Shown here piece by piece: positions 1-64,000 of a stretch of 64,000 nt of DNA. Positions within the stretch are counted from its first letter, which is position 1. The number at the start of each line of letters is the position of its first letter. The DNA is from Escherichia phage Eps7. The DNA lies in the sequence record NC_010583.1. One strand, written 5' to 3'. The translations under genes and the position numbers were made by a program. The notes beneath the pieces were generated by a model. That model was not told the origin of the DNA and did not search any database. It worked only from the letters and a program-made list of their open reading frames with translations.

Positions 1-182
1 ATATACTCAGCTTGGATGTAATAATCAGGTACATGATCTTTTGGCAGATTCTTGTTAGTATCATGAACCTCAGCTCTAGCTTCTTCTTCAGAATCAAAAC
101 CACGATACCAGATTTCACCACCCCAGCCACGTTCACTTTCGGTATACTTAACAATGTGTTTCATAAGGTTTTCCTTATTAGT

Positions 183-272
183 TGGAGGAAGGTAATGGAG
201 TCGAACCATCACCATATCGCTACAGCGGGCAGGTTTTCAAGACCTGTTACATACCACTATGTCCTACCTTCC
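183..272 (-). tRNA. tRNA-Ser (anticodon UGA, type II; tentative)
   Basis: Reverse-complement T-arm (aatgg/agtcgaa/ccatc), acceptor halves ggaaggt/accttcc, anticodon hairpin caggt-tttcaag-acctg, long variable arm, encoded CCA (TGG 183-185). Confidence 0.6.
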
Positions 273-279
273 AGTTGTT

Positions 280-370
280 TGGCGGAAGAAGAGAGATTCG
301 AACTCTCAAGCCGTTTTACCAGTCAGCCACTTTCCAAGCGGTTTTCGTCACCTAATCGATTTGCTCTTCC
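280..370 (-). tRNA. tRNA, type II (possibly Ser, anticodon GGA)
   Basis: T-arm gagag/attcgaa/ctctc, acceptor ggaagaa/ctcttcc, long variable region, loop tttccaa in imperfect anticodon stem. Confidence 0.5.
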
Positions 371-544
371 GTAGATCTCAGGATTAAATCATAAACTTCA
401 TTAGCGGATACTGGAAGTATGAGATTATACATCTTTTGGTCATACCTCTGACCATACTCTATAAACACATACTCTTTAGTTAATGTATTAACAGCTAACC
501 AGATATCAGTTATAGGAGTTTTCATCATGAGTTAATCCAATGTT

Positions 545-625
545 TGGTAGGGATGGAGGGACTCGAACCCACACCCGAAGACTAGAATCTAAATCTAGCG
601 CGTCTGCCAATTTCGCCACATCCCC
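545..625 (-). tRNA. tRNA (anticodon UAG? Leu-like with short variable arm; uncertain)
   Basis: T-arm gaggg/actcgaa/cccac, acceptor agggatg/catcccc, perfect hairpin ctaga-atctaaa-tctag. Confidence 0.5.
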
Positions 626-632
626 ATTTTAT

Positions 633-851
633 TTAGTTAGAAATAAATAATAATCCCGCAACAATGGAACCTACGCCACTGAACACCATTATCAGCATAG
701 CTTCTAAGCTGATAAAGCGGACAGTATATGGAGCGCCCCAAGAATAATCAGTAAAGAAAGTTTTCTTTTCTTTAGCTAAATCTTTAACAGTTCTAAAATA
801 GATAGCTAGTGCTAAAGCTGCAAGAACTATAGAGGCTGCTAAGAATACCAT
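633..851 (-). CDS. small hydrophobic membrane protein (72 aa)
   Basis: ORF with two predicted TM-like hydrophobic stretches; position between tRNAs. Confidence 0.35.
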   Translation of the reverse strand: MVFLAASIVLAALALAIYFRTVKDLAKEKKTFFTDYSWGAPYTVRFISLEAMLIMVFSGVGSIVAGLLFISN

Positions 852-870
852 ATTATTTCCTTAATTTGTT

Positions 871-946
871 TGGTGGAGTCACTCAGAATTGAACTGAGTT
901 CCACTGCTTGCAAGGCAGTAAGTTTAACCAAATAACCTATGACCCC
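871..946 (-). tRNA. tRNA-Ala (anticodon UGC; tentative)
   Basis: T-arm ctcag/aattgaa/ctgag, acceptor ggagtca/tgacccc, anticodon hairpin actgc-ttgcaag-gcagt. Confidence 0.6.
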
Positions 947-952
947 GAATTT

Positions 953-1031
953 TGGTGGAGAATAACGGAATCGAACCGTTCTGATGTCCTCGGTGCAAGC
1001 GAGGTGTCCACTCCATGCAGACCCATTCCCC
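953..1031 (-). tRNA. tRNA (anticodon also reads UGC; identity uncertain)
   Basis: T-arm aacgg/aatcgaa/ccgtt, acceptor ggagaat/attcccc, hairpin cctcg-gtgcaag-cgagg; 7-nt variable loop. Confidence 0.5.
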
Positions 1032-1040
1032 AAAATTTAT

Positions 1041-1304
1041 TTATTCTCTATACATATCGAGAACAGTTGCTACAATCTGAGCTTCTAGCCTAGCAATATC
1101 TTTATTCACTATATCAGATTCTACTACTAAGTGATTATATATTGCTTCAGTTTTAGCAAGATCTACATCAGATAGTTTATTAAGACTATTATAATACTTA
1201 GCATTATTGCAACGTTTCTTCATATCGGAAACTCGTTTATGGAGTGTTCTTTGTTGATAACGTTGTGACATTAGTTTCTTAGCCATATCTTTCAGATCAA
1301 ACAT
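1041..1304 (-). CDS. hypothetical protein (87 aa)
   Basis: ORF downstream of a ~230-nt leader from the promoter cassette at 1545-1592. Confidence 0.4.
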   Translation of the reverse strand: MFDLKDMAKKLMSQRYQQRTLHKRVSDMKKRCNNAKYYNSLNKLSDVDLAKTEAIYNHLVVESDIVNKDIARLEAQIVATVLDMYRE

Positions 1305-1544
1305 GGATATTCCTTCTAGTTTACTAAGGCTATTAGCTCGGTGTGCGTATTACCCTCAGACATTAGCCAGTAGAGGATAATCGCTCTTCACAAACCCGAT
1401 ACACTATTCAGTTGCCGCTGAATCTAGCGGACTAATCTAGAACTTCTCCCGAGTCGTAGGGATCGTGCTTTTTTGGCAGCCAGTCCTAGGTCGAGCTAAT
1501 ACCTTAGTGAACTTTGATGAGGATTTCTCCTCATCAATTTATAT

Positions 1545-1592
1545 AAATATTATAACAAGAAATTAAGCATCAAGCAAGTACATTTTTAGCGA
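1545..1592 (-). promoter_or_regulatory. T5-type early promoter cassette (sigma70-like)
   Basis: On minus strand: A-rich UP, -35 CTTGCT, 17-nt spacer, -10 TATAAT, conserved leader ATTTATATAAATTGATGAGGAG. Confidence 0.55.
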
Positions 1593-1929
1593 TTTCTTGT
1601 AGTTCCTTAACGTCGCTAACGAAAAGGTAATCAGAGCTTCCAGAGTGCATACTCTGCATAACCACACCACCATCCGGTGCATCTTCTTTCAGTGTGATAC
1701 CTAACCAGAACTCGGCAAAACTAGGTGTTACCTCACCTTGACTTGCCTTGAACACATCGCCTTCTGTGATCTCTTGACCAGTGGAGAGTCCCATGTATGG
1801 TACGTTCAGATCAATATCTTTGTAGAACTCAGCTAGATCTTGCTCGAAATCCCAACCTTTAGAGATAGCGAACTCCATTGTTACATGACCGAAATAGCCT
1901 TGAACCTTGCTTGATAATTGCATTTGCAA
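1570..1929 (-). CDS. hypothetical protein (119 aa)
   Basis: ORF, protein-like composition. Confidence 0.5.
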   Translation of the reverse strand: MQMQLSSKVQGYFGHVTMEFAISKGWDFEQDLAEFYKDIDLNVPYMGLSTGQEITEGDVFKASQGEVTPSFAEFWLGITLKEDAPDGGVVMQSMHSGSSDYLFVSDVKELQEIAKNVLA

Positions 1930-1948
1930 TTCCTTATTTTGAGTTAAT

Positions 1949-2021
1949 TGGTACTCGGTGATAGAATCGAACTATCGCAACCGCCGTGTAAAGACGGGGT
2001 TCTCCCATTAAACTAACCGAG
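1949..2021 (-). tRNA. tRNA-Val (anticodon UAC; tentative)
   Basis: T-arm gatag/aatcgaa/ctatc, acceptor actcggt/accgagc, anticodon arm ccgcc-gtgtaaa-gacgg. Confidence 0.55.
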
Positions 2022-2026
2022 CAATT

Positions 2027-2104
2027 TGGTGGATTGCCTGGGATTCGAACCCAGAACTGACGGATTAAAGGTCCGCTACTCTTATCCAGTTGAGCTAGCA
2101 ATCC
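2027..2104 (-). tRNA. tRNA (anticodon not resolved; possibly Lys UUU)
   Basis: T-arm ctggg/attcgaa/cccag, acceptor ggattgc/gcaatcc perfect; anticodon arm ambiguous. Confidence 0.5.
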
Positions 2105-2490
2105 AATTTTTCTACTAATAATTTAAAAGCATCTAGTACAGGTACTTCAAACCATTCTCCAGATACTCTATAATCTTTAAGAAGATTATGTAATTCTTTC
2201 TCTGTACGTCTTTTATCCGACGAAAATCTGAAATGGTATAGCTTGTAGTCTCTATTAGGTGAATAAGTTTGATAACTTGTTAACCTCTCATTCACATCTA
2301 TAGTCATACCTATTTTATACATGCCTGGCCATGCTGGATTACCAATTACATATACAAAACCTTCCGTTATAGGTATTTTATGCTCCCTTTTATACTTTAA
2401 GAGATTTAAGGCTGCCATTCGATAACAGAATCTAAACTCTGAAGTTTTTAACTTACCTTCTTTACCTGAAATTTCGTTATATTTGCTCAT
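2095..2490 (-). CDS. GIY-YIG-like (T5orf172-type) domain protein
   Basis: Motifs GFVYVIGNP...YKIGMT...R...Y...E resemble the GIY-YIG/T5orf172 nuclease fold; embedded in tRNA cluster. Confidence 0.5.
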   Translation of the reverse strand: MSKYNEISGKEGKLKTSEFRFCYRMAALNLLKYKREHKIPITEGFVYVIGNPAWPGMYKIGMTIDVNERLTSYQTYSPNRDYKLYHFRFSSDKRRTEKELHNLLKDYRVSGEWFEVPVLDAFKLLVEKLDC

Positions 2491-2556
2491 ATAAGCTCTT
2501 ATGAGCTTATCATCTATAATGAAGTTATCAGGAAGGTTTAAGGCAGCTAAAAACTT

Positions 2557-2721
2557 TATTAATTAGCATAGACTTCCTTAATAGAATAAACTTTTAAGTT
2601 AAGGTGATTAATACCAAATTCCGCCATCACTTCGTTTTCATCTTTACCGTAATGGGCTAGTGGATACTTCTTACGATCTTTGCTAGAACGTAGATCACTT
2701 ACTTTTAAACGAAATAATTTC
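2557..2721 (-). CDS. hypothetical small protein (54 aa)
   Basis: ATG-initiated ORF MKLFRLKVSDLRS... found by manual translation; below the 60-aa ORF-track cutoff. Confidence 0.3.
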
Positions 2722-2743
2722 ATTTCGAAATCCTTCTATTAAA

Positions 2744-2820
2744 TTGGAAGCGGGTGCAGGAATCGAACCTACCTCTTTCTAGCTTATGAGACTAGCGATC
2801 TCTACCAGAGATCTAACCCG
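2744..2820 (-). tRNA. tRNA with CAU anticodon (Met or Ile-lysidine; tentative)
   Basis: T-arm gcagg/aatcgaa/cctac, acceptor agcgggt/acccgca, anticodon arm ctagc-ttatgag-actag. Confidence 0.55.
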
Positions 2821-2827
2821 CAATTGT

Positions 2828-2906
2828 TTGGTCTCCGTGGGAGGATTTGAACCCCCCGACCCTATCGCCCCAAACGAAACGCTCTGGCCAAACTGAGCTA
2901 CACGGA
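2828..2906 (-). tRNA. tRNA-Pro (anticodon UGG; tentative)
   Basis: T-arm ggagg/atttgaa/ccccc, acceptor ctccgtg/cacggag perfect, D-arm gctc...gagc, loop ccccaaa. Confidence 0.55.
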
Positions 2907-2934
2907 GAATATTCTTTGTTAACTCACTTTATAA

Positions 2935-2992
2935 ATATATTATACAGAGAATTAAGCTAAATAGCAACTACATTTTTAATAAATTTACTTAT
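2935..2992 (-). promoter_or_regulatory. T5-type early promoter cassette driving tRNAs at 2744-2906
   Basis: RC shows -35 GTTGCT, spacer, -10 TATAAT, conserved leader; tRNA begins about 30 nt downstream. Confidence 0.55.
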
Positions 2993-3212
2993 TAGGTAAG
3001 TCACCGAGCTATCAACTCATGCTAGCGAAAGTTTGCGAGACCTTCTTTAAGTACTAGAACACACCCGCCGATGTGTCGGACTTACTTAATAAGTAAACTT
3101 TCGTTTACTTACACCTACCTGGTCGGGAGGATTTTCAGCGACTAGAACCGGCCGGAAACTCATCGCCTTGTTTATCTAGGAGTCCGTTCTCTAGGAAGCA
3201 GAAACCTAAATT

Positions 3213-3287
3213 TGGTGCGGTCGGAGGGAATCGAACCCTCAACTTCTGGTTGGCAACCAAAAAATTATACCTTTTAACTACGAACGC
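3213..3287 (-). tRNA. tRNA-Gly (anticodon GCC; tentative)
   Basis: T-arm gaggg/aatcgaa/ccctc, acceptor gcggtcg/cgaacgc, anticodon arm tctgg-ttggcaa-ccaaa. Confidence 0.55.
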
Positions 3288-3295
3288 ATAATAAG

Positions 3296-3500
3296 TCAAT
3301 CTAGGCAGGACTTGAACCTGCTATCACTTGTGCGGATTTACGAGAACCATTCTTTCACTCGAATCGAACGAGCTTCTACCCTCGGCAAGCTGGTGTCCCC
3401 TCTCCACCACGCTAGAATGATAATTAATGCCTGCTCCTTTGAATCAAGAAGTCCACCCCGGACTTTGGGTCTTTGCAGTACATCACGCTGCTCTGATGTT
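3296..3500 (-). other. tRNA-like elements (T-arm hairpins without complete cloverleaf); possible tRNA pseudogenes or small ncRNA
   Basis: Two strong T-arm-like hairpins (gcagg-acttgaa-cctgc at 3306-3322; actcg-aatcgaa-cgagc at 3357-3373) but no matching acceptor stem found by eye. Confidence 0.3.
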
Positions 3501-3576
3501 TGGTACACCCACTAGGACTTGAACCTAGAACCCTCCGCTTAAGAGGCGGTAGCTCTAACCATTGAGCTATGGATGT
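3501..3576 (-). tRNA. tRNA (possibly Lys, anticodon CUU)
   Basis: T-arm ctagg/acttgaa/cctag perfect, D-arm gctc...gagc, acceptor acaccca/tggatgt, loop ttaagag. Confidence 0.5.
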
Positions 3577-3654
3577 ATTATTATGTTTTGCAGTGCTCTA
3601 AATATAGACACTTCCCACGCGGTGGTTATCTATACCAGCGTCCTGCAAAAATTG

Positions 3655-3731
3655 GCGCGACCGATGGGATTCGAACCCACATTTTCTCCCGTGACAGGGG
3701 AGTACCATTACCAAGCCAGCCCCGATCGCAT
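3655..3731 (-). tRNA. tRNA-Asp (anticodon GUC)
   Basis: T-arm atggg/attcgaa/cccac, acceptor gcgaccg/cgatcgc, perfect anticodon arm ctccc-gtgacag-gggag. Confidence 0.65.
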
Positions 3732-3752
3732 AATTTATTTACTCAGTTTTGA

Positions 3753-3936
3753 GTTTTTCGATAGCTTCCTCAACCTCTTTTAGAGCTTCACGACGGGCAT
3801 TCTGTTGCTGCATATCTTGAATTAATGTCAGTTTTTGTTTTTAATTTCTTGATCCCAAACCTTAATATTATTAATCAGACTATCACGATCAGCTTCTAGT
3901 CGAGCAATTGCACGAGTTGTCATATCTATTTCCTCA
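3753..3936 (-). CDS. hypothetical small coiled-coil protein (about 60 aa, apparent frameshift)
   Basis: Two short adjacent ORFs (MTTRAIARLEADRD... and ...MQQQNARREALKEVEEAIEKLKTE) join across an A5CA5 tract; manual translation only. Confidence 0.25.
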
Positions 3937-4025
3937 GTTATTAATGAAAATGGTATCTGTGACTGAATTCAATATCAGTAATGATAGCTGGTTGGCTACC
4001 GGTTTACTTAACTCTACACAGAATA

Positions 4026-4108
4026 TGGCGGGCCGTGTAGGATTCGAACCTACGTTGTCTTTCGACATGGATTAACAGTCCACCGCCAAACCGCTTGGCT
4101 AACGACCC
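4026..4108 (-). tRNA. tRNA with 13-nt variable arm; anticodon reads GUU (Asn?)
   Basis: T-arm gtagg/attcgaa/cctac perfect, acceptor gggccgt/acgaccc, anticodon arm atgga-ttaacag-tccac, variable hairpin gtc-tttc-gac. Confidence 0.5.
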
Positions 4109-4115
4109 TAAAATT

Positions 4116-4191
4116 TGGACGACCGCATGAGATTCGAACTCACATAAGGAGGTTTTGCAGGCCTCCGCCTAAGCCATTCAGCCAACGGTCG
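4116..4191 (-). tRNA. tRNA-Cys (anticodon GCA; tentative)
   Basis: T-arm atgag/attcgaa/ctcac, acceptor cgaccgc/acggtcg, anticodon arm gaggt-tttgcag-gcctc. Confidence 0.55.
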
Positions 4192-4369
4192 AGTTATCTT
4201 GCTTTTCGAGATTAGTAAACTCTAGATCTTTAGAATGTCCTATAGATCTAGCATAATAGCCATCTCCAGCATCATAGCCTGACTTACCACACTCACACAT
4301 CTTAAACTCTCTATAACGAGTGAAAATATGTTCAGAACCACAACACTTAAATTTAACTAACATTTTCAT
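4178..4369 (-). CDS. Cys-rich small protein (63 aa), putative zinc ribbon
   Basis: KFKCCGSEH...CECGKSG cysteine pattern; 3' end overlaps tRNA by about 14 nt. Confidence 0.4.
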   Translation of the reverse strand: MKMLVKFKCCGSEHIFTRYREFKMCECGKSGYDAGDGYYARSIGHSKDLEFTNLEKQDNSTVG

Positions 4370-4608
4370 TTAACACGCTCCGGTAAATCTTCGAGTTTAT
4401 ATTGAGTAGCCACATTAGCAGCATCTAGTAACAAACCCATATGTTTAAGAATCCTAGTGATAGCTTCGCCTTCTGCTTCTTCTACAAAAGTGCGTAGTTG
4501 AATGAAGTCAATACCACCATCCATACCAGAGAAAATGTTAAGTAAGCGAAGCATTACCAGCTTACGTTCTTTTAATTCTTGTTCTGCCATGTTGCTTCTC
4601 CAGTTCAA
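4366..4608 (-). CDS. hypothetical protein (80 aa)
   Basis: ORF directly downstream of promoter cassette 4625-4672; ATGA overlap with next gene. Confidence 0.45.
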   Translation of the reverse strand: MNWRSNMAEQELKERKLVMLRLLNIFSGMDGGIDFIQLRTFVEEAEGEAITRILKHMGLLLDAANVATQYKLEDLPERVK

Positions 4609-4624
4609 TTTATGTAATAATTAT

Positions 4625-4672
4625 ACAGAACTTTAAGGATTTAAGCAACTACATTTTTCAGAAATTTGATGC
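4625..4672 (-). promoter_or_regulatory. T5-type early promoter cassette
   Basis: RC: -35 GTTGCT, -10 TATAAT, conserved leader. Confidence 0.5.
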
Positions 4673-4928
4673 CTTTCTTTTTCTTCTTATACTTCCACGT
4701 TAATGGATTCTGTCGATTATGAACGCTTGAGATCTTTGTCTCGTCAAATTTCTTCAATACCATGTAATCACACGCCAACTGCTCTAGTGGAATGGTTTCT
4801 CCATCAAAAGCATAAACATAAGGCTGTTGACTAGCACGATAATGATAGACTTTGTTAACTCTACGTTTCAGCGACTTATCCGCGCAGTAAATAAAGAAGT
4901 TTTCAGGATGCATCAGCATCTCCTTCAA
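4641..4928 (-). CDS. hypothetical protein (95 aa)
   Basis: ORF; lysine-rich C-terminus overlaps the downstream promoter cassette. Confidence 0.4.
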   Translation of the reverse strand: MKEMLMHPENFFIYCADKSLKRRVNKVYHYRASQQPYVYAFDGETIPLEQLACDYMVLKKFDETKISSVHNRQNPLTWKYKKKKKGIKFLKNVVA

Positions 4929-5011
4929 ATTGGTGCAACCTGTACGTAACGATCGTACCTCTTCTCCTTTTCAGGGAGACGCTAATCCATCTCAGCTAAA
5001 GTCGCAAATAT

Positions 5012-5088
5012 TGGCAAACCTACTAGGACTCGAACCTAGACCGTACGGTTTTGGAGACCGACATGCTGTCCAGTAACACTCTAGGAAT
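5012..5088 (-). tRNA. tRNA-Trp (anticodon CCA; tentative)
   Basis: T-arm ctagg/actcgaa/cctag perfect, anticodon arm acggt-tttggag-accga; acceptor pairing imperfect. Confidence 0.5.
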
Positions 5089-5096
5089 GCAGAAAT

Positions 5097-5172
5097 TGGC
5101 GTCCTGTGCGGGGATCGAACCCGCAAATCCTACCTTGAAAGGGTAGTGACTTTACCAGTTTGTCTAACAGGA
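5097..5172 (-). tRNA. tRNA-Glu (anticodon UUC)
   Basis: T-arm gcggg/gatcgaa/cccgc, acceptor gtcctgt/acaggac perfect, anticodon arm ctacc-ttgaaag-ggtag perfect. Confidence 0.65.
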
Positions 5173-5180
5173 CTTAAATT

Positions 5181-5271
5181 TGGTGTTGGATGATGGAGTC
5201 GAACCACCCGAGACCCTTCCGAGTCGGCAGATTTACAGTCTGCTTCGCTACCTCTACGATACTAATCCAAC
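5181..5271 (-). tRNA. tRNA-Tyr (anticodon GUA, type II)
   Basis: T-arm gatgg/agtcgaa/ccacc, acceptor gttggat/atccaac perfect, anticodon arm gcaga-tttacag-tctgc perfect, long variable arm. Confidence 0.65.
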
Positions 5272-5416
5272 ATATTTGAATGAAAAATAAGTCGGTTAAA
5301 CTCAAGGTGGAATATTTCAGGAAATCCTGACTTTACCCCTAAAAGCAACTCGCTTAGTTACTTCTCATTCAGATATGTTTTCCAAATTAGATAACTATTA
5401 TATCAAGTTTTGAAGG

Positions 5417-5452
5417 ACTGAGCAAGTCAAATTTTAAAGAACTTGCTCAGTG
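5417..5452 (-). terminator. intrinsic terminator hairpin (11-bp stem)
   Basis: actgagcaagt ... acttgctcagt inverted repeat immediately downstream of the 5462-5737 gene. Confidence 0.45.
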
Positions 5453-5461
5453 CTATATCAG

Positions 5462-5737
5462 TTACTCGAAGCTAGGAGTGACACTCAGTTTGAATGGAAG
5501 CTCGAACACTTCTTCATAATCATCATTGAGCGTAATTACACGACCTTCTAGCTTAGTCATGGTGATTTCGATATCAGCCTCTGCATCAGGAGCCATACCA
5601 GCTTCCACACATTTAGCTTTGACTTCCGGCAGAAGTTCTACATCGTAGAAATAAAGCCATTCAATCTCACCTTCCCAGCCACCCCAGGATTTACAAACAG
5701 CACTTTCAACACCAGTTGCAGTAACACGTTTTGACAT
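5462..5737 (-). CDS. hypothetical protein (91 aa)
   Basis: ORF downstream of promoter cassette 5775-5815. Confidence 0.5.
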   Translation of the reverse strand: MSKRVTATGVESAVCKSWGGWEGEIEWLYFYDVELLPEVKAKCVEAGMAPDAEADIEITMTKLEGRVITLNDDYEEVFELPFKLSVTPSFE

Positions 5738-5774
5738 TCGTTAACTCCTTCATCAATTTATATAACTATTATAG

Positions 5775-5815
5775 CAGAAATCTTAAGTAAAAAGCAAGTA
5801 CATTTTTAAAATTTC
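5775..5815 (-). promoter_or_regulatory. T5-type early promoter cassette
   Basis: RC: -35 CTTGCT, -10 TATAAT, conserved leader. Confidence 0.5.
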
Positions 5816-5827
5816 TGCTTGGAGGAG

Positions 5828-6034
5828 TTAAACTCCTGATTCTTCAGCCAGATCAAGCCCAACCAACGTGATTGCCATAATAGCCGCGCCATGTTCTTTC
5901 TCTCCTAGCTCTTTGGCTTGAGTGAGAATATTTAGGAACTGCTTTTGAAAATCTGCAACTTCTTCTGTCATGCCTGCTTCAGCAATAATTCCTTTCAGCA
6001 TAAAGCGTTGTGCCGTAATTTCAGGATTAGCCAT
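5828..6034 (-). CDS. hypothetical protein (68 aa)
   Basis: ORF. Confidence 0.45.
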   Translation of the reverse strand: MANPEITAQRFMLKGIIAEAGMTEEVADFQKQFLNILTQAKELGEKEHGAAIMAITLVGLDLAEESGV

Positions 6035-6185
6035 TTATTATCTCCAGTTATTTAGAATGTAAGCCAAACTTAGGATCATAGCGATCGTAAGTCGTACCAT
6101 TAGTTGAAGCCTTGATGCTATGAAAACGACAGTACATAAATTTACGTAGTGCTTTCTTAATAGCTTTCATTTTATTTCCTTAATT

Positions 6186-6262
6186 TGGTAGGGGTGGTGG
6201 GATTCGAACCCACAAAACCTGAATTTTAAGTCCAGTACCTATGCCAATTCGATTACACCCCC
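6186..6262 (-). tRNA. tRNA (anticodon reads UAA, Leu-like but type I; uncertain)
   Basis: T-arm gtggg/attcgaa/cccac perfect, acceptor aggggtg/caccccc, anticodon arm ctgaa-ttttaag-tccag. Confidence 0.5.
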
Positions 6263-6280
6263 ATGTAATCTTAGCGAATC

Positions 6281-6603
6281 TCTAAACCCTGGAAATATCG
6301 AGGGAATGGAGAGCCAACTTCAAAATTGATGCCCCAATTAAGTTCAACGAGTTCAGATTTATTAAGATCTAGGCCATTACCTTCAAAGATATAGCCGTAA
6401 ACCGCAGGGAACATAGCTGCTAGATCTTCCATATCGGAATGAGCATTGTGTTCTTCACGGAACTGCTCAACTCTTCAATAGAACTTTTCTAGGAGACTCA
6501 GGTACGATGAACGTTACCACATCAGTAGAATCATCGGTACGATACACCGTAGCTTGGAACAAGCCAACACCTAAAAGGTTTATTGCCGGAGTAGTAAAAA
6601 TAT
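6281..6603 (-). CDS. hypothetical protein (about 107 aa, apparent +1 frameshift near 6470)
   Basis: Two sub-threshold ORFs (MDIFTTPAINLLG... and ...EQFREEHNAHSDMEDLAAMFPAVYGYIFEGNGLDL...) in adjacent frames. Confidence 0.3.
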
Positions 6604-6608
6604 CCATC

Positions 6609-6794
6609 TTAGCCTCGCTCAATGTCTAGACAAATTGCATATTCAGGGTTGATACCAGTACCTTTACATGTAGGACATTCCCATTCTCTACAGAAAATAT
6701 CCCCAGGTTCTGCATCATCCTGCCTACCACTACCATGACAGTCCTTACACCGACATTCTTCTAATGCTTTCTTCATTTCATAGAATCTAGACAT
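6609..6794 (-). CDS. DnaJ-type zinc-finger mini-protein (61 aa)
   Basis: Two CxxCxGxG motifs (CKDCHGSG, CPTCKGTG) plus additional Cys pairs. Confidence 0.45.
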   Translation of the reverse strand: MSRFYEMKKALEECRCKDCHGSGRQDDAEPGDIFCREWECPTCKGTGINPEYAICLDIERG

Positions 6795-6811
6795 ATAGTC
6801 TCCTAGTTAAT

Positions 6812-6889
6812 TGGTGGCTCCCGGAGGATTCGAACCTACCTACCTTTCGCTTATGAGGCGACGGCTCATACCAAATGAGCTTGAGAACC
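6812..6889 (-). tRNA. tRNA with CAU anticodon (Met or Ile-lysidine; tentative)
   Basis: T-arm ggagg/attcgaa/cctac, D-arm gctc...gagc, anticodon arm ttcgc-ttatgag-gcgac. Confidence 0.55.
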
Positions 6890-6894
6890 AAATT

Positions 6895-6988
6895 TGGAGG
6901 AAGATGCCAGATTCGAACTGGCACACCGTGTCTCCACAGCTACTGGCTGTTTAGCAAACAGCTCCCTTACCTTTAGGGTTAATCTTCC
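6895..6988 (-). tRNA. tRNA-Ser (anticodon GCU, type II)
   Basis: T-arm gccag/attcgaa/ctggc perfect, acceptor ggaagat/atcttcc perfect, anticodon arm gctgt-ttagcaa-acagc perfect, long variable arm. Confidence 0.65.
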
Positions 6989-6999
6989 GAATTTATGAA

Positions 7000-7045
7000 T
7001 ATATTATACAGAAAATTTCGGCATTAAGCAAGTGAAATTTTACTG
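7000..7045 (-). promoter_or_regulatory. T5-type early promoter cassette driving tRNAs at 6812-6988
   Basis: RC: -35 CTTGCT, -10 TATAAT, conserved leader. Confidence 0.5.
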
Positions 7046-7336
7046 AACATTGCACTGATATACTTGTTTGATACGTGTCACTGACTTCTTAGTTGGGTTG
7101 ATAGAAGAACCCTGCCACCAACGTGATTCTGAGCTGAGAACAGCCCCAGGAACAGCTTGTTCTTTTGGCAGAACAATATCAAAACACTGTTCACCCATAT
7201 TATCTTTAATGTGCGACCAAATGTCTAGAGTAAATCGTTCTAGCTTATTACAAACTTGAACTTGACAAAGTTCCTGTTGTGGAGCAGCAAATACAGAAGT
7301 AGATACTAGAGTCAATGCAAGTACAATGCGTTTCAT
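7040..7336 (-). CDS. secreted/periplasmic protein with signal peptide (98 aa)
   Basis: MKRIVLALTLVSTSVFA signal peptide then Cys-containing mature part; the ORF-track MREESN prefix is read-through of the conserved leader. Confidence 0.5.
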   Translation of the reverse strand: MKRIVLALTLVSTSVFAAPQQELCQVQVCNKLERFTLDIWSHIKDNMGEQCFDIVLPKEQAVPGAVLSSESRWWQGSSINPTKKSVTRIKQVYQCNVQ

Positions 7337-7362
7337 ATTTGATTCCTCTCTCAAATTTATAA

Positions 7363-7400
7363 ATATATTATACAGAAATTTTCTATATAAGCAAGGTAAA
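7363..7400 (-). promoter_or_regulatory. T5-type early promoter cassette
   Basis: RC: -35 CTTGCT, 17-nt spacer, -10 TATAAT, leader ...TTTGAGAGAGGAATCAA then ATG. Confidence 0.55.
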
Positions 7401-7436
7401 AATTTATGTATATAGCCCTCTAAGCGAGGGCTATAA
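7398..7436 (-). terminator. intrinsic terminator
   Basis: Hairpin tatagccctc-taagc-gagggctata followed on the minus strand by a U-run. Confidence 0.5.
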
Positions 7437-7441
7437 CTACT

Positions 7442-8134
7442 TTATTTGTTAACGCGTACAAAGTATCCTTTATAGGCTCCCATAATAGAGTTACCTAAGA
7501 ATACTAGCCACATTGCTAGGATTGCATAAGATGCACCTGTAGATTGAGCAGTTACAAGCCAAATGTACACAGTACCAATGTTAATAGCAATCCAAATCAG
7601 CCATTGTTCAGCATATTGTTTGACCATAAGCCACATAGCAATCACACTACCTACCGCAGTAAATGCATCCAACATTGGGAATGGATCAGCCGTAGTAGCA
7701 AGGAAACTACCATAACCTAACGTGGCTACTGCTAAAATCCCTAGAGTCAGCAAAGCTTGAGCTTTTGTCAGAACTTTAGTTGGAACATCCGGCAGATTAC
7801 TTGGCTTATTTTTATGCCATAAGTACATTCCATAAAACTGCATAGGAACGTAGTATAGCAGGTTTAGTGCAGCGTTACCATAAAGATCTGCGTTTAAAGC
7901 TGTAATACCATATGTAAGAACACCCACTAAGCCCCAAATATAGTTGGAAACACGTCCTTTTGCAACCAGAATAACACAAACCACATTGGTTATTGCAGTA
8001 GCCCAATCTAGAGCTGTACCATTATAGTTTGCTAAACTAATAAAGGCGACTGCTATAAACAGCCACAGATATTCCAGAGGTTTCCAGTTTTTAAAGTCAT
8101 TTACGAGATAGTTAGTCATATTAAAACTCTCCAA
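7442..8134 (-). CDS. pnuC: nicotinamide riboside transporter PnuC-like membrane protein
   Basis: 230-aa polytopic membrane protein; GMYLWHK and VKQYAEQWLIWIAINI match PnuC signatures GWYAW and RKYVENWLLWVIINV. Confidence 0.65.
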   Translation of the reverse strand: MESFNMTNYLVNDFKNWKPLEYLWLFIAVAFISLANYNGTALDWATAITNVVCVILVAKGRVSNYIWGLVGVLTYGITALNADLYGNAALNLLYYVPMQFYGMYLWHKNKPSNLPDVPTKVLTKAQALLTLGILAVATLGYGSFLATTADPFPMLDAFTAVGSVIAMWLMVKQYAEQWLIWIAINIGTVYIWLVTAQSTGASYAILAMWLVFLGNSIMGAYKGYFVRVNK

Positions 8135-9176
8135 AGATAAAGTGATGAATCAGCCAGTCTACTGCGTTTACTGCTTCGTCCATACGAACTTTGTAGTCCG
8201 GAGAGTCGATGTAAACAGTACGCCCTTCAGGGAACTGATTTGGAAATTCTTTCTTCATCTGCTCGAACAGTTCAGAAGTAATTGAACGATCGGAGTTAAT
8301 ACGTAAACCATCATCTACCCACTTGACAGTAGGCGCTAGAACAATTACTAAATCGTAATGTTCTTCTTTTGCAATTGCTGTAACCACAGGGTTCTTACTA
8401 TGTTCATAAAGTCTGTGGTAGAACTCAGTAATAAAAGCATTTGTATCCACAAACATGATCTTATTTGCAGTACGTTTTGCTTCAAACTCTAGCTCTTTGT
8501 GTCTGAACGCAATTTTACTATAGTCTTCGCTGGTAAGCAGATTTTCGTTACCAACTAGATCAACTTCACAATACGTTCGGCCATATTCTTTTACCCACGA
8601 AGTGTTGTATAGCTTCGCAAGGTATTTTGTTAAAGTAGTCTTTCCTGAGCTTTCAGTCCCAATGATTACAACCTTACGCACGTAATCTTTACGAACTACG
8701 CTAGGAAGAAACTCCCAATACTTCATAAGATCATTACGAATCATTGTAGCTGAGATTGGAACACGAGTCCGATCAGAATCTACAATATAATGACCAAACT
8801 TCGGCAGATATTTCTTATATTCTGCATCATAGTCTAGTTCGCTAGAGAAAATGGTGATCTCAGGCAAATGTCCGTAATTTTCATTAAGGATTCTAGCATA
8901 TTCCGGCCAACCATTCGGATATTCAGGAATATCATCTTCAATAATGTACTCTACCGAAATGTGCTCAATATCCGCGTAAGTTTGTTCTAACCAACGAAGT
9001 CGATTCTTTAACTGTAATACTTCCTGATCACGTGTGTTCTGCTTATCCAGCCAACGATTATCATGACTAACTACAACAATAACTCGTTCACACATAGTTG
9101 CTGCTGTGTTTATTAGGTTAATATGACCACGCGTTAATGGCGCGAACTTACCAATTACTAGACCAGTCTTAATCAT
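8121..9176 (-). CDS. nadR: NadR-like bifunctional NMN adenylyltransferase / ribosylnicotinamide kinase
   Basis: N-terminal nucleotidyltransferase motif GKFAPLTRGH (HxGH), C-terminal P-loop GTESSGKTT; true start MIKTGL (track MREESN prefix is leader). Confidence 0.65.
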   Translation of the reverse strand: MIKTGLVIGKFAPLTRGHINLINTAATMCERVIVVVSHDNRWLDKQNTRDQEVLQLKNRLRWLEQTYADIEHISVEYIIEDDIPEYPNGWPEYARILNENYGHLPEITIFSSELDYDAEYKKYLPKFGHYIVDSDRTRVPISATMIRNDLMKYWEFLPSVVRKDYVRKVVIIGTESSGKTTLTKYLAKLYNTSWVKEYGRTYCEVDLVGNENLLTSEDYSKIAFRHKELEFEAKRTANKIMFVDTNAFITEFYHRLYEHSKNPVVTAIAKEEHYDLVIVLAPTVKWVDDGLRINSDRSITSELFEQMKKEFPNQFPEGRTVYIDSPDYKVRMDEAVNAVDWLIHHFIFGEF

Positions 9177-9202
9177 ATTTGATTCCTCTCTCAAATTTAT
9201 AA

Positions 9203-9250
9203 ATATATTATACAGAGAATTTAGCGTTCAAGCAATCGAATTTTTAAACT
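9203..9250 (-). promoter_or_regulatory. T5-type early promoter cassette (drives nadR-pnuC)
   Basis: RC: -35 ATTGCT, -10 TATAAT, conserved leader with GAGAGAGGAATCAA RBS. Confidence 0.55.
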
Positions 9251-9384
9251 TTTTAGTGGAAAAATCTCAAGGCATTTAGTGGTAGCACGTTGTTGCTACA
9301 ATAATAGTATATGTATTACTAAAGTAAATAAAGAATTAAATACTAAAGACCTTAGTTGAATAACTTATGGGCTTTTCTTTTGCC

Positions 9385-9428
9385 TTAAATACAGAAAAGC
9401 CCGCGCTCTCGGAGGAAACGCGGGCTTG
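9385..9428 (-). terminator. intrinsic terminator (possibly bidirectional)
   Basis: GC-rich hairpin aagcccgcg...cgcgggctt with flanking T/A runs. Confidence 0.5.
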
Positions 9429-9546
9429 GTTCGAAGATTACGTGTAACTATTACTTGTTACGCATATCCATGATCATTTGACCATCGTAGCCAGTACCAA
9501 CAACAGTCTGCGGTACACCACCTTGTATTTTTCAGCACGAAGCATT

Positions 9547-10395
9547 TCAAACTTCCAGCTGCTTCCAACGAATCATTTCAGGAGTAATGGTACGTTGCAG
9601 CGCGGCGTTAGCTTCAGCTTCTTTCTTAGCTGCGTACAGTTTAGCATCTGCGTCACGTTCGTTAGCTACTGCCATGTTTTCACGAGCAGAACGATCAGCT
9701 TCAGCTTGCTTAACTTTCTGCTGTGCTTCTTGTTCAACACGAGCCAATTCAGCTTTAGCGGCGTTAACTTGTTCTTCACGAACTTTTGTGTTTTGTACCT
9801 GTTCCATGATTACAGGTGGCAGAGTAATATCCTGAAGGAATACTTGCTTAACCGTGTAACCATAAGGACGCGCGTACTCTTCTACTTCTTGCTGAATAGC
9901 AGTTTGCAGTTGAGCCTGAATCTTAGCGTCGAACAGATCTTGTGCTTTTGGTACAGACTTACCAAACTCACGAATCGTAGATAGCATCTTCTCTTCAACG
10001 TACTTGTTCAGAGCTTGATCCTGAGTACCTGCGTTAACACGGTTCATAGGAGCTTTAGCACCATCAAACTGCAACATAACGGTAATGTCAACAGTGGACT
10101 TAAACTTATCCTGGCTAGGAACCTGAAGTTTATCCAGTTTCATGGAAATATCTTTCGTACTAAAAGTATCAAAAGAAGCAAATGGGTTAACAATATGGAA
10201 GCCTGGCAATACAGGATTAGGGCTAACTTTACCCAGGAAGGTTTGGGTCTTAACAGTACCATCCTGAACAACTGTGTAGGAATTGAGAGCCAGAATAAGA
10301 GCGCCAAGACCAACTACAGCACCAACACCCCAACGTTTGATAGTGCGAATTACTTTTTGCTCAGAAGTCAGTTCTTTAGTGTTTTTAGTAAACAT
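9547..10395 (-). CDS. SPFH/band-7 (stomatin/prohibitin/HflC-like) domain protein; C-terminus probably extends to about 9451
   Basis: N-terminal TM segment, SPFH-like core, Ala/Glu/Gln-rich coiled-coil tail; two in-frame stops within 30 nt flanking an open alternative frame. Confidence 0.6.
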   Translation of the reverse strand: MFTKNTKELTSEQKVIRTIKRWGVGAVVGLGALILALNSYTVVQDGTVKTQTFLGKVSPNPVLPGFHIVNPFASFDTFSTKDISMKLDKLQVPSQDKFKSTVDITVMLQFDGAKAPMNRVNAGTQDQALNKYVEEKMLSTIREFGKSVPKAQDLFDAKIQAQLQTAIQQEVEEYARPYGYTVKQVFLQDITLPPVIMEQVQNTKVREEQVNAAKAELARVEQEAQQKVKQAEADRSARENMAVANERDADAKLYAAKKEAEANAALQRTITPEMIRWKQLEV

Positions 10396-10406
10396 ATATT
10401 TCCTTA

Positions 10407-10607
10407 TTATTTAGAAGAGTTAGCTACTACAGTTACTTTAGTTGCAGAAATAAACAGGCTAGCATCCACAGCAAATTCAGGAGCTTTGATATCTCCATTA
10501 TGAAATATGACTATACCGGAGACTACTTCAAATGCTAGTGCTGTAACATCGGTGGTATTTACTTGTGAATGTTCACCTACTACTTTTACTATATATCGTG
10601 TTTTCAC
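10407..10607 (-). CDS. NfeD-like short OB-fold protein (66 aa), partner of SPFH protein
   Basis: Beta-rich 66-aa protein (YIVKVVGEHSQV...) immediately upstream of and co-oriented with the SPFH gene. Confidence 0.4.
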   Translation of the reverse strand: MKTRYIVKVVGEHSQVNTTDVTALAFEVVSGIVIFHNGDIKAPEFAVDASLFISATKVTVVANSSK

Positions 10608-10633
10608 TTTATTTTCCTAGCAGTTAATAAAAT

Positions 10634-10709
10634 TGGCCGAGGTGACAGGATTCGAACCTGCATAAAGGAATTTAGAAGACTCCTGCCTATCCCTTAGACT
10701 ACACCCCGT
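10634..10709 (-). tRNA. tRNA-Arg (anticodon UCU; tentative)
   Basis: T-arm acagg/attcgaa/cctgc, acceptor cgaggtg/caccccg, anticodon arm ggaat-ttagaag-actcc. Confidence 0.6.
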
Positions 10710-11791
10710 TTAGGTATTTTTAAGAACTCTTATAAAAGCTCTTAAAGATACCCGACGGTAGGTAGGGTCAGCCCCCTCAGATTAAGCTCTGCAGCCCTTC
10801 CGTCAGACAATATCTTCCAGTTTAAGTCAGGGTGACTTTGTGGTTATGTTCTCCGTATGTGAAGAACTCGGTTAGGCTTAGGTCATGACTCCCAGCCTAC
10901 TGCTGCCACTCAACAGGAATTATCGCGAATTACCTGTACTATTGGGCACCATTAGTGACATCTCTCATGTCAGCGTTTCCCACTCTCATATTCACGCGGT
11001 CTGTTAGAATCGCACCTCCGATTTTCGATGCGAAGCTGGATGCCTAGTCTCAGGTTAAACGGGGCACACACTAGGCAGTGATCCCGAGTTCCGAGTTTGG
11101 TTGAGGCCGTCAGGTTTCCTCGTGGTTTAGCTGTTTCGATTCTAACCTAATACTGATCAGGTGGCGTACCTCCTGAACCGTCATAGTATGTACTCCAGCA
11201 GCGAATGCTTATCCGGTATAAGCCCGAGTTATCCGATTCTTTCCAGAAGGAGCAGTAAAGCTCAATGTCAGCCTGTGAGCATCTGGCAGTGTTATCACAT
11301 AAGTCAGTTCGACACCCCACATTTTAGTGCCTGGTAGATCCCGAATGAAGCCCTCAGTCGTTAGACCTCCATCATTCATCAAAGATTTACGCTACCCACT
11401 ATTCGATGGACAATCGCCGCATTGTGGTATACATACGTTTTCACTTGCATCCTAGACGGGTCAGCGTTGAAAGTTATATGGGTTTCTCAAGCCCAACCTT
11501 CAGTCTTCTACCCCTGGGACACGCACCGTATTTCACACTGTGCCTAGCTCCTGTTGAGACCCATCGTTTTGTATAAATTAGAGAAGAGTTTAGAGGAGAG
11601 GTTTCAGACGCCTCATTTTACAAGAAGTCTCGAACCTATATTCGTTACTCTAGTCACTTGGCCGGATATACCGGACTGGACTCGGAACTCTAACAGGTGA
11701 TCATTCTTAACCCACCGACTCTATTCAGTGTCAGAAGCTATCACTAGGTGAATCGCTAAAGCTCACTCAGCGTAATCGGCTCGCTGTTCTC
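10710..11791 (-). ncRNA. candidate large structured non-coding RNA (about 1.05 kb), co-transcribed with tRNA-Arg
   Basis: No ORF of 60 aa or more in any frame over about 1.1 kb; stops dense in all frames; GC visibly higher than flanking genes; conserved promoter cassette at 5' end, tRNA at 3' end. Confidence 0.3.
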
Positions 11792-11838
11792 TAATTTATG
11801 AATCTATTATACAGAATTTTGGAACGTTTAGCAAATCA
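11792..11838 (-). promoter_or_regulatory. T5-type early promoter cassette driving the ORF-free region and tRNA-Arg
   Basis: RC: -35 TTTGCT, -10 TATAAT, conserved leader start; no ATG or RBS follows. Confidence 0.5.
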
Positions 11839-11842
11839 ATTT

Positions 11843-12286
11843 TTAATTAAATTCGCCAGCAACCTGAGCAGCAATGCCACCATCGTAACGACCAGGAAAC
11901 TCTTCCTTAATCGCTTTCATCAGCATACCCTTTGTAATCCCAGGATTCAACTTAACTAATTCTGCAAAGTATTTGCGAATCTCAGAATCAGATAACTGAG
12001 GCGGCAGATACTGTTGTAGCCATTTGTTCAGTATATATTCATACTGAGCAGACTGCAAGCTATAATTATCAAGGTCTTGACCGTGAAGTTTAGCTTTTGT
12101 CTGATTAATGCTTTTCAGTTGAGCTTTTAGATAAGATACAAACTGTTCAGAAGTAATGAAGTCTTTATCAACACGCTGAAGATCTCCGATTATAGTCTGG
12201 TAGCTTTTAGCTACTTCTTTATCAGAACCATCAACCTTAGATTCCTGCAAAGCCCTACGCAAAACATCTAGAATATTCTCTTCCAT
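11843..12286 (-). CDS. GatB/YqeY domain protein
   Basis: 147-aa protein with YqeY-like C-terminal motif NPGITKGMLMKAIKEEFPGRYDGG. Confidence 0.55.
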   Translation of the reverse strand: MEENILDVLRRALQESKVDGSDKEVAKSYQTIIGDLQRVDKDFITSEQFVSYLKAQLKSINQTKAKLHGQDLDNYSLQSAQYEYILNKWLQQYLPPQLSDSEIRKYFAELVKLNPGITKGMLMKAIKEEFPGRYDGGIAAQVAGEFN

Positions 12287-12290
12287 TATT

Positions 12291-12461
12291 TAATTCCCAG
12301 TGCTTGGTTAAAAGATTGTTCTGTCATAACTGCCGAGACTTTAGCGAAATCAAACTTCTTAGGGTTTGTAGTAATTTCAGCAACGTTAGTAGTTTTAACT
12401 GTTTTCGTAGTACGGATACCACGAGTATTAACACCAATAATTACAACTGATTTCATATTTC
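12291..12461 (-). CDS. hypothetical small protein (56 aa)
   Basis: ATG ORF MKSVVIIGVNTRG... immediately after the leader of cassette 12475-12520; manual translation. Confidence 0.4.
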
Positions 12462-12474
12462 GCTTCCTCTCATT

Positions 12475-12520
12475 AATTTATGAAAGTATTATACAGAAAT
12501 TTAAGGCTTTAAGCAATCGA
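12475..12520 (-). promoter_or_regulatory. T5-type early promoter cassette
   Basis: RC: -35 ATTGCT, -10 TATAAT, leader ...AATTAATGAGAGGAAG. Confidence 0.5.
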
Positions 12521-12524
12521 ATTT

Positions 12525-12992
12525 TTAAGTTTTCTTAACCACAGGCTTGTAGAACGTATGGCCTTGAATCTTCGTTGTTTTCTTAAACTTCTTTGTCCAG
12601 TACGGTTTATCTTTACCACTATGGAAGTATAACGCTCCATGTGTTGGATCTTGTGGTAAATCAACGTAGTATATCACTCTAGCTAAATTCTTAGCAACTT
12701 GCCAAGCCTCATCGGTTTTATCAACTTTTGGTCTCTTGGCCACCCAAGAGAACTGGTTAGACTGATATACTACTTTACAGTAAGAATCAGGAAAGTACCA
12801 GAGTTAACACGGTTTTTTAGTAACCTGTGCAACTGCGATCATTCCTTTAGTGCCCTCACCTCGTGCTTCGAAGTAGATATTTTTTGCAATGCAATCAATC
12901 TGCTTTGAGTCGTAGGTCGCATGACTATTGAAGCTATAGGTTAGGGCAGCTATTAAAAGCAAAGCTGCCTTCATTTTATTTACTCCGGCCAA
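12525..12992 (-). CDS. SleB/CwlJ-like cell-wall hydrolase with signal peptide (two apparent frameshifts)
   Basis: N-terminal signal peptide plus NIYFEARGE...AVAQV; middle ...NRVNSG.F.DSYCKVVYQSNQFSW and C-terminal ...ALYFHSGKDKPYW recovered across tracts at 12813-12818 and 12790-12791. Confidence 0.5.
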
Positions 12993-13297
12993 TCGTACTC
13001 AATACGATTAGGGCTTTCTTGATACCCTTCGTCTAAGAGATCATTACGCATGGTCTCTTTAGCTACTGGGTTCGAGGTTACTAGTACCACTTTCTTGGGT
13101 CTCTGACCAAATTCTAGGAGTAAACGAAGAATTTGATAACCTTCCATACCATCTACAGCCAGATCGTTATCCATATAAACGAAATGACCTGTGGTATCGG
13201 TTTTATTCAGAAACTCAATAGCGGCTTCGGGGGTTCGAATGATAATGTCCATTCCATGAAGGTTACGTACATCATCAATCAGAATATGAAAAATCAT
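12980..13297 (-). CDS. CheY-like receiver-fold protein (105 aa), function unknown
   Basis: Pattern ...IDDVRN...YMDNDL...G...KVVLVTSNP resembles a receiver (REC) domain. Confidence 0.4.
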   Translation of the reverse strand: MIFHILIDDVRNLHGMDIIIRTPEAAIEFLNKTDTTGHFVYMDNDLAVDGMEGYQILRLLLEFGQRPKKVVLVTSNPVAKETMRNDLLDEGYQESPNRIEYDWPE

Positions 13298-13323
13298 AAT
13301 AGCCTCGTCTCATCAATTTAAAA

Positions 13324-13372
13324 ATATATTATACAGAAAACTAAACTAATTAGCAAATACATTTTTAAATTG
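13324..13372 (-). promoter_or_regulatory. T5-type early promoter cassette
   Basis: RC: -35 TTTGCT, -10 TATAAT, conserved leader. Confidence 0.5.
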
Positions 13373-13736
13373 AGAGACTAGTAAACCGATAAACAGCCTA
13401 GAGGCGCCACAGGCCATATCTTATGAGCCATGTACCTTTGATCTAGGGTTTGAATCATCAACGAATACTTTGCATCTTTTAGCTTTAGAAGGTTAGAAGT
13501 TTGAGTTCTTTTAACTTTTCAGCTTTCATACTTGAGCGTTGATCTTTGAAGTTGTGTTGGTACTACCAACGACCGTTTTTACAGTTCAGCTTAAGAGGCT
13601 GGTGTAATAAACATAATCTCCAATAGATTATACTTTATAGTATGGTCAGCGGTCTTATTTAACCTCGTATTTCAACCGCTGCTGCGAGGTAAGATGCTTG
13701 GGCTTTCGTCTACCGATTTACTAGTCTTTTAAATTA

Positions 13737-14375
13737 TTACTCTACTTCGATGAAAGTAGAGGCGTTGGACTCAGACAGAACAAAGTCAACGTTAGTTGCA
13801 AAGTCCTGGTATTCTTCGTCGTGTTGCTTGATCAGCTTTTCTAGCTCCAGCGGATCGATCAGGAACGGAGTGTTCTTGAGTTCCAGCAGGTTAAGCTGCA
13901 TCTTAACTTCATCCTCGGAAGTCTTCTTGTCGCGGGTAGCCATGGTATCCTGCAGACGCTCATACTTGGCGTCAAACTGAGCCTTCTGAGTGTTAAACTT
14001 AACAGTAGCAGCATGGAACTGCTTACGCATGTTAGCCAGCAACTGAGCTTTGAGTTCCATAGAACGCTTAGCTTCGATTGCTTCCGCAACAGTCATAGAG
14101 CGAGAACCGATCTCTACAACAGTTTCAGCATTGCTCTTGATCAGCGCAGCTTTCAGCTGATCACGCTGGGACATCATATCCAGCAGAGACTGGAAATCAG
14201 TCTTAATACGAGTAGACAGAGCATCTACTTCGATTGCAGCGCCAACGACAACTTGGTTCTTGTCCTTACCTTCACCAACAGCGATCAAAAGCTGTTGTTC
14301 AGTAGCTTTACGGATTTTAGCTTCCAGAGACTTGATAGTTGCCAGAGCACGAGTTTTAGAGATACGAGTAGTCAT
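13737..14375 (-). CDS. hypothetical protein (212 aa), coiled-coil rich
   Basis: Long ORF with biased codon usage suggesting high expression. Confidence 0.6.
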   Translation of the reverse strand: MTTRISKTRALATIKSLEAKIRKATEQQLLIAVGEGKDKNQVVVGAAIEVDALSTRIKTDFQSLLDMMSQRDQLKAALIKSNAETVVEIGSRSMTVAEAIEAKRSMELKAQLLANMRKQFHAATVKFNTQKAQFDAKYERLQDTMATRDKKTSEDEVKMQLNLLELKNTPFLIDPLELEKLIKQHDEEYQDFATNVDFVLSESNASTFIEVE

Positions 14376-14429
14376 TATTTGCTTCCTTATATGAAGTTTG
14401 AGATTTGAATTTGTTTTAAAAACGGTCTA

Positions 14430-14612
14430 TTACAGACCGATTGCCAGCATAGTGCGCAGAACAGTATCAGAACTGTTATCAATATTCGGATTGGCGCGAT
14501 TCAGCACGTTAAAGATTTTCTGGATGCCGGACTGACGCTCAGCCATACGACGCAGACCCAGGTTACGTTTTGCTACTTTACCATTTTTACGGACGTTTTT
14601 AGATACTGGCAT
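14430..14612 (-). CDS. hypothetical basic protein (60 aa)
   Basis: ORF directly after promoter cassette leader. Confidence 0.45.
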   Translation of the reverse strand: MPVSKNVRKNGKVAKRNLGLRRMAERQSGIQKIFNVLNRANPNIDNSSDTVLRTMLAIGL

Positions 14613-15385
14613 AATTATTTTCCTTTTGTTGTTCTCTCAAATTTATGAATATATTATACAGAATTTGGAGCTGAAAGCAAATCAAATTTTGATTTTTTTC
14701 GATCATGATGGCTACACAATAACTTTCAACTAAAGCATCGAATGCGGGATCATGTTTCACTGGATAGATTCCATAACGAATGGTATCCATCTTTTCCATT
14801 TTAGCTTTTGCCCAGCTAGCACCTTCGGCTTCTAGATCTTTATAGCTATAACCAGCTTGCATCCACTGATTACGGAAAGATCGAACGTTACCTAAGTTCC
14901 AGAATTTCCACGGAACTATTTCTTCATGGGTTCCGGCATGGAACGTATTTGCAGAGTAGATTGTCATATCAAACTCTGGGCCATTGCCGTAATACAGAGC
15001 ATTATCTCCTAGAGACAATTCCATAATGTTCTGAGCCATAGAGAAGGCAGCATAATTAGAGCCTACGTCATTAGTGCAGTGATGCTTACCATCACGGAAG
15101 GCAATCAGTTTAGGATTACGACCATTTAGAGCCTCCATAATATGGAGCGCAGATGGACTGTTTTTTAGCTTGATCCATCCAGAATGCAATAGTAGAGGCA
15201 GTTACCTTAGCACCCGCATTAAGCTGATCTTGAACGTCTAGAGTAACGAATACCAGATCAGGATCTTTATCAATTCCGTGCATCGCTACAAAAGCGAAAG
15301 AAGGCATTGCAATATGAGTAGTACCGCAATTTCCTGGAGTACCTAGAGATTCAATGTCCAGCATACCAAAGGGCTTGAATTTCAT
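14599..15385 (-). CDS. DEDDh-family 3'-5' exonuclease-like protein (frameshifted at T6 tract 15161-15166)
   Basis: Exo I-like LDIESLG, later H-x4-D (HDPAFD); two ORFs join when the A6 run on the coding strand is shortened to A5. Confidence 0.5.
14650..14695 (-). promoter_or_regulatory. T5-type early promoter cassette
   Basis: RC: -35 TTTGCT, -10 TATAAT, conserved leader. Confidence 0.5.
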
Positions 15386-15415
15386 AATTATGTCCTTTAT
15401 TGTTGTAGAAAACTA

Positions 15416-15628
15416 TTAAAGAGCTGTCTCTTTAATAGACTCCCACTGTTTGGGGTCTTTCAGAGGAAGTTCCTCTTCTTCAAACAGGTCTGTTCCATTT
15501 TCACTAACATCCCAGTTTTCTTCCATGATTTCTTCTAGAAGCTCATGTTTAGAAAGACGAGTGTAGTCTCTAGCAGACTTGTGAGTGCTAGCACGGTTAA
15601 AATCATTCTTTGCAACGAAGTTACGCAT
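15416..15628 (-). CDS. hypothetical acidic protein (70 aa)
   Basis: ORF. Confidence 0.45.
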   Translation of the reverse strand: MRNFVAKNDFNRASTHKSARDYTRLSKHELLEEIMEENWDVSENGTDLFEEEELPLKDPKQWESIKETAL

Positions 15629-15629
15629 A

Positions 15630-15660
15630 GTTTCTCCAAATAAGAGGGGCTTTCGCCCCC
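15630..15660 (-). terminator. intrinsic terminator (GGGGCTTTCGCCCC hairpin)
   Basis: Perfect hairpin with TTTC loop immediately after stop of 15670-15885 gene. Confidence 0.5.
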
Positions 15661-15669
15661 TGATTTAAA

Positions 15670-15885
15670 TTACTTGCCCAGCAGTTTAAGGATATTTTCC
15701 TTAATAGTTTGAGCAGATTTTTCACTCTTATTGGTTTCAGCCAGTTTCAGAGCGAGTTCTTCCTGCTGTTTCTGAATATCAGCAGCAGTTTTCTGGTCAG
15801 CTTCAATACGAGCTTGAAGTTCATCAGTAATAGTGGTAAAGGAAGCAACGATTTCAGTAACGGAACGTGGTTTCTTAGAGAACAT
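15670..15885 (-). CDS. hypothetical coiled-coil protein (71 aa)
   Basis: ORF flanked by two terminator hairpins. Confidence 0.5.
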   Translation of the reverse strand: MFSKKPRSVTEIVASFTTITDELQARIEADQKTAADIQKQQEELALKLAETNKSEKSAQTIKENILKLLGK

Positions 15886-15919
15886 AAAAATATCCTTAAT
15901 TAGTCAGAGAAAGAGTTAG

Positions 15920-15940
15920 TATATGGGGCTTTCGCCCCAT
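15920..15940 (-). terminator. intrinsic terminator (GGGGCTTTCGCCCC hairpin)
   Basis: tggggctttcgcccca hairpin directly after stop of 15947-16462 gene. Confidence 0.5.
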
Positions 15941-15946
15941 CAATCA

Positions 15947-16462
15947 TTACTTCGCTTTACGCTTACGAGTAGGTTTAGCGGATTTACGATCAGAAGCACC
16001 AGTAAACTTAATACCGATACCGTAGCACAGAGCGCGAACGTTGTCACGGCTATACTCTACACCGAAAATATTCGGTTTAACGGAGCCAAACTGTCCACGG
16101 GATTCACGCATTACGTCAGCCATTGGCTTACGCTTCTGATTGACTGCTTTTTCGTAGTCTTTCAGAGCCATACCGTTGCGGGCGAACATCTCAGCACCGC
16201 CGTTAAAGCTCAGAGTTACCGGTACAGACTTATGACCTTCACCCTTGATGAACACAACCTGCTTAGCAGTTGCGCGAGTAGAGTTCTTGGCCTTCGGCTT
16301 CTGGCGAACCGGAGCCGCAGACTTCAGGGCAGTCTGAGCCTGAGCATCAGTAGGATGCTTACGCAGATGACGTTCCAGACGAGCCTTACGATTGGCTTCG
16401 GTCTGAGCGAAAGTTTTAACTGCCGGAGCTGCCTGAGTTTTTGCGTTTTTCTGCTTAGCCAT
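15947..16462 (-). CDS. hypothetical highly basic protein (171 aa), possible nucleic-acid binding
   Basis: Lys/Arg/Ala-rich N-terminus and C-terminal KPTRKRKAK; codon usage typical of abundant proteins. Confidence 0.55.
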   Translation of the reverse strand: MAKQKNAKTQAAPAVKTFAQTEANRKARLERHLRKHPTDAQAQTALKSAAPVRQKPKAKNSTRATAKQVVFIKGEGHKSVPVTLSFNGGAEMFARNGMALKDYEKAVNQKRKPMADVMRESRGQFGSVKPNIFGVEYSRDNVRALCYGIGIKFTGASDRKSAKPTRKRKAK

Positions 16463-16498
16463 TATTTGTTTTCCTTTTTGTTGATCAATTTATGAGAT

Positions 16499-16545
16499 AT
16501 ATTATACGAAATTTTGAAGCGTTTAGCAAATGAATTTTTTAAAAA
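16499..16545 (-). promoter_or_regulatory. T5-type early promoter cassette
   Basis: RC: -35 TTTGCT, -10 TATAAT, conserved leader. Confidence 0.5.
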
Positions 16546-16824
16546 TTATCTGCCGATCATCTTAGCTTGTTCCTCACTGGAAACGTACTGATAACCACCC
16601 TTATTGTATGCAGGAGCAGTACACAGTTTCTTACGCTCAATTTCTTCTTGAGCCTTGCGTTCCCTTTCGGCTAACTCTTCATCTAGGTAAATTAGACGTT
16701 GCTCCGGAGGTGGTGGAAGCCTAGTTTCTGGCTCACCAATATTTGCCTTTCTGATCTGACGCGGAGATTGTGCGCGTTTTCTCAAAGGTTTAAATCCTAA
16801 TGAATTTGAGTTGTAAATTCGCAT
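16546..16824 (-). CDS. hypothetical protein (92 aa)
   Basis: ORF. Confidence 0.5.
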   Translation of the reverse strand: MRIYNSNSLGFKPLRKRAQSPRQIRKANIGEPETRLPPPPEQRLIYLDEELAERERKAQEEIERKKLCTAPAYNKGGYQYVSSEEQAKMIGR

Positions 16825-16847
16825 AAAGCCCTCCTCACTTTCAATAC

Positions 16848-16895
16848 GAATATTATACTAAATTAGAGGGCTTTAAGCAAGTGAATTTTTAATTT
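16848..16895 (-). promoter_or_regulatory. T5-type early promoter cassette
   Basis: RC: -35 CTTGCT, -10 TATAAT, leader. Confidence 0.5.
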
Positions 16896-16900
16896 ATTTA

Positions 16901-17377
16901 TTACATCTCAGCAAGTTCTTGCTCAGTAATTACAGTATTGCATAGAGCATCAACTTCTTCATTACCACGAATACCTGAGTGACCTTTAACCTTAACAAAG
17001 GTTGGATTGGTATCATGGAAGTTAATATACTGTTGAGTTAGTTTAAATGCTTCTTGCCAGAGTTCTAGATTAAGAGGAGTTTCACCATCTCCCTTCTTCC
17101 AGCCTTTCTTCTGCCAAGACCACATCCAGCTTTCCATACCATTTTTGCAGTAAGCAGAATCAGTGTAGATAATTACTGGACGATTATCTTTCTTAGTAGA
17201 CCAACGAAGAACTTCTACAATTGCAGTAAGTTCCATTTCGTTATTAGTAGTTTTAGGGCTGAAGCCAGATTTAGAGCCAATACGATCATCATTATCATTA
17301 TAGACAACGAATCCCCACGCACCTAAACCAGGATTGCCTTTACATGCACCATCTGTATATATGTGGAAAACCGACAT
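16901..17377 (-). CDS. rnh: ribonuclease H (RNase HI-like)
   Basis: Motifs YTDGAC.GNPG.G, ELTA, IYTDS.Y, KVKGHSG..GNEE.D; start at MSVFH with GGAG RBS. Confidence 0.7.
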   Translation of the reverse strand: MSVFHIYTDGACKGNPGLGAWGFVVYNDNDDRIGSKSGFSPKTTNNEMELTAIVEVLRWSTKKDNRPVIIYTDSAYCKNGMESWMWSWQKKGWKKGDGETPLNLELWQEAFKLTQQYINFHDTNPTFVKVKGHSGIRGNEEVDALCNTVITEQELAEM

Positions 17378-17646
17378 TATTTGCTCCAATCAATTTCAAG
17401 CCAAAAACCTTCACGCTGTTCATACTTAGCTTCTACAACATAACCTAGTTTGCTAAGTTTTTGCATGACGCTATTTCTAGCGTTTTCTGAGTATTCAGTT
17501 AATCCCTGGATGTGACAGTTAAATTCTTTATCTTTAATAGCTTTGTCAATCTCTACGGCAATAAGTGATTCTAGGTCAATTACTTCCTTTTTAATGCTAG
17601 CAATAGTATTTTGTTTTGCTTCTAAAGCAGATAAAAGAATAGACAT
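17377..17646 (-). CDS. hypothetical protein (89 aa)
   Basis: ORF; ATGA overlap with rnh. Confidence 0.5.
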   Translation of the reverse strand: MSILLSALEAKQNTIASIKKEVIDLESLIAVEIDKAIKDKEFNCHIQGLTEYSENARNSVMQKLSKLGYVVEAKYEQREGFWLEIDWSK

Positions 17647-17648
17647 AT

Positions 17649-18227
17649 TTATTCTCCAATTACTAAAACATCATGTTGGGAAGATACACCACACATATAA
17701 TCTGCACAATGCGTAAAAGCCAGATCAATGATTTCAAATATATCATCTACATCTAAATCTGTGGCTCGACAATCCGCAATAGCTAAACCTGTACGAATAC
17801 TGGAAAGTACATCTTCTCCTCCACAGCCTACACCGGCATATTCAACTTCTAGAATAGAAGCATTAGATTGGAAAATAAAGATTCTTCCTTTGTAGAGCAT
17901 AATAAATTGTCCCAGATTAGGTTCAGCATATTTTTCATTTTTCTTTTCGCCAAAATCTTTCTGGTTAAACATATCACGTAATTTAGGTACTATTTCCGTA
18001 TATAAATATTTATCATCGGAAATATCTGCTAAACGTGGTGGTACAGTAAAGCTATGCTCTAGTAATTGTCCCATGTAGAAGGAACTAGTGTATCCGAAGT
18101 ACAAATCATCAGAGATTTTGAATACTTTCGGATTTTTAACCAGCAGTTTCGTATAGCCATTAGAACCCATACGATCACCAGCTAAGTATACTTTATCTTT
18201 ATATTTAAATGCTACTATGGCTGTCAT
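17649..18227 (-). CDS. HslV-like / proteasome-type Ntn-hydrolase peptidase
   Basis: Begins M-TAIVAFKYKDKVYLAGDRMGS (Thr right after Met; compare HslV TTIVSVRR...GD); about 190 aa. Confidence 0.5.
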   Translation of the reverse strand: MTAIVAFKYKDKVYLAGDRMGSNGYTKLLVKNPKVFKISDDLYFGYTSSFYMGQLLEHSFTVPPRLADISDDKYLYTEIVPKLRDMFNQKDFGEKKNEKYAEPNLGQFIMLYKGRIFIFQSNASILEVEYAGVGCGGEDVLSSIRTGLAIADCRATDLDVDDIFEIIDLAFTHCADYMCGVSSQHDVLVIGE

Positions 18228-18243
18228 TATTAAATCCTTCTGT

Positions 18244-18295
18244 CAAATTAGAAGTATATTATATTTGAATTTCACTCAGTAAGCAAATGAAATTT
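18244..18295 (-). promoter_or_regulatory. T5-type early promoter cassette
   Basis: RC: -35 TTTGCT, -10 TATAAT. Confidence 0.45.
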
Positions 18296-18302
18296 AAATA
18301 TA

Positions 18303-18322
18303 ATAGCCCCGAAGGGCTATTT
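18303..18322 (-). terminator. intrinsic terminator hairpin
   Basis: atagccccgaagggctat directly downstream of 18326-18679 gene. Confidence 0.45.
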
Positions 18323-18325
18323 GAA

Positions 18326-18679
18326 TTAGATTATAATCAAGATTATTAGGGCGTATGTCAGATAATGCAGTAACTGATCAAATCCTAAAGCTATCCAAAA
18401 CTTAGCATCGCTTATAGCATATTTACAGCGTTGTGCTTTCCAATAATCTATAATAAAGTGTAGAATTAATTCCATAATAGCTAAAGCTATAGACATTCCT
18501 GGTGATGTGAATAGGATTAGAATTGCAAATGTTAATCCAGCATGTACTAGCGAATGGGTTAATAATGGAAGTTTCCACCCTATTTTATGCGTCTTTCTTA
18601 GCATATATGGTGTTTGGAGTGGATAATCGGCCATAAAATGTTTTAGAAAGAATATGACAAATAATAGTATAATTAACAT
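18326..18679 (-). CDS. hypothetical integral membrane protein (117 aa)
   Basis: Multiple hydrophobic TM-like segments. Confidence 0.5.
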   Translation of the reverse strand: MLIILLFVIFFLKHFMADYPLQTPYMLRKTHKIGWKLPLLTHSLVHAGLTFAILILFTSPGMSIALAIMELILHFIIDYWKAQRCKYAISDAKFWIALGFDQLLHYLTYALIILIII

Positions 18680-18682
18680 ATG

Positions 18683-19537
18683 TTACACCGTAAATGGATA
18701 TGCAATAGCAGGATGGTGTTCATAGCCACGAACAGTAAAATCATCCTTACTTACCCACGTTAATACATCATCCAAAGTTCTAATATTTGGATTGATTTCT
18801 AAAGTAGGAGGTGCAAAAGGTTCACGATCGAATTGCTTGTGCTCCATCAGAACATTATACTGATCTTCATAGATATGAAGATTAATAATCTTTTGACGAG
18901 CAATACCTGGCTTAAGACCTGTAATCTGTGCCATAATAGCTAGAAGTGCATAGCATTGCACCATATTAAATACTTGGCCCAGCAAGAAATCATTAGACCT
19001 CTGGAAAGAGTTTAGGTATAGTGTATCACCTAAAATAGAGAATTGATGGGTATGCATACACGGACGTAGGCATCCTTTACGAAATTCCCCACGGGTTCCA
19101 AAAGTTAAAATTTCTCCACGATCGTCAATCCCTCTTTTCAAATTATGATAGACTTTGGCTAACTGATCAAATACCATACCATCAGAATTAGTCCAATGAC
19201 GTCCTTGAACACCATAGACTCGTCCCATATCATCCTCGCCTTTACGGAATGGATTACCTAGCCAGGCAATATTTTCATTTGCATTAGCATTCCATGTATT
19301 AACACCAATAGCGCGGAATTGTGCTGCTGAGTCGTACCCACGGAGATATCCGATCATTTCCATTATTGCTTGTTTAGCAAATGCTTTACGAGTAGTTACT
19401 AGCGGCAGTTCTCCTGCTCCTACGTTAAAGGTAAAGTCTGCATCAATAATGGTTAGGCAACGAACCCCTGTTCTAGGATTCGTTACCCATACACCCTCTT
19501 CAAGAATACGTTTTCCAGTTTCAATATATTGCTTCAT
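18683..19537 (-). CDS. thyA: thymidylate synthase
   Basis: Conserved ThyA blocks: PLVTTRK, active-site region [11 protein letters not shown] (PCH), [14 protein letters not shown] and YALLAIMAQ. Confidence 0.8.
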
Positions 19538-20062
19538 TTAAATATCACCAATTCTTGTAAGAATGAAAGCGTTTTATCTGCATTCTGTCCTGCCACATAG
19601 TCCATTCTAGTTGCCATTGAATTATAAGTAATATGATGATGCAGATGTACATCAGCAGATAATGGTGTGGCTGAAGTAATAGTAGAGATATACGCCATAT
19701 CTAGATGATTTTTTGACATACATTTCAAGAAGCAGAGTTGCTCCCCCTAATACTACAGTTACCTCTTCCTTGAGAAAATCAGGCAGACGGTATCCAATGT
19801 TGCTTATGCGTGTAGCTGATCTTATAGAGTTCGGTAGTGGTCTATTTGCATAAATAAATAGGTCAGAATCTCCTAGTATTCTTTTTTGCAGAGTCTCAGG
19901 GAATGCTAACCAAGTTCCTGCTCCTACAATAATATTGTCAGGTGCCAGAGAATCCAATGTAGCATAGAAGATATCTAGTTCTTCTTTGAAAGAACCCCAG
20001 GGGAGCTTACCATTGAGGCCGAACTCCCCATTCGGCCCAGTTGCATAGATTGCTGCTATCAT
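19534..20062 (-). CDS. frd: dihydrofolate reductase (frameshifted at T6 tract 19709-19714)
   Basis: N-terminal [22 protein letters not shown] and [10 protein letters not shown]; continues ...[12 protein letters not shown] in the next frame when the A6 run is read as A5. Confidence 0.6.
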
Positions 20063-21207
20063 TAGAACATATCCTCAAATTCGTTGCCAAGATCTTTCAG
20101 AGTATCAGCAGATGTTTCTGTTACTTGACCTACACGATACGCTGCGCCAATCTGAATCTCTTGCGGAGCAGGTTGTAAAGATGTAGTATCCAACCAGTTC
20201 ATAATCCACGGAATAGGGTTCTTAGTAATTACAGGTAAGTGGCTTGGCCATTCTACACCAATGTGCATAAATGCGTTACGTCCTACAAAGTAAAGGTATT
20301 CTTCAAGCAGTTCTGCGTTCAAACCAATCAGACTGCGGCCTTTAAAGATAAAGTGGCCCCATTCAATCTCAGTTTTCAGAGTTTTTAGGAGTTGTGTTGG
20401 TGCTTTAGCTAATGCTTCATCTACCAGATCTTTATCAAATTGCTGGAACATAATCTGGATGATAGCTTTAGACATTTGAGTATGTAGAGCTTCATCTTTA
20501 GCGATTAATTGCAGGTTCTTAGCAATACCTTGCAGAATATCGTTCTCTGCTAGAGCAAAGGTACATGCAAAGGATGCGTAGAACTGCATTGCTTCCAGAC
20601 CGTAGATTGCAAAGTAAGCATCTAACAGCTTAGCCTGAGTTTCACGTTTAACTTCAGGGAACTCAGTTTCTGGATAAGTATTATCACCACGATGATCACG
20701 TACTGCAAGGAAATACTGACCTAACAGATACAATTCATCAAACAGTTCAACAGAATCTGCGATACGTGCAAATGCTTCTTGGTTTTTAGTTACAGAATCA
20801 ATAAATTCTGCTGGATCAGTCAGAACGTTACGAATAATATTACTATACGCACGGCTGTGCAGATCTTCGAAGTAGCTCCACTGCTTGAGCATACCCTCCA
20901 ATTCAGGACGGCTTACAAGCGGCATAATAGCTGCTTCAGGAGCACGGCTAATGAAAGAATCTGTTTGGGTCTGCCATGCTAAGTTCAGGAGAGTAATTTC
21001 CTGAATATCACGCGGAAGGTTTGGCCATTGTTTCTTATCGGCTTCCAGACTGATTTCAGTTTCAGTCCAAAATTGAGAACGTTGCAGAAGTGCTAGACGC
21101 TCAAGTTCAGGATGTGCTACACGAACGTAATCTGCGATACCAAGAGAATCGCCCAGGAAAAGGTCAGCGTTAGTATGATCCCAATTCAGGTTTAGTAAAG
21201 TAGTCAT
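20062..21207 (-). CDS. nrdB: ribonucleotide reductase class Ia beta subunit
   Basis: Ferritin-like diiron motif region ...FACTFALAEND...AKDEALHTQ; 381 aa; adjacent to nrdA. Confidence 0.85.
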   Translation of the reverse strand: MTTLLNLNWDHTNADLFLGDSLGIADYVRVAHPELERLALLQRSQFWTETEISLEADKKQWPNLPRDIQEITLLNLAWQTQTDSFISRAPEAAIMPLVSRPELEGMLKQWSYFEDLHSRAYSNIIRNVLTDPAEFIDSVTKNQEAFARIADSVELFDELYLLGQYFLAVRDHRGDNTYPETEFPEVKRETQAKLLDAYFAIYGLEAMQFYASFACTFALAENDILQGIAKNLQLIAKDEALHTQMSKAIIQIMFQQFDKDLVDEALAKAPTQLLKTLKTEIEWGHFIFKGRSLIGLNAELLEEYLYFVGRNAFMHIGVEWPSHLPVITKNPIPWIMNWLDTTSLQPAPQEIQIGAAYRVGQVTETSADTLKDLGNEFEDMF

Positions 21208-21235
21208 TGATTTTCCTCTTTCTCACTATTTCAGG

Positions 21236-21282
21236 AATATTATAGCAAATCTGGTAGCGATTAGCAAGTAAAATTATAAACT
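21236..21282 (-). promoter_or_regulatory. T5-type early promoter cassette (upstream of nrdB)
   Basis: RC: -35 CTTGCT, -10 TATAAT. Confidence 0.45.
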
Positions 21283-21756
21283 ATCAAGCTCCAATAGTTT
21301 AGCATCGCGCCATTCTATAGCATCCTCTAATTCTTTAAATGTTTTAGTATGTTTTACACCTTTCCTAGCTATTTGGACTTGATAAGATCCACTTGCTTTT
21401 TGGTGTATATTTTTAATACCTAACTTATTGTCCTTATGTGCTCCAACGTTCTTTCCATTACTAAATCTGTTAGAGGCTAGTAAATTAATTGCTCTATTAT
21501 CATGACGTATTCTATTATCATGATCTACTTCTTTTGGGATGTACCCATGCGTAATATAGAATGCTAGGATATGTGCGTAGTATTTTGTACCTCTTACCTG
21601 CATTACTATGTATCCTGAGCATTTTTCCAAAGAGCCTGCCTCTTTGCCTGCAAACTTAGTATTAAATGATTTATCTTCTCTAGGTTTGTGGGTAAAGATT
21701 CCGGTTTCTGGATTATAGTCAAATAACTCAGCTATTTCTTTGTATTTTTCTTCCAT
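21274..21756 (-). CDS. HNH homing endonuclease
   Basis: HNH motif VDHDNRIRHDNRAINLL...N; free-standing gene inserted between nrdA and nrdB. Confidence 0.7.
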   Translation of the reverse strand: MEEKYKEIAELFDYNPETGIFTHKPREDKSFNTKFAGKEAGSLEKCSGYIVMQVRGTKYYAHILAFYITHGYIPKEVDHDNRIRHDNRAINLLASNRFSNGKNVGAHKDNKLGIKNIHQKASGSYQVQIARKGVKHTKTFKELEDAIEWRDAKLLELDSL

Positions 21757-21788
21757 AATCTAAAATTACAGCCATTATAGGCCTAATA

Positions 21789-21806
21789 AAGGGGCTTTCG
21801 CCCCTT
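21789..21806 (-). terminator. intrinsic terminator (GGGGCTTTCGCCCC hairpin), possibly bidirectional
   Basis: aggggctttcgcccct directly after nrdA stop; T-rich flanks on both sides. Confidence 0.5.
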
Positions 21807-21811
21807 ATTTA

Positions 21812-24204
21812 TTATAATTGACAACCACCAGATGCGCATCCAGCAGCAGCTTCCTCTCCTGCACCTCCACCATTTTCAGTGTTGAAGTTTGCATAATAAA
21901 AGGTTTTCCAACCGTACTTAACAGCAGTCATAAAGTCACGAACTACTACTGGGCCGGGAATGATTTCATTCTCGAACTTGGTGTAGTCATAGTACATATT
22001 CGTACTGATAGACTGGCTGAAGAATTTCTGCATGGTTGCTACCCATTTGATCCACTCGATACGATCTACATCATAAGCCAGTTTATAGCTCATTAATGTA
22101 TCCCAATCAGTTGCACCTGGAGCAATTGCAATTACTTTATTAACTGCACTACCCTTGATAGATACGATCTTACGGGGCGGTTCGATAGAGTTAGTAACAC
22201 CTAGCAGTACAGAGGAACTTTCACCTGGCATCTGAGCAGTCAGAACAGAGTTGCGCATACCATATTTCAGAATATCTGCACGCAGAGATTCCCAATCCAT
22301 TTCTAGACCTACAGTTACCAGTTCATCAACAGTTTTCTTGTACGTGTCGATTACCAGAGTTCCTTGCGAAGGCTTAGTACGATTAAACCAGTCACATGCA
22401 CCTTGTTCTTTAGCCAGACGTACAGAGGCTTTATGTAGGAAGTAGGACAGCTTTTCAGCTTCACGGTGAATCCAGTTACGTGCTTCAACACCTTCGTAAG
22501 CCAAACCTTCTGCTGCCATTGCACCTGCTGCGTTCATCAGACCAATACCAACGTTACGACGTTTCTTAGCCGTGTACTTCCATAGTTGGGAATGGGTAAT
22601 CCTGAATCTCGATGATTGTATCAACGAATTTCAGAAGGATGTAGCAAGTTTTCTCCCATTCAGCCAGAGATTCCATGCGGCCTAGTACAACACCACCTAA
22701 GTTACACAGAGATACTTCACCAATATCTTCTGGACGCATATCGTCTAACTGATCTTGGGTTTTATACAGTTCCGTAACGTGATGGAATGGACGGGTGGCT
22801 GAGTAATTCAACACAAAAGGGTTGGTCATACGAATCGGGTCAAGGAAGTTACCATGACGGTTAGATTCACCAATGTGATGAGCATACATACGCCCTGTTT
22901 CCATACGGATACGTAACCAAGTATCTAGGATTTCTTTTGCAGAGATTCTAGGAGCTGCTGGAATTGTTTTTCCTTCGTGGTCGATCTTTGTAAGAGAAGC
23001 CACACGTTTCTCCGCTGCCACGTAGATTTCTTCAAACTTAGCCTCATCTTCACCATAAAACGCTTCATGAACTTCTGGTGCGTAGAAGTAGGACATTAGC
23101 GTAATATCTTCGTTTTTCAGGTAACGTTTTAACAGAAGGTTGTTAAAGCTCAGAGAATAATCCATCTTATCGATTTTATTCTCGTCTGTAGCACGTTGCT
23201 GCTTAACCTGCATCAACTGAATGATTTCAGGATCGAAGTATGGATAAGACACAGTAGCAGAACCGCCACGGGTTTGCTGAGTGTTAGCTTTTACTGATCG
23301 GTCAATGTGTCGATAATATGGCAGTTTTCCGGAATGCGGGAATGCCCCATTTCGCACCGGATCAGCAATTGATCGGCTTTCAAGATGATACCCGATTCCC
23401 GCTCTGGCTGCGACCATTTTGAAGACGATGTGCTCGGCTGTGTCGATTGAATCCAGCGTGTCAGTGGAATCCACGAGACAGCAACTAGCAAATCCACGGT
23501 CACTAGAGCGCAGGCCAACCAGTGGCGGCGTAGGAACGTTGATTTTGTGGAGCGACATTGCATTGTAGAGGTCGATTGCATCTAGGATTGTCCAGTTAGG
23601 TTGAGATAACATCGCCATTGCCATACCCATGTAGGCAAACTGCGGGGTTTCATAAATTTCACCAGTTGCAATATTACGACGAGAATACTTGTCGAAGAAC
23701 TGTTTCAGTCCACCACTGGTGAATAAACGATCGCGATCATGATCAATAACTTGGTTCAGAGCGTCAAACTGATCATCGCTAATCCATGCACTCATGTCTT
23801 CCCAGCGCCAACACGAACCATATGATCGTGGAAGAAACGCAGAGAAGGGGTTCAAAGGAATCATATAGGCGTTTACGCATCTGCGCAAGACGTAATTCCT
23901 TTGCTACAGTATCATATGCTGGGTTGTCTTTGATAAGACCTTCAGCGGCTTTAATTAACACATCTTGGAGGGTATCGGAATCTACAACACCTTTTGGTAG
24001 ATTTTTCTGGGCAGACATAACGACGGCAGACCAACTTACGTCAGTTGCTTTACATGCCCATGCAGCCCAATCATTGAGTTTTTCAGGAGCAAAGTCCTGA
24101 ACAGTACCGTCACGTTTAATTACTTTTTCAATACTATGGCTCATTGGGGTTTCCTTTTTGTAGTTATCAGGATTTAGGAAATATTCTACTTTGTTTTGGG
24201 TCAT
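21812..24204 (-). CDS. nrdA: ribonucleotide reductase class Ia alpha subunit (three apparent frameshifts)
   Basis: ATP-cone N-terminus, catalytic core ...VIDHDRD..., ...RRNVGIGLMNAAG..., C-terminal CxxxGGC tail; fragments join at G4 tract 23847-23850 (restores FEPP), at 23799-23800 and near 22575-22581. Confidence 0.75.
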
Positions 24205-24267
24205 TATGCAAGTACAATTTTACAGATAAAAAGAGCCCGGATATTTTCATACCCAGGCTCGTCTGTC

Positions 24268-24510
24268 TTACCATTTAAGTTTATCGGTTATATCAATTAG
24301 CTTCTGTTGTATTTCTCGGTTGAAGAGAATATCTACAGAAGTACTTAGTTCATTATAGTTGAAAGGCCGATTTGGATTAGAGGCTACAATTTTCCACGCT
24401 AGGGTAGTCTTAGGACTTTCTTCCCCTTCCTTACGTGTAATCATGTTAGCAGCACTCAGTGAAGTACGGTGGATCTTAGTTTTGCGGTGCAGATGTACGA
24501 CGTTTCCCAT
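24268..24510 (-). CDS. hypothetical protein (80 aa)
   Basis: ORF. Confidence 0.45.
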   Translation of the reverse strand: MGNVVHLHRKTKIHRTSLSAANMITRKEGEESPKTTLAWKIVASNPNRPFNYNELSTSVDILFNREIQQKLIDITDKLKW

Positions 24511-24511
24511 A

Positions 24512-24811
24512 TTACACCTTCCCCATATCCTTAAAGATATCGTAGAATGCTTTAGACTCCGGTGAGCGAACGTTGTCGATCAGTTCGATCATAGAGAAAG
24601 GAGAGTTTTCGTACTTCTCATAGACTTCCATAAGAAGTGCTAGACCTGAATCACCCTTGATGTCTTTCTGAGCTATATCCCCACAGATAATTAAACGACA
24701 ATCTTGTCCTACACGAGTCAGGAGACAGATCATTGCTTCAACGGAGATATTCTGAGCTTCATCGACAATTACATAGGAGTTGTTGAATGTTGCCACGCTT
24801 TCTTGAACCAT
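24512..24811 (-). CDS. PhoH-like ATPase C-terminal-domain protein (short form)
   Basis: Walker B-like YVIVDEAQN and ...IICGDIAQKDIKG...SGL; Walker A absent; start may lie at 24845 if the T6 tract at 24823-24828 is an overcall. Confidence 0.45.
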   Translation of the reverse strand: MVQESVATFNNSYVIVDEAQNISVEAMICLLTRVGQDCRLIICGDIAQKDIKGDSGLALLMEVYEKYENSPFSMIELIDNVRSPESKAFYDIFKDMGKV

Positions 24812-24913
24812 TGCGGTTCTCTCTTTTTTGACGTGCTTTTCCCATAAATAACACTCCTATAGTGTACTTCGCTAACAGAGGATCAACAAAAAGATCTTGT
24901 TTATCAACTTACA

Positions 24914-24960
24914 AATATATTATACCAATATATGCGGGAGAAAGCAACTACAATTTTAAA
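24914..24960 (-). promoter_or_regulatory. T5-type early promoter cassette (leftward, for PhoH-like operon)
   Basis: RC: -35 GTTGCT, -10 TATAAT; part of a divergent promoter region. Confidence 0.5.
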
Positions 24961-25139
24961 TAAGCCTATGATATTGCATTTAAATAAAAAATTTGCTTGC
25001 TTTTATTGGGAGATGTATGGTACTAGATAATCATTTTATATCGCGTACACGGGCGCGTGATTATACTATTTTTAATAGAGGTTGGCAAATAAAATTTTTT
25101 GACCCAGATCAATTTACAGAATGTTATAGTAAAATATTG

Positions 25140-25168
25140 TTGACATCCGCCTTCGAATGAGTTATAAT
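25140..25168 (+). promoter_or_regulatory. consensus sigma70 promoter upstream of nrdD
   Basis: TTGACA, 17-nt spacer, TATAAT (perfect consensus); AGGAGG RBS at 25188-25193. Confidence 0.65.
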
Positions 25169-25197
25169 AGTAGTCTTAGTTAGAGAAGGAGGGTATA

Positions 25198-27072
25198 ATG
25201 AATCGCAATGAAGAACTAAAATATAAAGGAATGCAGTCCTTAATTCGAAACTGCAAAGAAATTATCGAAGGTTCAGCAGATGAAGAGCTGCTGTTTAATA
25301 ATGCCAATAAACCCTCAGAACGTTTCCCTACACAAAGGGATATGCTTGCAGGGGAATTGAGTAAATATCTGATTCTGGAAGAAATGCCAATACAGATTCG
25401 AAATGCTCACATGATTGGTGATATTCACTTCCATGATGCTGATTACGCTGCGTTAGGTATGACTAACTGTTGCCTGGTTGCTTTGGAAGATATGTTGAAG
25501 AATGGTATGAAGGTTGGTAATGCTGAAATCAGTACACCAAACTCTATTACTACTGCGGCTGCTATTACAGCTCAGATTATCACTCAAGTTAGCTCCCATC
25601 AGTATGGTGGTACTTCTGTAGACCGATTAGATGAAGTATTGGCTCCTTATGTTCGTAAGTCTTACGATAAGAATCATGCGTTTGCAAAGCGTTGGACTAA
25701 GGATGAAGCCAAAGCATCTGTAATGGCTACGGAAATGACTGAGAAAGAAGTGTACGATGCCTGTCAAGGTCTAGAATATGAAATCAATACGATGTTCAAC
25801 TCTAATGGTCAGAGTCCATTTATTACCTTTGGGTTTGGTCTAGGAACTTCTTGGGAAGCACGTCTTGTACAGAAAGCAATCCTAGAAGTGCGTATGGATG
25901 GTTTGGGTATCAATAAACGTACTGCTATCTTCCCTAAACTGGTATTTGTTCTGCGAGATGGCGTAAACATGAAGCCTGGAGATGTCAACTACGATATCAA
26001 GAAGTTGGCTATGAAGTGTACTGCCGAACGTATGTATCCTGACTATATCAGCTATGATAAGGTTGTAGAAGTTACGGGAGACTACAAAGTCTCTATGGGC
26101 TGTCGTTCATTCCTGGCTGCTGCGGAAGATGGTGAAACTTCTGGTCGTAACAACTTAGGCGTTGTTTCCGTAAACCTTCCTCGAATCGCTATCGAAGCGG
26201 AAGGAAATATTGATCTATTCTTCGATCTGCTTGAGCTGCGTGTGGATACCGCGTTAAAAGCATTGGAGTGGAGAGTTGATCGCTTAAAATACATTCAAGC
26301 TAACGCTGCGCCCATCCTCTATATGTCAGGAGCCTTTGGATTACGTCTGGGGCCAGATGAATATGTATTTGATCATTTCTACAAGCGTGCTTCTGTATCC
26401 CTAGGATATATTGGCTGCCACGAAATGTTGCAGCTCATGTTTGGTAAAGATGTTGATACAATGTCTGAGTCTTGTATCAAGTTCGTTCAACGTGTGTTAC
26501 AATACATGCGTGATCGTGCTGATCAGAAGAAGGAAGAGACTCAATTAGGGTATAGTCTGTATGCTACACCATCTGAATCTCTATGTGATCGCTTCTGTCG
26601 TCTAGATCGTGAGTATTTCCCAGAGCATGAAGATATTCTGGCTAAAGGATATTACACTAACTCTCATCACCTTGATGTGGAGCGTAAGGTTGCTCCAAAT
26701 GTGAAGTTTGATTATGAGTCTAACTTTACTCCTATTGCTTCTGGTGGGTGCATTTCCTATGTGGAATTACCCGATATGAAACGATTCCCAGATGCGCTGG
26801 AATGGGTTATTAACTATGCTGCAAGTAAGGTTCATTACTTCGGTATTAATACTCCAGTAGACTCCTGTGGGGAATGTGGGTTCTTGGGTGAGACTATAGC
26901 TTCTGAGGATGGTTTCAAATGCCCTATTTGTGGCAACCATGACCCTGAGACTCTTGAGGTAACTCGTCGAGTTTGTGGATATCTTGGAAATCCAGGTGCT
27001 CGTCCGTTTAACCCAGGCAAACAGCATGAGGTAATGGGTCGAGTGAAACATCAGGACATTCGCGCTAAATAA
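25198..27072 (+). CDS. nrdD: anaerobic ribonucleoside-triphosphate reductase (class III)
   Basis: 624 aa; C-terminal glycyl-radical motif RVCGYLG and CxxC zinc ribbon (CPICGN). Confidence 0.85.
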   Translation: MNRNEELKYKGMQSLIRNCKEIIEGSADEELLFNNANKPSERFPTQRDMLAGELSKYLILEEMPIQIRNAHMIGDIHFHDADYAALGMTNCCLVALEDMLKNGMKVGNAEISTPNSITTAAAITAQIITQVSSHQYGGTSVDRLDEVLAPYVRKSYDKNHAFAKRWTKDEAKASVMATEMTEKEVYDACQGLEYEINTMFNSNGQSPFITFGFGLGTSWEARLVQKAILEVRMDGLGINKRTAIFPKLVFVLRDGVNMKPGDVNYDIKKLAMKCTAERMYPDYISYDKVVEVTGDYKVSMGCRSFLAAAEDGETSGRNNLGVVSVNLPRIAIEAEGNIDLFFDLLELRVDTALKALEWRVDRLKYIQANAAPILYMSGAFGLRLGPDEYVFDHFYKRASVSLGYIGCHEMLQLMFGKDVDTMSESCIKFVQRVLQYMRDRADQKKEETQLGYSLYATPSESLCDRFCRLDREYFPEHEDILAKGYYTNSHHLDVERKVAPNVKFDYESNFTPIASGGCISYVELPDMKRFPDALEWVINYAASKVHYFGINTPVDSCGECGFLGETIASEDGFKCPICGNHDPETLEVTRRVCGYLGNPGARPFNPGKQHEVMGRVKHQDIRAK

Positions 27073-27078
27073 TGAATC

Positions 27079-27108
27079 AGCCAGATCGCTAGTCGATCTG
27101 GCTTTTAT
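27079..27108 (+). terminator. intrinsic terminator
   Basis: Hairpin agccagatcg...cgatctggct followed by TTTTATTTTATTT. Confidence 0.6.
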
Positions 27109-27113
27109 TTTAT

Positions 27114-27142
27114 TTGCTTTCGAGCTAAAACTTATGTATAAT
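27114..27142 (+). promoter_or_regulatory. T5-type promoter (TTGCTT, 17 nt, TATAAT)
   Basis: -35 TTGCTT, 17-nt spacer, -10 TATAAT, leader ...AAATTTGAGAGGAGAAAGACT then ATG. Confidence 0.6.
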
Positions 27143-27171
27143 TGATTTATAAATTTGAGAGGAGAAAGACT

Positions 27172-27453
27172 ATGAGCAAATTGCTTCCGAAAGTAGATGT
27201 TTCCCATCTTGGAGAGCCTAGTGAAGAACGTAAGGCTCTTGATTGGCTAGGTGGATTTGATTATCGTCGTGTTGTTGCAACATGGAATACTGGTAAGGTT
27301 AAAAAATTTCGTGTGCATTATGTTGGCAAAGATAAGTGGCTCTGGATCGATTATGAAGAATCGAAGGGATCTACTAAGGCTGTAAAAGTCTATCGTATGA
27401 ATGGGTATTATTATGCTCATTGTGATAAGAATGAATTTACAGTACAGAACTAA
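27172..27453 (+). CDS. hypothetical protein (93 aa)
   Basis: ORF starting MSKLLPKV after cassette RBS. Confidence 0.5.
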   Translation: MSKLLPKVDVSHLGEPSEERKALDWLGGFDYRRVVATWNTGKVKKFRVHYVGKDKWLWIDYEESKGSTKAVKVYRMNGYYYAHCDKNEFTVQN

Positions 27454-27462
27454 GGAACAAGA

Positions 27463-27829
27463 ATGAAGAACGTAAGACATCTTAAATATCGCTTAATTTA
27501 CAACGGACGTATGGAAACAGAAGATCTAGCTCAGCTAGCGATCAATTCAGATGAAGTTACGGTTCGTGCTTTATCTATTGAGAAGCTGCGTGCTTCTTAC
27601 GAAAATCGTATTATGGAACTGGAGGAGAAACTGTATGGACTTCTTGAATCAGAATCTAAAAAATAATCTAGAAAACATGCTTATGGAGCAGTGGAACTCT
27701 GGGTATAATGCTGGGGTGGCTACTTGTATTGCGGGGTTGGATATGCTTATTAAGCAAGAAAAGGTACGTCCAGAAGAAGCAATTCTACTCCAAAATATCA
27801 TCGAAGGATTCAAGCAAGGAATCGTATAA
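27463..27829 (+). CDS. hypothetical protein (about 121 aa; apparent frameshift at A6 tract 27658-27663)
   Basis: ORFs 27463-27666 and 27551-27829 join in-frame if the A6 run is read as A5. Confidence 0.4.
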
Positions 27830-28643
27830 TGCGTAGACTAATCGTTGTTAGTGGTGCAGGTTTGAGTGTAGATAGTGGTGTTCGTGCTTTCCGTACTGAT
27901 ACTGCTAGTGGTAAAGCGTTGTGGGATGATTATGACCTAGAAGAGGTATGTAATATTCATGCCTTTCGTGGTAATTTTACCATAAAACTCATATGTTTTA
28001 CAACAAACGTCGTGAAGAGTTACAAACTGTTGAACCTAACCTAGCTCATTTGCGTATTGGTGAATGGTATAAACGGTATCCAAATCAAGTGGTAAACCTT
28101 ACTACCAATGTTGATGATCTAATCGAACGTGCTGGAGTGCCGAGAGAAGATATACTCCATATTCATGGATATCTGAAAGAAATTATTGTAGAGCATGCGT
28201 TCGACCAGACACGTGATGTTATTGATATTGGGTATAGTTCTATTGATCCAGATGACTTTGATTGGGTTAAACCTAACGTTATCTTCTTTGGTGAGGTTGC
28301 TCCTGCCTATAAAACAATGTATGAGGTTTTTGATGGTATCACCAGTCATGATATGATCATCATTGTTGGGTGCTCTAACCAAGTAATTAACTTCTACTGG
28401 GAGCTATTTCCTGTTCTGAATCTTACTGCTGCAAAACTTATGGTAGTTAACTATTACGATAGTGCAGTAGCTATGGAACCAGGCTATCAGGGCATGACTC
28501 GTAGTGAAATGTATCAGTTAGAAGAACGTGGTATTCCTTACTGGAGTAAAGGTGCTGTGGATGCCTTTAGTGATCCCGATTTTATTGCTCGTGTGGAAGC
28601 TCATCTAGAAGGTAAACCCTATGTTCAACAAAAGCATGTGTGA
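27829..28643 (+). CDS. Sir2 (sirtuin)-like NAD-dependent protein (frameshifted at A4 tract 27984-27987)
   Basis: N-terminal GAGLSVDSGVRAFR (compare sirtuin GAGIS.ESGI..FR), central NVDDLIERAG...ILHIHG, later IIIVGCSN; two ORFs in adjacent frames. Confidence 0.55.
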
Positions 28644-28803
28644 TCTTTTAGTGTGGCCGGATGGTAGTTGGTGCTACCGTTTCGAATTTGCTACCGATGA
28701 TTTCTCATGGAAGAGTGATGATTTCTGTGTTATCTATGAAGATACAGCAGAATGGAAAGAGTTCCTTATTAAGGAGGGAGAATATGGTGAAGAAGATTTT
28801 TAA
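28621..28803 (+). CDS. hypothetical acidic protein (60 aa)
   Basis: ORF MFNKSMCDLLVWPDGSW...; overlaps Sir2-like stop. Confidence 0.4.
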   Translation: MFNKSMCDLLVWPDGSWCYRFEFATDDFSWKSDDFCVIYEDTAEWKEFLIKEGEYGEEDF

Positions 28804-28969
28804 GGGTATCTGGAAAGGTCTAGTATGGTTTGTCAACCTAATCGGTATGATTACCATTTATTCTCTGTTCCTATCTGTTATGTGGGGTAAAGGTGAATTG
28901 AAGGTTCCAGTTCCTTTTACTGATGAAGTTAAAGTCTGGACGTGGGATGCTACTGGTGGAAATAAGTAA
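28784..28969 (+). CDS. small membrane protein (61 aa)
   Basis: MVKKIFKGIWKGLVWFVNLIGMITIYSLFLSVMW hydrophobic helix; AAGGAGGGAG RBS. Confidence 0.45.
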   Translation: MVKKIFKGIWKGLVWFVNLIGMITIYSLFLSVMWGKGELKVPVPFTDEVKVWTWDATGGNK

Positions 28970-29462
28970 TACTCCTATAATTTTCCTGGATATTGATGGG
29001 GTGCTCAATTCGAGCATCTCTCACCATCATGCTCCAGATAGTGAAAAGCTATTCTTTGGTAGTGATTGGGTTTATAAGCCATTACTCCAGGCTTTTCAGA
29101 ACTTCCTTAAACCTTCTCCAATAATGATTGTTGGGGTATCTTCATGGTTTTCTGTACGAAACGAGATGGAGAACGTCCAGAGTATGACCGGGCTCGGTTT
29201 GATCGATCGTTTTCTTGGTACAACAGATTTTACTGGTGGCGGTTTATCTCGTGGTAATTCTGTCTTACGTTTCGTAGAAAAACATAAGCTCAAGCATTGG
29301 TGCGTCCTAGATGATGCTGGTGCTATGATGTATCAATTTCCTACTGTTATTGTAAATGGCAGGACTGGAATAAACCTTCAAGATTTAAATGCTATCAGCT
29401 ATATGCTGGAGTTTAGTCCAGATCTTGAAATGTGTAAGGCTCTTCAGAAACTCAAGGTGTAA
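28947..29462 (+). CDS. HAD-superfamily phosphatase-like protein
   Basis: HAD motif I IIFLDIDGVLNS; start uncertain. Confidence 0.5.
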   Translation: MLLVEISNTPIIFLDIDGVLNSSISHHHAPDSEKLFFGSDWVYKPLLQAFQNFLKPSPIMIVGVSSWFSVRNEMENVQSMTGLGLIDRFLGTTDFTGGGLSRGNSVLRFVEKHKLKHWCVLDDAGAMMYQFPTVIVNGRTGINLQDLNAISYMLEFSPDLEMCKALQKLKV

Positions 29463-29464
29463 AT

Positions 29465-29893
29465 ATGTTCGATAATCTTTTCATGAAAGAGGTAAACCCT
29501 ATGCTCCTCAACTTCTGGCGATCTCTCCCTGATGGTATGTATAATGAAACCATCAATCTGCTCAAGATTTGGTGTGAGAATAACGATATCTTCTTATCCT
29601 TTAAAGGCCCACTAGAGGAAGCTCCGTGTATTGGAGTTAGCGTGGATTTAGGGGAGGGAGTAGAAGAGATTGTAGACTGGAAAGAACTAGATGAAATGGG
29701 TCTGGTTTTTGCCTTGAACCATAAGCTGTTTATGCCTGCAAATCACCGTCTTATTGTAAACTATCGCACTGGTGAAGCTCCTGCTTTCCAGGTAAATGAA
29801 CGGGAGGGCTGGTCATATTCGCCCGAAGAAGTAAATGAGGGGATTCAGAAACTTCGTCGTTTCGGGTATATGATCCCAGGTTTAACTGCTTAA
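29465..29893 (+). CDS. hypothetical protein, paralog A (142 aa)
   Basis: Shares LVFALNHKLF.P...YMIPGL with the next gene (LIVALNFSIFHP...YVPGL). Confidence 0.55.
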   Translation: MFDNLFMKEVNPMLLNFWRSLPDGMYNETINLLKIWCENNDIFLSFKGPLEEAPCIGVSVDLGEGVEEIVDWKELDEMGLVFALNHKLFMPANHRLIVNYRTGEAPAFQVNEREGWSYSPEEVNEGIQKLRRFGYMIPGLTA

Positions 29894-29902
29894 GGAGGCA
29901 GA

Positions 29903-30298
29903 ATGGAACAAGTATTTTGGCGTCAGATAGATCCTAGTTTGGTAGAGCGTGCTGAGGGGCTCCTTGCACGTTGGTTGGGGGTTGACAAGGTTAGTGTAAC
30001 ATTTCCGTTTACTTCTGTAACAGACCCTAGTGTAGGTGTCTTTGTGGACGAAGATGAAGATGATGGTTGGGAAGCTGACTGGAATGAATTGTCCAGTATG
30101 GGCTTGATTGTTGCCCTCAACTTCTCTATATTCCACCCACGTGGTTTAGCTATTACACGTGATCCCGAAACCGGTGAATCCCCTTATCTTTTGCAAGTAG
30201 AAGATGATATTTGGGAGTACACCGAAGATATTCTCGAAGAAGCTAAAGGTCAATTAAATCGCATTGGGATCTATGTTCCAGGCCTAAATGATGATTGA
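29903..30298 (+). CDS. hypothetical protein, paralog B (131 aa)
   Basis: Tandem paralog of 29465-29893. Confidence 0.55.
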   Translation: MEQVFWRQIDPSLVERAEGLLARWLGVDKVSVTFPFTSVTDPSVGVFVDEDEDDGWEADWNELSSMGLIVALNFSIFHPRGLAITRDPETGESPYLLQVEDDIWEYTEDILEEAKGQLNRIGIYVPGLNDD

Positions 30299-30321
30299 TT
30301 TTCATTAGTCCAATCCTGATT

Positions 30322-30345
30322 ACCGAGTCATTTTGGCTCGGTTTT
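30322..30345 (+). terminator. intrinsic terminator
   Basis: Hairpin accgag...ctcggt followed by TTTTCTCT. Confidence 0.5.
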
Positions 30346-30390
30346 CTCTGTGCTCAAAGACACTGATAGCACCTTACGGAAAAATTTTAC

Positions 30391-30419
30391 TTGCAGGATG
30401 GTCAAAATCTTGATATAAT
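30391..30419 (+). promoter_or_regulatory. T5-type promoter (TTGCAG, 17 nt, TATAAT) with about 490-nt untranslated leader
   Basis: -35 TTGCAG, 17-nt spacer, -10 TATAAT; conserved leader start ATTTATATTGAATTGAGAGAC but no ORF until about 30916. Confidence 0.5.
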
Positions 30420-30915
30420 ATTTATATTGAATTGAGAGACATTAGTAAAAATTGATTTTGCTAATTTTTCTTGTTTACAATCCGCAATACGGAACAGTTA
30501 GGCTGCCCCATTAAGGGTTGTTTTAACTATTACTAGTGTTTATACTGCATTAGTTAATTATCAATTAAGTGATCTGCGTACCCTGAATTCGGAAAGGTAA
30601 ATCCAAACCGTGCATATTTAGCTCGTTATATAGGCAGAGCTTTATATGGGGGTGCGAACGAAAAGAGCAGCGAATGGTGACACGTCCAGTAGCCACCTAC
30701 CAATAGGATAGTGAGGGCAATCAGAATCGGCTTAGCGGCCAATGACCTAGGTTCTGATCTGGATAAGAGTTAAGAGAGCGCAGCACTGAGGTATGATAAC
30801 TTATTCATACTGCTTGATGATGATTAATGTTTGTGTAAATGGTAGTAATAGTTGTTCTATTCTTTTGAATAGTCCTAAAGAAAGATATTCGAATAACCAA
30901 CATAGGAGTATTGTT

Positions 30916-33705
30916 GTGTTCTCAATCCTACAAGGTCACGCAGGATTTTCCAGAGATAAAGCTACTGGCATCTGGAAAGAGATCAAAGTGGAAGATTACA
31001 CCTTTGCAAAGCGATTCTCTAAAGAGCATCCAGAAGGTAAACCAGCTTCCATGCCCTTCAAATTTGATGTACTTGAAGAACTTGACCCGCAAAACCTTGC
31101 TGAAATGTTACCTATCATGCGTCGTCTTACCAAAGACCCGCATATTGTAGCTATTCGTGGTAAATGTTTAGCCCCAAAAGATAATGTGCGTCGTACCAGG
31201 GGAAACTTTAACGTATCCAATCCTAGTCATATTATTGCTATGGACGTGGATGGTATTGTAGATACTGGTGGCTATGACAAGTTTAATCTTGTTGGCATGG
31301 CACGTCATATTATTAAGATGTTGAATAGTATTAGTGAGGATATGTTTCCTCTTGATGCAGGGTTTATTGCCCATGCATCGTCTTCGGCTGGATTAAAACC
31401 AGGTATCCGAATGCACTTAATGCTAGAATCTAATGTCAAGGTAACGCAGGGACAGTTAAAGTTCTTATTTACATCTATCAATGATAGTAGTAAGCAAAAG
31501 TACGGCTTTGATATTGCTGACTTAGCTTATTATTCTTCTGTTCAGCTTCACTATTTCGCAGATCCCTTATTTGATGATGGTATAGTCGATCCGTTTAAAG
31601 CGGAGAATAAACCACGTCTTGTGTATGTTAAGGGTTCGAAGGTAAATCTACCTAATAACCTAGTTGACTTTGAAACAACTAGAGGTGAGTTTAAAGAAGA
31701 GTTCTACTCCTTACTTGACCAAATTAAAGGCAAGAAGGCTGCATCTGATAAAGTGGAAGAAACCATCAGCGAACTAGAAGAAGCTGAGGATGGAGTGTAC
31801 CTGCGTATTATTCCAAAACTTTATCACAGAGCGTTAGAAGATGGTGTTGACTTTACGTGGTTAGAACGTGAAATTAAACCAGCTTTATCTGAGTATATTG
31901 CGACTAAAGATAATAGTCGTAATATTCAAGATTACTTTAATAACGGTCGTAAGCAGGCTCTCAAAGCCTTTGTAAATAACTCCAAACGTGAGATTCCACC
32001 AAACTTAAAAGGTGTACCATTAAAACGTCTAGACACAGATTCTCCACCAGAAGTTCCATACCTGAAAATTAACATTGTACCACCAAAAGGACATTTAACA
32101 TTTGTTAAGGCAAGTCTTGGTACGGGTAAAACTACCGCAGTAACTAAGTGGCTAGATGCAGGTGTTCTTCCAGGAAACTTTATTGCAATCACAAATACTA
32201 GGGCACTTGTATCTTCTAACGCGAAGAAATTCGGTGCTGGCCAGTATGATAAGTCAGTTGATATGCTGAACTTCAAACGTGGTGCCATTGATCGTATGTC
32301 TTCAACTATTCACTCTATCCATAAGTTCAAGAGCTTTGTGGGTCAGATTGATACGATCTTTATTGATGAATGTGACGCAGTAATGAATGATCTGTTATTC
32401 GCTCCGGTTGTTAAAAACCGTCGTGAATGTATTCAGGTTCTTCGTGATATCCTTATTACTGCTAAAACTGTTATCTTATCCGATGGTGATATCAGTGCAG
32501 AAACGATTGAAGCCTATGGTTCTTTGATTGATTTTGATAAACCAGTCGCATTTTATAATCACCACCGTAAAATGCTGGCGAAAGCTCATGCTTATGAATT
32601 CCCTGATGAATCCAGTATTTGGGTTGCACTTCAAACATCTTTAGAGATGGGGGAGAAATCAATCCTAGTATCTGACTGTGGCCCGGATGAACTGAATGAG
32701 AAGGGAATGGCATTACGTCGTAATACTGGTGCGTTAGTTAAAGAAATTCACTCAAACTCTACGTCTGATGTAGATATCCGACGTATTCTGGATTATACAA
32801 CTAATGAGCTAATTGATCAACAGATTGATTGTTTATTATGTAGTCCATCTGTAACGAGTGGTGTTGACTTTAACTATTTTGATAACGTATTCGTAATCAC
32901 TAGAACCTCAAACCAAGCGCCAAACATGCGTTTTCAAGCAATCAGGCGCGACCGTGGTGCTCAGAACATTTATTATTTTATTGATAAATCTACGAGTGGA
33001 TTTTCTGCGGGTTCCGAGCAATATAATATTGACGAAGGTTGGATTGAGTTAGCCCAACAACTGTACGCACGTCGTCGTGAGCTGGAATCTAGAAACTATA
33101 CCAGTACTTTGCGGTATTATCTTCTCGATCAAGGTGCAACTATTGATATTTTCAGTGAAAGCTGGGGAACTATCGAAGGTGCAGGCAAAGAGTATACAGA
33201 AGAGCGAATCAAAGCTATTTTGCACTCAACTCCTGAATATTGCGCACCACGTCATGCAGACGCATATGAAGCTAAATTGCTTCTGGTTCGCTATTATCAT
33301 CTGGATTCTATCAAAGATGTAACAGTGGAACATGTTGAACAGTATATCAAGGATAAACCGAATGATCGAGCTGCATTTTTCCACAAGATGCACGACATGT
33401 TCTGGGAAGATATTAAAAAGTGTTCAAACGTAACAATCAAACCGTTTATCGAAGCTCTTAAGAATAAGAAGAAGGATTTCTTCCTTAAGACAGGTCAGAG
33501 CGCTAACCCAAAATATGCTCGTATGTATCTTGGCATGATGGGTATCGGTAAAGATCTGGATACGGAAAAGATTGTGGACTGGTACAGAACTTACTGTAAG
33601 ATCGAATGTATGCCGATTCCAGTTAAGTTTATGACAGACGAAGAACGTCAGATGCACGAGGAAGCTCTTGCTGAATTGGGAGCTAGAAATGACAGTGAAG
33701 AATAA
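30916..33705 (+). CDS. large P-loop NTPase/helicase-like replication protein (putative origin-binding protein)
   Basis: Walker A GTGKTT, DExD-like IFIDECD; likely start GTG 30916 with AGGAG RBS 7 nt upstream (ORF track starts at 30793). Confidence 0.55.
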   Translation: MFSILQGHAGFSRDKATGIWKEIKVEDYTFAKRFSKEHPEGKPASMPFKFDVLEELDPQNLAEMLPIMRRLTKDPHIVAIRGKCLAPKDNVRRTRGNFNVSNPSHIIAMDVDGIVDTGGYDKFNLVGMARHIIKMLNSISEDMFPLDAGFIAHASSSAGLKPGIRMHLMLESNVKVTQGQLKFLFTSINDSSKQKYGFDIADLAYYSSVQLHYFADPLFDDGIVDPFKAENKPRLVYVKGSKVNLPNNLVDFETTRGEFKEEFYSLLDQIKGKKAASDKVEETISELEEAEDGVYLRIIPKLYHRALEDGVDFTWLEREIKPALSEYIATKDNSRNIQDYFNNGRKQALKAFVNNSKREIPPNLKGVPLKRLDTDSPPEVPYLKINIVPPKGHLTFVKASLGTGKTTAVTKWLDAGVLPGNFIAITNTRALVSSNAKKFGAGQYDKSVDMLNFKRGAIDRMSSTIHSIHKFKSFVGQIDTIFIDECDAVMNDLLFAPVVKNRRECIQVLRDILITAKTVILSDGDISAETIEAYGSLIDFDKPVAFYNHHRKMLAKAHAYEFPDESSIWVALQTSLEMGEKSILVSDCGPDELNEKGMALRRNTGALVKEIHSNSTSDVDIRRILDYTTNELIDQQIDCLLCSPSVTSGVDFNYFDNVFVITRTSNQAPNMRFQAIRRDRGAQNIYYFIDKSTSGFSAGSEQYNIDEGWIELAQQLYARRRELESRNYTSTLRYYLLDQGATIDIFSESWGTIEGAGKEYTEERIKAILHSTPEYCAPRHADAYEAKLLLVRYYHLDSIKDVTVEHVEQYIKDKPNDRAAFFHKMHDMFWEDIKKCSNVTIKPFIEALKNKKKDFFLKTGQSANPKYARMYLGMMGIGKDLDTEKIVDWYRTYCKIECMPIPVKFMTDEERQMHEEALAELGARNDSEE

Positions 33706-33922
33706 AAAGTGGGAAACAAGGAAGTTTCCAGTAAAAGAACGTAAAACTTCTGTTTACGATACTGCGGAGAAACTATGTAGGGTTGTACCACCTCGTCTCG
33801 CTGGCATCCCTAATGTCTCCATATGGTTACTTAAACAACGGAAGACTCGTGTGTCTCTTCGCATTGGCTTTGAGTTAGATAAAGTCTATGCTGAACTTGC
33901 TTCTTTGCTCAAAGAATCATAA
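33689..33922 (+). CDS. hypothetical protein (77 aa)
   Basis: ORF MTVKNKKWETRKF... overlapping previous stop. Confidence 0.45.
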   Translation: MTVKNKKWETRKFPVKERKTSVYDTAEKLCRVVPPRLAGIPNVSIWLLKQRKTRVSLRIGFELDKVYAELASLLKES

Positions 33923-33931
33923 AAATTTTAT

Positions 33932-33960
33932 TTGCTTTCAGGAAAAATTTTCTGTATAAT
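33932..33960 (+). promoter_or_regulatory. T5-type promoter (TTGCTT, 17 nt, TATAAT)
   Basis: Conserved leader ...ATAAATTTGAGAGAGGAGTTTAAAT then ATG at 33992. Confidence 0.6.
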
Positions 33961-33991
33961 AGATTCATAAATTTGAGAGAGGAGTTTAAAT

Positions 33992-34696
33992 ATGGCTGGT
34001 TCTCGTAGAAAGAAACTTATCCATGAAATCCCTGATGAAACCTTTAAAAAGGTTATTGAACATCTGGAGAATGGTGGTACTAAGAAAGCAGCCTGTGAGA
34101 TGCTCGGTGTTTCTTCTAACCCAACTATGGAACGAATGATCGAGGAATGGAGAGATCGTCAGGTTCAAGTTGCGGAAATGAAAAAGAAGAAGCGCGGAAC
34201 ACTAATTGAAGGTGTTGAGCTTGCAAACGTAATTGAACAGTATCTTTCTGGTGATTCTTTTGAAGAAATCGCAGATCGTAACTATCGTTCTGTAGCGATG
34301 ATTAAATCTGTTCTGGAACGTTATGGTGCTCTGCTTCGTTTAAACGATATTGTTGATCCATTGAATCCTCCATTGATTCCTGATGATGCAATGGCAGAAG
34401 AATTTGAAGTTGGCGAACTTGTTTGGGTTCCCGGCTACCAGTGTATTGGTGAAATCAAGAAAGCAATGACTAACCCAGTTGGCTGCTACCGTGTTTGGTT
34501 GTTATCAGAAGGTAAACAACAGAACGTTCACTATATGCACTACGAATTAGCTTCTGTTAAACATCTGGAAAAGCTGGGAGTTGATGTTAAAGCTCTGGGC
34601 TTTAAATGGAGCCGTGAAGAAGTTATCACGTTGGTTAATGAAGCTGTTAAAGCCGCCCTGAAACTCGATAAAGAGAAAGGAAAACGTCGTGAGTAA
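33992..34696 (+). CDS. hypothetical protein (234 aa), possible HTH DNA-binding regulator
   Basis: N-terminal helix-turn-helix-like segment (GGTKKAACEMLGVSSNPTMERMI); strong promoter. Confidence 0.55.
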   Translation: MAGSRRKKLIHEIPDETFKKVIEHLENGGTKKAACEMLGVSSNPTMERMIEEWRDRQVQVAEMKKKKRGTLIEGVELANVIEQYLSGDSFEEIADRNYRSVAMIKSVLERYGALLRLNDIVDPLNPPLIPDDAMAEEFEVGELVWVPGYQCIGEIKKAMTNPVGCYRVWLLSEGKQQNVHYMHYELASVKHLEKLGVDVKALGFKWSREEVITLVNEAVKAALKLDKEKGKRRE

Positions 34697-34922
34697 ACTA
34701 ACTGATCTGTTAAAAGCTGGAGACGTGAAATATCTCCAGCGAGATAGCTGGAAGAACACCCGAGACTTTACATTCTTGTTAAAATTTGATGTAGATAGTG
34801 ACACTGTTAAGCTATATGAGTGGCCTAGTATACACTGCGTACGCCCGATAGTAACAGTAGTTAATCTTAGTCTAGAAGAAGCTCTGGCCGACGATTGGGA
34901 GATCGTTGAACTAGATGTGTAG
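34689..34922 (+). CDS. hypothetical protein (77 aa)
   Basis: ORF overlapping previous stop. Confidence 0.5.
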   Translation: MSKLTDLLKAGDVKYLQRDSWKNTRDFTFLLKFDVDSDTVKLYEWPSIHCVRPIVTVVNLSLEEALADDWEIVELDV

Positions 34923-34942
34923 CAGTTACTGAAAAATTTCAG

Positions 34943-34971
34943 TTGCTTAATCCTGTAATTCTTGATATAAT
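34943..34971 (+). promoter_or_regulatory. T5-type promoter (TTGCTT, 17 nt, TATAAT)
   Basis: Preceded by a short palindrome (actgaaa..tttcagt). Confidence 0.55.
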
Positions 34972-35029
34972 ATTCTCATAGTTTGAAAGAACTATTCTGT
35001 TTAATTCTTAATTAAGGAAATCGAAAAAT

Positions 35030-35440
35030 ATGACTACTCCAACTCAGTGGACTGATGAACTGTTCGAAAAAATGTCTTCCGACTACGTTGCTCGTATGGA
35101 GCAATTCCCAGAAGATGAGCGTCCGGGCGTTAGCATGGAAATTGTTAGCGAAATTGCTCAGGAAAATGGTGTAACTCCGAACGGTTTCCGTATGAAGCTG
35201 ACCAAAGCAGGTCTGTATATCAAGAAAGCTGCTGGCTCTACTTCTAAATCAAGCGCATCTACTGGAGAAAAAGCTTCTGGTGGTTCTCGTACTTCCAAAG
35301 CTCAGGCGCACTCCGATCTTCGCTCTGCATTCTCTGATGCTGGCTTAGCACCGGACTTCCTGGACGACGCAATCATCGACAAGCTGACCGGTAAAGCAGC
35401 TGCTCATCTGGCAGAAGCTATCCGAGCTATCACTAAGTAA
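35030..35440 (+). CDS. hypothetical protein (136 aa), probably abundant
   Basis: Codon usage strongly biased to preferred codons (GCT, GGT, CTG, CGT). Confidence 0.6.
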   Translation: MTTPTQWTDELFEKMSSDYVARMEQFPEDERPGVSMEIVSEIAQENGVTPNGFRMKLTKAGLYIKKAAGSTSKSSASTGEKASGGSRTSKAQAHSDLRSAFSDAGLAPDFLDDAIIDKLTGKAAAHLAEAIRAITK

Positions 35441-35476
35441 TTCTTAGATAAATCCACCAACACAAGGAATACAGTT

Positions 35477-35773
35477 ATGAATAAAGCTGAAATTATTGCT
35501 CAATGCGAAAAATTTGGTGAGTTTTATCTTCATTACGAAAAACTTCGTCAGAAAGGAACCACGTACCTTCAGGGTACGATGGAGTTTGATCCAGCTCAGG
35601 ATAAATACCTGGCTGAGCGTATTAAACGTGAGCGCATCCGTAAGCCGAAAGAAGATGAAATCCTAGTTTTCTCTCGTACTAACGATAGCTTCCGTTTCAT
35701 TCCTGTTGTGAAAGTTCGCCGTGTGACGAGCCTCCAGTCAGAGTTAGATCGTGCTTCTCCAGTAGGCCGATAA
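35477..35773 (+). CDS. hypothetical protein (98 aa)
   Basis: ORF followed by terminator. Confidence 0.55.
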   Translation: MNKAEIIAQCEKFGEFYLHYEKLRQKGTTYLQGTMEFDPAQDKYLAERIKRERIRKPKEDEILVFSRTNDSFRFIPVVKVRRVTSLQSELDRASPVGR

Positions 35774-35783
35774 GAAACCAATT

Positions 35784-35808
35784 AGCCCCTATATGGGGCT
35801 TTTTGTGT
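35784..35808 (+). terminator. intrinsic terminator
   Basis: agcccctatatggggct then TTTTTGTGTATTT. Confidence 0.6.
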
Positions 35809-35823
35809 ATTTGGGATATGTAA

Positions 35824-36132
35824 ATGAGCGATCAGGTAAATCAAAACTATGAAGGACACATTGACGACCAGTCCATCATGCTTTGGGAGAAGGACGGGGA
35901 ACAAGTAAGACTAACCGTATCTGAATTTCGTGGGAATCTATACATGGGAATTCGTTACTGGCTCCAAGATATTACTGGAGAGTGGTTTCCAACGAAATCC
36001 GGCTTCTCTTTTCCTTATACCCTAGAAACTACATCACAGCTATTTTACGCTTTTACGCAAATCCTCAGTGAATCCGAGGTCTTGCATGAAGTACAGAAAC
36101 GAGCTGAAGAACTCAAAGCCAAGAATGCCTAG
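35824..36132 (+). CDS. hypothetical protein (102 aa)
   Basis: ORF followed by terminator. Confidence 0.55.
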   Translation: MSDQVNQNYEGHIDDQSIMLWEKDGEQVRLTVSEFRGNLYMGIRYWLQDITGEWFPTKSGFSFPYTLETTSQLFYAFTQILSESEVLHEVQKRAEELKAKNA

Positions 36133-36146
36133 TTCTTGGCTTTTTC
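36118..36146 (+). terminator. intrinsic terminator
   Basis: gccaagaa-tgcctag-ttcttggc then TTTTTCTTT. Confidence 0.55.
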
Positions 36147-36159
36147 TTTATAAATGTAC

Positions 36160-36188
36160 TTGCTTTCGACTCAGTTTTGTTATATAAT
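36160..36188 (+). promoter_or_regulatory. T5-type promoter (TTGCTT, 17 nt, TATAAT)
   Basis: Leader ATTTATATAAATTGATGAGAGATATAAATAA then ATG at 36220. Confidence 0.6.
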
Positions 36189-36219
36189 ATTTATATAAAT
36201 TGATGAGAGATATAAATAA

Positions 36220-37191
36220 ATGACTAATGTAAAAGAATTTATTAAACGCTGTCAAGAAGCATATTATCAAGGTATGTCTTTAATCTCTGACGAAGAATAT
36301 GATCGTCTGATTAAAAGATTCCCACTAGAGGAAGAAATCGGACCGAAAGGTGATATTCCTCATTTGTATCGTATGTATTCTTTGCAGAAAGTCTATTACG
36401 GTCGCGGTGATAAAGCTCCATTCAATCCATTAGGTCAGGTTGAAACTGATAAGTTAGATGGTTGTGCGATTTCTCTATTATATATTAATGGTGAATTTGT
36501 TCAAGCGTTAACTCGTGGTAACGGTATTCTAGGGAATGATGTAACGCATAATGTTAAAATGCTGAACATCCCCAAAACTATTTCCCAAAAAGTACCAACT
36601 CAAATCACTGGTGAAGTTCTCATTACTAAAGAAGTAGAGAACAAACGTAACTACGCTTCGGGTGCTATTAACCTGAAAGACAGCGATGATTTCATCCAAC
36701 GTATTGGTGAAGGTGGTTTAATCTTCGTTGCATACGGTATCCAGTGTTCAGCGGAAACAGTCGGTATTACAGAAGCCTATTTAAAAGATATGCTTTGGCT
36801 AGAGAATGAGAACTTCTTGACAGTTGTTAATGTTCGTTCCTTTTTTAAATGGATTCCGACGGACGGTAAAGTTGTTCGTATTAACGACAACAATAAATTC
36901 TTCCGTGAAGGTTGGACTAATAAATTTCCTCGTGGTGCATTTGCTATTAAAGAGGATGAAGAAGGCGAAATTACCACACTTGTTAAAGTTGAATGGCAAG
37001 TAGGGGCTTCTGGTAAAGTAACTCCAGTTGGTTATTTCGAACCGGTGATTATTGATGATGCCACAATCGTTAAAGCAACTCTTAATAACGTTGATTATAT
37101 TAACGCTCTCGATTTAGAGATCGGTTGCCAGATTCGAGTGATTCGTGCTGGTGGTGTAATCCCTTGTATAGTAGAGCGAGTATACGACTAA
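36220..37191 (+). CDS. ligA: NAD-dependent DNA ligase, N-terminal subunit (adenylation + OB domains)
   Basis: Adenylation motif I ETDKLDGC (KxDG), LigA-like N-terminus ...EEYDRL...; 323 aa ending before the Zn-finger/HhH/BRCT part. Confidence 0.75.
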   Translation: MTNVKEFIKRCQEAYYQGMSLISDEEYDRLIKRFPLEEEIGPKGDIPHLYRMYSLQKVYYGRGDKAPFNPLGQVETDKLDGCAISLLYINGEFVQALTRGNGILGNDVTHNVKMLNIPKTISQKVPTQITGEVLITKEVENKRNYASGAINLKDSDDFIQRIGEGGLIFVAYGIQCSAETVGITEAYLKDMLWLENENFLTVVNVRSFFKWIPTDGKVVRINDNNKFFREGWTNKFPRGAFAIKEDEEGEITTLVKVEWQVGASGKVTPVGYFEPVIIDDATIVKATLNNVDYINALDLEIGCQIRVIRAGGVIPCIVERVYD

Positions 37192-37239
37192 TTCGTAACC
37201 CTTTGCTACCCGTTTACCATGTCGGAATTATAAAGTGGT

Positions 37240-37268
37240 TATTGACATTTTCGCCGCTTAGGTATATA
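37240..37268 (+). promoter_or_regulatory. sigma70-like promoter (TTGACA, 17 nt, TATACT) between ligase halves
   Basis: Near-consensus hexamers; followed by an 8-codon micro-ORF (MARVSKVS). Confidence 0.5.
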
Positions 37269-37334
37269 CTATTATCATTCAGTTGAGGGATAGAAAGTTA
37301 TGGCGAGGGTAAGCAAAGTTAGTTAAAATTGTAG

Positions 37335-37363
37335 TTGCTAAATGCTTAAATACTTGCTATAAT
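37335..37363 (+). promoter_or_regulatory. T5-type promoter (TTGCTA, 17 nt, TATAAT) for ligase C-terminal subunit
   Basis: Conserved leader ATTTATATAAATTGATAAGGAAGAAATTTG then ATG. Confidence 0.55.
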
Positions 37364-37393
37364 ATTTATATAAATTGATAAGGAAGAAATTTG

Positions 37394-38172
37394 ATGAAAA
37401 TCGAAATTCCAACACAATGTCCCTCTTGTGGTTCTAAGCTAGATCTTGTCAACGGGCAATTATTCTGTAGGAATAAGTCCAACTGTCCAGCGCAATCAAG
37501 TAAGTTAATCGAGAACTTCTGCACAAAAATGAAGTTAAAGGGCTTTGGCCCGAAAACTATTGAGAAGCTGGAGCTGACTAAGATCTCAGAACTGTTTTAC
37601 CTGACCGAAGAAGATTTGGTCGGAGCTGTGGGTAGCAAGGTTGCCGCTAAATTGATTAGCGAGTTAAATACAAGGTTCGCGGAGACATTGACTTTGGTTC
37701 AGTTCTCGGTTCTTTAGGAATTCCTCTTATTGGAGAGGTTGCAGCAAAGAAACTGTCCCAAAATTGCACTAGCTTCCACGATGTGAAGGCTGACGGCAAG
37801 GCTGGAGAAAATTACAAAACCTGGCTAAATTCCCCACAAGGCAAGGATGTTATTGAATTACCGTGGAAATTCTCAACTGGTATCCGAGGTGCTAAAGCTG
37901 ACATCATCATTACAGATGATTTAGTTGCCCAGCCAAATGGAATCACGGTCTGTATTACCGGATCTTTGCAAGATTTTGCAAATCGAACGGATGCAACAAA
38001 CTATTTAGAAAGTCTAGGGTATACGGTTAAGAAGTCCGTTACCAAAGACGTCAAATACCTAATCTGTGAGGATGAATCAAAACGTTCTTCCTCATCTTAT
38101 AAGAAAGCCGAAACGAATGGGATAGAAATCCTGTCGATTAAAGAACTATTGGAGAAAAATAATAATGTCTAA
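37394..38172 (+). CDS. ligB: NAD-dependent DNA ligase, C-terminal subunit (Zn finger, HhH, BRCT); frameshifted at T3 tract 37713-37715
   Basis: Zn-finger CPSCGSKL...[10 protein letters not shown], HhH ([14 protein letters not shown]), BRCT-like VCITGSL...; a T4 tract gives ...[13 protein letters not shown] matching LigA ...FLYALGIREVGE. Confidence 0.65.
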
Positions 38173-38932
38173 ACTGAACTGGAACGTAGAAGGTGTAACC
38201 GAGTCTCTGAAAGCAAAAGCCACTGCTCTGGGTGTTGCTGTAATCTCTCAAGAACAAGTAGCTGCTATCGCTGCTGAACTGGCTACCGAGACTGGTAAAG
38301 ACGTTACCGCTCGCTCTGTTGGCTCTAAGCTGCGTAAAGAAGGTTTCGAAGTACAGAAAGCTAACGAAGTACAGAAATCCCCGTGGACTCCTGAGCAGGA
38401 AGCTGAACTGGTTGATTTCCTGAACGCTCATGCGGGTCAGTATACTTACGCTGAAATCGCTGCTGCTGTAGCTGGTGGTCAGTTCGGTGCTAAGCAGGTT
38501 CAGGGTAAGATCCTGAGTCTGGAAATGACTGCTTCTGTTAAGCCAACCGAAAAAGCTGCTGCTGTTCGTTCCTTCACTCCTGACGAAGAAACTGATTTCG
38601 TTAATCAGGTTGTTGCTGGTGCTACTATTGAAGCTATCGCTGCTCACTTCGGTCGCAATATTAAGCAGATCCGTGGTAAAGCTCTGAGTCTGCTTCGTGA
38701 AGGTCGTATCGCTGCTATGCCGGTACAGGAAACTTCAAGTGCTAAAACTCGTGAAGATCTGTTAGAAGGTCTGGATCTGGCTAACATGACTGTTGCTGAG
38801 ATCGCTGAGAAAACTGGTAAGTCTGAGCGCGGTGTTAAATCTATGCTGTCTCGTCGTGGTCTGGTTGCTAAGGACTATGATGGTGCCGCTAAGCGTGCTA
38901 AACTGGATGCAAAAGCTGCGGCTGCTGAATAA
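38165..38932 (+). CDS. putative DNA-binding protein with four internal repeats (255 aa)
   Basis: Four repeats of about 45 aa (...ARSVGSKLRKEG, ...KQVQGKILSLE, ...KQIRGKALSLLREG, ...ERGVKSMLSRRG); highly optimised codon usage. Confidence 0.5.
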   Translation: MSKLNWNVEGVTESLKAKATALGVAVISQEQVAAIAAELATETGKDVTARSVGSKLRKEGFEVQKANEVQKSPWTPEQEAELVDFLNAHAGQYTYAEIAAAVAGGQFGAKQVQGKILSLEMTASVKPTEKAAAVRSFTPDEETDFVNQVVAGATIEAIAAHFGRNIKQIRGKALSLLREGRIAAMPVQETSSAKTREDLLEGLDLANMTVAEIAEKTGKSERGVKSMLSRRGLVAKDYDGAAKRAKLDAKAAAAE

Positions 38933-38949
38933 TCTGGTAAATTAAACCT

Positions 38950-38982
38950 AAGGGGAGGGGGCTATGCTCCTTCCCCTTTTTG
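38950..38982 (+). terminator. intrinsic terminator
   Basis: aaggggaggggg...ctccttcccctt then TTTT. Confidence 0.55.
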
Positions 38983-39014
38983 CATTTAGAAGGCACGAAA
39001 GCGTGCAAAGGAGA

Positions 39015-40487
39015 ATGACCTTGTTTAACGTGCAAGCTGTAGTGTTGAAGATGCTTCTCGCTTCTGAACAGAAGCAAATAGCATTGGAAACATTCTCAAA
39101 ACTGCATAAAGATCATTTTAATGACGCTTTCTCCTCAATTTACCAAGCCGTCCAGAATTATTATAAGAAATATAACGCAATGCCGTCCATTGACGCACTG
39201 ATGCTTGAGGCCAATAGGAACGCCCGCCTTTCTCAAGCTCTTGTCGTCTTAGCTAACACTCAAATTCCAGAAGTGAGCATGGAACAGGCGCTTGAAGTCC
39301 TAGAAGCCGAATATACACAGGATCTATTCCTGAAACTTCTAGAAACAGACGTGCTTCAAGATTTAACAATGCTGGATCAGGGAGAAATTCTCAACCGAGT
39401 TGCCTCCCTTCACTTAAAATTAGAAGAGAAAGTAACGAATACTGGAAAGGTATTCAACGCAGACACAATGCGTATTTTCCAGAGAGAAGAAGATACCAAA
39501 CTGAACTTGATCGCTCTTGGTATTTGTAATGAGTTCGACGCTCAAATTGGTTTAGCTCGCACAGAAACGTTACTGCTTGGTGGTTGGCGTGGTACTGGTA
39601 AATCCATTATCTGTTCAAACATACAGGTTCAGCAATATTTGAATGGAGACATTGCTCCATATTTCTCAATTGAGATGAAGGAGCACGAAGTGTTTAGACG
39701 TAATCTGGCTATGTTAGCTGGAGTATCTGCATTAGCAATGCGTAATAACACTCTTGAAGGTGCTGCTCTGTTGAGATTAGCCAGAACTAGGGCTAGAATG
39801 TTTAATGGTGGTGAAGAGCTTTTCGATAACTTCGTTAAGCAATACACTATGGCTAAAATGAGTGACTTCTATGATATGGAAAGTAAACTCCTTGAAGGCT
39901 ATGAGCTTCACACTCCTATGATCATCGTTTACGATCCTGAACTGTCTATTACGACGGTTGACGTAGAATTAAATAAACTAGTTGCTAAATATGGTGATAA
40001 GGTTACTGTAGCTCTTCTAGACTATATTAACCAAACAAGACTTCCAGATTCAAAGACCATTGACATGTATGACTGGAAAGAACAGATGGTTGTTAGTTCA
40101 TCTTTCAAATCTATCTGCCAGAAACATAACGTGGCTGGTGTTGCCCCTTACCAGATTGACCAAGATGGTAGAACGCGTATGTCTAAAGGGATTCTTGATT
40201 CCGCAGATATGGCTGCTAATCTTAACGCTGCAAAAGCTGATAATGGTCAAGGTGCTATTATGTTTGATTTCGTTAAGACTCGTTCCTCTGATAGTGTGAA
40301 GTTTATGCCTAAGATGAACTGGGAAACTCTACGAATGGATAACACTACCAACCTAGCAATGGAAGATATTGCGCAAATGGAAGCTGAGTTCGTTATTCCT
40401 ATTGAAAAGGATAAACCAGCTCAACCTAAACGTGCTAAGAAAGACAAAGCTGAAAATTCAACAGGTGAACAGGCCAGCGATATATGA
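39015..40487 (+). CDS. DnaB-like replicative helicase (RecA-fold ATPase)
   Basis: Walker A-like GGWRGTGKSI, DnaB-like C-terminal fold; start at ATG 39015 with AAGGAGA RBS. Confidence 0.6.
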   Translation: MTLFNVQAVVLKMLLASEQKQIALETFSKLHKDHFNDAFSSIYQAVQNYYKKYNAMPSIDALMLEANRNARLSQALVVLANTQIPEVSMEQALEVLEAEYTQDLFLKLLETDVLQDLTMLDQGEILNRVASLHLKLEEKVTNTGKVFNADTMRIFQREEDTKLNLIALGICNEFDAQIGLARTETLLLGGWRGTGKSIICSNIQVQQYLNGDIAPYFSIEMKEHEVFRRNLAMLAGVSALAMRNNTLEGAALLRLARTRARMFNGGEELFDNFVKQYTMAKMSDFYDMESKLLEGYELHTPMIIVYDPELSITTVDVELNKLVAKYGDKVTVALLDYINQTRLPDSKTIDMYDWKEQMVVSSSFKSICQKHNVAGVAPYQIDQDGRTRMSKGILDSADMAANLNAAKADNGQGAIMFDFVKTRSSDSVKFMPKMNWETLRMDNTTNLAMEDIAQMEAEFVIPIEKDKPAQPKRAKKDKAENSTGEQASDI

Positions 40488-41374
40488 GTAGAATAACAGA
40501 ACTACTTGATCTGAAAGGCATTGAATACAAAGACACAGGTGGGGATATCCTCATCTGTTGTCTCAATCCAGATCATGATGATAAACACCCAAGCTTGCGT
40601 ATTGACCCTGAATCAGGTATTATGCATTGCTTGAGCTGTGGCTTCGGTAGAGGAATACCGAGCATTTACCATTATTTTAATGAGACTCAGTACAGACAGT
40701 CACCAAGATTGTCACAAGTACGTAAAAAGATTTCAGAGATTAGGAATGGATCTACGAATCTTGCAATTCCTGAATCTGCTTACCTTTTCGAAGGTGATTT
40801 CCGAGGTATCAGTTCTAAGACCTTGAAGAAATATTTTGCTTTCCAACATCAAGCAGACTGGGAAGGCAGAATTGTATTCCCAATAACAGATGCTGTTGGA
40901 CGCAATATCCTATTCTTGGGACGTTCTATAAACAGTTCTGCCCCTCCTAAATACTTAGTAAAACCAAAACAAGTTTCACCACCGATTTTCCCTGTACGAT
41001 ATAATACACCAGTTCTTATTCTAGTTGAAGGTATCTTTGATATGTTAAATCTAGAAGATAACGGTGTGGATTATGCTTCTTGCTGCTTTGGTACACATCA
41101 GTTTACATCTGATAACATTGCCGATAAGTTCAGTCCTTACATTATTGCTGGAGTAAGAGTAGTAGTTATCCTATTAGATAATGATGCCTCTGGTAATAAA
41201 GCTGCGCAAGCATTGGCGAAGCTAATTCGTACAAAAACACGTTTAACACCTGTAATTGGTAACTTCCTTCTTCCAGAAGGCAAAGACCCAGGTGATTTAA
41301 ATAAAGAAGAGATCGATATGTTGGCTCAACGTATTGAAATTTTAGTTGCCGAATCGCTCAAAGATTTGGTATAA
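40484..41374 (+). CDS. DNA primase (zinc-finger + TOPRIM)
   Basis: Zn-binding CCLNPDHDDKHPSL...CLSCGFG, TOPRIM-like ILVEGIFDMLNL and VVILLDNDASG. Confidence 0.7.
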   Translation: MSRITELLDLKGIEYKDTGGDILICCLNPDHDDKHPSLRIDPESGIMHCLSCGFGRGIPSIYHYFNETQYRQSPRLSQVRKKISEIRNGSTNLAIPESAYLFEGDFRGISSKTLKKYFAFQHQADWEGRIVFPITDAVGRNILFLGRSINSSAPPKYLVKPKQVSPPIFPVRYNTPVLILVEGIFDMLNLEDNGVDYASCCFGTHQFTSDNIADKFSPYIIAGVRVVVILLDNDASGNKAAQALAKLIRTKTRLTPVIGNFLLPEGKDPGDLNKEEIDMLAQRIEILVAESLKDLV

Positions 41375-41436
41375 TATATTGGTAAGTTAGAGAAGAAACA
41401 CTGAAGTTATACTTACTTACCAAAAGAAGACTAAAT

Positions 41437-44004
41437 TTGAAAATTGCAGTAGTTGATAAAGCTCTAAATAACACTCGTTATGATAAACACTTCCAGCTTT
41501 ATGGTGAGGAAGTTGATGTATTCCATATGTGTAACGAGAAGTTATCTGGCCGTTTGCTGAAAAAGCATATTACAATCGGAACTCCAGATAACCCGTTCGA
41601 TCCGAACGATTACGATTTTGTTGTACTAGTTGGTGCTGAACCTTTCCTGTATTTCGCAGGTAAGAAAGGTATCGGTGATTATACTGGTAAACGTGTAGAG
41701 CATGGCGGCTATGCCAATTGGATTGCAAGTATTAGTCCAGCTCAGTTACACTTTAAACCTGAAATGAAACCAGTTTTCGATGCAACTGTAGAAAGTATTC
41801 ACGATATTATTAATGGTCGTGAGAAGATTGCAAAAGCTGGTGATTATCGTCCTATTACTGATCCAGATGAAGCTGAAGAATACATCAAGATGGTATATAA
41901 CATGGTTATCGGTCCTATCGCATTCGACTCCGAAACCTCAGCTTTGTACGCTCGTGATGGTTATCTGCTTGGTGTTTCTATGTCTCACCAAGAGTACCAG
42001 GGTGTTTATATTGACTCTGACAGCATCACCGAAGTAGCTGTACATTATCTCCAGAAAATTCTGGATAGCAAGAATCATCAGATCGTTTTTCATAACTTGA
42101 AGTTTGATATGCACTTTTATTCCTATCATCTAGGACTTTCCTTTGAGAAAGCACATAAAGAGCGTAGACTTCACGATACCATGTTACAACACTATGTTCT
42201 TGATGAACGTCGTGGTACTCACGGCCTGAAATCTCTGGCTATGAAGTATACTGACATGGGTGATTATGACTTTGAACTGGATAAGTTCAAGGAGGATTAT
42301 TGCAAAGCACATAAGATCAAGAAAGAAGATTTCAGCTATGATCTGATTCCATTTGATATTATGTGGCCTTATGCTGCAAAAGATACCGATGCTACTCTGC
42401 GTCTGCATAACTTCTTCTTACCGAAAATTGAGAAGAATGAAAAGCTTTGCAGTCTATACTATGACGTTCTGATGCCTGGTTGTGTATTCTTGCAACGTGT
42501 TGAAGATCGTGGTGTACCAATTTCTGTTGATCGCTTGAAAGAAGCTCAGTATCAGTTAACTCACAACCTGAACAAGGCTCGTGAAAAGCTGTATACTTAT
42601 CCAGAAGTCGTTCAGCTAGAGAAAGACCAGAACGAAGCATTTAACCCTAACTCTGTTAAGCAGCTCCGTGTTCTTTTATTTGATTATGTTGGTCTGACTC
42701 CAACTGGTAAGCTGACAGATACAGGTGCAGATTCTACAAACGCAGAAGCTCTGAACGAACTGGCTACTCAGCATCCAATTGCTAAGACTCTGCTAGAGAT
42801 TCGTAAGCTGACTAAGCTGATCTCTACTTATGTTGAGAAGATTCTTCTGAGCATTGATGCAGATGGTTGCATTCGTACTGGTTTCCATGAACACATGACT
42901 ACTTCTGGTCGTCTGAGTTCTTCTGGTAAGCTGAACCTGCAACAGTTACCACGTGATGAATCTATTATCAAGGGTTGTGTAGTAGCTCCCCCTGGATATC
43001 GTGTAATCGCATGGGACTTAACAACTGCGGAAGTTTATTACGCTGCTGTACTGTCTGGTGACAGAAACATGCAACAAGTATTTATCAACATGAAGAATGA
43101 GCCAGATAAATATCCTGACTTCCACTCAAACATCGCACACATGGTATTTAAACTGACCTGTGAACCGCGTGATGTTAAGAAGTTGTTCCCAGCTCTGCGT
43201 CAGGCTGCTAAGGCAATTACCTTCGGTATTCTGTACGGTTCTGGCCCAGCTAAAGTAGCTCATTCTGTTAACGAAGCTCTTCTGGAACAGGCCGCTAAGA
43301 CAGGCGAACCGTTTGTTGAATGTACCGTTGCAGATGCGAAGGACTATATCGAAACTTACTTCGGTCAATTCCCTCAGCTTAAGCGTTGGATTGATAAGTG
43401 CCACGATCAGATCAAGAACTTTGGATTCATCTACAGTCACTTTGGTCGTAAGCGTCGTCTGCACAATATCCATTCTGAAGATCGTGGTGTTCAGGGTGAG
43501 GAAATCCGTTCTGGATTTAACGCAATCATTCAGTCTGCATCTTCGGATAGCCTGTTATTAGGTGCTATTGATGCTGATGAAGAAATCCTGTCCCTGGGTC
43601 TAGGAAAAGAGATGAAGATCGTCATGTTGGTTCACGACTCCGTGGTTGCCATTGTACGTGAAGATCTGATTGATCAGTATAATGAGATTCTGATTCGTAA
43701 CATCCAGAAGGATCGTGGTATTAGTATCCCTGGCTGCCCAATCGGTATTGATTCTGATTCTGAGAAAGGTGGTTCTCGTGACTACTCTTGTGGTAAGATG
43801 AAGAAACAGCACCCATCAATCGCTTGTATTGATGATGATGAGTATACTCGTTATGTTAAAGGTGTATTACTCGATGCAGATTTCGAGTATAAGAAGTTAG
43901 CTGCAATGGATAAAGAGCATCCAGACCACAGCAAATACAAGGATGATAAGTTTATTGCTGTATGTAAAGATCTGGATAATGTGAAAAGGATTTTAGGTGC
44001 TTGA
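41437..44004 (+). CDS. DNA polymerase, family A (T5-type, 855 aa) with 3'-5' exonuclease domain
   Basis: Exo motifs (IAFDSETS), Pol motif B-like RQAAKAITFGILYGSG, motif C VHDSVV; N-terminus MKIAVVDKALNN...; apparent TTG start. Confidence 0.9.
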   Translation: MKIAVVDKALNNTRYDKHFQLYGEEVDVFHMCNEKLSGRLLKKHITIGTPDNPFDPNDYDFVVLVGAEPFLYFAGKKGIGDYTGKRVEHGGYANWIASISPAQLHFKPEMKPVFDATVESIHDIINGREKIAKAGDYRPITDPDEAEEYIKMVYNMVIGPIAFDSETSALYARDGYLLGVSMSHQEYQGVYIDSDSITEVAVHYLQKILDSKNHQIVFHNLKFDMHFYSYHLGLSFEKAHKERRLHDTMLQHYVLDERRGTHGLKSLAMKYTDMGDYDFELDKFKEDYCKAHKIKKEDFSYDLIPFDIMWPYAAKDTDATLRLHNFFLPKIEKNEKLCSLYYDVLMPGCVFLQRVEDRGVPISVDRLKEAQYQLTHNLNKAREKLYTYPEVVQLEKDQNEAFNPNSVKQLRVLLFDYVGLTPTGKLTDTGADSTNAEALNELATQHPIAKTLLEIRKLTKLISTYVEKILLSIDADGCIRTGFHEHMTTSGRLSSSGKLNLQQLPRDESIIKGCVVAPPGYRVIAWDLTTAEVYYAAVLSGDRNMQQVFINMKNEPDKYPDFHSNIAHMVFKLTCEPRDVKKLFPALRQAAKAITFGILYGSGPAKVAHSVNEALLEQAAKTGEPFVECTVADAKDYIETYFGQFPQLKRWIDKCHDQIKNFGFIYSHFGRKRRLHNIHSEDRGVQGEEIRSGFNAIIQSASSDSLLLGAIDADEEILSLGLGKEMKIVMLVHDSVVAIVREDLIDQYNEILIRNIQKDRGISIPGCPIGIDSDSEKGGSRDYSCGKMKKQHPSIACIDDDEYTRYVKGVLLDADFEYKKLAAMDKEHPDHSKYKDDKFIAVCKDLDNVKRILGA

Positions 44005-44494
44005 TTTCAAATTGCCCGTATATGCTTTACGGGCATTTGTATCAATTGAGCAGGAAGGTGATTATTCCGTAATTACAACAAAATATAATAAATATGTGCT
44101 AGATAACAGGAAGTTGCCCGGCACATTCTCCCAACGTAGGTTAGCCCTATTTGAGAAGCGGAAAGAATTACCGTATAAGCTCTATCCTATTCGTGGTAGA
44201 ATATCAATGTTGTCCCAATTAGTAGGGTCAAAGCGTAGCCAGTTTATAGATTCTGATGGAAATCTTATTAACTGGAAGAAAACTACGTTCTATGATGTTA
44301 TCACATCTAAAGTTCTGCATTCTGCAAGAATTTATAATGGAAAGTATCAATGTTATGTGGCTAAAGTCCCATATCCATTCGTGCTATCCTATGTTCCAGC
44401 TTATATAAGCTATATTCTGGTAAATAATAGCCCTGTTATTTATCAAGTCCATCAAGAGGAGCCTGAAATTCCTAGACTTAGAATAAAATTATGA
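43997..44494 (+). CDS. hypothetical protein (165 aa)
   Basis: ORF between polymerase and helicase, overlapping both. Confidence 0.5.
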   Translation: MLDFKLPVYALRAFVSIEQEGDYSVITTKYNKYVLDNRKLPGTFSQRRLALFEKRKELPYKLYPIRGRISMLSQLVGSKRSQFIDSDGNLINWKKTTFYDVITSKVLHSARIYNGKYQCYVAKVPYPFVLSYVPAYISYILVNNSPVIYQVHQEEPEIPRLRIKL

Positions 44495-45843
44495 AGGTTG
44501 TTATATCTAATAAAGCCTATTTCAAGCCCGATGATGAACTCTGGGATTACTGTAGTAAGCAAACCACTTATCACATCGAGACAATGACTAGTAAATACCC
44601 TATTATGTATAAGAATAGTGGTGTTGTTGCTAAAGAGATTAAGTGGATTCCTATTACGCGTCTGGATTTACTAGATGCTAAGGGAGTAAAGTACGAATTA
44701 GTTGATAAACGTACGTTAGCTCCGGTAGAAATACCAGAACCTCAGTTCAAACTGCGTGAAGAAGATCAGCTTCCTATATATGAAGAGTGTGATGATACTT
44801 GTATTATCAATGGTAAGCCTGGGTTTGGTAAAACTATCCTAGCTCTTGCTCTTGCATATAAGTTTGGCCAGAAAACTCTGGTAATCTGCACCAACACATC
44901 CATTCGTGAAATGTGGGCTGCAGAAGTTCGTAAATGGTTTGGGTTTGAACCTGGTATTATTGGCTCTGGGAAGTATAATATTGATCCACCAATCGTGGTC
45001 AGTAATATACAAACAGTGAATAAACATGCGAATAATCTTTCTAAAGTGTTCGGTACTGTTATAGTTGATGAAGTACACCACTGTGTGGCTACAACTTTCA
45101 CTAATTTCCTAGAGATCTCATGTGCTCACTATAAGATTGGTCTATCTGGTACGTTAAAGCGTAAGGATGGCCTGCAAGTTATGTTCAAAGACTTCTTCGG
45201 ATATAAGATCTTTAGTCCACCCGTTAATAATACTGTTCCACCTACAATCCATAGGTACTCCGTGCCTGTTGAGTTATCAGGTAACCAAAACGTACCCTGG
45301 GCATTACGTGCTAACGATGTGTATAATCATCCTGAATATCGAGAAACTATTATAAACCTAGCGCATTTATATGTGTCTATGGGACATAAGGTTCTCTTTG
45401 TAAGTGATAGGACGGAACTAATCCAAACAATACTAGAAGCTCTCGCACAACGTGGTGTTACAACCTATGAGATTATAGGTGCAACTCCTTTGGATGATCG
45501 ATTGAGAATCCAGAAAGATGTAGCGGAGGGCGGACCTTGTGTACTTGCAGCAGCTCAGAGTATCTTCTCAGAAGGTATTTCTCTTAACGAGCTGTCTTGT
45601 TTAATAATGGGAAGTCTCATTAATAATGAATCTCTCATAGAACAGTTAGCAGGCCGCGTTCAACGTATTGTTGACGGAAAGCTAGATCCGATTGTTGTAG
45701 ATTTAATTATGAAAGGAGGTACTGGTTTAAGACAGGCTTCTGGACGTATGGCCGTGTATCGCAATAATGCATGGAAAACTATTACTATGACTCCGGAGAA
45801 AGCAGTACAATTAGCTAAAATTGCATTTGGCAACTGCTCATAA
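44491..45843 (+). CDS. SF2 (DEAD/DEAH-box type) DNA helicase
   Basis: Walker A GKPGFGKT, Walker B VIVDEVHH, helicase C-terminal motifs. Confidence 0.75.
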   Translation: MKVVISNKAYFKPDDELWDYCSKQTTYHIETMTSKYPIMYKNSGVVAKEIKWIPITRLDLLDAKGVKYELVDKRTLAPVEIPEPQFKLREEDQLPIYEECDDTCIINGKPGFGKTILALALAYKFGQKTLVICTNTSIREMWAAEVRKWFGFEPGIIGSGKYNIDPPIVVSNIQTVNKHANNLSKVFGTVIVDEVHHCVATTFTNFLEISCAHYKIGLSGTLKRKDGLQVMFKDFFGYKIFSPPVNNTVPPTIHRYSVPVELSGNQNVPWALRANDVYNHPEYRETIINLAHLYVSMGHKVLFVSDRTELIQTILEALAQRGVTTYEIIGATPLDDRLRIQKDVAEGGPCVLAAAQSIFSEGISLNELSCLIMGSLINNESLIEQLAGRVQRIVDGKLDPIVVDLIMKGGTGLRQASGRMAVYRNNAWKTITMTPEKAVQLAKIAFGNCS

Positions 45844-45856
45844 TTATTGTATAATA
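45827..45856 (+). promoter_or_regulatory. promoter (TTGGCA, 17 nt, TATAAT) with leader but no obvious ORF
   Basis: Conserved leader ACACATAAATTTGAGAGAGAAAG followed by hairpin gtttcgga...tccgaag and a second promoter. Confidence 0.45.
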
Positions 45857-45927
45857 TACACATAAATTTGAGAGAGAAAGTTTCGGATTGATAAGAAAGT
45901 CCGAAGCAGAAAAAATAAAAATTGTAC

Positions 45928-45957
45928 TTGTCAAATCCTCCCGATTTAATGTATAAT
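45928..45957 (+). promoter_or_regulatory. T5-type promoter (TTGTCA, 18 nt, TATAAT)
   Basis: Leader ATACATAAATTGATGAGAGACAAAA then ATG 45985. Confidence 0.5.
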
Positions 45958-45984
45958 ATATACATAAATTGATGAGAGACAAAA

Positions 45985-46347
45985 ATGAAATTCTTTGATT
46001 ACGAGAGAATTTACCTCTTAGCTAGAGGAAACTCCGACCTGATTGTCAAGCTATTTAATAGAATGCTTGCAGAGCCTGATGCTCACCAGTTACTGGTCGG
46101 TTCTTCATTCATCTTGAATGAATCAACTATTGTTGATAACCCTTACAAATTGTCTAATAGACAACTGGCAGAATATCTAGGAATTCTAAGTCTACGAAAT
46201 TATGCCGAATATAAGTTTACAAACGATCCGAGTTTGGACATGCAATATGTTCCCATATGGATACCACGTTCTGTAATCGACACTAACCCACTAATTGCAA
46301 TCAATAAATCGAAGATAATCTTTAAAGAGGAAATAAAATATGGCTAA
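45985..46347 (+). CDS. hypothetical protein (120 aa)
   Basis: ORF. Confidence 0.5.
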   Translation: MKFFDYERIYLLARGNSDLIVKLFNRMLAEPDAHQLLVGSSFILNESTIVDNPYKLSNRQLAEYLGILSLRNYAEYKFTNDPSLDMQYVPIWIPRSVIDTNPLIAINKSKIIFKEEIKYG

Positions 46348-47113
46348 GTCTTGGGGCGAAACTACTGGCGGTTCTAACGATAAAATCGACTTCCTGAAAT
46401 TCAACAACGGTGTAACTCGTGTTCGTATCGTTTCTGGTGTTCTTCCACGTTATGTCTACTGGCTGACTAACAAAGATGGTAATGCAGCTCCGTTTGAGTG
46501 CCTGCGTTTCAACCGTACTAAAGAGAGCTTCGTTCGCGGTAAAGCTGACCCGATTCACGAAATGGGCTTCTTCGAGAAAGAGCTGGACAAAGATGGTAAT
46601 CGTGTTCCGCTGAAACCGAAGAAAAACTACATCGCTTTCGTTATCGACCGTTCTGATAACAAACTGAAAGTTATGGAAGTTAAAGCTACTATCCTGAAAG
46701 GCATCCAGTCTATCATGAAGCAGCTTGAATTGGCAGATCCATTCGATATCGATATTTCTATCGAGAAGAAAGGTAAAGGCTTCGATACTGAGTACGATGT
46801 ACAGCAGATCGCAGCAATGCAGTTCCAGATGAAACTGAAAGATCCTACCAGTGCTGAATCAAAACTGCACGCCGCAGATACTGATATTCTCGGTGAAGCA
46901 CTGAGTGATGAAAATGGCGATTTCCTGAAGTTCGAAAAAGTTCCTTCTCTGGAAGAAACCTATCCGGTTCCGTCCTACGAAGAGCAGAAAGAAGCTATTC
47001 TCGCCTTCATGGAAGGTCGTGAGAAGCAAGACGGCGGTGACGCTAAGTCTGGTGGTGATGCTGGTTCTCAGAAAGGCATCGACGCTGAAGCTGCTAGCGA
47101 TCTGGACGACTAA
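46340..47113 (+). CDS. hypothetical abundant protein with acidic C-terminal tail (possible ssDNA-binding protein)
   Basis: 257 aa, highly optimised codon usage, Gly/Asp-rich C-terminus ending DLDD, in replication cluster. Confidence 0.4.
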   Translation: MAKSWGETTGGSNDKIDFLKFNNGVTRVRIVSGVLPRYVYWLTNKDGNAAPFECLRFNRTKESFVRGKADPIHEMGFFEKELDKDGNRVPLKPKKNYIAFVIDRSDNKLKVMEVKATILKGIQSIMKQLELADPFDIDISIEKKGKGFDTEYDVQQIAAMQFQMKLKDPTSAESKLHAADTDILGEALSDENGDFLKFEKVPSLEETYPVPSYEEQKEAILAFMEGREKQDGGDAKSGGDAGSQKGIDAEAASDLDD

Positions 47114-47120
47114 TAAACCA

Positions 47121-47146
47121 AGGGGAGCTACGGCTCCCTTTCTTTT
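47121..47146 (+). terminator. intrinsic terminator
   Basis: gggagc-tacg-gctccc then TTTCTTTTT. Confidence 0.55.
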
Positions 47147-47152
47147 TAACTT

Positions 47153-48130
47153 ATGAGAATACTATTTAGTGCTGATCATCATATCAAACTAGGACAAGAT
47201 AAAGTTCCAAAGGAATGGCAGAAGCGTCGCTTCCTGATGCTAGGAGAACGGTTAAATGACATATTCCATAATCATAACTGTGATCTGCATATTGCTGGTG
47301 GTGATATTCTTGATGTTGCCGACCCATCGTCGGAAGAAATAGAACTTCTTGAGCAGTTCATGTCAAGACTTGATCATCCAGGCAAGATCTTCACTGGGAA
47401 CCATGAAATGTTAACTAAAACTATTTCATGCCTGTATCATTATGCAGGGGTTATTAACAAAGTAACAAACGGAAATTGGGAAGTCATTACTAAACCATAT
47501 CGTTCTCCTGAATTTGATATTATCCCTTACGATGAAATTCACAAACCAAAGTGGAAACCCTCTGAATCAAAATTATGTTTCACGCATGTTCGTGGTGAAA
47601 TCCCTCCACATGTAAAACCAGAGATTGATCTAACGAGGTATAACTGTTACGACACTGTAATTGCTGGCGATTTACATTCTTATACTAATAGTCAAACTGT
47701 TGGTTCTACTAGACTTCTTTATCCAGGATCTCCATTAACTACATCGTTCCATAGAGAACGCACAAAAGGTACAAATGGTTGTTTTATCATTGATACCGAC
47801 ACATTAAAAGTAGAATGGATTGAACTTGGTGACTTACCACAACTGATTCGTAAAACAATCGGAGTCGGTGAGGAAATGGAGCCTAGTGACTATGACCGTG
47901 TAATTTATGAAGTCACTGGTGACGTCGTTCAGTTAAAGTCTATTAAAGATTCCGATCTCCTAGATAAAAAGATTAACCATCGAGTTACTAAAGATGCTAA
48001 GTTAAATCTTGTCGATCTTGATATGTTAGGCGAGCTTGAGCTTTACTTCCGTGAAGTTGAAAAGCTGTCTCAAGGCGACATTGATAGAATCTTAGCTAGA
48101 GCTGCTAAATATGTCAAAGATTACAATTAA
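47153..48130 (+). CDS. SbcD/Mre11-like nuclease (calcineurin-like phosphoesterase)
   Basis: Motifs SADHH, GGDILD, FTGNHE; followed by Rad50/SbcC-like partner. Confidence 0.75.
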   Translation: MRILFSADHHIKLGQDKVPKEWQKRRFLMLGERLNDIFHNHNCDLHIAGGDILDVADPSSEEIELLEQFMSRLDHPGKIFTGNHEMLTKTISCLYHYAGVINKVTNGNWEVITKPYRSPEFDIIPYDEIHKPKWKPSESKLCFTHVRGEIPPHVKPEIDLTRYNCYDTVIAGDLHSYTNSQTVGSTRLLYPGSPLTTSFHRERTKGTNGCFIIDTDTLKVEWIELGDLPQLIRKTIGVGEEMEPSDYDRVIYEVTGDVVQLKSIKDSDLLDKKINHRVTKDAKLNLVDLDMLGELELYFREVEKLSQGDIDRILARAAKYVKDYN

Positions 48131-49949
48131 GACACTAAAATTCAGCAACGTTATGTCTTACGGTAAGGATATCGTAATTCATTTCGATAAGAATCCAGTT
48201 ACTCAGTTAATTGGAGGAAATGGTCTAGGGAAGTCCACTATTGCTACTGTTATTGAGGAATTGTTTTATAACAAGAACTCACGTGGTATCAAGAAGGACG
48301 CCCTATTCTCTTGGGGTTCTCCGAAGAAAGAGTATGATATGCACGCTTACTTCTCGAAAGATGAAGATGAGTATGAATTGCATAAAGTAGTTAAATCAAC
48401 TGCTAAGGTTACGCTGATTAAGAACGGGGAAGATATCAGTGGGCACACAGCAACTCAAACGTACAAGATGATTGAAGAGATTATGGGTGGTGACTTCCAA
48501 ACATTCACTAAACTGATCTATCAATCTGTTGGTTCCAATCTAGACTTCCTCAAAGCAACTGATGCAACACGTAAAGCTTTTCTTGTTAATCTGTTCAATC
48601 AGGAACAGTATAAAGAGATGTCAGAAACTATTAAGGCTGATCGTAAAGAAGTGGCAAGTACGTTAAGTAACTTGCAAGGCCAGATGGCCGTAATTACGAA
48701 GATCCTCAATGGAAAAGGTAATCTCGGAAGTTTACAAGAACCAGTTGAAGTTCCAGAGTTTGATGAAGAACCGTTAGCACAAGAACTTACTGAATCGAAA
48801 ATTAAGGCGGCATTAGCCAAGTCACAAGAGGCTAATATTACTAAACTCCGTAATTTGGACAAAGCTGTACAAGTTGCCGAACAATCTTTCGAGCCTTTCA
48901 AAAATTTCCCTGCGCCCACTGACCAATCTGAAGAGATCTCAAGTGTTACGCGTGACCTAACGATCGTTACCTCACGTGCGGGAGAAGTCAAGAAACGTTA
49001 TCAGAAGTTCAAGCAAGAGGCTTCAAATACTGAATGTCCTACTTGTGGCACTCACCTTGATACAACTGCTGCTCAAAAAGCCATGGATATGGCTAGAACA
49101 GAATATGATCCTCTGTTTAAAGAGAAACAATCTCTTGAAGCTACATTGGAGCAGTTGAAGAAAGAACAAGTCGAGTACACTGCGTATACTAGAGCTAAGG
49201 ATGCTTTGGATAAGGCAGTAGCAGCTAGAGACGAATTCAAAAATTCAATGAGTGATTCTTCTTTTGAAGAACTCAATGTGCAAATCCTACAGGTGCAAAT
49301 CCGACAATTAGAACAGGAAATCGCAGATGGACGTTCTAAAGTTGCAATTGCCAAAGAACATAATGCAAATGTCGAATTAGCCAATGCAAAGTATAAAGCG
49401 AAACTAGAACAGATTGAGAAAGCTGAGGCAGAAATGTCTGAGATAACGTCCAAACTGGAAGGAGTATCAGAAGCTGTTGCTGATCTTGATATTCTGATCG
49501 CTGCATTGAAAAATCTGGTAGGATATAAACTAGAGCATAGTGTGAAAGTATTTGAGGAATTAATTAATAAATATCTTTCTATTATGACTGGTGGTAAGTT
49601 CGCACTTGGATTTGAACTTGATGAAACTAAATTACAAGTAGTAATCTTCAATGATGGAAATCGTACTAGTATGGAGAACTGCTCCACTGGTCAGCAAAGT
49701 AGAATTAATTTAGCAACTCTGTTAGCTATTCGAATGCTGTTAACATCTATCAGCAAAGTTAATATTAATCTTCTGTTCCTTGACGAAGTTATTAGCTTTA
49801 TTGATACGAAAGGACTTGATACTCTCGTTGAATTATTAAATGAGGAAGATAGTCTAAACTCTATCATTGTTTCTCATGGGCATACGCATCCATTAGCCCA
49901 TAAGATTACTGTCAAAAAAGATGCAGAAGGATTTTCCTACTTAGAATAA
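48111..49949 (+). CDS. SbcC/Rad50-like ATPase
   Basis: Walker A GGNGLGKST, central coiled coil with zinc hook CPTCG, signature STGQQSR, Walker B LLFLDEV. Confidence 0.75.
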   Translation: MSKITIKTLKFSNVMSYGKDIVIHFDKNPVTQLIGGNGLGKSTIATVIEELFYNKNSRGIKKDALFSWGSPKKEYDMHAYFSKDEDEYELHKVVKSTAKVTLIKNGEDISGHTATQTYKMIEEIMGGDFQTFTKLIYQSVGSNLDFLKATDATRKAFLVNLFNQEQYKEMSETIKADRKEVASTLSNLQGQMAVITKILNGKGNLGSLQEPVEVPEFDEEPLAQELTESKIKAALAKSQEANITKLRNLDKAVQVAEQSFEPFKNFPAPTDQSEEISSVTRDLTIVTSRAGEVKKRYQKFKQEASNTECPTCGTHLDTTAAQKAMDMARTEYDPLFKEKQSLEATLEQLKKEQVEYTAYTRAKDALDKAVAARDEFKNSMSDSSFEELNVQILQVQIRQLEQEIADGRSKVAIAKEHNANVELANAKYKAKLEQIEKAEAEMSEITSKLEGVSEAVADLDILIAALKNLVGYKLEHSVKVFEELINKYLSIMTGGKFALGFELDETKLQVVIFNDGNRTSMENCSTGQQSRINLATLLAIRMLLTSISKVNINLLFLDEVISFIDTKGLDTLVELLNEEDSLNSIIVSHGHTHPLAHKITVKKDAEGFSYLE

Positions 49950-49952
49950 AAC

Positions 49953-50435
49953 ATGGCCGTAGATAGTAGAGAGAAAGGTAAACGTGGTGAATATCAGGTA
50001 AGAGATATACTGCGTGAACGTACAGGTCTTGAGTGGGAACGTGTTCCAGGCTCTGGTGCTTTTGGCCAGAGCCATGGACTGAAGGGTGACATCTACCTCC
50101 CACCACAAAGCGGACACATTAGTAAATACTGCTTCGAAGTTAAGTGGTATAAAGATGATAACATATCAAGTAATTTATTTAACGTTGGTGAATCCACTCT
50201 AGAGAAGTGGTGGCAGCAGTGTTCCCGTGAAGGTGAACAGATGAACTCCAAACCAGCCTTAATATTCAAGAAAGACAGAGGACAGTGGTTAATTGCTTTG
50301 GATAGCTCAGACCCGATGGTTGACAACTTAATGAGTCGTACCCATATGGTGTTAAATAAGAAAGACATGGAAATCGTAATAGGGTTATTCGAACCGTGGT
50401 TACATCACGCATCTGTTGAGGACTTAATTAAATAA
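49953..50435 (+). CDS. hypothetical protein (160 aa)
   Basis: ORF between SbcC-like and flap endonuclease genes. Confidence 0.5.
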   Translation: MAVDSREKGKRGEYQVRDILRERTGLEWERVPGSGAFGQSHGLKGDIYLPPQSGHISKYCFEVKWYKDDNISSNLFNVGESTLEKWWQQCSREGEQMNSKPALIFKKDRGQWLIALDSSDPMVDNLMSRTHMVLNKKDMEIVIGLFEPWLHHASVEDLIK

Positions 50436-51310
50436 TGAGTAAATCCTGGGGAAAATTTATTGAAGAGGAAGAAGCTGAGCTGGCTTCTCGTCGCAACCTA
50501 ATGATTGTTGACGGAACTAACTTAGGCTTCCGCTTTAAGCATAATAACAGTAAGAAACCTTTTGCTTCTAGTTATGTATCAACGATTCAATCTTTAGCGA
50601 AATCTTACTCTGCTAGAACTACGATCGTCCTTGGTGATAAAGGGAAGTCTGTGTTCCGTCTTGAACATCTTCCTGATTATAAAGGCAATCGTGATGAAAA
50701 GTATGCACAACGTACAGAAGAAGAGAAAGCTCTAGATGAGCAGTTCTTTGAGTATCTTCGTGACGCTTTCGAGTTGTGTGAAACTACATTTCCAACCTTC
50801 ACTATTCGCGGTGTAGAAGCAGATGATATGGCAGCTTATATTGTTAAGCTCATTGGTCACTTATATGATCACGTTTGGCTGATCTCTACTGATGGTGACT
50901 GGGATACTTTATTAACTGATCGAGTTTCTCGCTTCTCCTTTACCACACGTCGTGAATACCATCTTCGTGATATGTATGAACACCATAACGTTGATGATGT
51001 TGACCAGTTTATCTCTCTGAAAGCAATCATGGGAGATCTTGGTGATAACATTCGTGGTGTTGAGGGCATTGGTGCAAAACGTGGTTATAATATTATACGT
51101 GAATTTGGTAATGTTCTGGATATTATTGATCAACTCCCGTTGCCTGGGAAACAGAAATATATACAGAATCTGAACGCATCGGAGGAGTTGCTTTTCCGAA
51201 ACTTGATTCTGGTTGATTTACCGACCTATTGTGTAGATGCTATTGCTGCTGTAGGTCAAGACGTATTAGATAAGTTTACGAAAGATATTTTGGAGATCGC
51301 AGGACAATGA
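50435..51310 (+). CDS. 5'-3' exonuclease / flap endonuclease (T5 D15-type FEN, 291 aa)
   Basis: N-terminus MSKSWGKFIEEEEAE...LMIVDGTNLGFRF and conserved acidic residues (VEADDMAAY, ISTDGDWD); length and sequence as recalled for T5 exonuclease. Confidence 0.85.
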   Translation: MSKSWGKFIEEEEAELASRRNLMIVDGTNLGFRFKHNNSKKPFASSYVSTIQSLAKSYSARTTIVLGDKGKSVFRLEHLPDYKGNRDEKYAQRTEEEKALDEQFFEYLRDAFELCETTFPTFTIRGVEADDMAAYIVKLIGHLYDHVWLISTDGDWDTLLTDRVSRFSFTTRREYHLRDMYEHHNVDDVDQFISLKAIMGDLGDNIRGVEGIGAKRGYNIIREFGNVLDIIDQLPLPGKQKYIQNLNASEELLFRNLILVDLPTYCVDAIAAVGQDVLDKFTKDILEIAGQ

Positions 51311-51753
51311 TTAAAATTAAACTAACTCATCCAGATTGCATGCCGAAGATTGGTTCTGATGATGCCGCAGGTATGGATCTGCGTGCATTCTTCGGTACTA
51401 ACCTTGCAGCAGATTTACGTGCTATTGCACCAGGCAAATCCCTTATGATTGACACCGGTGTCGCGGTGGAAATTCCGCGAGGTTGGTTTGGTTTGGTAGT
51501 TCCTCGCAGCTCTTTAGGTAAGCGTAAACTGATGATCGCAAACACCGCAGGAGTGATCGACTCAGACTACCGTGGTACTATTAAGATGAACCTTTATAAC
51601 TACGGTTCTGAAATGCAAACTCTGGAGAATTTCGAGAGACTTTGTCAGCTAGTGGTACTACCACACTATTCAACCCATCATTTTGAAATCGTTGACGAAC
51701 TAGAGGAGACTGATCGTGGAGAAGGCGGCTTTGGAAGCTCAGGAAGTAAATAA
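51307..51753 (+). CDS. dut: dUTP diphosphatase (dUTPase)
   Basis: Motifs AAGMDLRA, RSSLG, GVIDSDYRG, C-terminal GGFGSSG. Confidence 0.8.
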   Translation: MIKIKLTHPDCMPKIGSDDAAGMDLRAFFGTNLAADLRAIAPGKSLMIDTGVAVEIPRGWFGLVVPRSSLGKRKLMIANTAGVIDSDYRGTIKMNLYNYGSEMQTLENFERLCQLVVLPHYSTHHFEIVDELEETDRGEGGFGSSGSK

Positions 51754-51982
51754 TTTTGCTGATCCTAATATGGTAGGGGTAGATGTAGACCAACCTAATT
51801 TTTGCAAGATTGATATTAAATACGTTGAACCTGAGAAAATAGTATTGAGGGTTGATGTATCTGGTGTAGTAGAACAGTGGGATGAAGAAGGATTTATCGC
51901 ACTTTGCACTGAATCTCAAGATCATATGCTTAAAGCCATGCTAGCAGTATATAACTTAGGTAGTATTGCAGGTAGTAGATAA
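51716..51982 (+). CDS. hypothetical protein (start uncertain)
   Basis: ORF overlapping dut 3' end; alternative ATG at 51769. Confidence 0.35.
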   Translation: MEKAALEAQEVNNFADPNMVGVDVDQPNFCKIDIKYVEPEKIVLRVDVSGVVEQWDEEGFIALCTESQDHMLKAMLAVYNLGSIAGSR

Positions 51983-51987
51983 TAATA

Positions 51988-52018
51988 AACCCCAGTGGAC
52001 AATCCACTGGGGTTTTCT
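51988..52018 (+). terminator. intrinsic terminator ending the plus-strand replication cluster
   Basis: aaccccagtgga-caa-tccactggggtt then TTTCTCTTATTT. Confidence 0.6.
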
Positions 52019-52100
52019 CTTATTTAGTAAGGAGTTGTTTTACTAATTCCTTTATTTTATTAATCTTTTTTTTTTTGAAAGGGTGCAAAACGAACCTCTT

Positions 52101-52128
52101 GCATTTTGCATTTTGCATTTTGCGTTTT
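52101..52128. repeat. tandem heptamer repeat (GCATTTT) x4 in convergent intergenic region
   Basis: gcattttgcattttgcattttgcgtttt; preceded by a T11 run at 52066-52076. Confidence 0.6.
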
Positions 52129-52264
52129 CATATTGTACATAAGAACAGCCTAAGAATCAGCGAACTGTTAACATAGCAGAACACGCGTTGCGTTGCTAGG
52201 ATAATCAATGTTCAGGCTTGTTTCGCAGCAATATTTTTCAGTGACAGATTGCACTCCACTTATA

Positions 52265-55215
52265 TTATGGTAGTTCTGTAATTGTTGGAGCATTTCCGTT
52301 AAGCATTGATTTTACAAGGTTTTTCAGTTCATATAACTCATTGCGTAATACGTTAATTTCCTCCTGTTGATTATCAATCTTTGCTTTTTGCTCTTTGAAT
52401 GCGTTAACAAGAAGTGCGACAACACCATTATAGTTAATGCCTTTGATTGCCTCGCCTTTTGGGTCTAGCTGACCATCGTTATTCAAAGAATGAACCGCTT
52501 CCGGCAAAACCCTTTCAACATCTTGTGCGATCAATCCAGCCTCAATACTATAAACGCTGTTTTCATCTTCAATTAGATTGTTGCGCTTGTAGTAAGTATA
52601 ACCAGTTAGATAATCAATTTTGTCGGATGCCGTTTCGATCTCTTTTAGATGTGCTTTTAATCTAATGTCAGACCTGCTAACCCAATTTGATGCGCTACCA
52701 TTTCCAGCACTATCAAAAATAAAGTCAGCGCCCTTAACATAAAGATGTGTTTCAGCGCCGCCAGAAGTCCACGGAACAACATCCATGCCAGCTATCCAAT
52801 CTTTCCCCAATAAACAGATTTAAATATGGCAACCGCAGAATCAAATCCAATGTGCTCAACAAGCAATCCAGACGCACGACTACGCCAGTCGGCAAATGAA
52901 CCACCCTCAACTTGACCAGCAATAAGAGCGTTTGGATCACCGCGCCTAACTCCATTTACATACATACCCCTTGCGTTATCATCAACATAAGATGATATGA
53001 CCCTGTAAGTGTTTATTCCTGATGGAGTCCATGCAAATATTCTCGCTGAATCAGCAAACGCGCTTATGTGACCATCACGATCCCATTTAAGACCTGAATC
53101 ATGATCCCCAATTGCTATAGAGTAATCACCAAGAGCCGATTGAGCATCCGGACTTAATAACATCAATTGCCTATCAGATCTTGCTATCCTGTACCATCCA
53201 CCCCAAGAGCCAGCACTGCAAATGATACCCCATTTATTACCGTTCATTGCGGTTGCAACAATATTTCCATACTCAACATGACCGTTTGCATTTTTACCGT
53301 GAACATGCAATTCATACATCCACCAACCAGAGGCTTCAGGTGGTTGATATGTAACAAGTTCTCCGCTTGAGTAATAACCGCTTTCTGCGTATGTTGACAT
53401 AAACCCAAGAATGTTTGAATTATTAGGAATAATAATTGCTTGACCACCAACAGGAGTATTTAAGTTCTTTCTTGCTCCAACTTCAGTATTAGATCCAGTG
53501 CCGCCAGCATCAATTGAAAGAGGAATCCATCTTCCAGTTTCATCAGTCCAAACACCCCACGCCGCATCAGGTCTAATTGTGATTCGATAAGGTGAGTTAC
53601 TCCCTGGTGCATACATCATAGTTTCTGTTTCTGTTTGCTTTAAACGATCAATGCCAAAGTTTATTTTTGCGCCCTCAACGTTTTCAGCACCAGTACCGCC
53701 AGCACCAATAGAAAGCGCAGATGTGCTGTTATTGTCATTACGCGCAACGCGCCATTCCCCATTGTTAGCGATCCGTAATTCATAAGTCCATGCAGGATTA
53801 CGAAAAGAATTATAAGCGCCAGCATATTGATCTTTTACAGAATTAACAGCCTCAACTTTTAGCGCCTCCCTTGCAAGGTCTTTGTTTGCAAGATCATTAA
53901 GGTTCTGATCCTTCTTTAACGACGCTTGCATAACCTGTTCTGCTGATGCAGCCGCTGTCTCCGCTCTATCTGCTGCACTGGTGGCATTAGTAGCTTTCTC
54001 TCCTGCTATTGTAGCGCTACCAGCGGCCTCCAGGGCCTTGTCTGTTGCTGTCGTTGCAGCAGTAGTGGCGGTATTTTTAAATACCTCTGCTTCGTCTCTG
54101 TAGCCTTTGGTTGTGGTCATCGCTTGCGTAGCTGTATTCGCACTACCTGATGCACTTTGCTGAGCTAGCTTAGCAGCGTCTTCACTAGCTTTTGAGTTAA
54201 TTTCACTAGTCTTTGTATTAGTTTCTGAGTTTTTTGCTGCTAATGCTGATGTGGAGGCTTGTGCAGCGAATGCTTCTGCTTCATCCCTGAATCCTTTGGA
54301 GTCAGAAGCAGAGGCAGCGGAATCAGCAGCATTAGTCTCACTAGTTTTTGCTGCTGCTGCATATGCTGCTGCATTAGTCTCACTAGTTTTTGCATTAGTC
54401 TCACTAGTTTTTGCATTAATCTCACTAGTTTTTGCTGCAGCTGATGATTCTATAGCAGTAGTTTCACTAATTTTTGCTGCAGCTGATGATTCTGCAGCTT
54501 TAGTAGCGGATGCAGCAGATTGAGAAGCAGAAATAGCAGACTGAGAAGCAGAAGCTTCAGAAGCTTCAGCAGAAATAGCAGATTCATTCTCAGAATTCTT
54601 AGCATTAAGTTCTGAAGTCTTAGCAGCTATCTCGGAGTCTTTTGCAGTAGTAGCGTATTCTCCCGCCTCTGTAGCAGAACCAGCAGCAGCAATAGCCTGA
54701 TTGGTAGACTCAGTAGCAGATGTAGCAGCATTTTGCTCAGAAGTAGCAGCAGCAGTCTTAGCAGCCTCAGCGTCCTTCTTAGCTTGTTCAGCTAATAGAC
54801 GACTCTGTTCAGCATTTTGTGCAGCAAGTTCAGCAGAATCACGGAATCCTTTGGATTCCTCAGCTGACGTAGCAGAGGCATCAGCACTATCTTTAGATAA
54901 ACCAGCTTGTCTCTCCGCTTCAGTAGCAGAAGCAGCAGATTGAGTTGCAGAAGTTTCTGAAGAGTTAGCGTAAATTGCAGCTAGGTTCTCCGAGTCCTTA
55001 GCATTTGTTTCAGATTCTTTTGCTGCAATTTCAGAATCTTTTGCTGCCGCAGCAGAAGCAGCAGAGGCCTCAACAGCCCCTGTTAGTTCACTAGCAGTAA
55101 TAGAACTAATAGAAGTACCTAAAACTACCGTATACTTAGGATATTTACTAGCAGTAGTTGTAGTGTCATCTATGTTCAGAATCTGCTGTACAATAATTTT
55201 AGTTTTAAGTGCCAT
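52265..55215 (-). CDS. ltf: L-shaped tail fibre protein with C-terminal intramolecular chaperone (peptidase S74-like) domain; frameshift at C4 tract 52805-52808
   Basis: N-terminal repetitive AK.SE.NAK.SE fibre shaft, central beta-rich region, C-terminal chaperone motifs (SDIRLKAHLKEI...DYLTGYTYYKRN...SIEAGLIAQDVERVLPEAV); two ORFs join across the tract. Confidence 0.7.
54371..54500. repeat. in-frame tandem DNA repeats inside tail-fibre gene
   Basis: 21-nt unit gcattagtctcactagttttt x3 (54371-54433), then tgctgcagctgatgattct x2; encodes repeated TSETNAK-type peptide units. Confidence 0.7.
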
Positions 55216-55637
55216 TATTGAGTTACTCCATCGCTGATGTATACTTTACCTTCCATAATACGGAAAGAATTGACTTCAGAGCCAATTACATCACGAGTCA
55301 TTAGGATATCATAATAACCAGCAAAACGTTGTCTTGGGTTATACTTATCACGTTCTTTAGATGCTTTTTCACCAATATTAGTAGTGTCTGCAATGGAAAG
55401 ACTAATTGCAGCAGCACCTTGAGCAGCATCAATAACATGAGTTTTAAAATTAGCTAGAACCTCGGCGTTCTCATCTAAACTAGATTTAATAGTTCCTCTG
55501 AGTGAATACCCTGTCAAGTTAACAGGAAATTCTGTTGGCGGATATACGCTATCATCAACATCCATAAATTGCATGATAAGACTATAAGGCACTTTCTCAT
55601 CAACAACAATATCAATAACTCGGTTTTCTGTACTCAT
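55215..55637 (-). CDS. tail collar protein (T5 p132-like, 140 aa)
   Basis: Size and position (between pb4-like and tail-fibre genes) match T5 p132; beta-rich sequence. Confidence 0.5.
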
Positions 55638-55642
55638 TATAA

Positions 55643-57701
55643 TTACCTTATATGGATATACCCACTATTTAGGTCTATCTTCATCTTGTAGTATGCTTCA
55701 GGGTTTCCTGATAACGCAGCATTTCTATCGTAGATTATATTAACACCTATTTGTGATAAGAAGGCATTTCCTGCCACAATCTTATCAGCAGTTACAGTTC
55801 CATTAACAATCATGTTGCCATGAAGAACCATTGCAGGGTTAATCCATCCAGCCCCGTTCCATTGACGGGTAAATGCTGTTTGTGGAGCATTACTGTTAAA
55901 TTGTGTTAGAACATCGTATTTAACCGGAGGTTTTCCAAAGTTATTTTGAAAGAATGCGTTAGCTTGTCCATCATCCCAACCGCCTAATCCAGGAATACCC
56001 ATGGAGTACATCCCAGGACCACGCTGTCCATCATGTCCTATAGTACCTTCAGTACCACTCCATTGAACTACATCAGACCAGCTAGTACCTTCAAGAAGTT
56101 TGTTAGTAACTGGATCAAGTGTACCTGTAGTCGCATAGATATTTTGTGTCATATCTGTACGATTAGGTGGAGTTTTTGACCAACCAGGAGGTGGATAATC
56201 TTGTTCTAACGGTTTGGCCGGTAAAGATGTTGCTAACTTATAAACAAATACTGTTTGCTTACCTTGTAAACCAGTTCCAATATCTACGTCACCATTTGGT
56301 GTTCCAATTACTACACCACTAGAAATACGCAGAGTAGTACCATCATAACGTATCCATTGTGTAGCATTACCAATGTCTAACTTAGCTTTGGCAGAGGTAT
56401 TATCCATACCCATCCAAATACCAGAGTTATTATCTCCCCAAGATTTACCTTGAGTATAAATTGCTGGATTATCTTTACCAGATAAGTTAGTCATGATAAA
56501 GTTCGCAGCATTAATATCTCTAGTAATTACTTTACCATCGACGTTAACAACACGATTTATAGGGTCGAAAGAAATAGGTGCTTTTCCTTCTTCATCTAGC
56601 AGACCAATGTTAATAGCACCAGTAGCTGCATCAATTAAGAATGTCTGTCTCCAGATTTCTCCATCTTTCATACTACCCTTAATAAAGGCATAGTTAACAT
56701 CAATACCAGTCTCATTGACAAAACTATTATCTAGAGGAGTATCTTCATTCAATATAAATGTTACAGGAGCTGATTCTGTTATATCTTGCTTATTTGGTCC
56801 CCAGGCAATTGATGAAACCTTAAAGGTATGTTCAACTTTCCATGGGAATGATATAATCGTTGCAGCTCTAGCAGCACCCACGTTTATCTTTTGAGCTTTA
56901 GCCCATCCGGTTTTAGCGTATTCCTCGGAGTTTATATAAGTAACCAAGAACTCACGAACGTTAGCACCAGCACCACGTTCCCATTCCCACTCAATTCTAA
57001 CATCATATCGTTCTTTACCATCAGCAATTCGTGCAGCTTTAAAAACAATATCGATAGGTGCAGTAGGTGGAACAAAGTTATAAGCTACAGTTAGAATATT
57101 AGGAAACTCGTAGTATCCTGAAGAATCAACTGTAACACCATCAGGCATAGTTACTTGACCAGATATTCTGATCTTATAGTCTCCGATAGGAACTCCACCA
57201 AATTTAATAGTAGAACCTAAAGCCCCAATATAATATTTAGTCCAAGGACTGTCTTCAGTGGCTGTACTTTTTAACTCAATAGTACAGTAACTTGCTTCAC
57301 CAGTTGTTTCCACAACAACTATCGGTGCGCCCACCCCAACATCCACAGGTTCTGACTCAGATCTTGCTGCGACAATTATTGGCTTCTCTTTTGTTTTAAA
57401 GTTAGTTTCATTAGAGAGGTTAATACCAATTTTTGCATTTAAAAGTTCTGAGTCAATAATCGAGTCATAAAAAAGCTCCCTGAACCTGATAGGTAGTTGA
57501 GGGAGTTAAATTATTGATCATAACAAAGAAAGTGTCGATTCCAGTGAAATCTCTTCTATCCACTTCTTCGCCAAGTTTAAGCCAGAATGATCTACCGATA
57601 ACATCGTAGTCGGTATAGATAGAATGCTGGATATACGCCATCGTATACCCAGTCATAATACTATTTAAGACCATCTTGGCTGGTGCATTATTCGAAATCA
57701 T
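55643..57701 (-). CDS. pb4: baseplate/central fibre protein pb4-like (frameshifted at A6 tract 57469-57474)
   Basis: Combined length about 685 aa (T5 pb4 is about 688); 78-aa and 567-aa ORFs join when the T6 run on the coding strand is read as T5. Confidence 0.65.
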
Positions 57702-60551
57702 TTAAATAGATGCCCAATCCACAGATTGCTCGCCATTATCACCTTCTGCTCTTATACGGAAGCGTAACTTCCTATTAATACCCAGAGCATCCTCATTATG
57801 AAGAGCATAGTCTGCCTTATTGTATATCAGTAGATAATCGTAGACATACTGATCTTCAATTCGTACACTTCTTAATAAACGATCTAGGTTATCGTAGATT
57901 TCGAGAGTGTAGAAGATTCCATCAATGATATCTTCTTCTGGAATTCTATCCCAGGCCAATTTAACGTCTGGTCCTACAAACTCCGAAGCATCTCCTGAAG
58001 CTGTATTAGTAACCCTGAAGTTACTAACGACGCTTAAGTTTTTAGCAGAGTTAAGTTCTACTGATAATGTTACAGGAGAACTTCGTCTACCATTAATATC
58101 TACAGCTCTAATCTCAAAGACTGCTAAACCAGCAGGTTCTCCAATAATTTCTTGGATCATTCGTAGATTTGGATTAGTTTCTAGTTGCTGTACGATATAA
58201 GGATCAGCATGTCCAGAATGAACGATGGAGTAATAAACAACGTTATTAGTTAAGCTAGGAAGCCAAGATAGCTCACCATTCTTACCAATAGACCCTACTT
58301 GTCCACCTGGTGTTGGTGTATACATAAAGTCTCTAGGAGGCAGTACGTTATTACTAACATCAGGGATATCGTTACCACTATTATCAACCTGCTCGGAGTT
58401 AATGAATACATCCTCACCATACTCTTGCAGTGTAATATTAATCTTACCTTCTCTAGAGTTTTCAACTTCATCAACTAGGAAGTATTTCTTATCCCAACCA
58501 TAACGACCATATGTAAAAGCAACCGGATCGTTAGGCTCAATACCTATGAAATGATATGGTAATGAGAATGTGAGAGTTCGTGAGTAACGAGATTTTTTCA
58601 GTTCTCTATCTGCAAAGCTACGTGCAGTATAATAGTTAGTGATGTTTGCAAAAGAAAGCTGAAGTTTTTTATCTAATCCTTTATCTTGTTCTTTAAATAT
58701 AGAGTTAAAGAATGTAATGGAGTTAGTTTTCCAGCTTAATGCGGGATCTAGTATAGAGGCCTGTACTGAGTTGAATTTATTTCTGCCAGTAGTATCTGAC
58801 AATTCCAGATCACCATAGGTATCTAAGAAGTCAATCTCCAGTGGAGTATTCGAGAACTTCTCAACAGTTATTCTATACTGACCAGATAAGTTGTTGATAG
58901 CACCCCCATAAGACTCTATTAATCCCTGCACGTTTTTAAATACTGACTCAGAGGTATCGAGAATAGTGTTCATTTGAACTATTTGTCTATTCTCTCCTAC
59001 AGCATCAGTCCATCCAACGTATCTCCAGTAGGGTTGCCAAGAAACCTGATAGGATTCATCAATTATATCCAGAATAGCTGCTTCTTGAATAAGTTGCTGG
59101 AGAGGGAACTGATCAATAGTGATATTAGCACCATAGCGATCAGAGGTTAGGTAGTCCAGAGTTTGCCAGATACCATTTAAGCTAGTCTTATCAGCAGTTA
59201 CTCTACCATCTGAATGATAGATCTTAATCTTCTTACCTTGAACTTCAGCGCTAACTTCTGGAATTTCTGTTCTGTTTTCATTAATAGTAAAGCGAACAAT
59301 AGCGTAAGCAGTATCTAACAGTTTATAACGAGAGTCCCAGTATTCTGGTCCATTCTCATTCATGTTCTGTAGGTAGAAACCTTTCTCTTTTGCAATGTTA
59401 ACTAGAACATCCGCAGCAGATTGGTCTGCTTTACCATGATAAGTCCAGATACGTATATCGCCATTACCATCGTTATACCTATATTCCTGTCCATGAACAG
59501 AGGGTTCAGAGCTTGATTGACCAGAAGCAATACGTTGCATGGTATCTCCAGCTACTTTCTTAGTACCAAAGCAAGTACGAGACTTACTATCGTTAGGATC
59601 AATACAGATCATTGGTACATCACCAAAGTAGAAATCTAGAAATCCATCAATCTCACCCTCACAGAAGGCATATACTATATATACGATATTAGGGTTATGC
59701 AGCTCAGTATCCGCAAATACGGGGATTCCAGGGATTTTCTGAGTTCCATACACTACTGGAAGGAACTTAGCCGCTAAGTTAAAATCGATGTCAACTTCCT
59801 TAGTCACAGTCTCATAGTATTTCTTTAGGCTATAGCTTCTAGAAAGACCAAATAACTTTTTCTTAGACTGTAACTTGTAACGTTCTTCCTGAACCTGATA
59901 CTTAGCGAGAATAGAAATACTTTTATTAGCATGGAAGAATCCGTAGTCCTCTTGATACTCAGGTCGCTTAGCACCATTAGATGGAACTAATTGGCCAGCA
60001 ACAATCTCAAGTCCCCTATGGTCAGCATCGTCTGTGAAACGTCCGTTTACTCTATCAAAGTCGTAAAACTGGTTCGAACAGTTCCATGTGATAGTGGATG
60101 TGCTAATTCCAGAAGTACCAATGTTATCCTTAATACCACCACCAGTGATTTTACCACGGAAGTAAAGTAAAGGACCATTAGTGTCTGGATCCACAGGAAG
60201 AATGTTACCTTCTTCATCAATAACCGCTTGATGGATTGAGATGGATCTATCTAGGAATGATACACCATTTTGGACTAGTTTTAATACTTCATCCTCAGCA
60301 GTACCTGTGATAGTAAAAGAAAGACTACCAATGGAAAGATCTCTATTTTGTTTATGTGTTGTTATAGACTTAACCTTACCGGATGTATAAAGAATCCCAT
60401 TATATCTTACATCTCTAAAATAATCTGTAAGATATATGTAGGCAGAACTTGATCCAGTAGAGCTTGGCAATTCAAGAGTAATAAGGCATGCAGTTTTTAT
60501 TTTATTATTAGTTCTTAAATACTCTCTTGCACTGTCAAGAATTTTCTTCAT
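57702..60551 (-). CDS. pb3: baseplate hub protein pb3-like (949 aa)
   Basis: Length identical to T5 pb3 (949 aa); between distal tail protein and pb4 homologs. Confidence 0.75.
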   Translation of the reverse strand: MKKILDSAREYLRTNNKIKTACLITLELPSSTGSSSAYIYLTDYFRDVRYNGILYTSGKVKSITTHKQNRDLSIGSLSFTITGTAEDEVLKLVQNGVSFLDRSISIHQAVIDEEGNILPVDPDTNGPLLYFRGKITGGGIKDNIGTSGISTSTITWNCSNQFYDFDRVNGRFTDDADHRGLEIVAGQLVPSNGAKRPEYQEDYGFFHANKSISILAKYQVQEERYKLQSKKKLFGLSRSYSLKKYYETVTKEVDIDFNLAAKFLPVVYGTQKIPGIPVFADTELHNPNIVYIVYAFCEGEIDGFLDFYFGDVPMICIDPNDSKSRTCFGTKKVAGDTMQRIASGQSSSEPSVHGQEYRYNDGNGDIRIWTYHGKADQSAADVLVNIAKEKGFYLQNMNENGPEYWDSRYKLLDTAYAIVRFTINENRTEIPEVSAEVQGKKIKIYHSDGRVTADKTSLNGIWQTLDYLTSDRYGANITIDQFPLQQLIQEAAILDIIDESYQVSWQPYWRYVGWTDAVGENRQIVQMNTILDTSESVFKNVQGLIESYGGAINNLSGQYRITVEKFSNTPLEIDFLDTYGDLELSDTTGRNKFNSVQASILDPALSWKTNSITFFNSIFKEQDKGLDKKLQLSFANITNYYTARSFADRELKKSRYSRTLTFSLPYHFIGIEPNDPVAFTYGRYGWDKKYFLVDEVENSREGKINITLQEYGEDVFINSEQVDNSGNDIPDVSNNVLPPRDFMYTPTPGGQVGSIGKNGELSWLPSLTNNVVYYSIVHSGHADPYIVQQLETNPNLRMIQEIIGEPAGLAVFEIRAVDINGRRSSPVTLSVELNSAKNLSVVSNFRVTNTASGDASEFVGPDVKLAWDRIPEEDIIDGIFYTLEIYDNLDRLLRSVRIEDQYVYDYLLIYNKADYALHNEDALGINRKLRFRIRAEGDNGEQSVDWASI

Positions 60552-61162
60552 AGACTTTCCCTCAAGGAAAGTGAAATACCAGTATATGTACCATTGCTAT
60601 TTAACGTAGAGCCGAAGCTGTCTCCATTCATTAATTTAGTTCTAAATAGAATACCATTAAATACCGGTTTCTCACTACCCGTAGTAGTAATGAATAGATC
60701 AGGATAAACACTTATATTCCAAGTATTTCCTGCTGTGTTGATAGAAGTGATTTTATACACTTTTGGATGATTGGACAACTTAAATAAATCTCCTGGTTTA
60801 GGCAGTCCACGAAGTGTACCTTTAGTGTCCATAATAACTGTTGAACCTTTTTGTCCAGCAGGAATATTTACAGCACTAGTATCACCACGAACTCGGAAAG
60901 CCTCATATTGTGGTAATAACACATCAATATAGCTACCTGTTCTTTTATAATCTAGGATGAATGAGTCTAATTTAGCAAATTCATCTGGGAATAATTCTGG
61001 ATAAGAGATATTAATACCCCAATATTGAGCAGACACCTTAACCTCCCTAACTTTACCATTAGGTAATTCATCACGAATCATAGGGTCATTGTCTACTAAG
61101 TTAACGCTTTCAAAACCTAACCCTGATAGCTCTGGGTTCGTGTATGGGTCTGGTAGTCTCAT
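60548..61162 (-). CDS. pb9: distal tail protein (Dit, T5 pb9-like, 204 aa)
   Basis: Size and position immediately downstream of the tape-measure gene. Confidence 0.7.
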   Translation of the reverse strand: MRLPDPYTNPELSGLGFESVNLVDNDPMIRDELPNGKVREVKVSAQYWGINISYPELFPDEFAKLDSFILDYKRTGSYIDVLLPQYEAFRVRGDTSAVNIPAGQKGSTVIMDTKGTLRGLPKPGDLFKLSNHPKVYKITSINTAGNTWNISVYPDLFITTTGSEKPVFNGILFRTKLMNGDSFGSTLNSNGTYTGISLSLRESL

Positions 61163-61184
61163 AGTTAATTTCTCCTCTTAATAA

Positions 61185-61220
61185 CAATATTATAATAGGA
61201 TTGGAAAATTTTATCAAGAA
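61185..61220 (-). promoter_or_regulatory. sigma70-like promoter upstream of pb9-like gene
   Basis: RC: UP element AAAAATAAAAATTT, -35 TTGATA, 18-nt spacer, -10 TATAAT, RBS AGGAG. Confidence 0.45.
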
Positions 61221-61229
61221 ATTTTTATT

Positions 61230-61263
61230 TTTCCATAAAGAAAGGAGGACATAAAGTCCTCCT
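61230..61263 (-). terminator. intrinsic terminator after tape-measure gene
   Basis: Hairpin ggaggac-ataaa-gtcctcc followed on the minus strand by a U-rich run. Confidence 0.5.
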
Positions 61264-61269
61264 CCAGTA

Positions 61270-64000
61270 TTAAGAATTACCAAGTGATTTCAGGGTGGTT
61301 CCATTCTCATTAAGAGCCTGTTCCACGGCATCCCTGAAAGCAGCACTGTTACTCGAAGCAAAGTCTCGGAAGCTAGCCGCATCCATCGTACTGATGTTCA
61401 GCACAATAGGCCTACCCGATGTACCCTTTGAAGATCCTTTGAGTTCATCAGTAGGAGTAGCCTTCATCGGAACCATAGGAGTGATTACTTCGGTACCATG
61501 CTCACCCATCTGGTAACTAACTCCAGGGTACATATTACCACCTTCTGCACGAGGTACGAAAGAGTTCGCATTACCAATCCCTTGATCTCCTCGAATATAA
61601 GAAAGTTCTCCTGCGTTAGCCGACATAGAAACGTCTACGTTCTTCTGGCGCTCTCCAAGAGACAAGTATTGAGCTGTCTCAGTACCCGAGTCTCCAATAG
61701 AAGACATACCAGATGCAGAGGATGCTTGTGCAAGAGACAATGCACCTGCAACACCTGCTGCAATCATAAGAGGGATAGACCACGGGTAAGGAACAGCTGT
61801 TGCTGCTTGCATCACCGCTACTGCCGTCTGAATTATGATCTGCTTCTTAGCTGCGTCTTGCTGGATCTTAACCTTTTCCGCTTCCAGTTTCTTGAGCTTA
61901 GCTTTAGATGCTTCGGATTTACCGTCACGTTTTTGCTCTGCTGCAATAGCCTGGTCAATAGCTGATACTTGATTACTTACTCCCATAGCAATCATTGAAG
62001 AAACCATCTGCATACCTGCCGCCACAGTGCTAACAGTATCTAAAGATCCCTGAGAGAACTGCATCATGGCATTAGTAAGATTTCCCATACTCTGGCCAAC
62101 TTCCGTTGCTTGGCTATTTAATGCTCCAAGTTTAGAAATAGCTTCGTCGTAAGAGGCCATCTGGTTCTGCATATCAGCATACTTCTTATCATCCCCAGAT
62201 AAACCAGTCGTAGGAGTATAAGTAGCTCCAACAGAAGAACCTACCTGTTGCTGCATCTGAGCATTACGTTGTGCTGTTAAAGCCGACATCTGAGCCCTTG
62301 TCTTGGCTATTTCAGCATTCCAGCGCATTTGCTCGTTAGCATTACCTTTGGTAAGTTCTTTCATCTTGGTATAAAAATCTAACTGCATTTCCATTTTTTT
62401 GCATTTCCCCTGCCAGAGGGAACATGGAAGTTAGAGTATTTTCAAAGGCTTCTTGCCTTTTACTGGTCATTTCAGCTTGCTGGTCTTGGCGGAATTTCCA
62501 GATTTCACGCCCTATCTGTGCTTGAGCACGTCTTGATTGTTCAGCTTCTTTCTGCTTATCAGCTTGTTTTGTATACCATTCGTACTTCTCTTTTTCAATA
62601 GTCAATTCAAGATTTAACTGTGCTAGACGATACTGAGTATCTGTCATAGTACGGTTATTTAAGAGAGCTATTTCACGATCAACACCAAGAATCTTATCCG
62701 TATAGTCCTTAACTTTCTTCTGAGCTTCCATGTCCTGGTTAGTAATTTTGATACGTTCTAACTGAACCTTAGCTATTTCATTCTCAATTGCCTTGTTACC
62801 TTTGTTAGTTTCTAGGACACGCTTAAGAGCTGCTTCCTGTTCTTCTAACTGTTGGATTTCTAGACGTCTACCCGCTTCCTGTGCTTTCTCTTTATCCTTG
62901 GTCTGGTTGTACACTTCGGCAATCTTTTGCTGAACTTCTAGCTGATTTTTAGTCTCATTACTAGTTAATTTTACATAACCAGCAAGAGCTTGTGAGGCAG
63001 TCTTCATCTCACTAAGAGTATTATACCCTAAGTTCAGACTCTTAACATACTCATCAGCATTTTTACCAGTGCCGGCAGATAGAGACTCAATAGTCTTAAT
63101 CGTATCCGATAGGGATGCACTAGTTTTAGCCGCAGTATTAGTATTTTCGGCAATGTTCTGGATATCGTTAGCTAAATCACTAGCAGTTTTCTTAGCCTGA
63201 TCATATGCTTTCTGCTGTTCCGTCAGTCCTTTCAGAGTTGCGGAGTTAAAGTCATAAACCGCATCAGGGTCATTCATATCCTTCTGCAGATTAATCTGCT
63301 TCTGAAATTCTGGATTAGTCTTAGCAGCCGCAGCACCAGCAGCTTGATACGCAGATTTCCAAGCATTAAGGTTTTCAGTAGAGTCATCAACTTCTTTACC
63401 TAACCTTGCTACCTGTAGTCCCATAGCTGCGGTTTCTTCTACAAACTTTTTGTTAGCTTCGGAAGAACCTATGCGCACTCCCCCTACTTCAAATCCCCCA
63501 GCAGCTAATCCAACAGGCATTCCCTCACCCACTAATCTAATAGCGGCAGCAGTACTAGCATCTGCTTGGGACATACGTTTATCAAACTCAGTCTTTAGTT
63601 TATTACGCTTATCCAGAGACTCTTTATACATATCAAGAGCTTTATTATATCCTTCCTCGGAAGCGGAAAGACTTAAAGCTACAGCACCAACGTTAGTTGG
63701 GTCAATCTGACGGTTAGTTTCTTCTTGTGCTCTAGCAGCAGAAGCCGAGATAGATGCTTGAGAAGTATAGAATACTGCGTTAATAGAATCAATTACCGGC
63801 CCTAAATACTTAGCAGCAGCCTGTTGAACCTTTCTTAGTGCAGCATCAGCGTTAGCAGCAAACTGTTCCCATGGAGTTGCACGGAGTACGTCATCCAAGT
63901 AGCCGAAACGTTTAGTAGATTCAGCAATTACTGCGTTAGCATATGCTTGTTGCTTTTGGAAAGTGGAAAGACTATTGACGTTATATGTGATACCTGTGTT
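61270..64000 (-). CDS. pb2: tail tape measure protein (T5 pb2-like), N-terminus beyond window; frameshift at T7 tract 62364-62370
   Basis: Ala/Gln-rich coiled-coil, frame open to window edge; ORFs 62342-63898 and 61270-62394 join if the A7 run is read as A6 (...AGEMQKMEMQLDF...). Confidence 0.75.

What the first reader, a model, noticed from the sequence alone, without database searches (positions are those of the whole stretch)
21274..21756. Free-standing HNH homing endonuclease inserted between nrdB and nrdA
A 160-aa ORF with a canonical HNH motif (VDHDNRIRHDNRAINLL) sits between the two class I RNR subunit genes, bracketed by a promoter cassette and a GGGGCTTTCGCCCC terminator hairpin. Homing endonucleases commonly target RNR genes in phages; this looks like a mobile insertion whose presence may vary among relatives.
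Basis: partly seen in the sequence, partly recalled or inferred. Interest (0 to 1): 0.4.

Follow-up and report, generated by a model that had tools for sequence, protein, structure and literature searches.

The report
Mobile HNH endonuclease between phage RNR genes
This is a real but ordinary selfish gene: a free-standing HNH homing endonuclease between the two ribonucleotide-reductase genes of a T5-like phage, already annotated in identical form in public phage genomes and present in only about a tenth of relatives.

Summary
The 160-aa ORF at 21274-21756 (minus strand) exists as described. It scores above the Pfam HNH_3 cut-off and matches PHROG 99 (HNH endonuclease). It keeps every conserved catalytic residue. 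Its predicted structure combines an I-HmuI-like HNH nuclease with a C-terminal AP2-type DNA-binding domain.

The window is a T5-like phage (Epseptimavirus). The same gene, 100% identical in DNA, is already annotated as "homing endonuclease" or "HNH endonuclease" in GenBank relatives.

nrdB matches 439 phage records at near full length, but this gene matches only 46. Empty sites have precise boundaries. In Yersinia phage phiR2-01 the gene plus about 100 nt of nrdA is ~98% identical to the window, inside a backbone that is only 82-88% identical. dN/dS is 0.03-0.16.

One correction is needed. The promoter lies downstream of the gene and drives nrdB, and the hairpin lies upstream of it. The gene therefore sits in a terminator-to-promoter gap with no good promoter or ribosome-binding site of its own.

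The 106-bp nrdA-nrdB spacer is a hotspot, with two insertion slots and at least four endonuclease lineages. Cleavage activity and target site are untested. Verdict: correct, already known, low interest.

The parts
21274..21756 (-). Free-standing homing endonuclease gene, 160 aa. Residues ~1-58 form an N-terminal beta-rich region like the I-HmuI N-terminus. Residues 59-100 are the HNH_3 (beta-beta-alpha-metal) nuclease core with D78, H79, N87, N91 and N100. Residues ~113-157 form an AP2-like DNA-binding domain.
21757..21811 (-). Cassette leader between the nrdA stop and the HEG start. It holds the hairpin GGGGCGAAAGCCCC (21791-21804), which replaces the ancestral nrdA terminator, and then 31 nt with a lone TATAAT (no -35 element) and no Shine-Dalgarno sequence.
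   Evidence: Junction alignment. Terminator-like call at 21789-21806. RNA fold -13.7 kcal/mol. Other alleles carry different hairpin sequences that all keep a stem-loop and a T-run.
21208..21273 (-). nrdB promoter (TTGCTA-17-TATAAT, 21267..21239) and nrdB 5' UTR with Shine-Dalgarno sequence. This is ancestral sequence, not part of the mobile cassette. The HEG stop codon abuts it.
   Evidence: Promoter scan, 10 of 12 matches with TG. The sequence is identical in empty-site genomes and is annotated as early promoter T5P28 in T5.
21812..21910 (-). Last ~100 nt of nrdA. This stretch travels with the HEG in phiR2-01, so it is a candidate co-conversion tract.
   Evidence: phiR2-01 has 2 differences per 100 nt at 21800-21899, against 24-26 per 100 nt from 21911 onwards.
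20062..21207 (-). nrdB (class Ia RNR small subunit), intact, the downstream neighbour.
   Evidence: Pfam Ribonuc_red_sm E=1.7e-35. 99.5% aa identity to the relative's NrdB in a single frame.
21812..24204 (-). nrdA (class Ia RNR large subunit), the upstream neighbour. In this window three single-base frameshifts break it into three overlapping ORFs.
   Evidence: ORFs. Pfam ATP-cone, lgN and lgC domains are spread over the three ORFs. Frame changes near 23848, 23804 and 22578 relative to the intact 777-aa NrdA of phagemcphageface.

Best explanation
The ORF is a free-standing homing endonuclease gene (HEG) of the HNH_3 + AP2 type, carried on a ~534-nt cassette (hairpin, short leader, ORF). In the nrdA-nrdB spacer of T5-like phages the cassette has replaced ~36 nt that held the ancestral nrdA terminator.

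Proposed mechanism: during mixed infection with a relative whose spacer is empty, the protein binds a site in or next to the empty spacer through its N-terminal and AP2 DNA-binding modules. It then nicks or cuts with its H-N-N active site. Recombinational repair from the HEG-carrying genome copies the cassette, and a variable length of flanking nrdA/nrdB sequence, into the recipient. Carriers are immune because the insertion removed the spacer sequence.

The gene has no good promoter or ribosome-binding site and sits just after a hairpin. Expression is therefore probably low and depends on read-through from nrdA, as shown for T4 mobE.

Shown here: gene family, fold, intact catalytic residues, purifying selection, site polymorphism, precise junctions, mosaic tract. 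Inferred: cleavage, target location, nick versus double-strand cut, read-through expression.
For: - Catalytic residues: H79 and N91 are invariant and D78, N87 and N100 nearly invariant among 67 homologs; all are present here.
- Selection: dN/dS is 0.03-0.16 across five allele pairs.
- Polymorphism: 46 near-full-length carriers against 439 for nrdB. Of 43 sampled records, 23 are empty, 3 are window-type and 17 carry another insert.
- Distribution: the same insertion point occurs in both Epseptimavirus and Tequintavirus.
- Junctions: the empty-site sequence is nearly invariant across both genera, and the cassette replaces exactly its terminator portion.
- Incongruence: the phiR2-01 HEG is 98.3% identical while its flanks are 82-88%, with tract limits at 21222 and 21911. 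mar003J3 is 98.8% in the HEG but has 26-30 differences per 100 nt in the adjacent nrdB 5' end. S124 is 79% in the HEG but 88-94% in its flanks.
- Published context: HNH+AP2 is a recognised HEG family, HEGs cluster near RNR genes and mark recombination boundaries (PMC10448857). HEG presence or absence is the main difference among T5-like genomes (PMC10644984, PMC8594841). T4 mobE lies between nrdA and nrdB, has no promoter, and nicks nrdB of the recipient phage (PMC2790892).
Against: - There is no biochemical or genetic evidence for this protein or any close relative. No solved structure is a sequence relative.
- The target site is unknown.
- T5-like genomes are mosaic generally, so the tracts could come from ordinary recombination that merely includes the gene.
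- The AP2 domain is seen only by fold. Pfam AP2 gave no hit even at E <= 10.
- No convincing promoter or Shine-Dalgarno sequence precedes the ORF, so expression is assumed.
- The database holds duplicate GenBank/RefSeq records and sets of near-identical isolates, so the frequencies are approximate.
Confidence: 0.85

Rival explanations
1. The gene is a domesticated or inactive resident. It arrived by homing in the past but no longer moves. It would persist because deleting it would damage nrdA termination or nrdB expression, or because it has taken on another role such as DNA-binding regulation through the AP2 domain.
For: The cassette supplies the only hairpin downstream of nrdA, so precise loss would remove nrdA's terminator. 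A similar argument against deletion was made for T4 mobE (PMC2790892). There is no obvious promoter or RBS. Many carriers have 100% identical copies, which could reflect clonal descent and not active spread.
Against: All catalytic residues are retained. dN/dS of 0.03-0.16 covers the whole protein, including the nuclease core. The near-identical copy in the divergent phiR2-01 backbone indicates recent transfer. The gene is absent from about 90% of relatives, so it is not needed for phage functions.
Confidence: 0.1
2. The nuclease acts mainly as a weapon in competition or exclusion between phages. It would cut co-infecting relatives, or the host, to favour its own genome, with gene copying as a by-product and not the selected function.
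For: Free-standing phage HEGs are known to cause marker exclusion, and HEG domains are recruited in phage-satellite conflicts (PMC10448857, PMC2330249). The spacer is contested by at least four lineages that were never seen together in one genome among those examined.
Against: Mechanistically this is the same as homing, and sequence alone cannot separate the two. The tight link to one insertion site and the co-transferred flank are what homing predicts.
Confidence: 0.05

Closest known systems
The same gene in public T5-like phage genomes (e.g. phagemcphageface QIN99162.1 'HNH endonuclease', SB6 QDB70774.1 'homing endonuclease', phiR2-01 g086, FFH_1 ORF95; labelled 'H-N-H endonuclease F-TfIVI' in mar003J3)
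   Same: 100% nucleotide identity over all 483 nt in at least 12 listed records, at the same position 66 nt upstream of the nrdB ATG, with the same flanks.
   Different: Nothing in the gene itself. None of these copies has been characterised experimentally. The library search for 'F-TflVI' found no paper.
T4 MobE (free-standing HNH homing endonuclease between nrdA and nrdB; PMC2790892)
   Same: Same niche and gene order (nrdA, HEG, nrdB, within a frd-td-nrd cluster). No own promoter, so expression depends on upstream transcription. A terminator hairpin is associated with HEG-carrying alleles. The nrdB promoter lies 3' of the HEG. Mobilisation co-converts flanking nrd sequence.
   Different: No detectable sequence homology (BLASTP E=0.92). 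MobE belongs to classical HNH PF01844, not HNH_3. MobE's hairpin is inside the ORF and the nrdB promoter is inside the mobE coding region, whereas here both are outside the ORF. MobE's target, a nick in nrdB, has been mapped; here the target is unknown.
I-HmuI (intron-encoded HNH nicking homing endonuclease of Bacillus phage SPO1; PDB 1U3E)
   Different: 16-21% identity. I-HmuI is intron-encoded and ends in a helix-turn-helix domain, whereas this protein is free-standing and ends in an AP2-like domain.
HNH-AP2 homing endonucleases (Magnani et al. 2004 as cited in PMC10448857; 'IPA-HNH' HEGs of ICP1-like phages)
   Same: N-terminal HNH plus C-terminal AP2 architecture. Enriched in phages and near ribonucleotide reductase genes, and associated with recombination boundaries (PMC10448857).
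   Different: The AP2 domain is recognised here only by fold, not by the Pfam AP2 profile. Direct homology to the ICP1 proteins was not tested.
The other HEGs in the same spacer: T5 AAX12027 type, falkor type and SH9 type
   Same: Same HNH_3+AP2-like family (31-44% aa identity), same 106-bp spacer, same orientation.
   Different: They insert on the other side of the nrdB promoter, directly after the -10 TATAATAT. There they replace the nrdB 5' UTR, bring their own AAGGAG ribosome-binding site, and overlap or abut the nrdB start, so they are co-transcribed with nrdB. The window type sits upstream of the promoter and replaces the nrdA terminator.

Membership tests
HNH / His-Me finger endonuclease, Pfam HNH_3 (PF13392) | Profile match above the curated gathering score | tested here: met
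   36.2 bits against a 24.8 cut-off, residues 59-100 covering profile positions 1-44 of 46.
HNH / His-Me finger endonuclease, Pfam HNH_3 (PF13392) | Catalytic His (general base) with the conserved Asp/Asn residues of the H-N-N motif | tested here: met
   H79 and N91 are invariant, and D78, N87 and N100 are >=90% conserved in 67 homologs; all are present in the window protein. Assigning a role to each residue is inference.
HNH / His-Me finger endonuclease, Pfam HNH_3 (PF13392) | Beta-beta-alpha-metal fold | tested here: met
HNH / His-Me finger endonuclease, Pfam HNH_3 (PF13392) | Metal-dependent DNA cleavage | not testable with these tools
   Needs biochemistry.
HNH-AP2 homing endonucleases | C-terminal AP2-type DNA-binding domain after the HNH domain | tested here: inconclusive
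Free-standing homing endonuclease gene (functional class) | Own ORF in an intergenic region, not inside an intron or intein | tested here: met
   The ORF lies between the nrdA stop and the nrdB promoter.
Free-standing homing endonuclease gene (functional class) | Presence/absence polymorphism at a fixed site with precise boundaries among related genomes | tested here: met
   46 carriers against 439 nrdB records. 23 of 43 sampled records are empty. Junctions are identical in six carriers from two genera.
Free-standing homing endonuclease gene (functional class) | Evidence of horizontal movement with co-conversion of flanks | tested here: met
   phiR2-01 has a ~690-bp tract (21223-21910) with 13 differences, inside flanks with 13-26 differences per 100 nt. 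Identity is incongruent in mar003J3 and S124. General mosaicism cannot be fully excluded.
Free-standing homing endonuclease gene (functional class) | Site-specific cleavage of the HEG-less allele and immunity of the carrier allele | not testable with these tools
   Only an inference is available: the insertion deletes ~36 nt of the otherwise invariant empty-site sequence.
Free-standing homing endonuclease gene (functional class) | Nuclease-dependent over-representation in progeny of mixed infections | not testable with these tools
   Needs phage crosses.
T4 MobE family | Sequence homology to MobE | tested here: not met
   BLASTP E = 0.92. MobE matches PF01844, not PF13392. It is an analogue by position, not a family member.

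The most novel reading that the evidence does not exclude
The 106-bp nrdA-nrdB spacer of T5-like phages may be a natural arena where at least four diverged HNH-AP2 endonuclease lineages compete for two slots on either side of one promoter. Under this reading, the window type recognises the conserved GC-rich nrdA terminator (AP2 domains are reported to favour GC-rich DNA), destroys it on insertion, and brings a replacement hairpin that throttles its own read-through expression. The apparent lack of double occupancy would then reflect mutual exclusion through co-conversion across the ~45-bp promoter. This would give a compact, experimentally tractable system for studying competition between homing endonucleases and the co-evolution of a selfish gene with host transcription signals.
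Probability: 0.3. Interest if true: 0.35.

Novelty: already known. Interest (0 to 1): 0.15.

Why it matters
The practical value is mainly for annotation and phylogenetics. The stretch from about 20.4 to 22.1 kb should be treated as HEG-associated mosaic DNA and kept out of marker-gene trees, as the BASEL authors already recommend for T5-like phages (PMC8594841). For phage engineering, the empty and occupied alleles define a naturally permissive insertion site next to a strong early promoter. The comparative picture (two slots, at least four lineages, a cassette-borne replacement terminator) is a tidy example of how selfish nucleases fit into a host operon without breaking it. It parallels T4 mobE, reached independently by an unrelated HNH subfamily. 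No new principle is involved.

Tried and rejected
- PDB sequence search with the protein found nothing at E <= 1, so fold comparison was needed.
- Pfam at E <= 10 and NCBIfam at E <= 1 gave only HNH_3 and noise, with no AP2 or NUMOD hit.
- The word-indexed homolog search returned only 7 proteins. The exhaustive search was used instead (33,809 representatives at E <= 0.001).
- The literature search for 'F-TflVI' found no paper. The phiR2-01 paper does not mention the gene.
- A paralog search of the 64-kb window by tblastn found no second copy.
- I considered whether the lone TATAAT upstream of the ATG is the gene's own promoter. I rejected it as unsupported: it has no -35 element, it was not called by the scan, and it is not conserved in the FGS017 and S124 alleles.
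- I considered whether the 3-nt indel in the NrdA C-terminal tail (EEAAAGC versus EEAAGC) marks HEG carriers. It does not, because Sw2 (empty) and falkor (other type) have the long form while FGS017 and S124 (carriers) have the short form.
- I considered that this could be the conserved T5 genome-nicking enzyme. I rejected that because about 90% of T5-like phages lack the gene.
- I considered that the nrdA frameshifts are linked to the HEG. I rejected that because similar frameshifts occur in ligB, a metallopeptidase gene and DHFR elsewhere in the window.

Full report
**1. Observation**

The 160-aa ORF is present at 21274-21756 on the minus strand, with an ATG start and the stated VDHDNRIRHDNRAINLL segment. 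Its neighbours are nrdB (20062-21207, minus strand) and the 3' end of nrdA (stop codon at 21812), both confirmed by Pfam. The hairpin GGGGCTTTCGCCCC (21791-21804) and a strong sigma-70-type promoter (TTGCTA-17-TATAAT with TG, 21267 to 21239, minus strand) are also real.

**2. What the window is**

The region is 97.9-98.3% identical to Salmonella and Escherichia T5-like phages of the family Demerecviridae, genus Epseptimavirus, such as SB6, phagemcphageface and saus132. In those records the same ORF is 100% identical in nucleotide sequence. It is already annotated as 'homing endonuclease' or 'HNH endonuclease', and one record labels it 'H-N-H endonuclease F-TfIVI'.

**3. What the protein is**

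- **Profiles:** Pfam HNH_3 (PF13392) matches residues 59-100 at 36.2 bits, above the 24.8-bit cut-off. PHROG 99, 'HNH endonuclease', matches residues 3-157 at E = 1e-49.
- **Family size:** an exhaustive HMMER search found 33,809 cluster representatives at E <= 0.001, but only one cluster above 50% identity.
- **Catalytic residues:** in a 67-sequence alignment H79 and N91 are invariant, and D78, N87, L92 and N100 are at least 90% conserved. The window protein has all of them.
- **Caveat on AP2:** no Pfam AP2 hit appears even at E <= 10, so the AP2 assignment rests on fold alone.
- **Known family:** N-terminal HNH plus C-terminal AP2 is a recognised homing-endonuclease architecture (PMC10448857, citing Magnani et al. 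2004).

**4. Polymorphism**

At the DNA level nrdB matches 544 phage records, 439 of them at >=80% coverage. The endonuclease gene matches only 55, of which 46 are at >=80% coverage. The protein-level search gives the same 46 records above 60% identity; every other hit is below 60%.

I then used an empty-site sequence as the query and read the insertion size from the span of each match. Among 43 evenly sampled T5-like records:
- 23 are empty.
- 3 carry the window-type insert, which is +501 bp with the terminator portion unmatched.
- 17 carry another insert of about 500-520 bp.

**5. Anatomy of the insertion**

On the coding strand the empty spacer reads:

nrdA-TAA | TAAAAACAAGGAGATCTTCGGGTCTCCTTTTTCTTTGAAA | TTTTACTTGCTAATCGCTACCAGATTTGCTATAATATTCCTGAAATAGTGAGAAAGAGGAAAATCA | ATG-nrdB

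This sequence is almost invariant in six empty genomes from two genera.

In the window and in six other carriers, a ~534-nt cassette replaces the ~36 nt that hold the terminator. The cassette consists of a new hairpin, a 31-nt leader and the ORF. The nrdB promoter and 5' UTR are left untouched.

Different alleles carry different hairpins:
- GGGGCGAAAGCCCC
- GGGGCTCTCGCCCC
- GGGGGCGAAAGCCCCC
- GGGGACGTATGTCCCC
- AGAGGGTTAATTATAACCCTCT

All fold stably, at -13.5 to -20.1 kcal/mol. This suggests that a stem-loop between nrdA and the endonuclease gene is selected for.

The ORF has no -35 element, no Shine-Dalgarno sequence, and only a lone TATAAT that is not conserved in every allele. By analogy with the promoterless T4 mobE (PMC2790892), I infer low-level expression by read-through from nrdA. 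This is not shown.

**6. A hotspot with two slots**

T5, falkor, KKP_3831, MET_P1-197_41 and SH9 carry three other endonuclease lineages. These are 31-44% identical to the window protein and to each other.

All three insert at one point directly after the -10 element of the nrdB promoter (TATAATAT|). There they replace the nrdB 5' UTR, bring their own AAGGAG ribosome-binding site, and abut or overlap the nrdB start. The window type, together with its 78%-identical S124 variant, is the only lineage seen in the terminator slot.

**7. Evidence for movement**

- **phiR2-01:** the gene is 98.3% identical to the window's while the flanks are 82-88% identical. The low-divergence tract runs from 21223 to 21910, with 13 differences in ~690 bp, against 13-26 differences per 100 nt outside it. 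The tract includes the last ~100 nt of nrdA.
- **mar003J3:** the gene is 98.8% identical, but the adjacent 200 nt of nrdB are a divergent patch with 26-30 differences per 100 nt, inside an otherwise near-identical nrdB.
- **S124:** the pattern is reversed, with the gene at 79% and the flanks at 88-94%.
- **phagemcphageface and SB6:** neither shows a single substitution against the window between 20447 and 22141 (SB6 differs there only by the 298-bp duplication noted in section 11), although their more distant flanks differ.
- **Distribution:** carriers belong to both Epseptimavirus and Tequintavirus.
- **Selection:** dN/dS between alleles is 0.03-0.16, so the protein is maintained by selection and is not decaying.

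These patterns match what is published for phage homing endonucleases at recombination boundaries (PMC10448857) and for T5-like genomes generally (PMC10644984, PMC8594841). They remain correlative, because T5-like phages recombine extensively anyway.

**8. Mechanism proposed**

The proposed mechanism is homing into the empty spacer. The endonuclease would bind through its bipartite DNA-binding modules and nick or cut in or near the empty spacer. The conserved GC-rich terminator that the cassette deletes is the obvious candidate target, and AP2 domains are reported to prefer GC-rich DNA (PMC10448857). Recombinational repair would then copy the cassette and a stretch of flanking sequence. Carriers would be immune because the site is gone.

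By analogy with I-HmuI, MobE and the T5 F-Tfl enzymes, a strand-specific nick is as likely as a double-strand break. All of this is inference, and I could test none of it here.

**9. Comparison with known systems**

The gene is literally the same as annotated genes in GenBank. Its closest functional analogue is T4 MobE, which shares the same nrdA-HEG-nrdB niche, the lack of a promoter, an associated terminator and a downstream nrdB promoter (PMC2790892). MobE is not a sequence relative, however (BLASTP E 0.92; Pfam PF01844 not PF13392). The resemblance is therefore convergent colonisation of the same niche. Its closest structural relative is I-HmuI, which differs in being intron-encoded and in ending with a helix-turn-helix domain.

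**10. Verdict**

The finding is a correct identification of a known and already annotated type of selfish gene, so novelty is 'already known' and interest is low. The modestly new comparative details are the two slots, the four lineages, the cassette-borne replacement terminator and the phiR2-01 tract. They are a tidy illustration and not a discovery.

**11. Side observations**

- Relative to the co-linear phagemcphageface genome, the window has single-base frameshifts in nrdA (three), DHFR, ligB and a metallopeptidase gene. It also has a ~420-bp internal deletion in phoH. These are spread across the window and unrelated to the endonuclease. They could be sequencing errors or real lesions, and I could not tell which.
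- SB6 has a 298-bp tandem duplication of the 5' part of the endonuclease gene.
- The S124 allele is chimeric: its N-terminal ~70 aa are divergent while the rest is nearly identical.
- The nrdA 3' end has two deeply divergent haplotypes among otherwise similar genomes.

Noticed in passing
window 21812-24204 (nrdA); frame changes near 22578, 23803 and 23848: nrdA is broken into three overlapping ORFs (141, 440 and 270 aa) by three single-base indels relative to the intact 777-aa gene of close relatives. If real, the phage lacks a functional class Ia RNR large subunit; it may equally be sequencing or assembly error.
   Followed up: partly
window 19709 (DHFR), ~37672 (ligase subunit B), ~15163 (metallopeptidase), ~24787-24790 (phoH): Further single-base frameshifts in DHFR (in a T-run), ligB and a metallopeptidase gene, plus a ~420-bp internal deletion that removes PhoH residues ~20-158, all relative to phagemcphageface. 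The scatter across the window suggests a sequence-quality problem and not something specific to the nrd locus.
   Followed up: partly
L002 (Salmonella phage SB6, MK809530) 3228-3554; corresponds to an insertion at window ~21490: A 298-bp tandem duplication of the endonuclease gene's 5' part and leader creates an extra truncated 'homing endonuclease' ORF upstream of the full-length copy.
   Followed up: partly
L011 (Salmonella phage S124) 2501-2992: The S124 allele of the endonuclease is chimeric. Its N-terminal ~70 aa and its upstream hairpin are strongly divergent, while the HNH and AP2 half is nearly identical to the window's. This suggests swapping of the N-terminal DNA-binding module between endonuclease genes.
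   Followed up: partly
window ~21900-22100 (nrdA 3' end): Two deeply divergent haplotypes of this ~200-nt patch exist among genomes that are otherwise 92-99% identical (EscoHU1, EC122 and S124 are ~76-79% identical to the window here). They include amino-acid changes, and they do not track the presence of the endonuclease.
   Followed up: partly
L004 (T5) 4632-5156; L007 (falkor) 4643-5140; L017 (SH9) 851-1369: Three other HNH_3-family endonuclease lineages (31-44% identical) occupy a second slot in the same spacer. All are inserted directly after the -10 element of the nrdB promoter and are co-transcribed with nrdB. No genome examined here carries both slot types.
   Followed up: yes
L008 (Yersinia phage phiR2-01) 3040-5376: nrdA is annotated as two separate CDS (1353 and 936 nt) in phiR2-01, at a position different from the window's frameshifts.
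   Followed up: no
L003 (mar003J3) 1560-2072 and 6237-6725; L006 (S126) 7165-7653: Some relatives carry additional endonuclease genes between frd and nrdB and upstream of nrdA. The whole frd-nrdB-nrdA-phoH block is therefore densely colonised by homing endonucleases, although the window has only this one.
   Followed up: no

What the first reader, a model, noticed from the sequence alone, without database searches (positions are those of the whole stretch)
27829..28643. Sir2 (sirtuin)-like protein encoded by the phage
The N-terminal GAGLSVDSGVRAFR and the central NVDDL...HIHG match sirtuin NAD-binding motifs. Sir2 domains are best known in phage biology as NAD-consuming defence effectors, so a phage-borne copy next to an NAD+ salvage pair elsewhere in the window is notable. 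It could be a deacylase, an ADP-ribosyltransferase acting on host targets, or a decoy. The gene is split at an A4 tract that looks like a homopolymer undercall.
Basis: partly seen in the sequence, partly recalled or inferred. Interest (0 to 1): 0.5.

Follow-up and report, generated by a model that had tools for sequence, protein, structure and literature searches.

The report
Known T5-type phage sirtuin, frameshifted
This is the well-annotated Sir2/CobB-like gene carried by T5-like phages, broken here by a missing T. It is an ordinary family member whose real substrate has never been tested: damaged RNA ends and acylated proteins are the two leading candidates.

Summary
The window comes from a T5-like phage (Epseptimavirus; about 98% identical to PSa2, bombadil and PMBT27). 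Positions 27829-28643 are the ortholog of T5 gene T5.102 (PHROG 2162, "Sir2"). Homologs occur in about 1,000 phage records.

The frame-repaired 271-aa protein matches Pfam SIR2 (E 7.8e-23). A near-identical intact homolog folds with pLDDT 91. Its closest structures are E. coli CobB, then Sir2Af1 and Sirt5. The catalytic His, the GAGxS and NVD motifs and the class III FYxxRR motif are invariant. All four zinc-binding Cys are missing. It has no PADLOC defence hit, so it is not a defence-type NADase Sir2.

The split is real in the sequence, but it lies in a T run (T4 at 27975-27978; T5 in about 196 of 198 relatives), not in the A4 tract. Only PSa2 shares it. The window also has frameshifts in NrdA, DHFR, LigB and other genes, so the assembly is error-prone.

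The gene shares a terminator-bounded operon with a HAD_SAK_2 RNA-repair phosphatase. In rV5- and Mydo-like phages the ortholog follows RNA ligase, cREC and a kinase. This reproduces a published prediction (Iyer et al. 2022) of Tpt1-like RNA 2'-phosphate removal. Protein deacylation is not excluded. I found no experiments. Already known; low-to-moderate interest.

The parts
27829..28044 (+). 5' part of the sirtuin gene. The ORF is 71 aa. True coding sequence runs to about 27978 (MRRLIVVSGAGLSVDSGVRAFR...HAFRGNF); the remainder is out-of-frame read-through.
   Evidence: The start overlaps the stop of the upstream ORF (TAATG), and an AAGGA Shine-Dalgarno-like sequence lies upstream.
27975..27978 (+). 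T4 run, the site of the 1-nt deletion that breaks the frame. Intact relatives have T5 here (AAT TTT TAC = N-F-Y).
   Evidence: Alignments. The 71-nt survey of 198 phage records shows only PSa2 matching without a gap.
27993..28643 (+). 3' part of the sirtuin gene. The ORF is 216 aa from an internal Met; the true frame resumes at 27978 (YHKTHMFYNKRR...). It carries FYxxRR, TTNVDD, HIHG, VIFFGE and VGCSNQVINF.
   Evidence: No Shine-Dalgarno sequence precedes ATG 27993. The exact 216-aa product is otherwise found only in PSa2.
28923..29462 (+). HAD_SAK_2 phosphatase, the 'Swiss Army Knife' RNA-repair HAD domain. It is the ortholog of T5.105. The start annotated in relatives corresponds to 28947.
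   Evidence: Pfam PF18143, E 2.6e-19, 70.4 bits against a cut-off of 27.5. It lies within 1.3 kb downstream of the sirtuin in 29 of 54 IMG/VR loci. In Erwinia phage KEY it is upstream of the sirtuin.
27172..27829 (+). Three small upstream ORFs of the same operon (27172..27453, 27463..27666, 27635..27829). Function unknown.
   Evidence: no Pfam hit. ORF 27635..27829 is phrog_5827, function unknown.
28621..28969 (+). Two small ORFs between the sirtuin and the HAD gene (28621..28803, 28784..28969). Function unknown.
   Evidence: phrog_5116 and phrog_11166, both unknown.
29465..30298 (+). Two paralogous DUF7415 genes (29465..29893, 29903..30298) that end the operon.
   Evidence: Pfam PF24187, E 6.8e-37 and 3.1e-28. 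Both are conserved next to HAD_SAK_2 in T5-like loci.
27079..27103 (+). Terminator-like hairpin after nrdD. It marks the upstream boundary of the sirtuin operon.
   Evidence: 10-bp stem followed by a T run. T5 has a terminator and a promoter annotated at the equivalent place.
30322..30342 (+). Terminator-like hairpin that closes the sirtuin/HAD/DUF7415 operon.
   Evidence: T5 has a terminator annotated after T5.107.
7442..9194 (-). PnuC-like nicotinamide riboside transporter (7442..8134) and NadR-like NMN adenylyltransferase/kinase (8121..9194). This is the 'NAD+ salvage pair'.
   Evidence: Pfam NMN_transporter E 3.1e-43; AAA_28 E 2.1e-31 plus CTP_transf_like E 3.7e-07. PSa2 and bombadil annotate these genes the same way.
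36220..38172 (+). NAD+-dependent DNA ligase in two subunits, A (36220..37191) and B. In this window B is itself frameshifted (37391..37717 plus 37783..38172). It is another NAD+ consumer in this phage.

Best explanation
**Shown**
- Window 27829-28643 is the T5.102-type phage sirtuin gene (PHROG 2162).
- The intact protein in relatives (271 aa) has a CobB/Sirt5-like (class III-like) sirtuin fold. It has a complete NAD+ pocket, the catalytic His and the anion-binding Tyr/Arg pair (FYxxRR).
- It has lost all four zinc-ligand Cys. A confidently predicted cysteine-free beta-hairpin occupies that place.
- It is transcribed in a terminator-bounded operon with a HAD_SAK_2 RNA-end phosphatase.
- In this window the frame is broken by the loss of one T from a T5 run. 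As written, this copy encodes two non-functional fragments: there is no ribosome-binding site before the second ORF and no canonical slippery site.

**Inferred**
- The deletion is probably a real lesion inherited together with PSa2 (about 65-70%) rather than a sequencing error.
- The intact enzyme uses NAD+, expels nicotinamide and transfers ADP-ribose to an anionic oxygen nucleophile.
- The most likely physiological nucleophile is a 2'-phosphate left at healed RNA (tRNA) breaks. The His-activated ribose 2''-OH would then displace the phosphate, giving RNA 2'-OH plus ADP-ribose-1'',2''-cyclic phosphate. This parallels Tpt1/KptA chemistry and the two steps of sirtuin deacylation.
- The neighbouring HAD phosphatase would heal the RNA ends or process the by-product.
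- The phage PnuC-NadR pair would replenish the NAD+ spent by this enzyme and by the phage NAD+-dependent DNA ligase.

The stated confidence refers to the RNA-repair role. Identity as a T5.102-family class III-like sirtuin is about 0.97.
For: **Identity**
- Pfam SIR2, E 7.8e-23.
- phrog_2162, E 2e-115, full length.
- 84% identity to T5.102.
- CobB 1S5P by profile search, E 2.7e-27.
- AF2 model with pLDDT 91.1 and pTM 0.88.
- Foldseek top hits are CobB (target TM-score 0.81-0.83), then Sir2Af1 and Sirt5.
- Invariant across 40 homologs: G9-A10-G11, F21-R22, F57-Y58, R61-R62, N94-V95-D96, H113-G114, F153-F154-E156, G181, S183 and N208.

**Frameshift**
- T4 against T5.
- Only PSa2 shares it among 198 records.
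- PSa2 has no other frameshifted gene across 50 kb when compared with bombadil.
- The window and PSa2 are 100% identical from 27946 to 28643.

**RNA-repair link**
- HAD_SAK_2 lies 280 nt downstream in the same operon.
- The linkage survives a change of gene order in Erwinia phage KEY (HAD-x-SIR2).
- The order RNA_lig_T4_1, cREC, AAA_33 kinase, SIR2, with a metallophosphoesterase nearby, occurs in Raoultella phage Ro1, in rV5-like contigs, in Bas59 and in FBKp34.
- 121Q has a Sir2-Nudix pair.
- Of 54 IMG/VR loci, 29 have HAD_SAK_2 and 12 have the RNA ligase/kinase/phosphoesterase set within about 3 kb.
- The same inference was published by Iyer et al. 2022 (PMC9503650, section 3.7.3).

**Chemistry**
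The parallel between the sirtuin and Tpt1 two-step mechanisms rests on established enzymology, not on a test done here.
Against: - No experiment exists for any member of this phage clade (literature searches).
- Every residue needed for lysine deacylation is conserved. The nearest relatives by sequence and structure are all protein deacylases, so nothing in the sequence itself points to RNA.
- Guilt by association rests on only three or four phage lineages, not on many independent events. Between 12 and 13 of the 54 loci show no such neighbour.
- I did not find an RNA ligase in the T5-like loci I examined.
- KVP40-like phages carry the homolog without obvious RNA-repair neighbours.
- The window assembly has many other frameshifts, so the T4 run could still be an error.
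Confidence: 0.45

Rival explanations
1. The intact enzyme is a conventional CobB-like NAD+-dependent protein lysine deacylase (deacetylase, desuccinylase or demalonylase). The phage would use it to re-programme host or phage proteins during early infection, for example by re-activating acetyl-CoA synthetase or other acylated enzymes. Nicotinamide and NAD+ would be recycled through phage or host salvage.
For: - The closest sequence and structure relatives are CobB, Sir2Af1 and Sirt5.
- NCBIfam CobB/deacylase models are the only NCBIfam hits.
- The catalytic His, the F of the FGE loop and the class III Tyr/Arg pair that binds succinyl or malonyl carboxylates are invariant.
- This hypothesis was published for the KVP40-like homologs, where loss of zinc was also noted (PMC5107563).
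Against: - NCBIfam scores (38-98 bits) are far below the equivalog/subfamily cut-offs (221-395), so it is not a CobB equivalog.
- The zinc-binding Cys4 module is gone.
- Substrate-groove motifs have diverged. TQNID is now TTNVD, the Gly of FGE is variable, and GTSxxVYP is now GCSNQVIN.
- The conserved linkage is to RNA end-healing and sealing genes, not to metabolic or acetyltransferase genes.
- The host already supplies CobB.
Confidence: 0.35
2. The protein is an NAD+-consuming effector, anti-defence factor or decoy. It could be a free NADase used for host shut-off. It could be a protein ADP-ribosyltransferase like SirTM. It could be a mimic that titrates activators of host Sir2-based defences.
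For: - Sirtuin chemistry allows NAD+ hydrolysis and ADP-ribosylation.
- The phage carries PnuC-NadR, which could buffer NAD+ loss. This pair has been hypothesised to be an NAD+ reconstitution pathway.
Against: - No PADLOC defence model matches.
- No defence Sir2 (ThsA, DSR2, SIR2-HerA) appears among the top 50 structural matches.
- No Macro, NADAR or ARG partner lies in the operon, unlike SirTM systems.
- A decoy would not need an invariant catalytic His and a full NAD pocket across about 50%-diverged homologs.
- A phage that depends on an NAD+-dependent DNA ligase is unlikely to burn NAD+ wholesale.
Confidence: 0.08
3. On the split only: the T4 run is a sequencing or assembly artefact (a homopolymer miscall), and the phage actually carries an intact 271-aa gene.
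For: - The window has frameshifts, relative to both PSa2 and bombadil, in several conserved genes. These are NrdA (three sites), DHFR, a metallopeptidase, ligase subunit B and PhoH. Several lie in T runs.
- About 196 of 198 related records have T5 at this site.
Against: - The identical deletion is present in PSa2. PSa2 is a different genome (about 98% identical) with no other frameshifted gene across 50 kb.
- The window and PSa2 are identical across the 3' 700 nt of the gene, so inheritance of a real lesion explains the shared T4 run without a coincidence.
- Two independent errors at the same base are improbable unless the error is systematic or the assembly was reference-guided.
Confidence: 0.33

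Closest known systems
Phage T5 gene T5.102 (YP_006930.1), PHROG 2162 'Sir2 (NAD-dependent deacetylase)'
   Same: It is the ortholog: 84% amino-acid identity over 267 of 271 residues. It occupies the same operon position after nrdD, with the same downstream HAD_SAK_2 (T5.105) and DUF7415 genes.
   Different: The window copy (and PSa2) lacks one T in the T run and is split. T5 reads AAC TTT TAT at this site, which makes a shorter run.
E. coli CobB (PDB 1S5P, 6RXJ) and other class III sirtuins (Sirt5, Sir2Af1)
   Same: - Rossmann plus small-domain sirtuin fold; Foldseek TM-score normalised to the target is 0.81-0.83.
- Shared GAGxS, FR, N-x-D and HG motifs.
- The class III FYxxRR anion-binding motif is present.
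   Different: - Only about 23% identity.
- Scores are below every NCBIfam CobB cut-off.
- All four zinc-binding Cys are lost.
- TQNID is now TTNVD, the Gly of FGE is not conserved, and VYP is now VIN.
- The T5-like alleles have an extra 17-residue loop (208-224).
Tpt1/KptA RNA 2'-phosphotransferase
   Same: The proposed job is the same: NAD+-dependent removal of an RNA 2'-phosphate through an ADP-ribosylated intermediate. It also shares gene-neighbourhood partners: RNA ligase, kinase, phosphoesterases, Nudix and HAD.
   Different: The fold is unrelated (an ART fold against a sirtuin Rossmann fold). There is no homology. The functional equivalence is a published prediction and has not been demonstrated.
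Defence-associated SIR2 NADases (ThsA, DSR1/2, SIR2-HerA, SIR2-APAZ)
   Same: They belong to the Sir2 superfamily and bind NAD+. Many also lack the zinc ribbon.
   Different: - No PADLOC model matches.
- They are not among the top 50 structural neighbours.
- The phage protein is a stand-alone 271-aa protein with no sensor domain or partner.
- It is encoded by a lytic phage in an early metabolic operon.
SirTM (class M, macrodomain-linked ADP-ribosylating sirtuins)
   Same: Both are sirtuins proposed to transfer ADP-ribose rather than to deacylate.
   Different: No macrodomain gene is adjacent. The class III motifs are retained. Iyer et al. place the phage clade apart from the sirtuin-Macro systems.

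Membership tests
Sir2/sirtuin family (Pfam PF02146) | Profile match above the gathering threshold across the catalytic core | tested here: met
   81.8 bits against a cut-off of 24, covering positions 1-178 of 180, E 7.8e-23 for the frame-repaired protein.
Sir2/sirtuin family (Pfam PF02146) | Catalytic His in the HG motif, plus the NAD-binding GAGxS, FR and N-x-D motifs | tested here: met
   H113-G114, G9-A10-G11, F21-R22 and N94-V95-D96 are invariant in 40 homologs. They align to the CobB equivalents.
Sir2/sirtuin family (Pfam PF02146) | Rossmann-type sirtuin fold | tested here: met
   AF2 model with pLDDT 91.1 and pTM 0.88. Foldseek against CobB gives E 3e-16 and TM-score 0.71 by query / 0.81-0.83 by target. 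The model is of P0001, which is 99% identical to the repaired window protein.
Canonical sirtuin small domain | Cys4 zinc-ribbon ligands (CxxC...CxxC) between the HG and FGE motifs | tested here: not met
   No Cys lies between G114 and K148. No conserved Cys occurs in this segment in 36-40 homologs. CobB has Cys at the aligned positions. The model shows a beta-hairpin (strands 114-122 and 129-133) with pLDDT of about 96 in this place.
Class III sirtuins (CobB/Sirt5 type) | Tyr and Arg (YxxR) in the helical module, which bind an acidic acyl group | tested here: met
   F57-Y58-N-K-R61-R62 is invariant. It aligns to CobB FYNARRR.
CobB equivalog (NCBIfam NF040867, NF001752-5) | Score above the curated equivalog/subfamily cut-off | tested here: not met
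   The best score is 97.5 bits against a cut-off of 243; other hits score 38-85 bits against cut-offs of 221-395.
Protein lysine deacylase activity | NAD+-dependent removal of acyl groups from lysine | not testable with these tools
   This needs a biochemical assay. No published assay for this clade was found.
Defence-type SIR2 NADase (Thoeris ThsA, DSR, SIR2-HerA, pAgo-SIR2) | Match to defence-system SIR2 models, with fusion or linkage to a sensor or partner | tested here: not met
   PADLOC gives 0 hits at E <= 0.01. There are no SLOG, HerA, pAgo or TIR neighbours. The top 50 structural neighbours are deacylases.
SirTM (macrodomain-linked ADP-ribosylating sirtuin) | An operonic Macro domain partner | tested here: not met
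   No Macro domain occurs in any ORF of the operon (Pfam; PHROGs).
Phage sirtuin RNA-repair clade (Iyer et al. 2022, 'SP15 type') | Conserved neighbourhood with a HAD 'Swiss Army Knife' phosphatase, or with RNA ligase, cREC and kinase in other phages | tested here: met
   HAD_SAK_2 lies 280 nt downstream. 29 of 54 IMG/VR loci have HAD_SAK_2 and 12 of 54 have the RNA ligase/kinase/phosphoesterase set. Individual loci are shown.
Phage sirtuin RNA-repair clade (Iyer et al. 2022, 'SP15 type') | Tpt1-like 2'-phosphate removal from RNA | not testable with these tools
   This is a prediction only. It requires an enzymatic assay with 2'-PO4 RNA.

The most novel reading that the evidence does not exclude
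The zinc-less T5.102-type sirtuins may be nucleic-acid enzymes. They would use NAD+ to remove 2'-phosphates from healed tRNA or mRNA breaks, acting as a sirtuin-fold analogue of Tpt1/KptA. The class III Tyr/Arg 'succinyl' pocket would be re-used to bind phosphate. Together with HAD_SAK_2 (in T5-like phages) or RNA ligase, cREC and kinase (in rV5- and Mydo-like phages), they would form a phage counter-measure to host anticodon nucleases, fuelled by PnuC-NadR NAD+ salvage. This would be the first sirtuin shown to act on RNA. The idea itself was published as a prediction in 2022, so only the demonstration would be new.
Probability: 0.35. Interest if true: 0.7.

Novelty: already known. Interest (0 to 1): 0.25.

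Why it matters
As a finding it adds little. The gene has been annotated as Sir2 in T5 since the genome was published. It sits in PHROG 2162, has homologs in about 2% of sequenced phage records, and has been analysed in two papers.

What remains open is its substrate, which is directly testable. About 1,000 sequenced phages, including the model phage T5 and many BASEL and therapeutic isolates, carry a catalytically intact, zinc-less, CobB-like sirtuin that nobody appears to have assayed. If it repairs RNA, that would extend sirtuin chemistry to nucleic acids. It would also add an NAD+-dependent arm to phage counter-defence against tRNA-cleaving immunity. If it is a deacylase, it would be a clear case of a phage editing the host acyl-proteome.

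In practical terms, the window shows that this assembly has many frameshifts, so its gene calls should be treated with caution.

Tried and rejected
1. **Programmed -1 frameshift.** A tRNA-Phe slip on U_UUU would regenerate exactly the wild-type N-F-Y sequence. I rejected this as a designed feature for four reasons. There is no X_XXY_YYZ heptamer in the zero frame. The -1 codon for the upstream tRNA is UAA. The run is only 4 nt. About 196 of 198 relatives simply have T5.
2. **A deliberate two-subunit sirtuin.** Rejected. There is no Shine-Dalgarno sequence before ATG 27993, and the 5' fragment alone falls below the Pfam threshold.
3. **MET_P1-197_41 as a second independent carrier of the split.** Rejected. 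Its breaks are at other homopolymers, and the record is full of 1-nt deletions.
4. **Listing window indels directly from blastn.** The output was too noisy, with compensating pairs in divergent patches. I replaced it with a frame-consistency test by tblastn.
5. They worked after I repeated the homolog search with the exact window ORF.
6. **Pattern scans for the two alleles.** Exact-pattern scans in IMG/VR found 0 copies of T4 and 2 of T5. JGI metagenomes held 0 of each. These scans say nothing about whether T4 is real.
7. **Defence-Sir2, decoy and SirTM readings.** No support was found for any of them.
8. **Conserved basic residues as a sign of an RNA-binding surface.** The invariant Arg and Lys residues are all shared with CobB, so they do not discriminate.
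Full report
**What is at the coordinates**

On the + strand, ORF 27829..28044 (71 aa) begins MRRLIVVSGAGLSVDSGVRAFR. The overlapping ORF 27993..28643 (216 aa) carries FYNKRR, TTNVDDL, HIHG, VIFFGE and VGCSNQVINF. Joined in the way relatives read, the 271-aa product matches Pfam SIR2 over positions 1-178 of 180 (E 7.8e-23, 81.8 bits, cut-off 24). The 3' ORF alone scores 54.5 bits. The 5' ORF alone scores 17.4 bits, which is below the cut-off. The Sir2 call is correct.

**Source organism**

The window is from a T5-like phage (Demerecviridae, Epseptimavirus). A 24-kb stretch is 97-98% identical to Escherichia phage PSa2 and to Salmonella phages SB6, bombadil and PMBT27. The 1.6 kb around the gene matches 436 phage records.

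**The frameshift**

- PMBT27 and bombadil annotate one intact 816-nt, 271-aa gene. PSa2 annotates the same two fragments as the window.
- Alignment places the lesion in a T run. Intact genomes read GGT AAT TTT TAC CAT (T5). The window and PSa2 read GGTAATTTTACCAT (T4, window 27975-27978).
- In a 71-nt survey of 198 records, only PSa2 matched without a gap.
- A third split record, MET_P1-197_41, is broken at other homopolymers and is full of 1-nt deletions.
- The window and PSa2 differ in this gene by only 8 nt, all within 27912-27945, and are identical from 27946 to 28643. The exact 216-aa product is on record only from PSa2.
- A frame-consistency test shows that PSa2 has no other frameshifted gene across about 50 kb relative to bombadil. 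The window has breaks in NrdA (three sites), PhoH, a metallopeptidase, DHFR and ligase subunit B relative to both genomes.

The window assembly is therefore error-prone. This particular lesion, however, is shared with an otherwise frameshift-free, distinct genome. I judge a real, inherited 1-nt deletion more likely (about two in three) than two coincident miscalls. Only the reads can settle it.

Scans for either allele in IMG/VR and in JGI metagenomes were uninformative. I considered and rejected a programmed -1 shift and a two-subunit design. There is no slippery heptamer, no ribosome-binding site before ATG 27993, and nearly all relatives have T5.

**What kind of sirtuin it is**

- Homologs are abundant and come from phages. 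At E <= 1e-5, 169 protein clusters were found, typically on 100-150 kb contigs. tblastn hits 1,010 phage records: T5 itself (T5.102, 84% identity), rV5-like, Mydo-like and phi92-like phages, KVP40 (34%) and the jumbo phage 121Q.
- It is PHROG 2162 'Sir2', E 2e-115.
- A profile of 36 homologs finds E. coli CobB (1S5P) best among solved structures (E 2.7e-27), followed by Sir2Af1/2, Sirt5 and Sir2Tm.
- An AlphaFold2 model of P0001 (99% identical to the repaired window protein), built with 40 homologs, has pLDDT 91.1 and pTM 0.88. Foldseek against the PDB returns CobB chains first (TM-score 0.81-0.83 by target), then Sir2Af1 and Sirt5. No defence Sir2 appears in the top 50.
- Invariant residues include GAG, FR, FY-x-x-RR (the class III Tyr/Arg pair), NVD, HG (the catalytic His113), FF-x-E, G-x-S and N208.

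Departures from canonical sirtuins:

- None of the four zinc-ligand Cys is present. The model puts a confident beta-hairpin (strands 114-122 and 129-133) in that place.
- TQNID has become TTNVD.
- The Gly of FGE varies.
- GTSxxVYP has become GCSNQVIN.
- The T5-type alleles carry an extra loop at 208-224.

NCBIfam CobB models hit only at 38-98 bits against cut-offs of 221-395, so it is not a CobB equivalog. PADLOC gives no hit.

**Genomic context**

- A consensus sigma-70 promoter precedes nrdD, and a strong hairpin terminator follows it (27079-27103).
- The next unit runs to a second terminator at 30322-30342. It contains three small ORFs, the sirtuin, two small ORFs, a HAD_SAK_2 protein (Pfam PF18143, E 2.6e-19) and two DUF7415 paralogs. 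T5 has the same layout (T5.100-T5.107) with annotated promoters and terminators.
- PnuC and NadR lie about 19 kb away on the other strand.
- The phage also encodes a two-subunit NAD+-dependent DNA ligase. Together the window carries at least four NAD+-related functions.
- The PnuC-NadR operon of T5-like BASEL phages has been proposed, but not tested, as an NAD+ reconstitution route (bioRxiv 10.1101/2024.02.11.579819).

**Neighbourhoods of homologs**

- Erwinia phage KEY (T5-like) has HAD_SAK_2-x-SIR2, the reverse order.
- Raoultella phage Ro1 has metallophosphoesterase ... RNA_lig_T4_1, cREC, AAA_33 kinase, SIR2, ATP-dependent DNA ligase.
- rV5-like contigs and Bas59 have RNA ligase, cREC and SIR2, with a divergent kinase and phosphoesterase.
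- FBKp34 is similar.
- 121Q has SIR2 followed by Nudix.
- Among 54 IMG/VR loci, 29 have HAD_SAK_2 within 1.3 kb. Twelve have RNA ligase, kinase and phosphoesterase within about 3.3 kb. Twelve to 13 have neither at tblastn E <= 1e-4.
- These counts cover only a few lineages, not independent events.

**Published views**

- Iyer, Burroughs, Anantharaman and Aravind (Viruses 2022, PMC9503650, section 3.7.3) describe this clade, including the 'Escherichia phage SP15' type with the HAD partner. They predict a KptA/Tpt1-like role in removing RNA 2'-phosphates.
- Skliros et al. (2016, PMC5107563) modelled the KVP40-type homolog on CobB and noted the missing zinc site. They listed T5 and SPC35 among the carriers and proposed deacetylation of acetyl-CoA synthetase.
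- I found no biochemical or genetic test of any member.

**Mechanism**

*Shown.* The protein is a catalytically complete, zinc-less, class III-like sirtuin in an early operon with an RNA-end phosphatase.

*Inferred.* It binds NAD+, releases nicotinamide and forms a C1''-O adduct with an anionic oxygen. The His-activated 2''-OH then resolves the adduct. With an acyl-lysine this is deacylation. With an RNA 2'-phosphate it is the Tpt1 reaction. The two chemistries are step-for-step parallel according to established enzymology.

The gene neighbourhoods tip me toward RNA (0.45) over protein deacylation (0.35). An NADase, ADP-ribosyltransferase or decoy role is unlikely (0.08).

**Verdict**

The 'Sir2' interpretation is right. 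The defence-effector or decoy framing is unsupported. The gene is a known, widely annotated phage family, so novelty is 'already known' and interest is modest. The residual value is that its substrate has never been tested.

Noticed in passing
window 21815-24204 (-), 24515-24845 (-), 14695-15385 (-), 19537-20062 (-), 37391-38172 (+): Relative to both PSa2 and bombadil, the window has frameshifts in several conserved genes. These are NrdA (three shifts near 23849, 23804 and 22577), PhoH (also missing about aa 20-158), a metallopeptidase (T run near 15161), DHFR (T run near 19709) and NAD-ligase subunit B (near 37672). The assembly looks error-prone, so gene calls across the window need caution.
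   Followed up: partly
window 28923-29462 (+); T5.105; bombadil HWD22_gp062: RefSeq labels the HAD_SAK_2 phosphatase 'Sir2 (NAD-dependent deacetylase)'. The name appears to come from phrog_18062, which this HAD protein hits at E 1.6e-54. Pfam places it in PF18143 (HAD_SAK_2). This explains why some records seem to carry two Sir2 genes.
   Followed up: yes
window 27635-27829 (+): PSa2 annotates the 64-aa ORF just upstream of the sirtuin as 'nicotinamide mononucleotide transporter'. It has no Pfam hit and belongs to phrog_5827 (function unknown). The label is almost certainly an annotation error.
   Followed up: yes
window 7442-9194 (-) and 36220-38172 (+): Besides the sirtuin, the phage encodes PnuC, NadR and a two-subunit NAD+-dependent DNA ligase. 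NadR's NMN adenylyltransferase domain could recycle the NMN released by the ligase. The salvage pair may therefore serve the ligase at least as much as the sirtuin.
   Followed up: partly
related loci, e.g. H125-H133 (phagemcphageface, falkor, S113) versus H103-H113: Two very different sirtuin alleles circulate within the same genus. One is 85-99% identical to the window protein. The other is about 52% identical, with a roughly 30-residue insertion after the HAF-x-x-GF segment. Both keep the HAD_SAK_2 neighbour. This suggests allelic replacement by recombination.
   Followed up: partly
window 29465-30298 (+): Two tandem DUF7415 paralogs always follow HAD_SAK_2 in T5-like loci and close the operon. 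Their function is unknown. They could be further components of the sirtuin/HAD module.
   Followed up: no
L013 (Raoultella phage Ro1) 1-209 and 12608-12777; L011 (FBKp34) 1-6: In Mydo-like and related phages, other NAD/ADP-ribose genes lie within about 6 kb of the RNA-ligase/sirtuin cluster. These are a PRPP-synthetase-like gene, a NADAR domain protein and a PnuC-like transporter.
   Followed up: no
window 27912-27945: All 8 differences between the window and PSa2 sirtuin genes fall within a 34-nt patch. In that patch the window matches PMBT27 and bombadil. It looks like a short recombination or gene-conversion tract immediately upstream of the shared T4 lesion.
   Followed up: partly

What the first reader, a model, noticed from the sequence alone, without database searches (positions are those of the whole stretch)
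29465..30298. Tandem paralogous gene pair of unknown function
Adjacent genes of 142 and 131 aa share recognisable blocks (W.DG/W.EL...MGL[VI][FV]ALN..[LI]F.P...TGE.P....V...W.Y..E.....L.R.G..[IV]PGL), indicating a local duplication followed by divergence, a pattern often seen in host-takeover or anti-defence loci.
Basis: seen in the sequence. Interest (0 to 1): 0.35.

Follow-up and report, generated by a model that had tools for sequence, protein, structure and literature searches.

The report
Conserved T5-type DUF7415 gene pair
Two neighbouring small acidic genes in this T5-like phage are real, anciently duplicated copies of a catalogued phage family of unknown function (Pfam DUF7415; T5.106/T5.107); they show no evidence of being enzymes, and only the downstream copy keeps the family's signature motif and scores as fitness-relevant in T5.

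Summary
ORFs 29465-29893 (142 aa) and 29903-30298 (131 aa) are paralogs: BLASTP E=1e-20, 31% identity over 124 aa, z=27.7 against 2000 shuffles.

The window is a T5-like phage (Epseptimavirus). The pair is orthologous to T5.106/T5.107 and belongs to Pfam DUF7415 and phrog_2502. The duplication is old: synonymous sites are saturated, both lineages occur across T5-like genera, and both are under purifying selection.

New here:
- The downstream copy keeps the family motif (N..HP.GLA..RD..TG.S). The upstream copy has lost it. A single-copy relative (Serratia phage Slocum) keeps it.
- The ~55-aa core is a mobile module. It stands alone in T4-like and P2-like phages and is fused to dNTP pyrophosphohydrolase, thymidylate kinase, a 3'-5' exoribonuclease, ASCH, HTH and Lar-like domains.
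- These fusions plausibly explain the 'exonuclease' labels in databases; the 'tail tube' label is unsupported.
- Published CRISPRi-ART data call T5.107 (marginally) one of 17 fitness genes of T5; T5.106 is not.

The most likely role is a non-catalytic binding or adaptor pair in the early replication/nucleotide programme. An anti-defence role is not excluded. The family is known; its function is not.

The parts
29465..29893 (+). Upstream paralog ('P1-type', 142 aa, ortholog of T5.106). Residues 1-12 are predicted disordered. Residues 13-69 form the N-terminal half. Residues 70-118 (29672-29818) form a degenerate core domain, VDWKEL..MGLVFALNHKLFMPANHR..TGEAP..WSY. Residues 119-142 form the C-terminal helix and the IPGLTA tail.
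   Evidence: ORF. Pfam DUF7415 at 125.9 bits and phrog_2502. 72-75% identity to Tequintavirus orthologs. AF2 pLDDT 87.5, pTM 0.82. Net charge -10 and dN/dS 0.08 against T5. Motif positions H->M90, G->N93, L->H94 and S->A105 are lost.
29903..30298 (+). Downstream paralog ('P2-type', 131 aa, ortholog of T5.107). Residues 1-57 form the N-terminal half. Residues 58-106 (30074-30220) form the canonical core domain, ADWNELSSMGLIVALNFSIFHPRGLAITRDPETGESP..WEY. Residues 107-131 form the C-terminal helix and the VPGLNDD tail.
   Evidence: ORF. Pfam DUF7415 at 98.2 bits and phrog_2502. AF2 pLDDT 92.1, pTM 0.86. Net charge -20 and dN/dS 0.24 against T5. It keeps N73, H78, P79, G81, L82, G91, S93 and Y106, which are invariant or nearly invariant in 52 single-domain relatives. 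The T5 ortholog is called 'Fit' in CRISPRi-ART.
29893..29898 (+). Shine-Dalgarno AGGAGG for the downstream gene. It lies in the 9-nt spacer after the TAA stop of the upstream gene. The two genes are in the same reading frame.
   Evidence: Read directly from the sequence. The shared frame is also seen in T5 but not in Klebsiella T5-like phages, where the genes overlap by 4 nt. Read-through is therefore not a conserved feature.
30322..30352 (+). Intrinsic terminator closing the operon: a 9-bp stem, ACCGAGTCA...TGGCTCGGT, followed by TTTCTCTGTG.
   Evidence: Terminator scan. T5 and Slocum annotate a terminator at the equivalent place.
28923..29462 (+). Context: the gene immediately upstream, a HAD-superfamily phosphatase-like protein (ortholog of T5.105). 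It is absent from Klebsiella T5-likes and from Slocum.
   Evidence: Pfam HAD_SAK_2 E=2.6e-19. Synteny.
27829..28643 (+). Context: the Sir2-family gene of the same early operon (T5.102 homolog), here split into two overlapping ORFs.
   Evidence: Pfam SIR2 and phrog_2162. Alignment to the Sw2 gene.
27079..27103 (+). Context: terminator after nrdD, marking the upstream boundary of the transcription unit that ends with the DUF7415 pair.
   Evidence: Terminator scan. Sw2 and T5 annotations.

Best explanation
SHOWN. The two genes are an ancient tandem duplication of a DUF7415 protein, orthologous to T5.106 and T5.107. They are kept as a pair at the 3' end of an early operon (small ORFs, Sir2, HAD, DUF7415 x2, terminator), immediately upstream of the replication-origin-binding gene, throughout T5-like phages. 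Each protein is a compact alpha/beta domain of about 130 aa with no solved structural relative. Its C-terminal half is the roughly 55-aa core of the family, with the signature DWNExS..GLI..IN.EILHP.GLA..R[DN]..TG.S.G..V..DG.WEY. The downstream copy keeps that signature. The upstream copy has lost the His, Gly-Leu and Ser positions, and it occurs in nature with its core deleted.

INFERRED. The proteins are non-catalytic binding or adaptor proteins. They probably work as a hetero-oligomer, or as a sub-functionalised pair in which the downstream copy carries the ancestral binding site. They probably act in the early DNA-replication and nucleotide-metabolism programme by binding a protein, nucleic acid or nucleotide ligand that is still unknown. 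In other phages the same module stands alone, or delivers or regulates nucleotide-handling enzymes to which it is fused.

CONFIDENCE BY PART. Paralogy, orthology and family: about 0.97. Motif asymmetry between the copies: about 0.85. 'Non-enzymatic binding module': about 0.6. 'Replication/nucleotide programme rather than anti-defence': about 0.4.
For: Paralogy.

Family and orthology.

Age of the duplication and selection: (pS 0.80 between the copies; dN/dS 0.08 and 0.24 against T5). An NJ tree gives two clades, each holding the E. coli/Salmonella and the Klebsiella versions.

Motif asymmetry: alignments. The single-copy relative in Serratia phage Slocum keeps the motif.

Dispensability of the upstream core: the 74-aa natural deletion form P0048 and the SE11 protein.

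Fitness: T5.107 is 'Fit' (value -2.90, p=0.0215), one of 17 Fit genes. These are mostly injection and replication genes, but also include the holin, the small terminase and several unknowns. T5.106 is 'Not Fit' (-3.28, p=0.17) (PMC11879866 supplementary files 1 and 16).

Link to nucleotide and replication functions: the core domain is fused to the dATP/dGTP pyrophosphohydrolase domain PF04447, to thymidylate kinase, to an Rv2179c-like 3'-5' exoribonuclease and to DUF3850/ASCH. It lies next to the gpA replication initiator in 41 of 80 IMG/VR loci. Ribonucleotide reductase, NUDIX, DNA methyltransferases and helicases occur among its neighbours elsewhere. In T5-likes it sits between nrdD and the origin-binding gene.

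Non-enzymatic: the core is only about 55 aa. No catalytic family matches in Pfam, NCBIfam or PADLOC. The upstream copy lacks the conserved polar residues yet is still under strong purifying selection.
Against: There is no direct evidence for any ligand or partner.

Hetero-oligomerisation could not be modelled with the tools available.

The T5.107 fitness call is marginal: it is barely above the 'Not Fit' background of about -3 to -4. The screen is also insensitive, since even the origin-binding gene T5.108 scores 'Not Fit'.

Fusion partners also include HTH_37, a Lar-type zinc ribbon and domains of unknown function. In some P2-like prophages the gene sits between the head-completion gene L and tail gene X, a moron-like position. 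Context is therefore heterogeneous, and the nucleotide/replication association was not tested statistically.

Conserved N, H, R/D and S residues could still form a small catalytic or ligand site.
Confidence: 0.45

Rival explanations
1. Anti-defence or host-takeover inhibitors. On this view they are small acidic early proteins that bind and block a host immune or housekeeping protein, possibly as DNA or protein mimics. The duplication would broaden or split target range.
Against: The pair is present, in the same order, in essentially all of the roughly 520 T5-like genomes searched. It is under purifying selection. This is unlike typical patchy, fast-turnover anti-defence cargo. T5.107 scored as a fitness gene in the laboratory host of the published screen, whose authors state that anti-defence genes irrelevant to the strain do not score. 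AcrIC4 similarity is at noise level, and is 3.2 for the other paralog.
Confidence: 0.3
2. A small-molecule (nucleotide or nucleotide-derived signal) binding sensor or 'sponge' domain. The conserved N..HP..R[DN]..G.S residues would form a ligand pocket. Fused enzymes would be regulated by that ligand, and stand-alone copies would sequester it.
For: Fusion partners are dominated by enzymes that act on nucleotides or RNA ends: PF04447, thymidylate kinase, Rv2179c-like exoribonuclease and ASCH. The HTH_37 fusion has the layout of a ligand-responsive regulator. The polar positions are nearly invariant in 52 diverse single-domain proteins. Neighbours include Sir2, HAD, NUDIX and ribonucleotide reductase.
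Against: There is no structural similarity to any known nucleotide-binding fold or sponge. The domain is very small. The upstream paralog lacks the putative pocket residues yet is conserved. No binding data exist.
Confidence: 0.15
3. The database labels are right: the proteins are an exonuclease and/or a tail tube (virion) protein.
For: Some public records name orthologs 'exonuclease', 'Phage exonuclease (ACLAME 70)' or 'tail tube protein'.
Against: Pfam finds only DUF7415 in both proteins. NCBIfam finds nothing. A real Rv2179c-like exonuclease domain occurs only in a 299-aa fusion protein whose C-terminus is a DUF7415 module. This plausibly explains how the 'exonuclease' label was transferred by partial similarity. 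The genes lie in an early operon far from the structural genes. They are 131-142 aa and very acidic. Fold searches give no tail-tube match.
Confidence: 0.02

Closest known systems
T5.106 / T5.107 of Escherichia phage T5 (YP_006934 / YP_006935); Pfam PF24187 DUF7415; PHROG 2502
   Same: The synteny is the same: Sir2, small ORFs, HAD, then the two genes, a terminator and the origin-binding gene. The lengths match (142 and 130-131 aa). Amino-acid identity is about 72-75% for the upstream copy and about 66-71% for the downstream copy between Tequintavirus-type and window proteins. Both pass the Pfam cutoff and match the same PHROG.
   Different: Nothing essential differs. The window's versions are the Epseptimavirus alleles, 98-100% identical to many Salmonella and E. 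coli phage proteins. The downstream copy is more acidic here (-20 against -10 in T5).
Single-domain DUF7415 proteins of T4-like and P2-like phages (e.g. RB43 ORF184c, 85 aa; phrog_3954)
   Same: They share the roughly 55-aa core with the N..HP.GLA..R[DN]..TG.S..WEY signature. They are 40-46% identical to residues 63-121 of the downstream copy.
   Different: They lack the N-terminal half. They consist of one core domain plus a C-terminal helix. They are often fused to other domains. They occur in different genomic contexts.
CPT_Slocum_143 of Serratia phage Slocum (single-copy state)
   Same: It has the same two-half architecture and the same position, after Sir2 and before the terminator and origin-binding gene. 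phrog_2502 matches at E=8e-30.
   Different: Only one gene is present. It scores equally against the upstream-type and downstream-type profiles (78.5 against 70.5 bits), and it keeps the canonical motif.
AcrIC4 (PDB 8dfo_M) and generic alpha+beta sandwiches (NUP54 ferredoxin-like domain, eL22, NusA N-terminal domain)

Membership tests
Pfam PF24187 (DUF7415) | Whole-protein score at or above the curated gathering score of 27 bits. | tested here: met
   The two proteins score 125.9 and 98.2 bits. The four halves scanned separately score 73.6, 56.6, 44.4 and 57.8 bits.
Pfam PF24187 (DUF7415) | Each protein consists of two tandem copies of the 53-aa domain (an internal duplication). | tested here: inconclusive
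   The Pfam model matches both halves. A profile built only from 133 single-domain relatives does not find the N-terminal halves (about 2 bits). hhalign of N-half against C-half or against the single-domain profile gives probabilities of 2-14%. The order helix then beta-hairpin is the same in both halves of the AF2 models.
T5.106/T5.107 ortholog pair (PHROG 2502) | Reciprocal similarity plus conserved position between the Sir2/HAD genes and the origin-binding gene. | tested here: met
   phrog_2502 E=1e-59 and 2e-58. Synteny holds in T5, Sw2 and Klebsiella phage phi1_146058. The NJ tree separates the two ortholog groups.
Canonical DUF7415 core (single-domain type, phrog_3954) | Nearly invariant residues G, L, I/L, N, H, P, G, L, G, S and Y of the signature. 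| tested here: met
   This is met for the downstream copy only: G67, L68, L72, N73, H78, P79, G81, L82, G91, S93 and Y106. It is not met for the upstream copy, which has M90, N93, H94 and A105 in place of H, G, L and S.
Rv2179c-like / DnaQ-type 3'-5' exonuclease (basis of the 'exonuclease' labels) | Presence of the exonuclease domain (PF16473 or PF00929). | tested here: not met
   There is no such hit in either protein at E<=1. The domain is present only in a 299-aa fusion relative.
Phage tail tube protein (a label in some records) | A tail-tube fold or family match, and location in the structural module. | tested here: not met
Anti-CRISPR AcrIC4-like | Significant structural or sequence similarity. 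| tested here: not met
DNA-mimic anti-restriction proteins (Ocr/ArdA type) | A strongly acidic surface that imitates the B-DNA phosphate pattern, and binding to restriction-modification enzymes. | tested here: inconclusive
Known anti-phage defence proteins (PADLOC-DB) | A match to any PADLOC model. | tested here: not met
   No family matched at E<=0.1 for either protein or for its operon neighbours.

The most novel reading that the evidence does not exclude
DUF7415 is a previously unrecognised fold that acts as a portable ligand- or target-recognition module for phage nucleotide-metabolism and replication enzymes. One version would be a nucleotide or immune-signal sensor or sponge; another would be a replisome-tethering adaptor. 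On this reading, the T5-type pair is an obligate heteromer of one 'active' subunit (downstream) and one degenerate subunit (upstream). That would explain why T5.107 is one of the few genes of unknown function that matter for T5 growth.
Probability: 0.12. Interest if true: 0.65.

Novelty: already known. Interest (0 to 1): 0.3.

Why it matters
On its own the finding is ordinary. It is a catalogued pair of genes of unknown function, present in hundreds of sequenced T5-like phages. It has some value as a lead for three reasons. First, the downstream gene's T5 ortholog is one of only a handful of function-unknown genes that scored as fitness-relevant in a genome-wide T5 knock-down screen. Second, the fold has no solved relative. 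Third, the core module is reused across T5-like, T4-like and P2-like phages, often fused to nucleotide-handling enzymes. The contrast between one canonical and one degenerate copy, with a single-copy relative that keeps the motif, gives a concrete and cheap experimental design. The work also argues against two misleading labels found in public records ('exonuclease' and 'tail tube protein').

Tried and rejected
1. Internal duplication within each protein. Pfam reports two stretches per protein, and every half passes the cutoff alone. Independent tests failed, however. Smith-Waterman of N-half against C-half was not above shuffles. hhalign gave probabilities of 2-14%. A profile of single-domain relatives scored about 2 bits on the N-halves. 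I leave this as unproven.

2. Heterodimer modelling. I tried submitting the two genes as one in-frame translation. 

4. My recollection that the N-terminal domain of the common 185-aa fusion is MazG-like. There was no support from PDB sequence search, NCBIfam, PHROGs (phrog_24212, unknown function) or BLASTP against a PF04447 protein. I dropped the idea.

5. The idea that phage P2 Orf91 (named in the T5.106 note) is a DUF7415 protein. P2 Orf91 is a DUF3850 protein. DUF3850 is, however, a fusion partner and neighbour of DUF7415.

6. Literature. There were no hits for 'DUF7415', 'T5.106', 'T5.107' or the RefSeq accessions in main texts. The HIDEN-SEQ preprint holds nothing on T5-like genes.

7. 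PADLOC and NCBIfam gave no matches.

8. Stop-codon read-through joining the two genes. This is rejected. The downstream gene has its own strong ribosome-binding site, and the shared frame is not conserved in Klebsiella phages.

9. The word-indexed protein search with a family profile found no distant relatives. The exhaustive HMM search was needed to reach them.

Full report
WHAT IS THERE

The window is a T5-like phage genome segment. Region 28900-30800 is 98.7% identical to Escherichia phage PSa2 and 98.4% identical to Salmonella phage Sw2, an Epseptimavirus of the family Demerecviridae.

The two ORFs named in the finding are exactly where stated: 29465..29893 (142 aa) and 29903..30298 (131 aa), both on the + strand. 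They are separated by a TAA stop and 9 nt that contain a consensus AGGAGG. An intrinsic terminator follows at 30322-30342.

The two genes close an early transcription unit. It begins after the nrdD terminator (27079-27103) and holds small ORFs, a Sir2-family gene and a HAD_SAK_2-type phosphatase-like gene (28923-29462). The next gene downstream, after about 500 nt of non-coding DNA, is the replication-origin-binding protein.

The same layout is annotated in T5, where the two genes are T5.106 and T5.107, and in Sw2.

CHECK OF THE OBSERVATION

- BLASTP between the two proteins gives E=1e-20, with 31% identity over 124 ungapped residues.
- The Smith-Waterman score is 27.7 standard deviations above 2000 shuffles, and none of the shuffles came near it.
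- Both proteins match Pfam DUF7415 far above its cutoff, and both match phrog_2502.

The paralogy is real.

AGE AND CONSERVATION

- Between the two copies, synonymous sites are saturated (pS 0.80), so the duplication is old.
- Each copy has its own ortholog group across Tequintavirus, Epseptimavirus, Yersinia phage phiR2-01 and Klebsiella T5-like phages, always in the same order.
- Against T5, dN/dS is 0.08 for the upstream copy and 0.24 for the downstream copy.
- tblastn finds two places per record in essentially all of the roughly 520 T5-like records (1260 places in 742 records).
- Serratia phage Slocum, also Demerecviridae, has only one such gene in the same position: Sir2, then the gene, then a terminator and the origin-binding gene.

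T5-type phages carry two copies, and at least one related lineage carries one.

STRUCTURE

AlphaFold2, run with the family alignment, gives confident models: pLDDT 92.1 and pTM 0.86 for the downstream protein, and 87.5 and 0.82 for the upstream protein. The upstream protein has a disordered 12-residue N-terminus. Both models have the same order of elements: beta, alpha, three beta strands, two alpha helices, two beta strands, alpha.

- Foldseek against viral predicted structures returns only DUF7415 proteins.
- Profile searches of PDB sequences return nothing relevant.

The fold therefore has no solved relative in the libraries available. The AlphaFold database could not be searched.

FAMILY ANATOMY

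An exhaustive HMM search of 1.84 billion representative proteins finds only 154 members at E<=1e-3. Most match only profile positions of about 55-110, which is the C-terminal half of the window proteins.

An alignment of 52 short members defines a core of about 55 aa: DWNExS..GLI..IN.EILHP.GLA..R[DN]..TG.S.G..V..DG.WEY. One Asn is invariant, and G, L, I, H, P, G, L, G, S and Y are nearly invariant.

- The downstream window protein keeps all of these residues (N73, H78, P79, G81, L82, G91, S93, Y106).
- The upstream protein has M90, N93, H94 and A105 in place of H, G, L and S.
- The same asymmetry holds for the Klebsiella pair and for distant upstream-type representatives.
- The single-copy Slocum protein and its nearest representatives keep the motif.
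- A natural 74-aa form of the upstream protein, found on phage-length contigs and in Salmonella phage SE11, has the whole core deleted.

Pfam also matches the N-terminal halves of both proteins above its cutoff. This would make each protein an internal tandem of the domain. My independent profile tests do not confirm that, so I treat it as plausible but unproven.

WHERE ELSE THE MODULE OCCURS

The core stands alone as proteins of 70-90 aa in T4-like phages, for example RB43 ORF184c, which lies near nudE and a GmrSD_N-domain gene. It also occurs in many P2-like prophages.

It is fused to the following domains:
- the dATP/dGTP pyrophosphohydrolase domain PF04447;
- thymidylate kinase;
- DUF3850/ASCH;
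- an Rv2179c-like 3'-5' exoribonuclease;
- HTH_37;
- a Lar-type zinc ribbon, which only just reaches its cutoff;
- weakly, a ClpX-type zinc finger;
- several domains of unknown function.

The junction sequence (..IGGC.W.DWNELS) recurs in front of the module in fusions that have unrelated N-termini. That pattern points to module shuffling.

In 80 IMG/VR loci the gene lies next to the gpA replication initiator in 41 cases. C5 and Dam-type methyltransferase genes and DUF2732 genes are also nearby. In others it sits between head-completion gene L and tail gene X. Among 18 loci selected as not P2-like (mostly longer contigs, though a few proved P2-like), the neighbours include ribonucleotide reductase subunits, NUDIX, methyltransferases and helicases.

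The exonuclease fusion plausibly explains why some records call the T5-type proteins 'exonuclease'. Neither that label nor 'tail tube protein' has any support.

EXPERIMENTAL DATA FROM THE LITERATURE

The CRISPRi-ART study knocked down T5 genes genome-wide (Nat Microbiol 2025, PMC11879866). Its supplementary note lists T5.107 among only 17 'Fit' genes of T5. The others include A1, A2, dmp, D3, D5, D11, D15 and pol, and T5.107 is described there as of entirely unknown function.

Its table gives these values:
- T5.107: fitness -2.90, p=0.0215, 'Fit';
- T5.106: fitness -3.28, p=0.17, 'Not Fit';
- the Sir2 gene, the HAD gene and even the origin-binding gene: 'Not Fit'.

The T5.107 call is marginal and the screen is insensitive. 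Still, the direction agrees with the sequence asymmetry: the copy that keeps the motif matters, and the degenerate copy is dispensable. No paper mentions DUF7415 by name.

INTERPRETATION

Shown:
- an ancient, conserved, tandem paralog pair of a catalogued phage family;
- early-operon location;
- the same novel-looking fold in both copies;
- motif retention in the downstream copy only.

Inferred: the proteins are non-catalytic binding or adaptor proteins. The reasons are that the core is tiny, no catalytic family matches, and the degenerate copy is still under selection. They probably form a heteromer or a sub-functionalised pair.

Weighing the fusion partners, the neighbours, the core conservation and the fitness call in a laboratory host, I favour a role in the early replication and nucleotide-metabolism programme (about 0.4). 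An anti-defence or host-takeover role comes next (about 0.3), followed by a nucleotide or signal sensor or sponge role (about 0.15). None of these is demonstrated.

NOVELTY AND SCORE

The gene pair and its family are already catalogued as T5.106/T5.107, PF24187 and phrog_2502. What is new here is descriptive:
- the architecture of the proteins;
- the motif asymmetry between the copies;
- the single-copy relative;
- the repertoire of fusions;
- the case against the database labels;
- the link to published fitness data.

Interest is modest (0.3). It is a reasonable experimental lead, but not a surprise.

Noticed in passing
window 27829-28643 (+): The Sir2-family gene is split into two overlapping ORFs, 27829-28044 (71 aa, carrying the GAGxS N-terminus) and 27993-28643 (216 aa). 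In Sw2 and T5 it is a single ORF of 272-280 aa. Only the first ~120 nt are nearly identical to Sw2; the rest is much more diverged, and there is a gap of about 79 nt. The flanking region 28900-30800 is 98% identical to Sw2. This looks like a mosaic, divergent and frame-broken allele, or possibly a sequencing error.
   Followed up: partly
window 28923-29462 (+): This gene (ortholog of T5.105) matches Pfam HAD_SAK_2, the HAD phosphatase domain of 'Swiss Army Knife' RNA-repair proteins. RefSeq records and phrog_18062 nevertheless label it 'Sir2 (NAD-dependent deacetylase)', which looks like a mis-annotation. The gene is absent from Klebsiella T5-like phages and from Serratia phage Slocum.
   Followed up: partly
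window 30299-30792: About 500 nt of non-coding DNA lie between the operon terminator and the origin-binding gene. The stretch contains a TTGCAG-17 nt-TATAAT element with a TG-extended -10 at 30391-30419, where T5 annotates a promoter. No Rfam family matches. Sw2 annotates a 33-aa ORF here. Its function is unknown; it could be a leader, a regulatory region or part of the origin.
   Followed up: partly
window 30793-33705 (+): The 970-aa ORF for the origin-binding protein probably starts too early. The PHROG match begins at residue 42, and the T5 protein is 928 aa.
   Followed up: no
window 548-10708 (-): There is a cluster of 19 tRNA genes on the minus strand (Rfam RF00005). This is typical of the T5-like tRNA region.
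   Followed up: no
P0048 (74 aa; contigs up to 106,880 nt) and Salmonella phage SE11 A0A5C0CHJ0: This is a natural in-frame deletion variant of the upstream paralog. It retains residues ~1-55 and the C-terminal ~19 residues but lacks the whole core domain.
   Followed up: partly
L006, L039, L079; P0111, P0123, P0167 (fusion proteins): A conserved junction peptide (..[RK]IGGC[DA]W[LI]DWN[EQ]LS) precedes the DUF7415 module in fusions that have unrelated N-terminal domains. It looks like a recombination 'linker' for module shuffling in P2-like and lambdoid prophages.
   Followed up: no
L003 4593-5126 (RB43 ORF182c) and L060 4578-5108: In T4-like phages, a 177-178-aa protein with a GmrSD_N (DUF262) domain lies two genes downstream of the single-domain DUF7415 gene. 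NudE lies two genes upstream.
   Followed up: no
public records (e.g. Escherichia phage JLBYU43, Salmonella phage GEC_vB_N5, T5_ev219, STG2): Orthologs of the two genes are labelled 'tail tube protein', 'exonuclease' or 'Phage exonuclease (ACLAME 70)'. Nothing in the sequences supports these names.
   Followed up: yes
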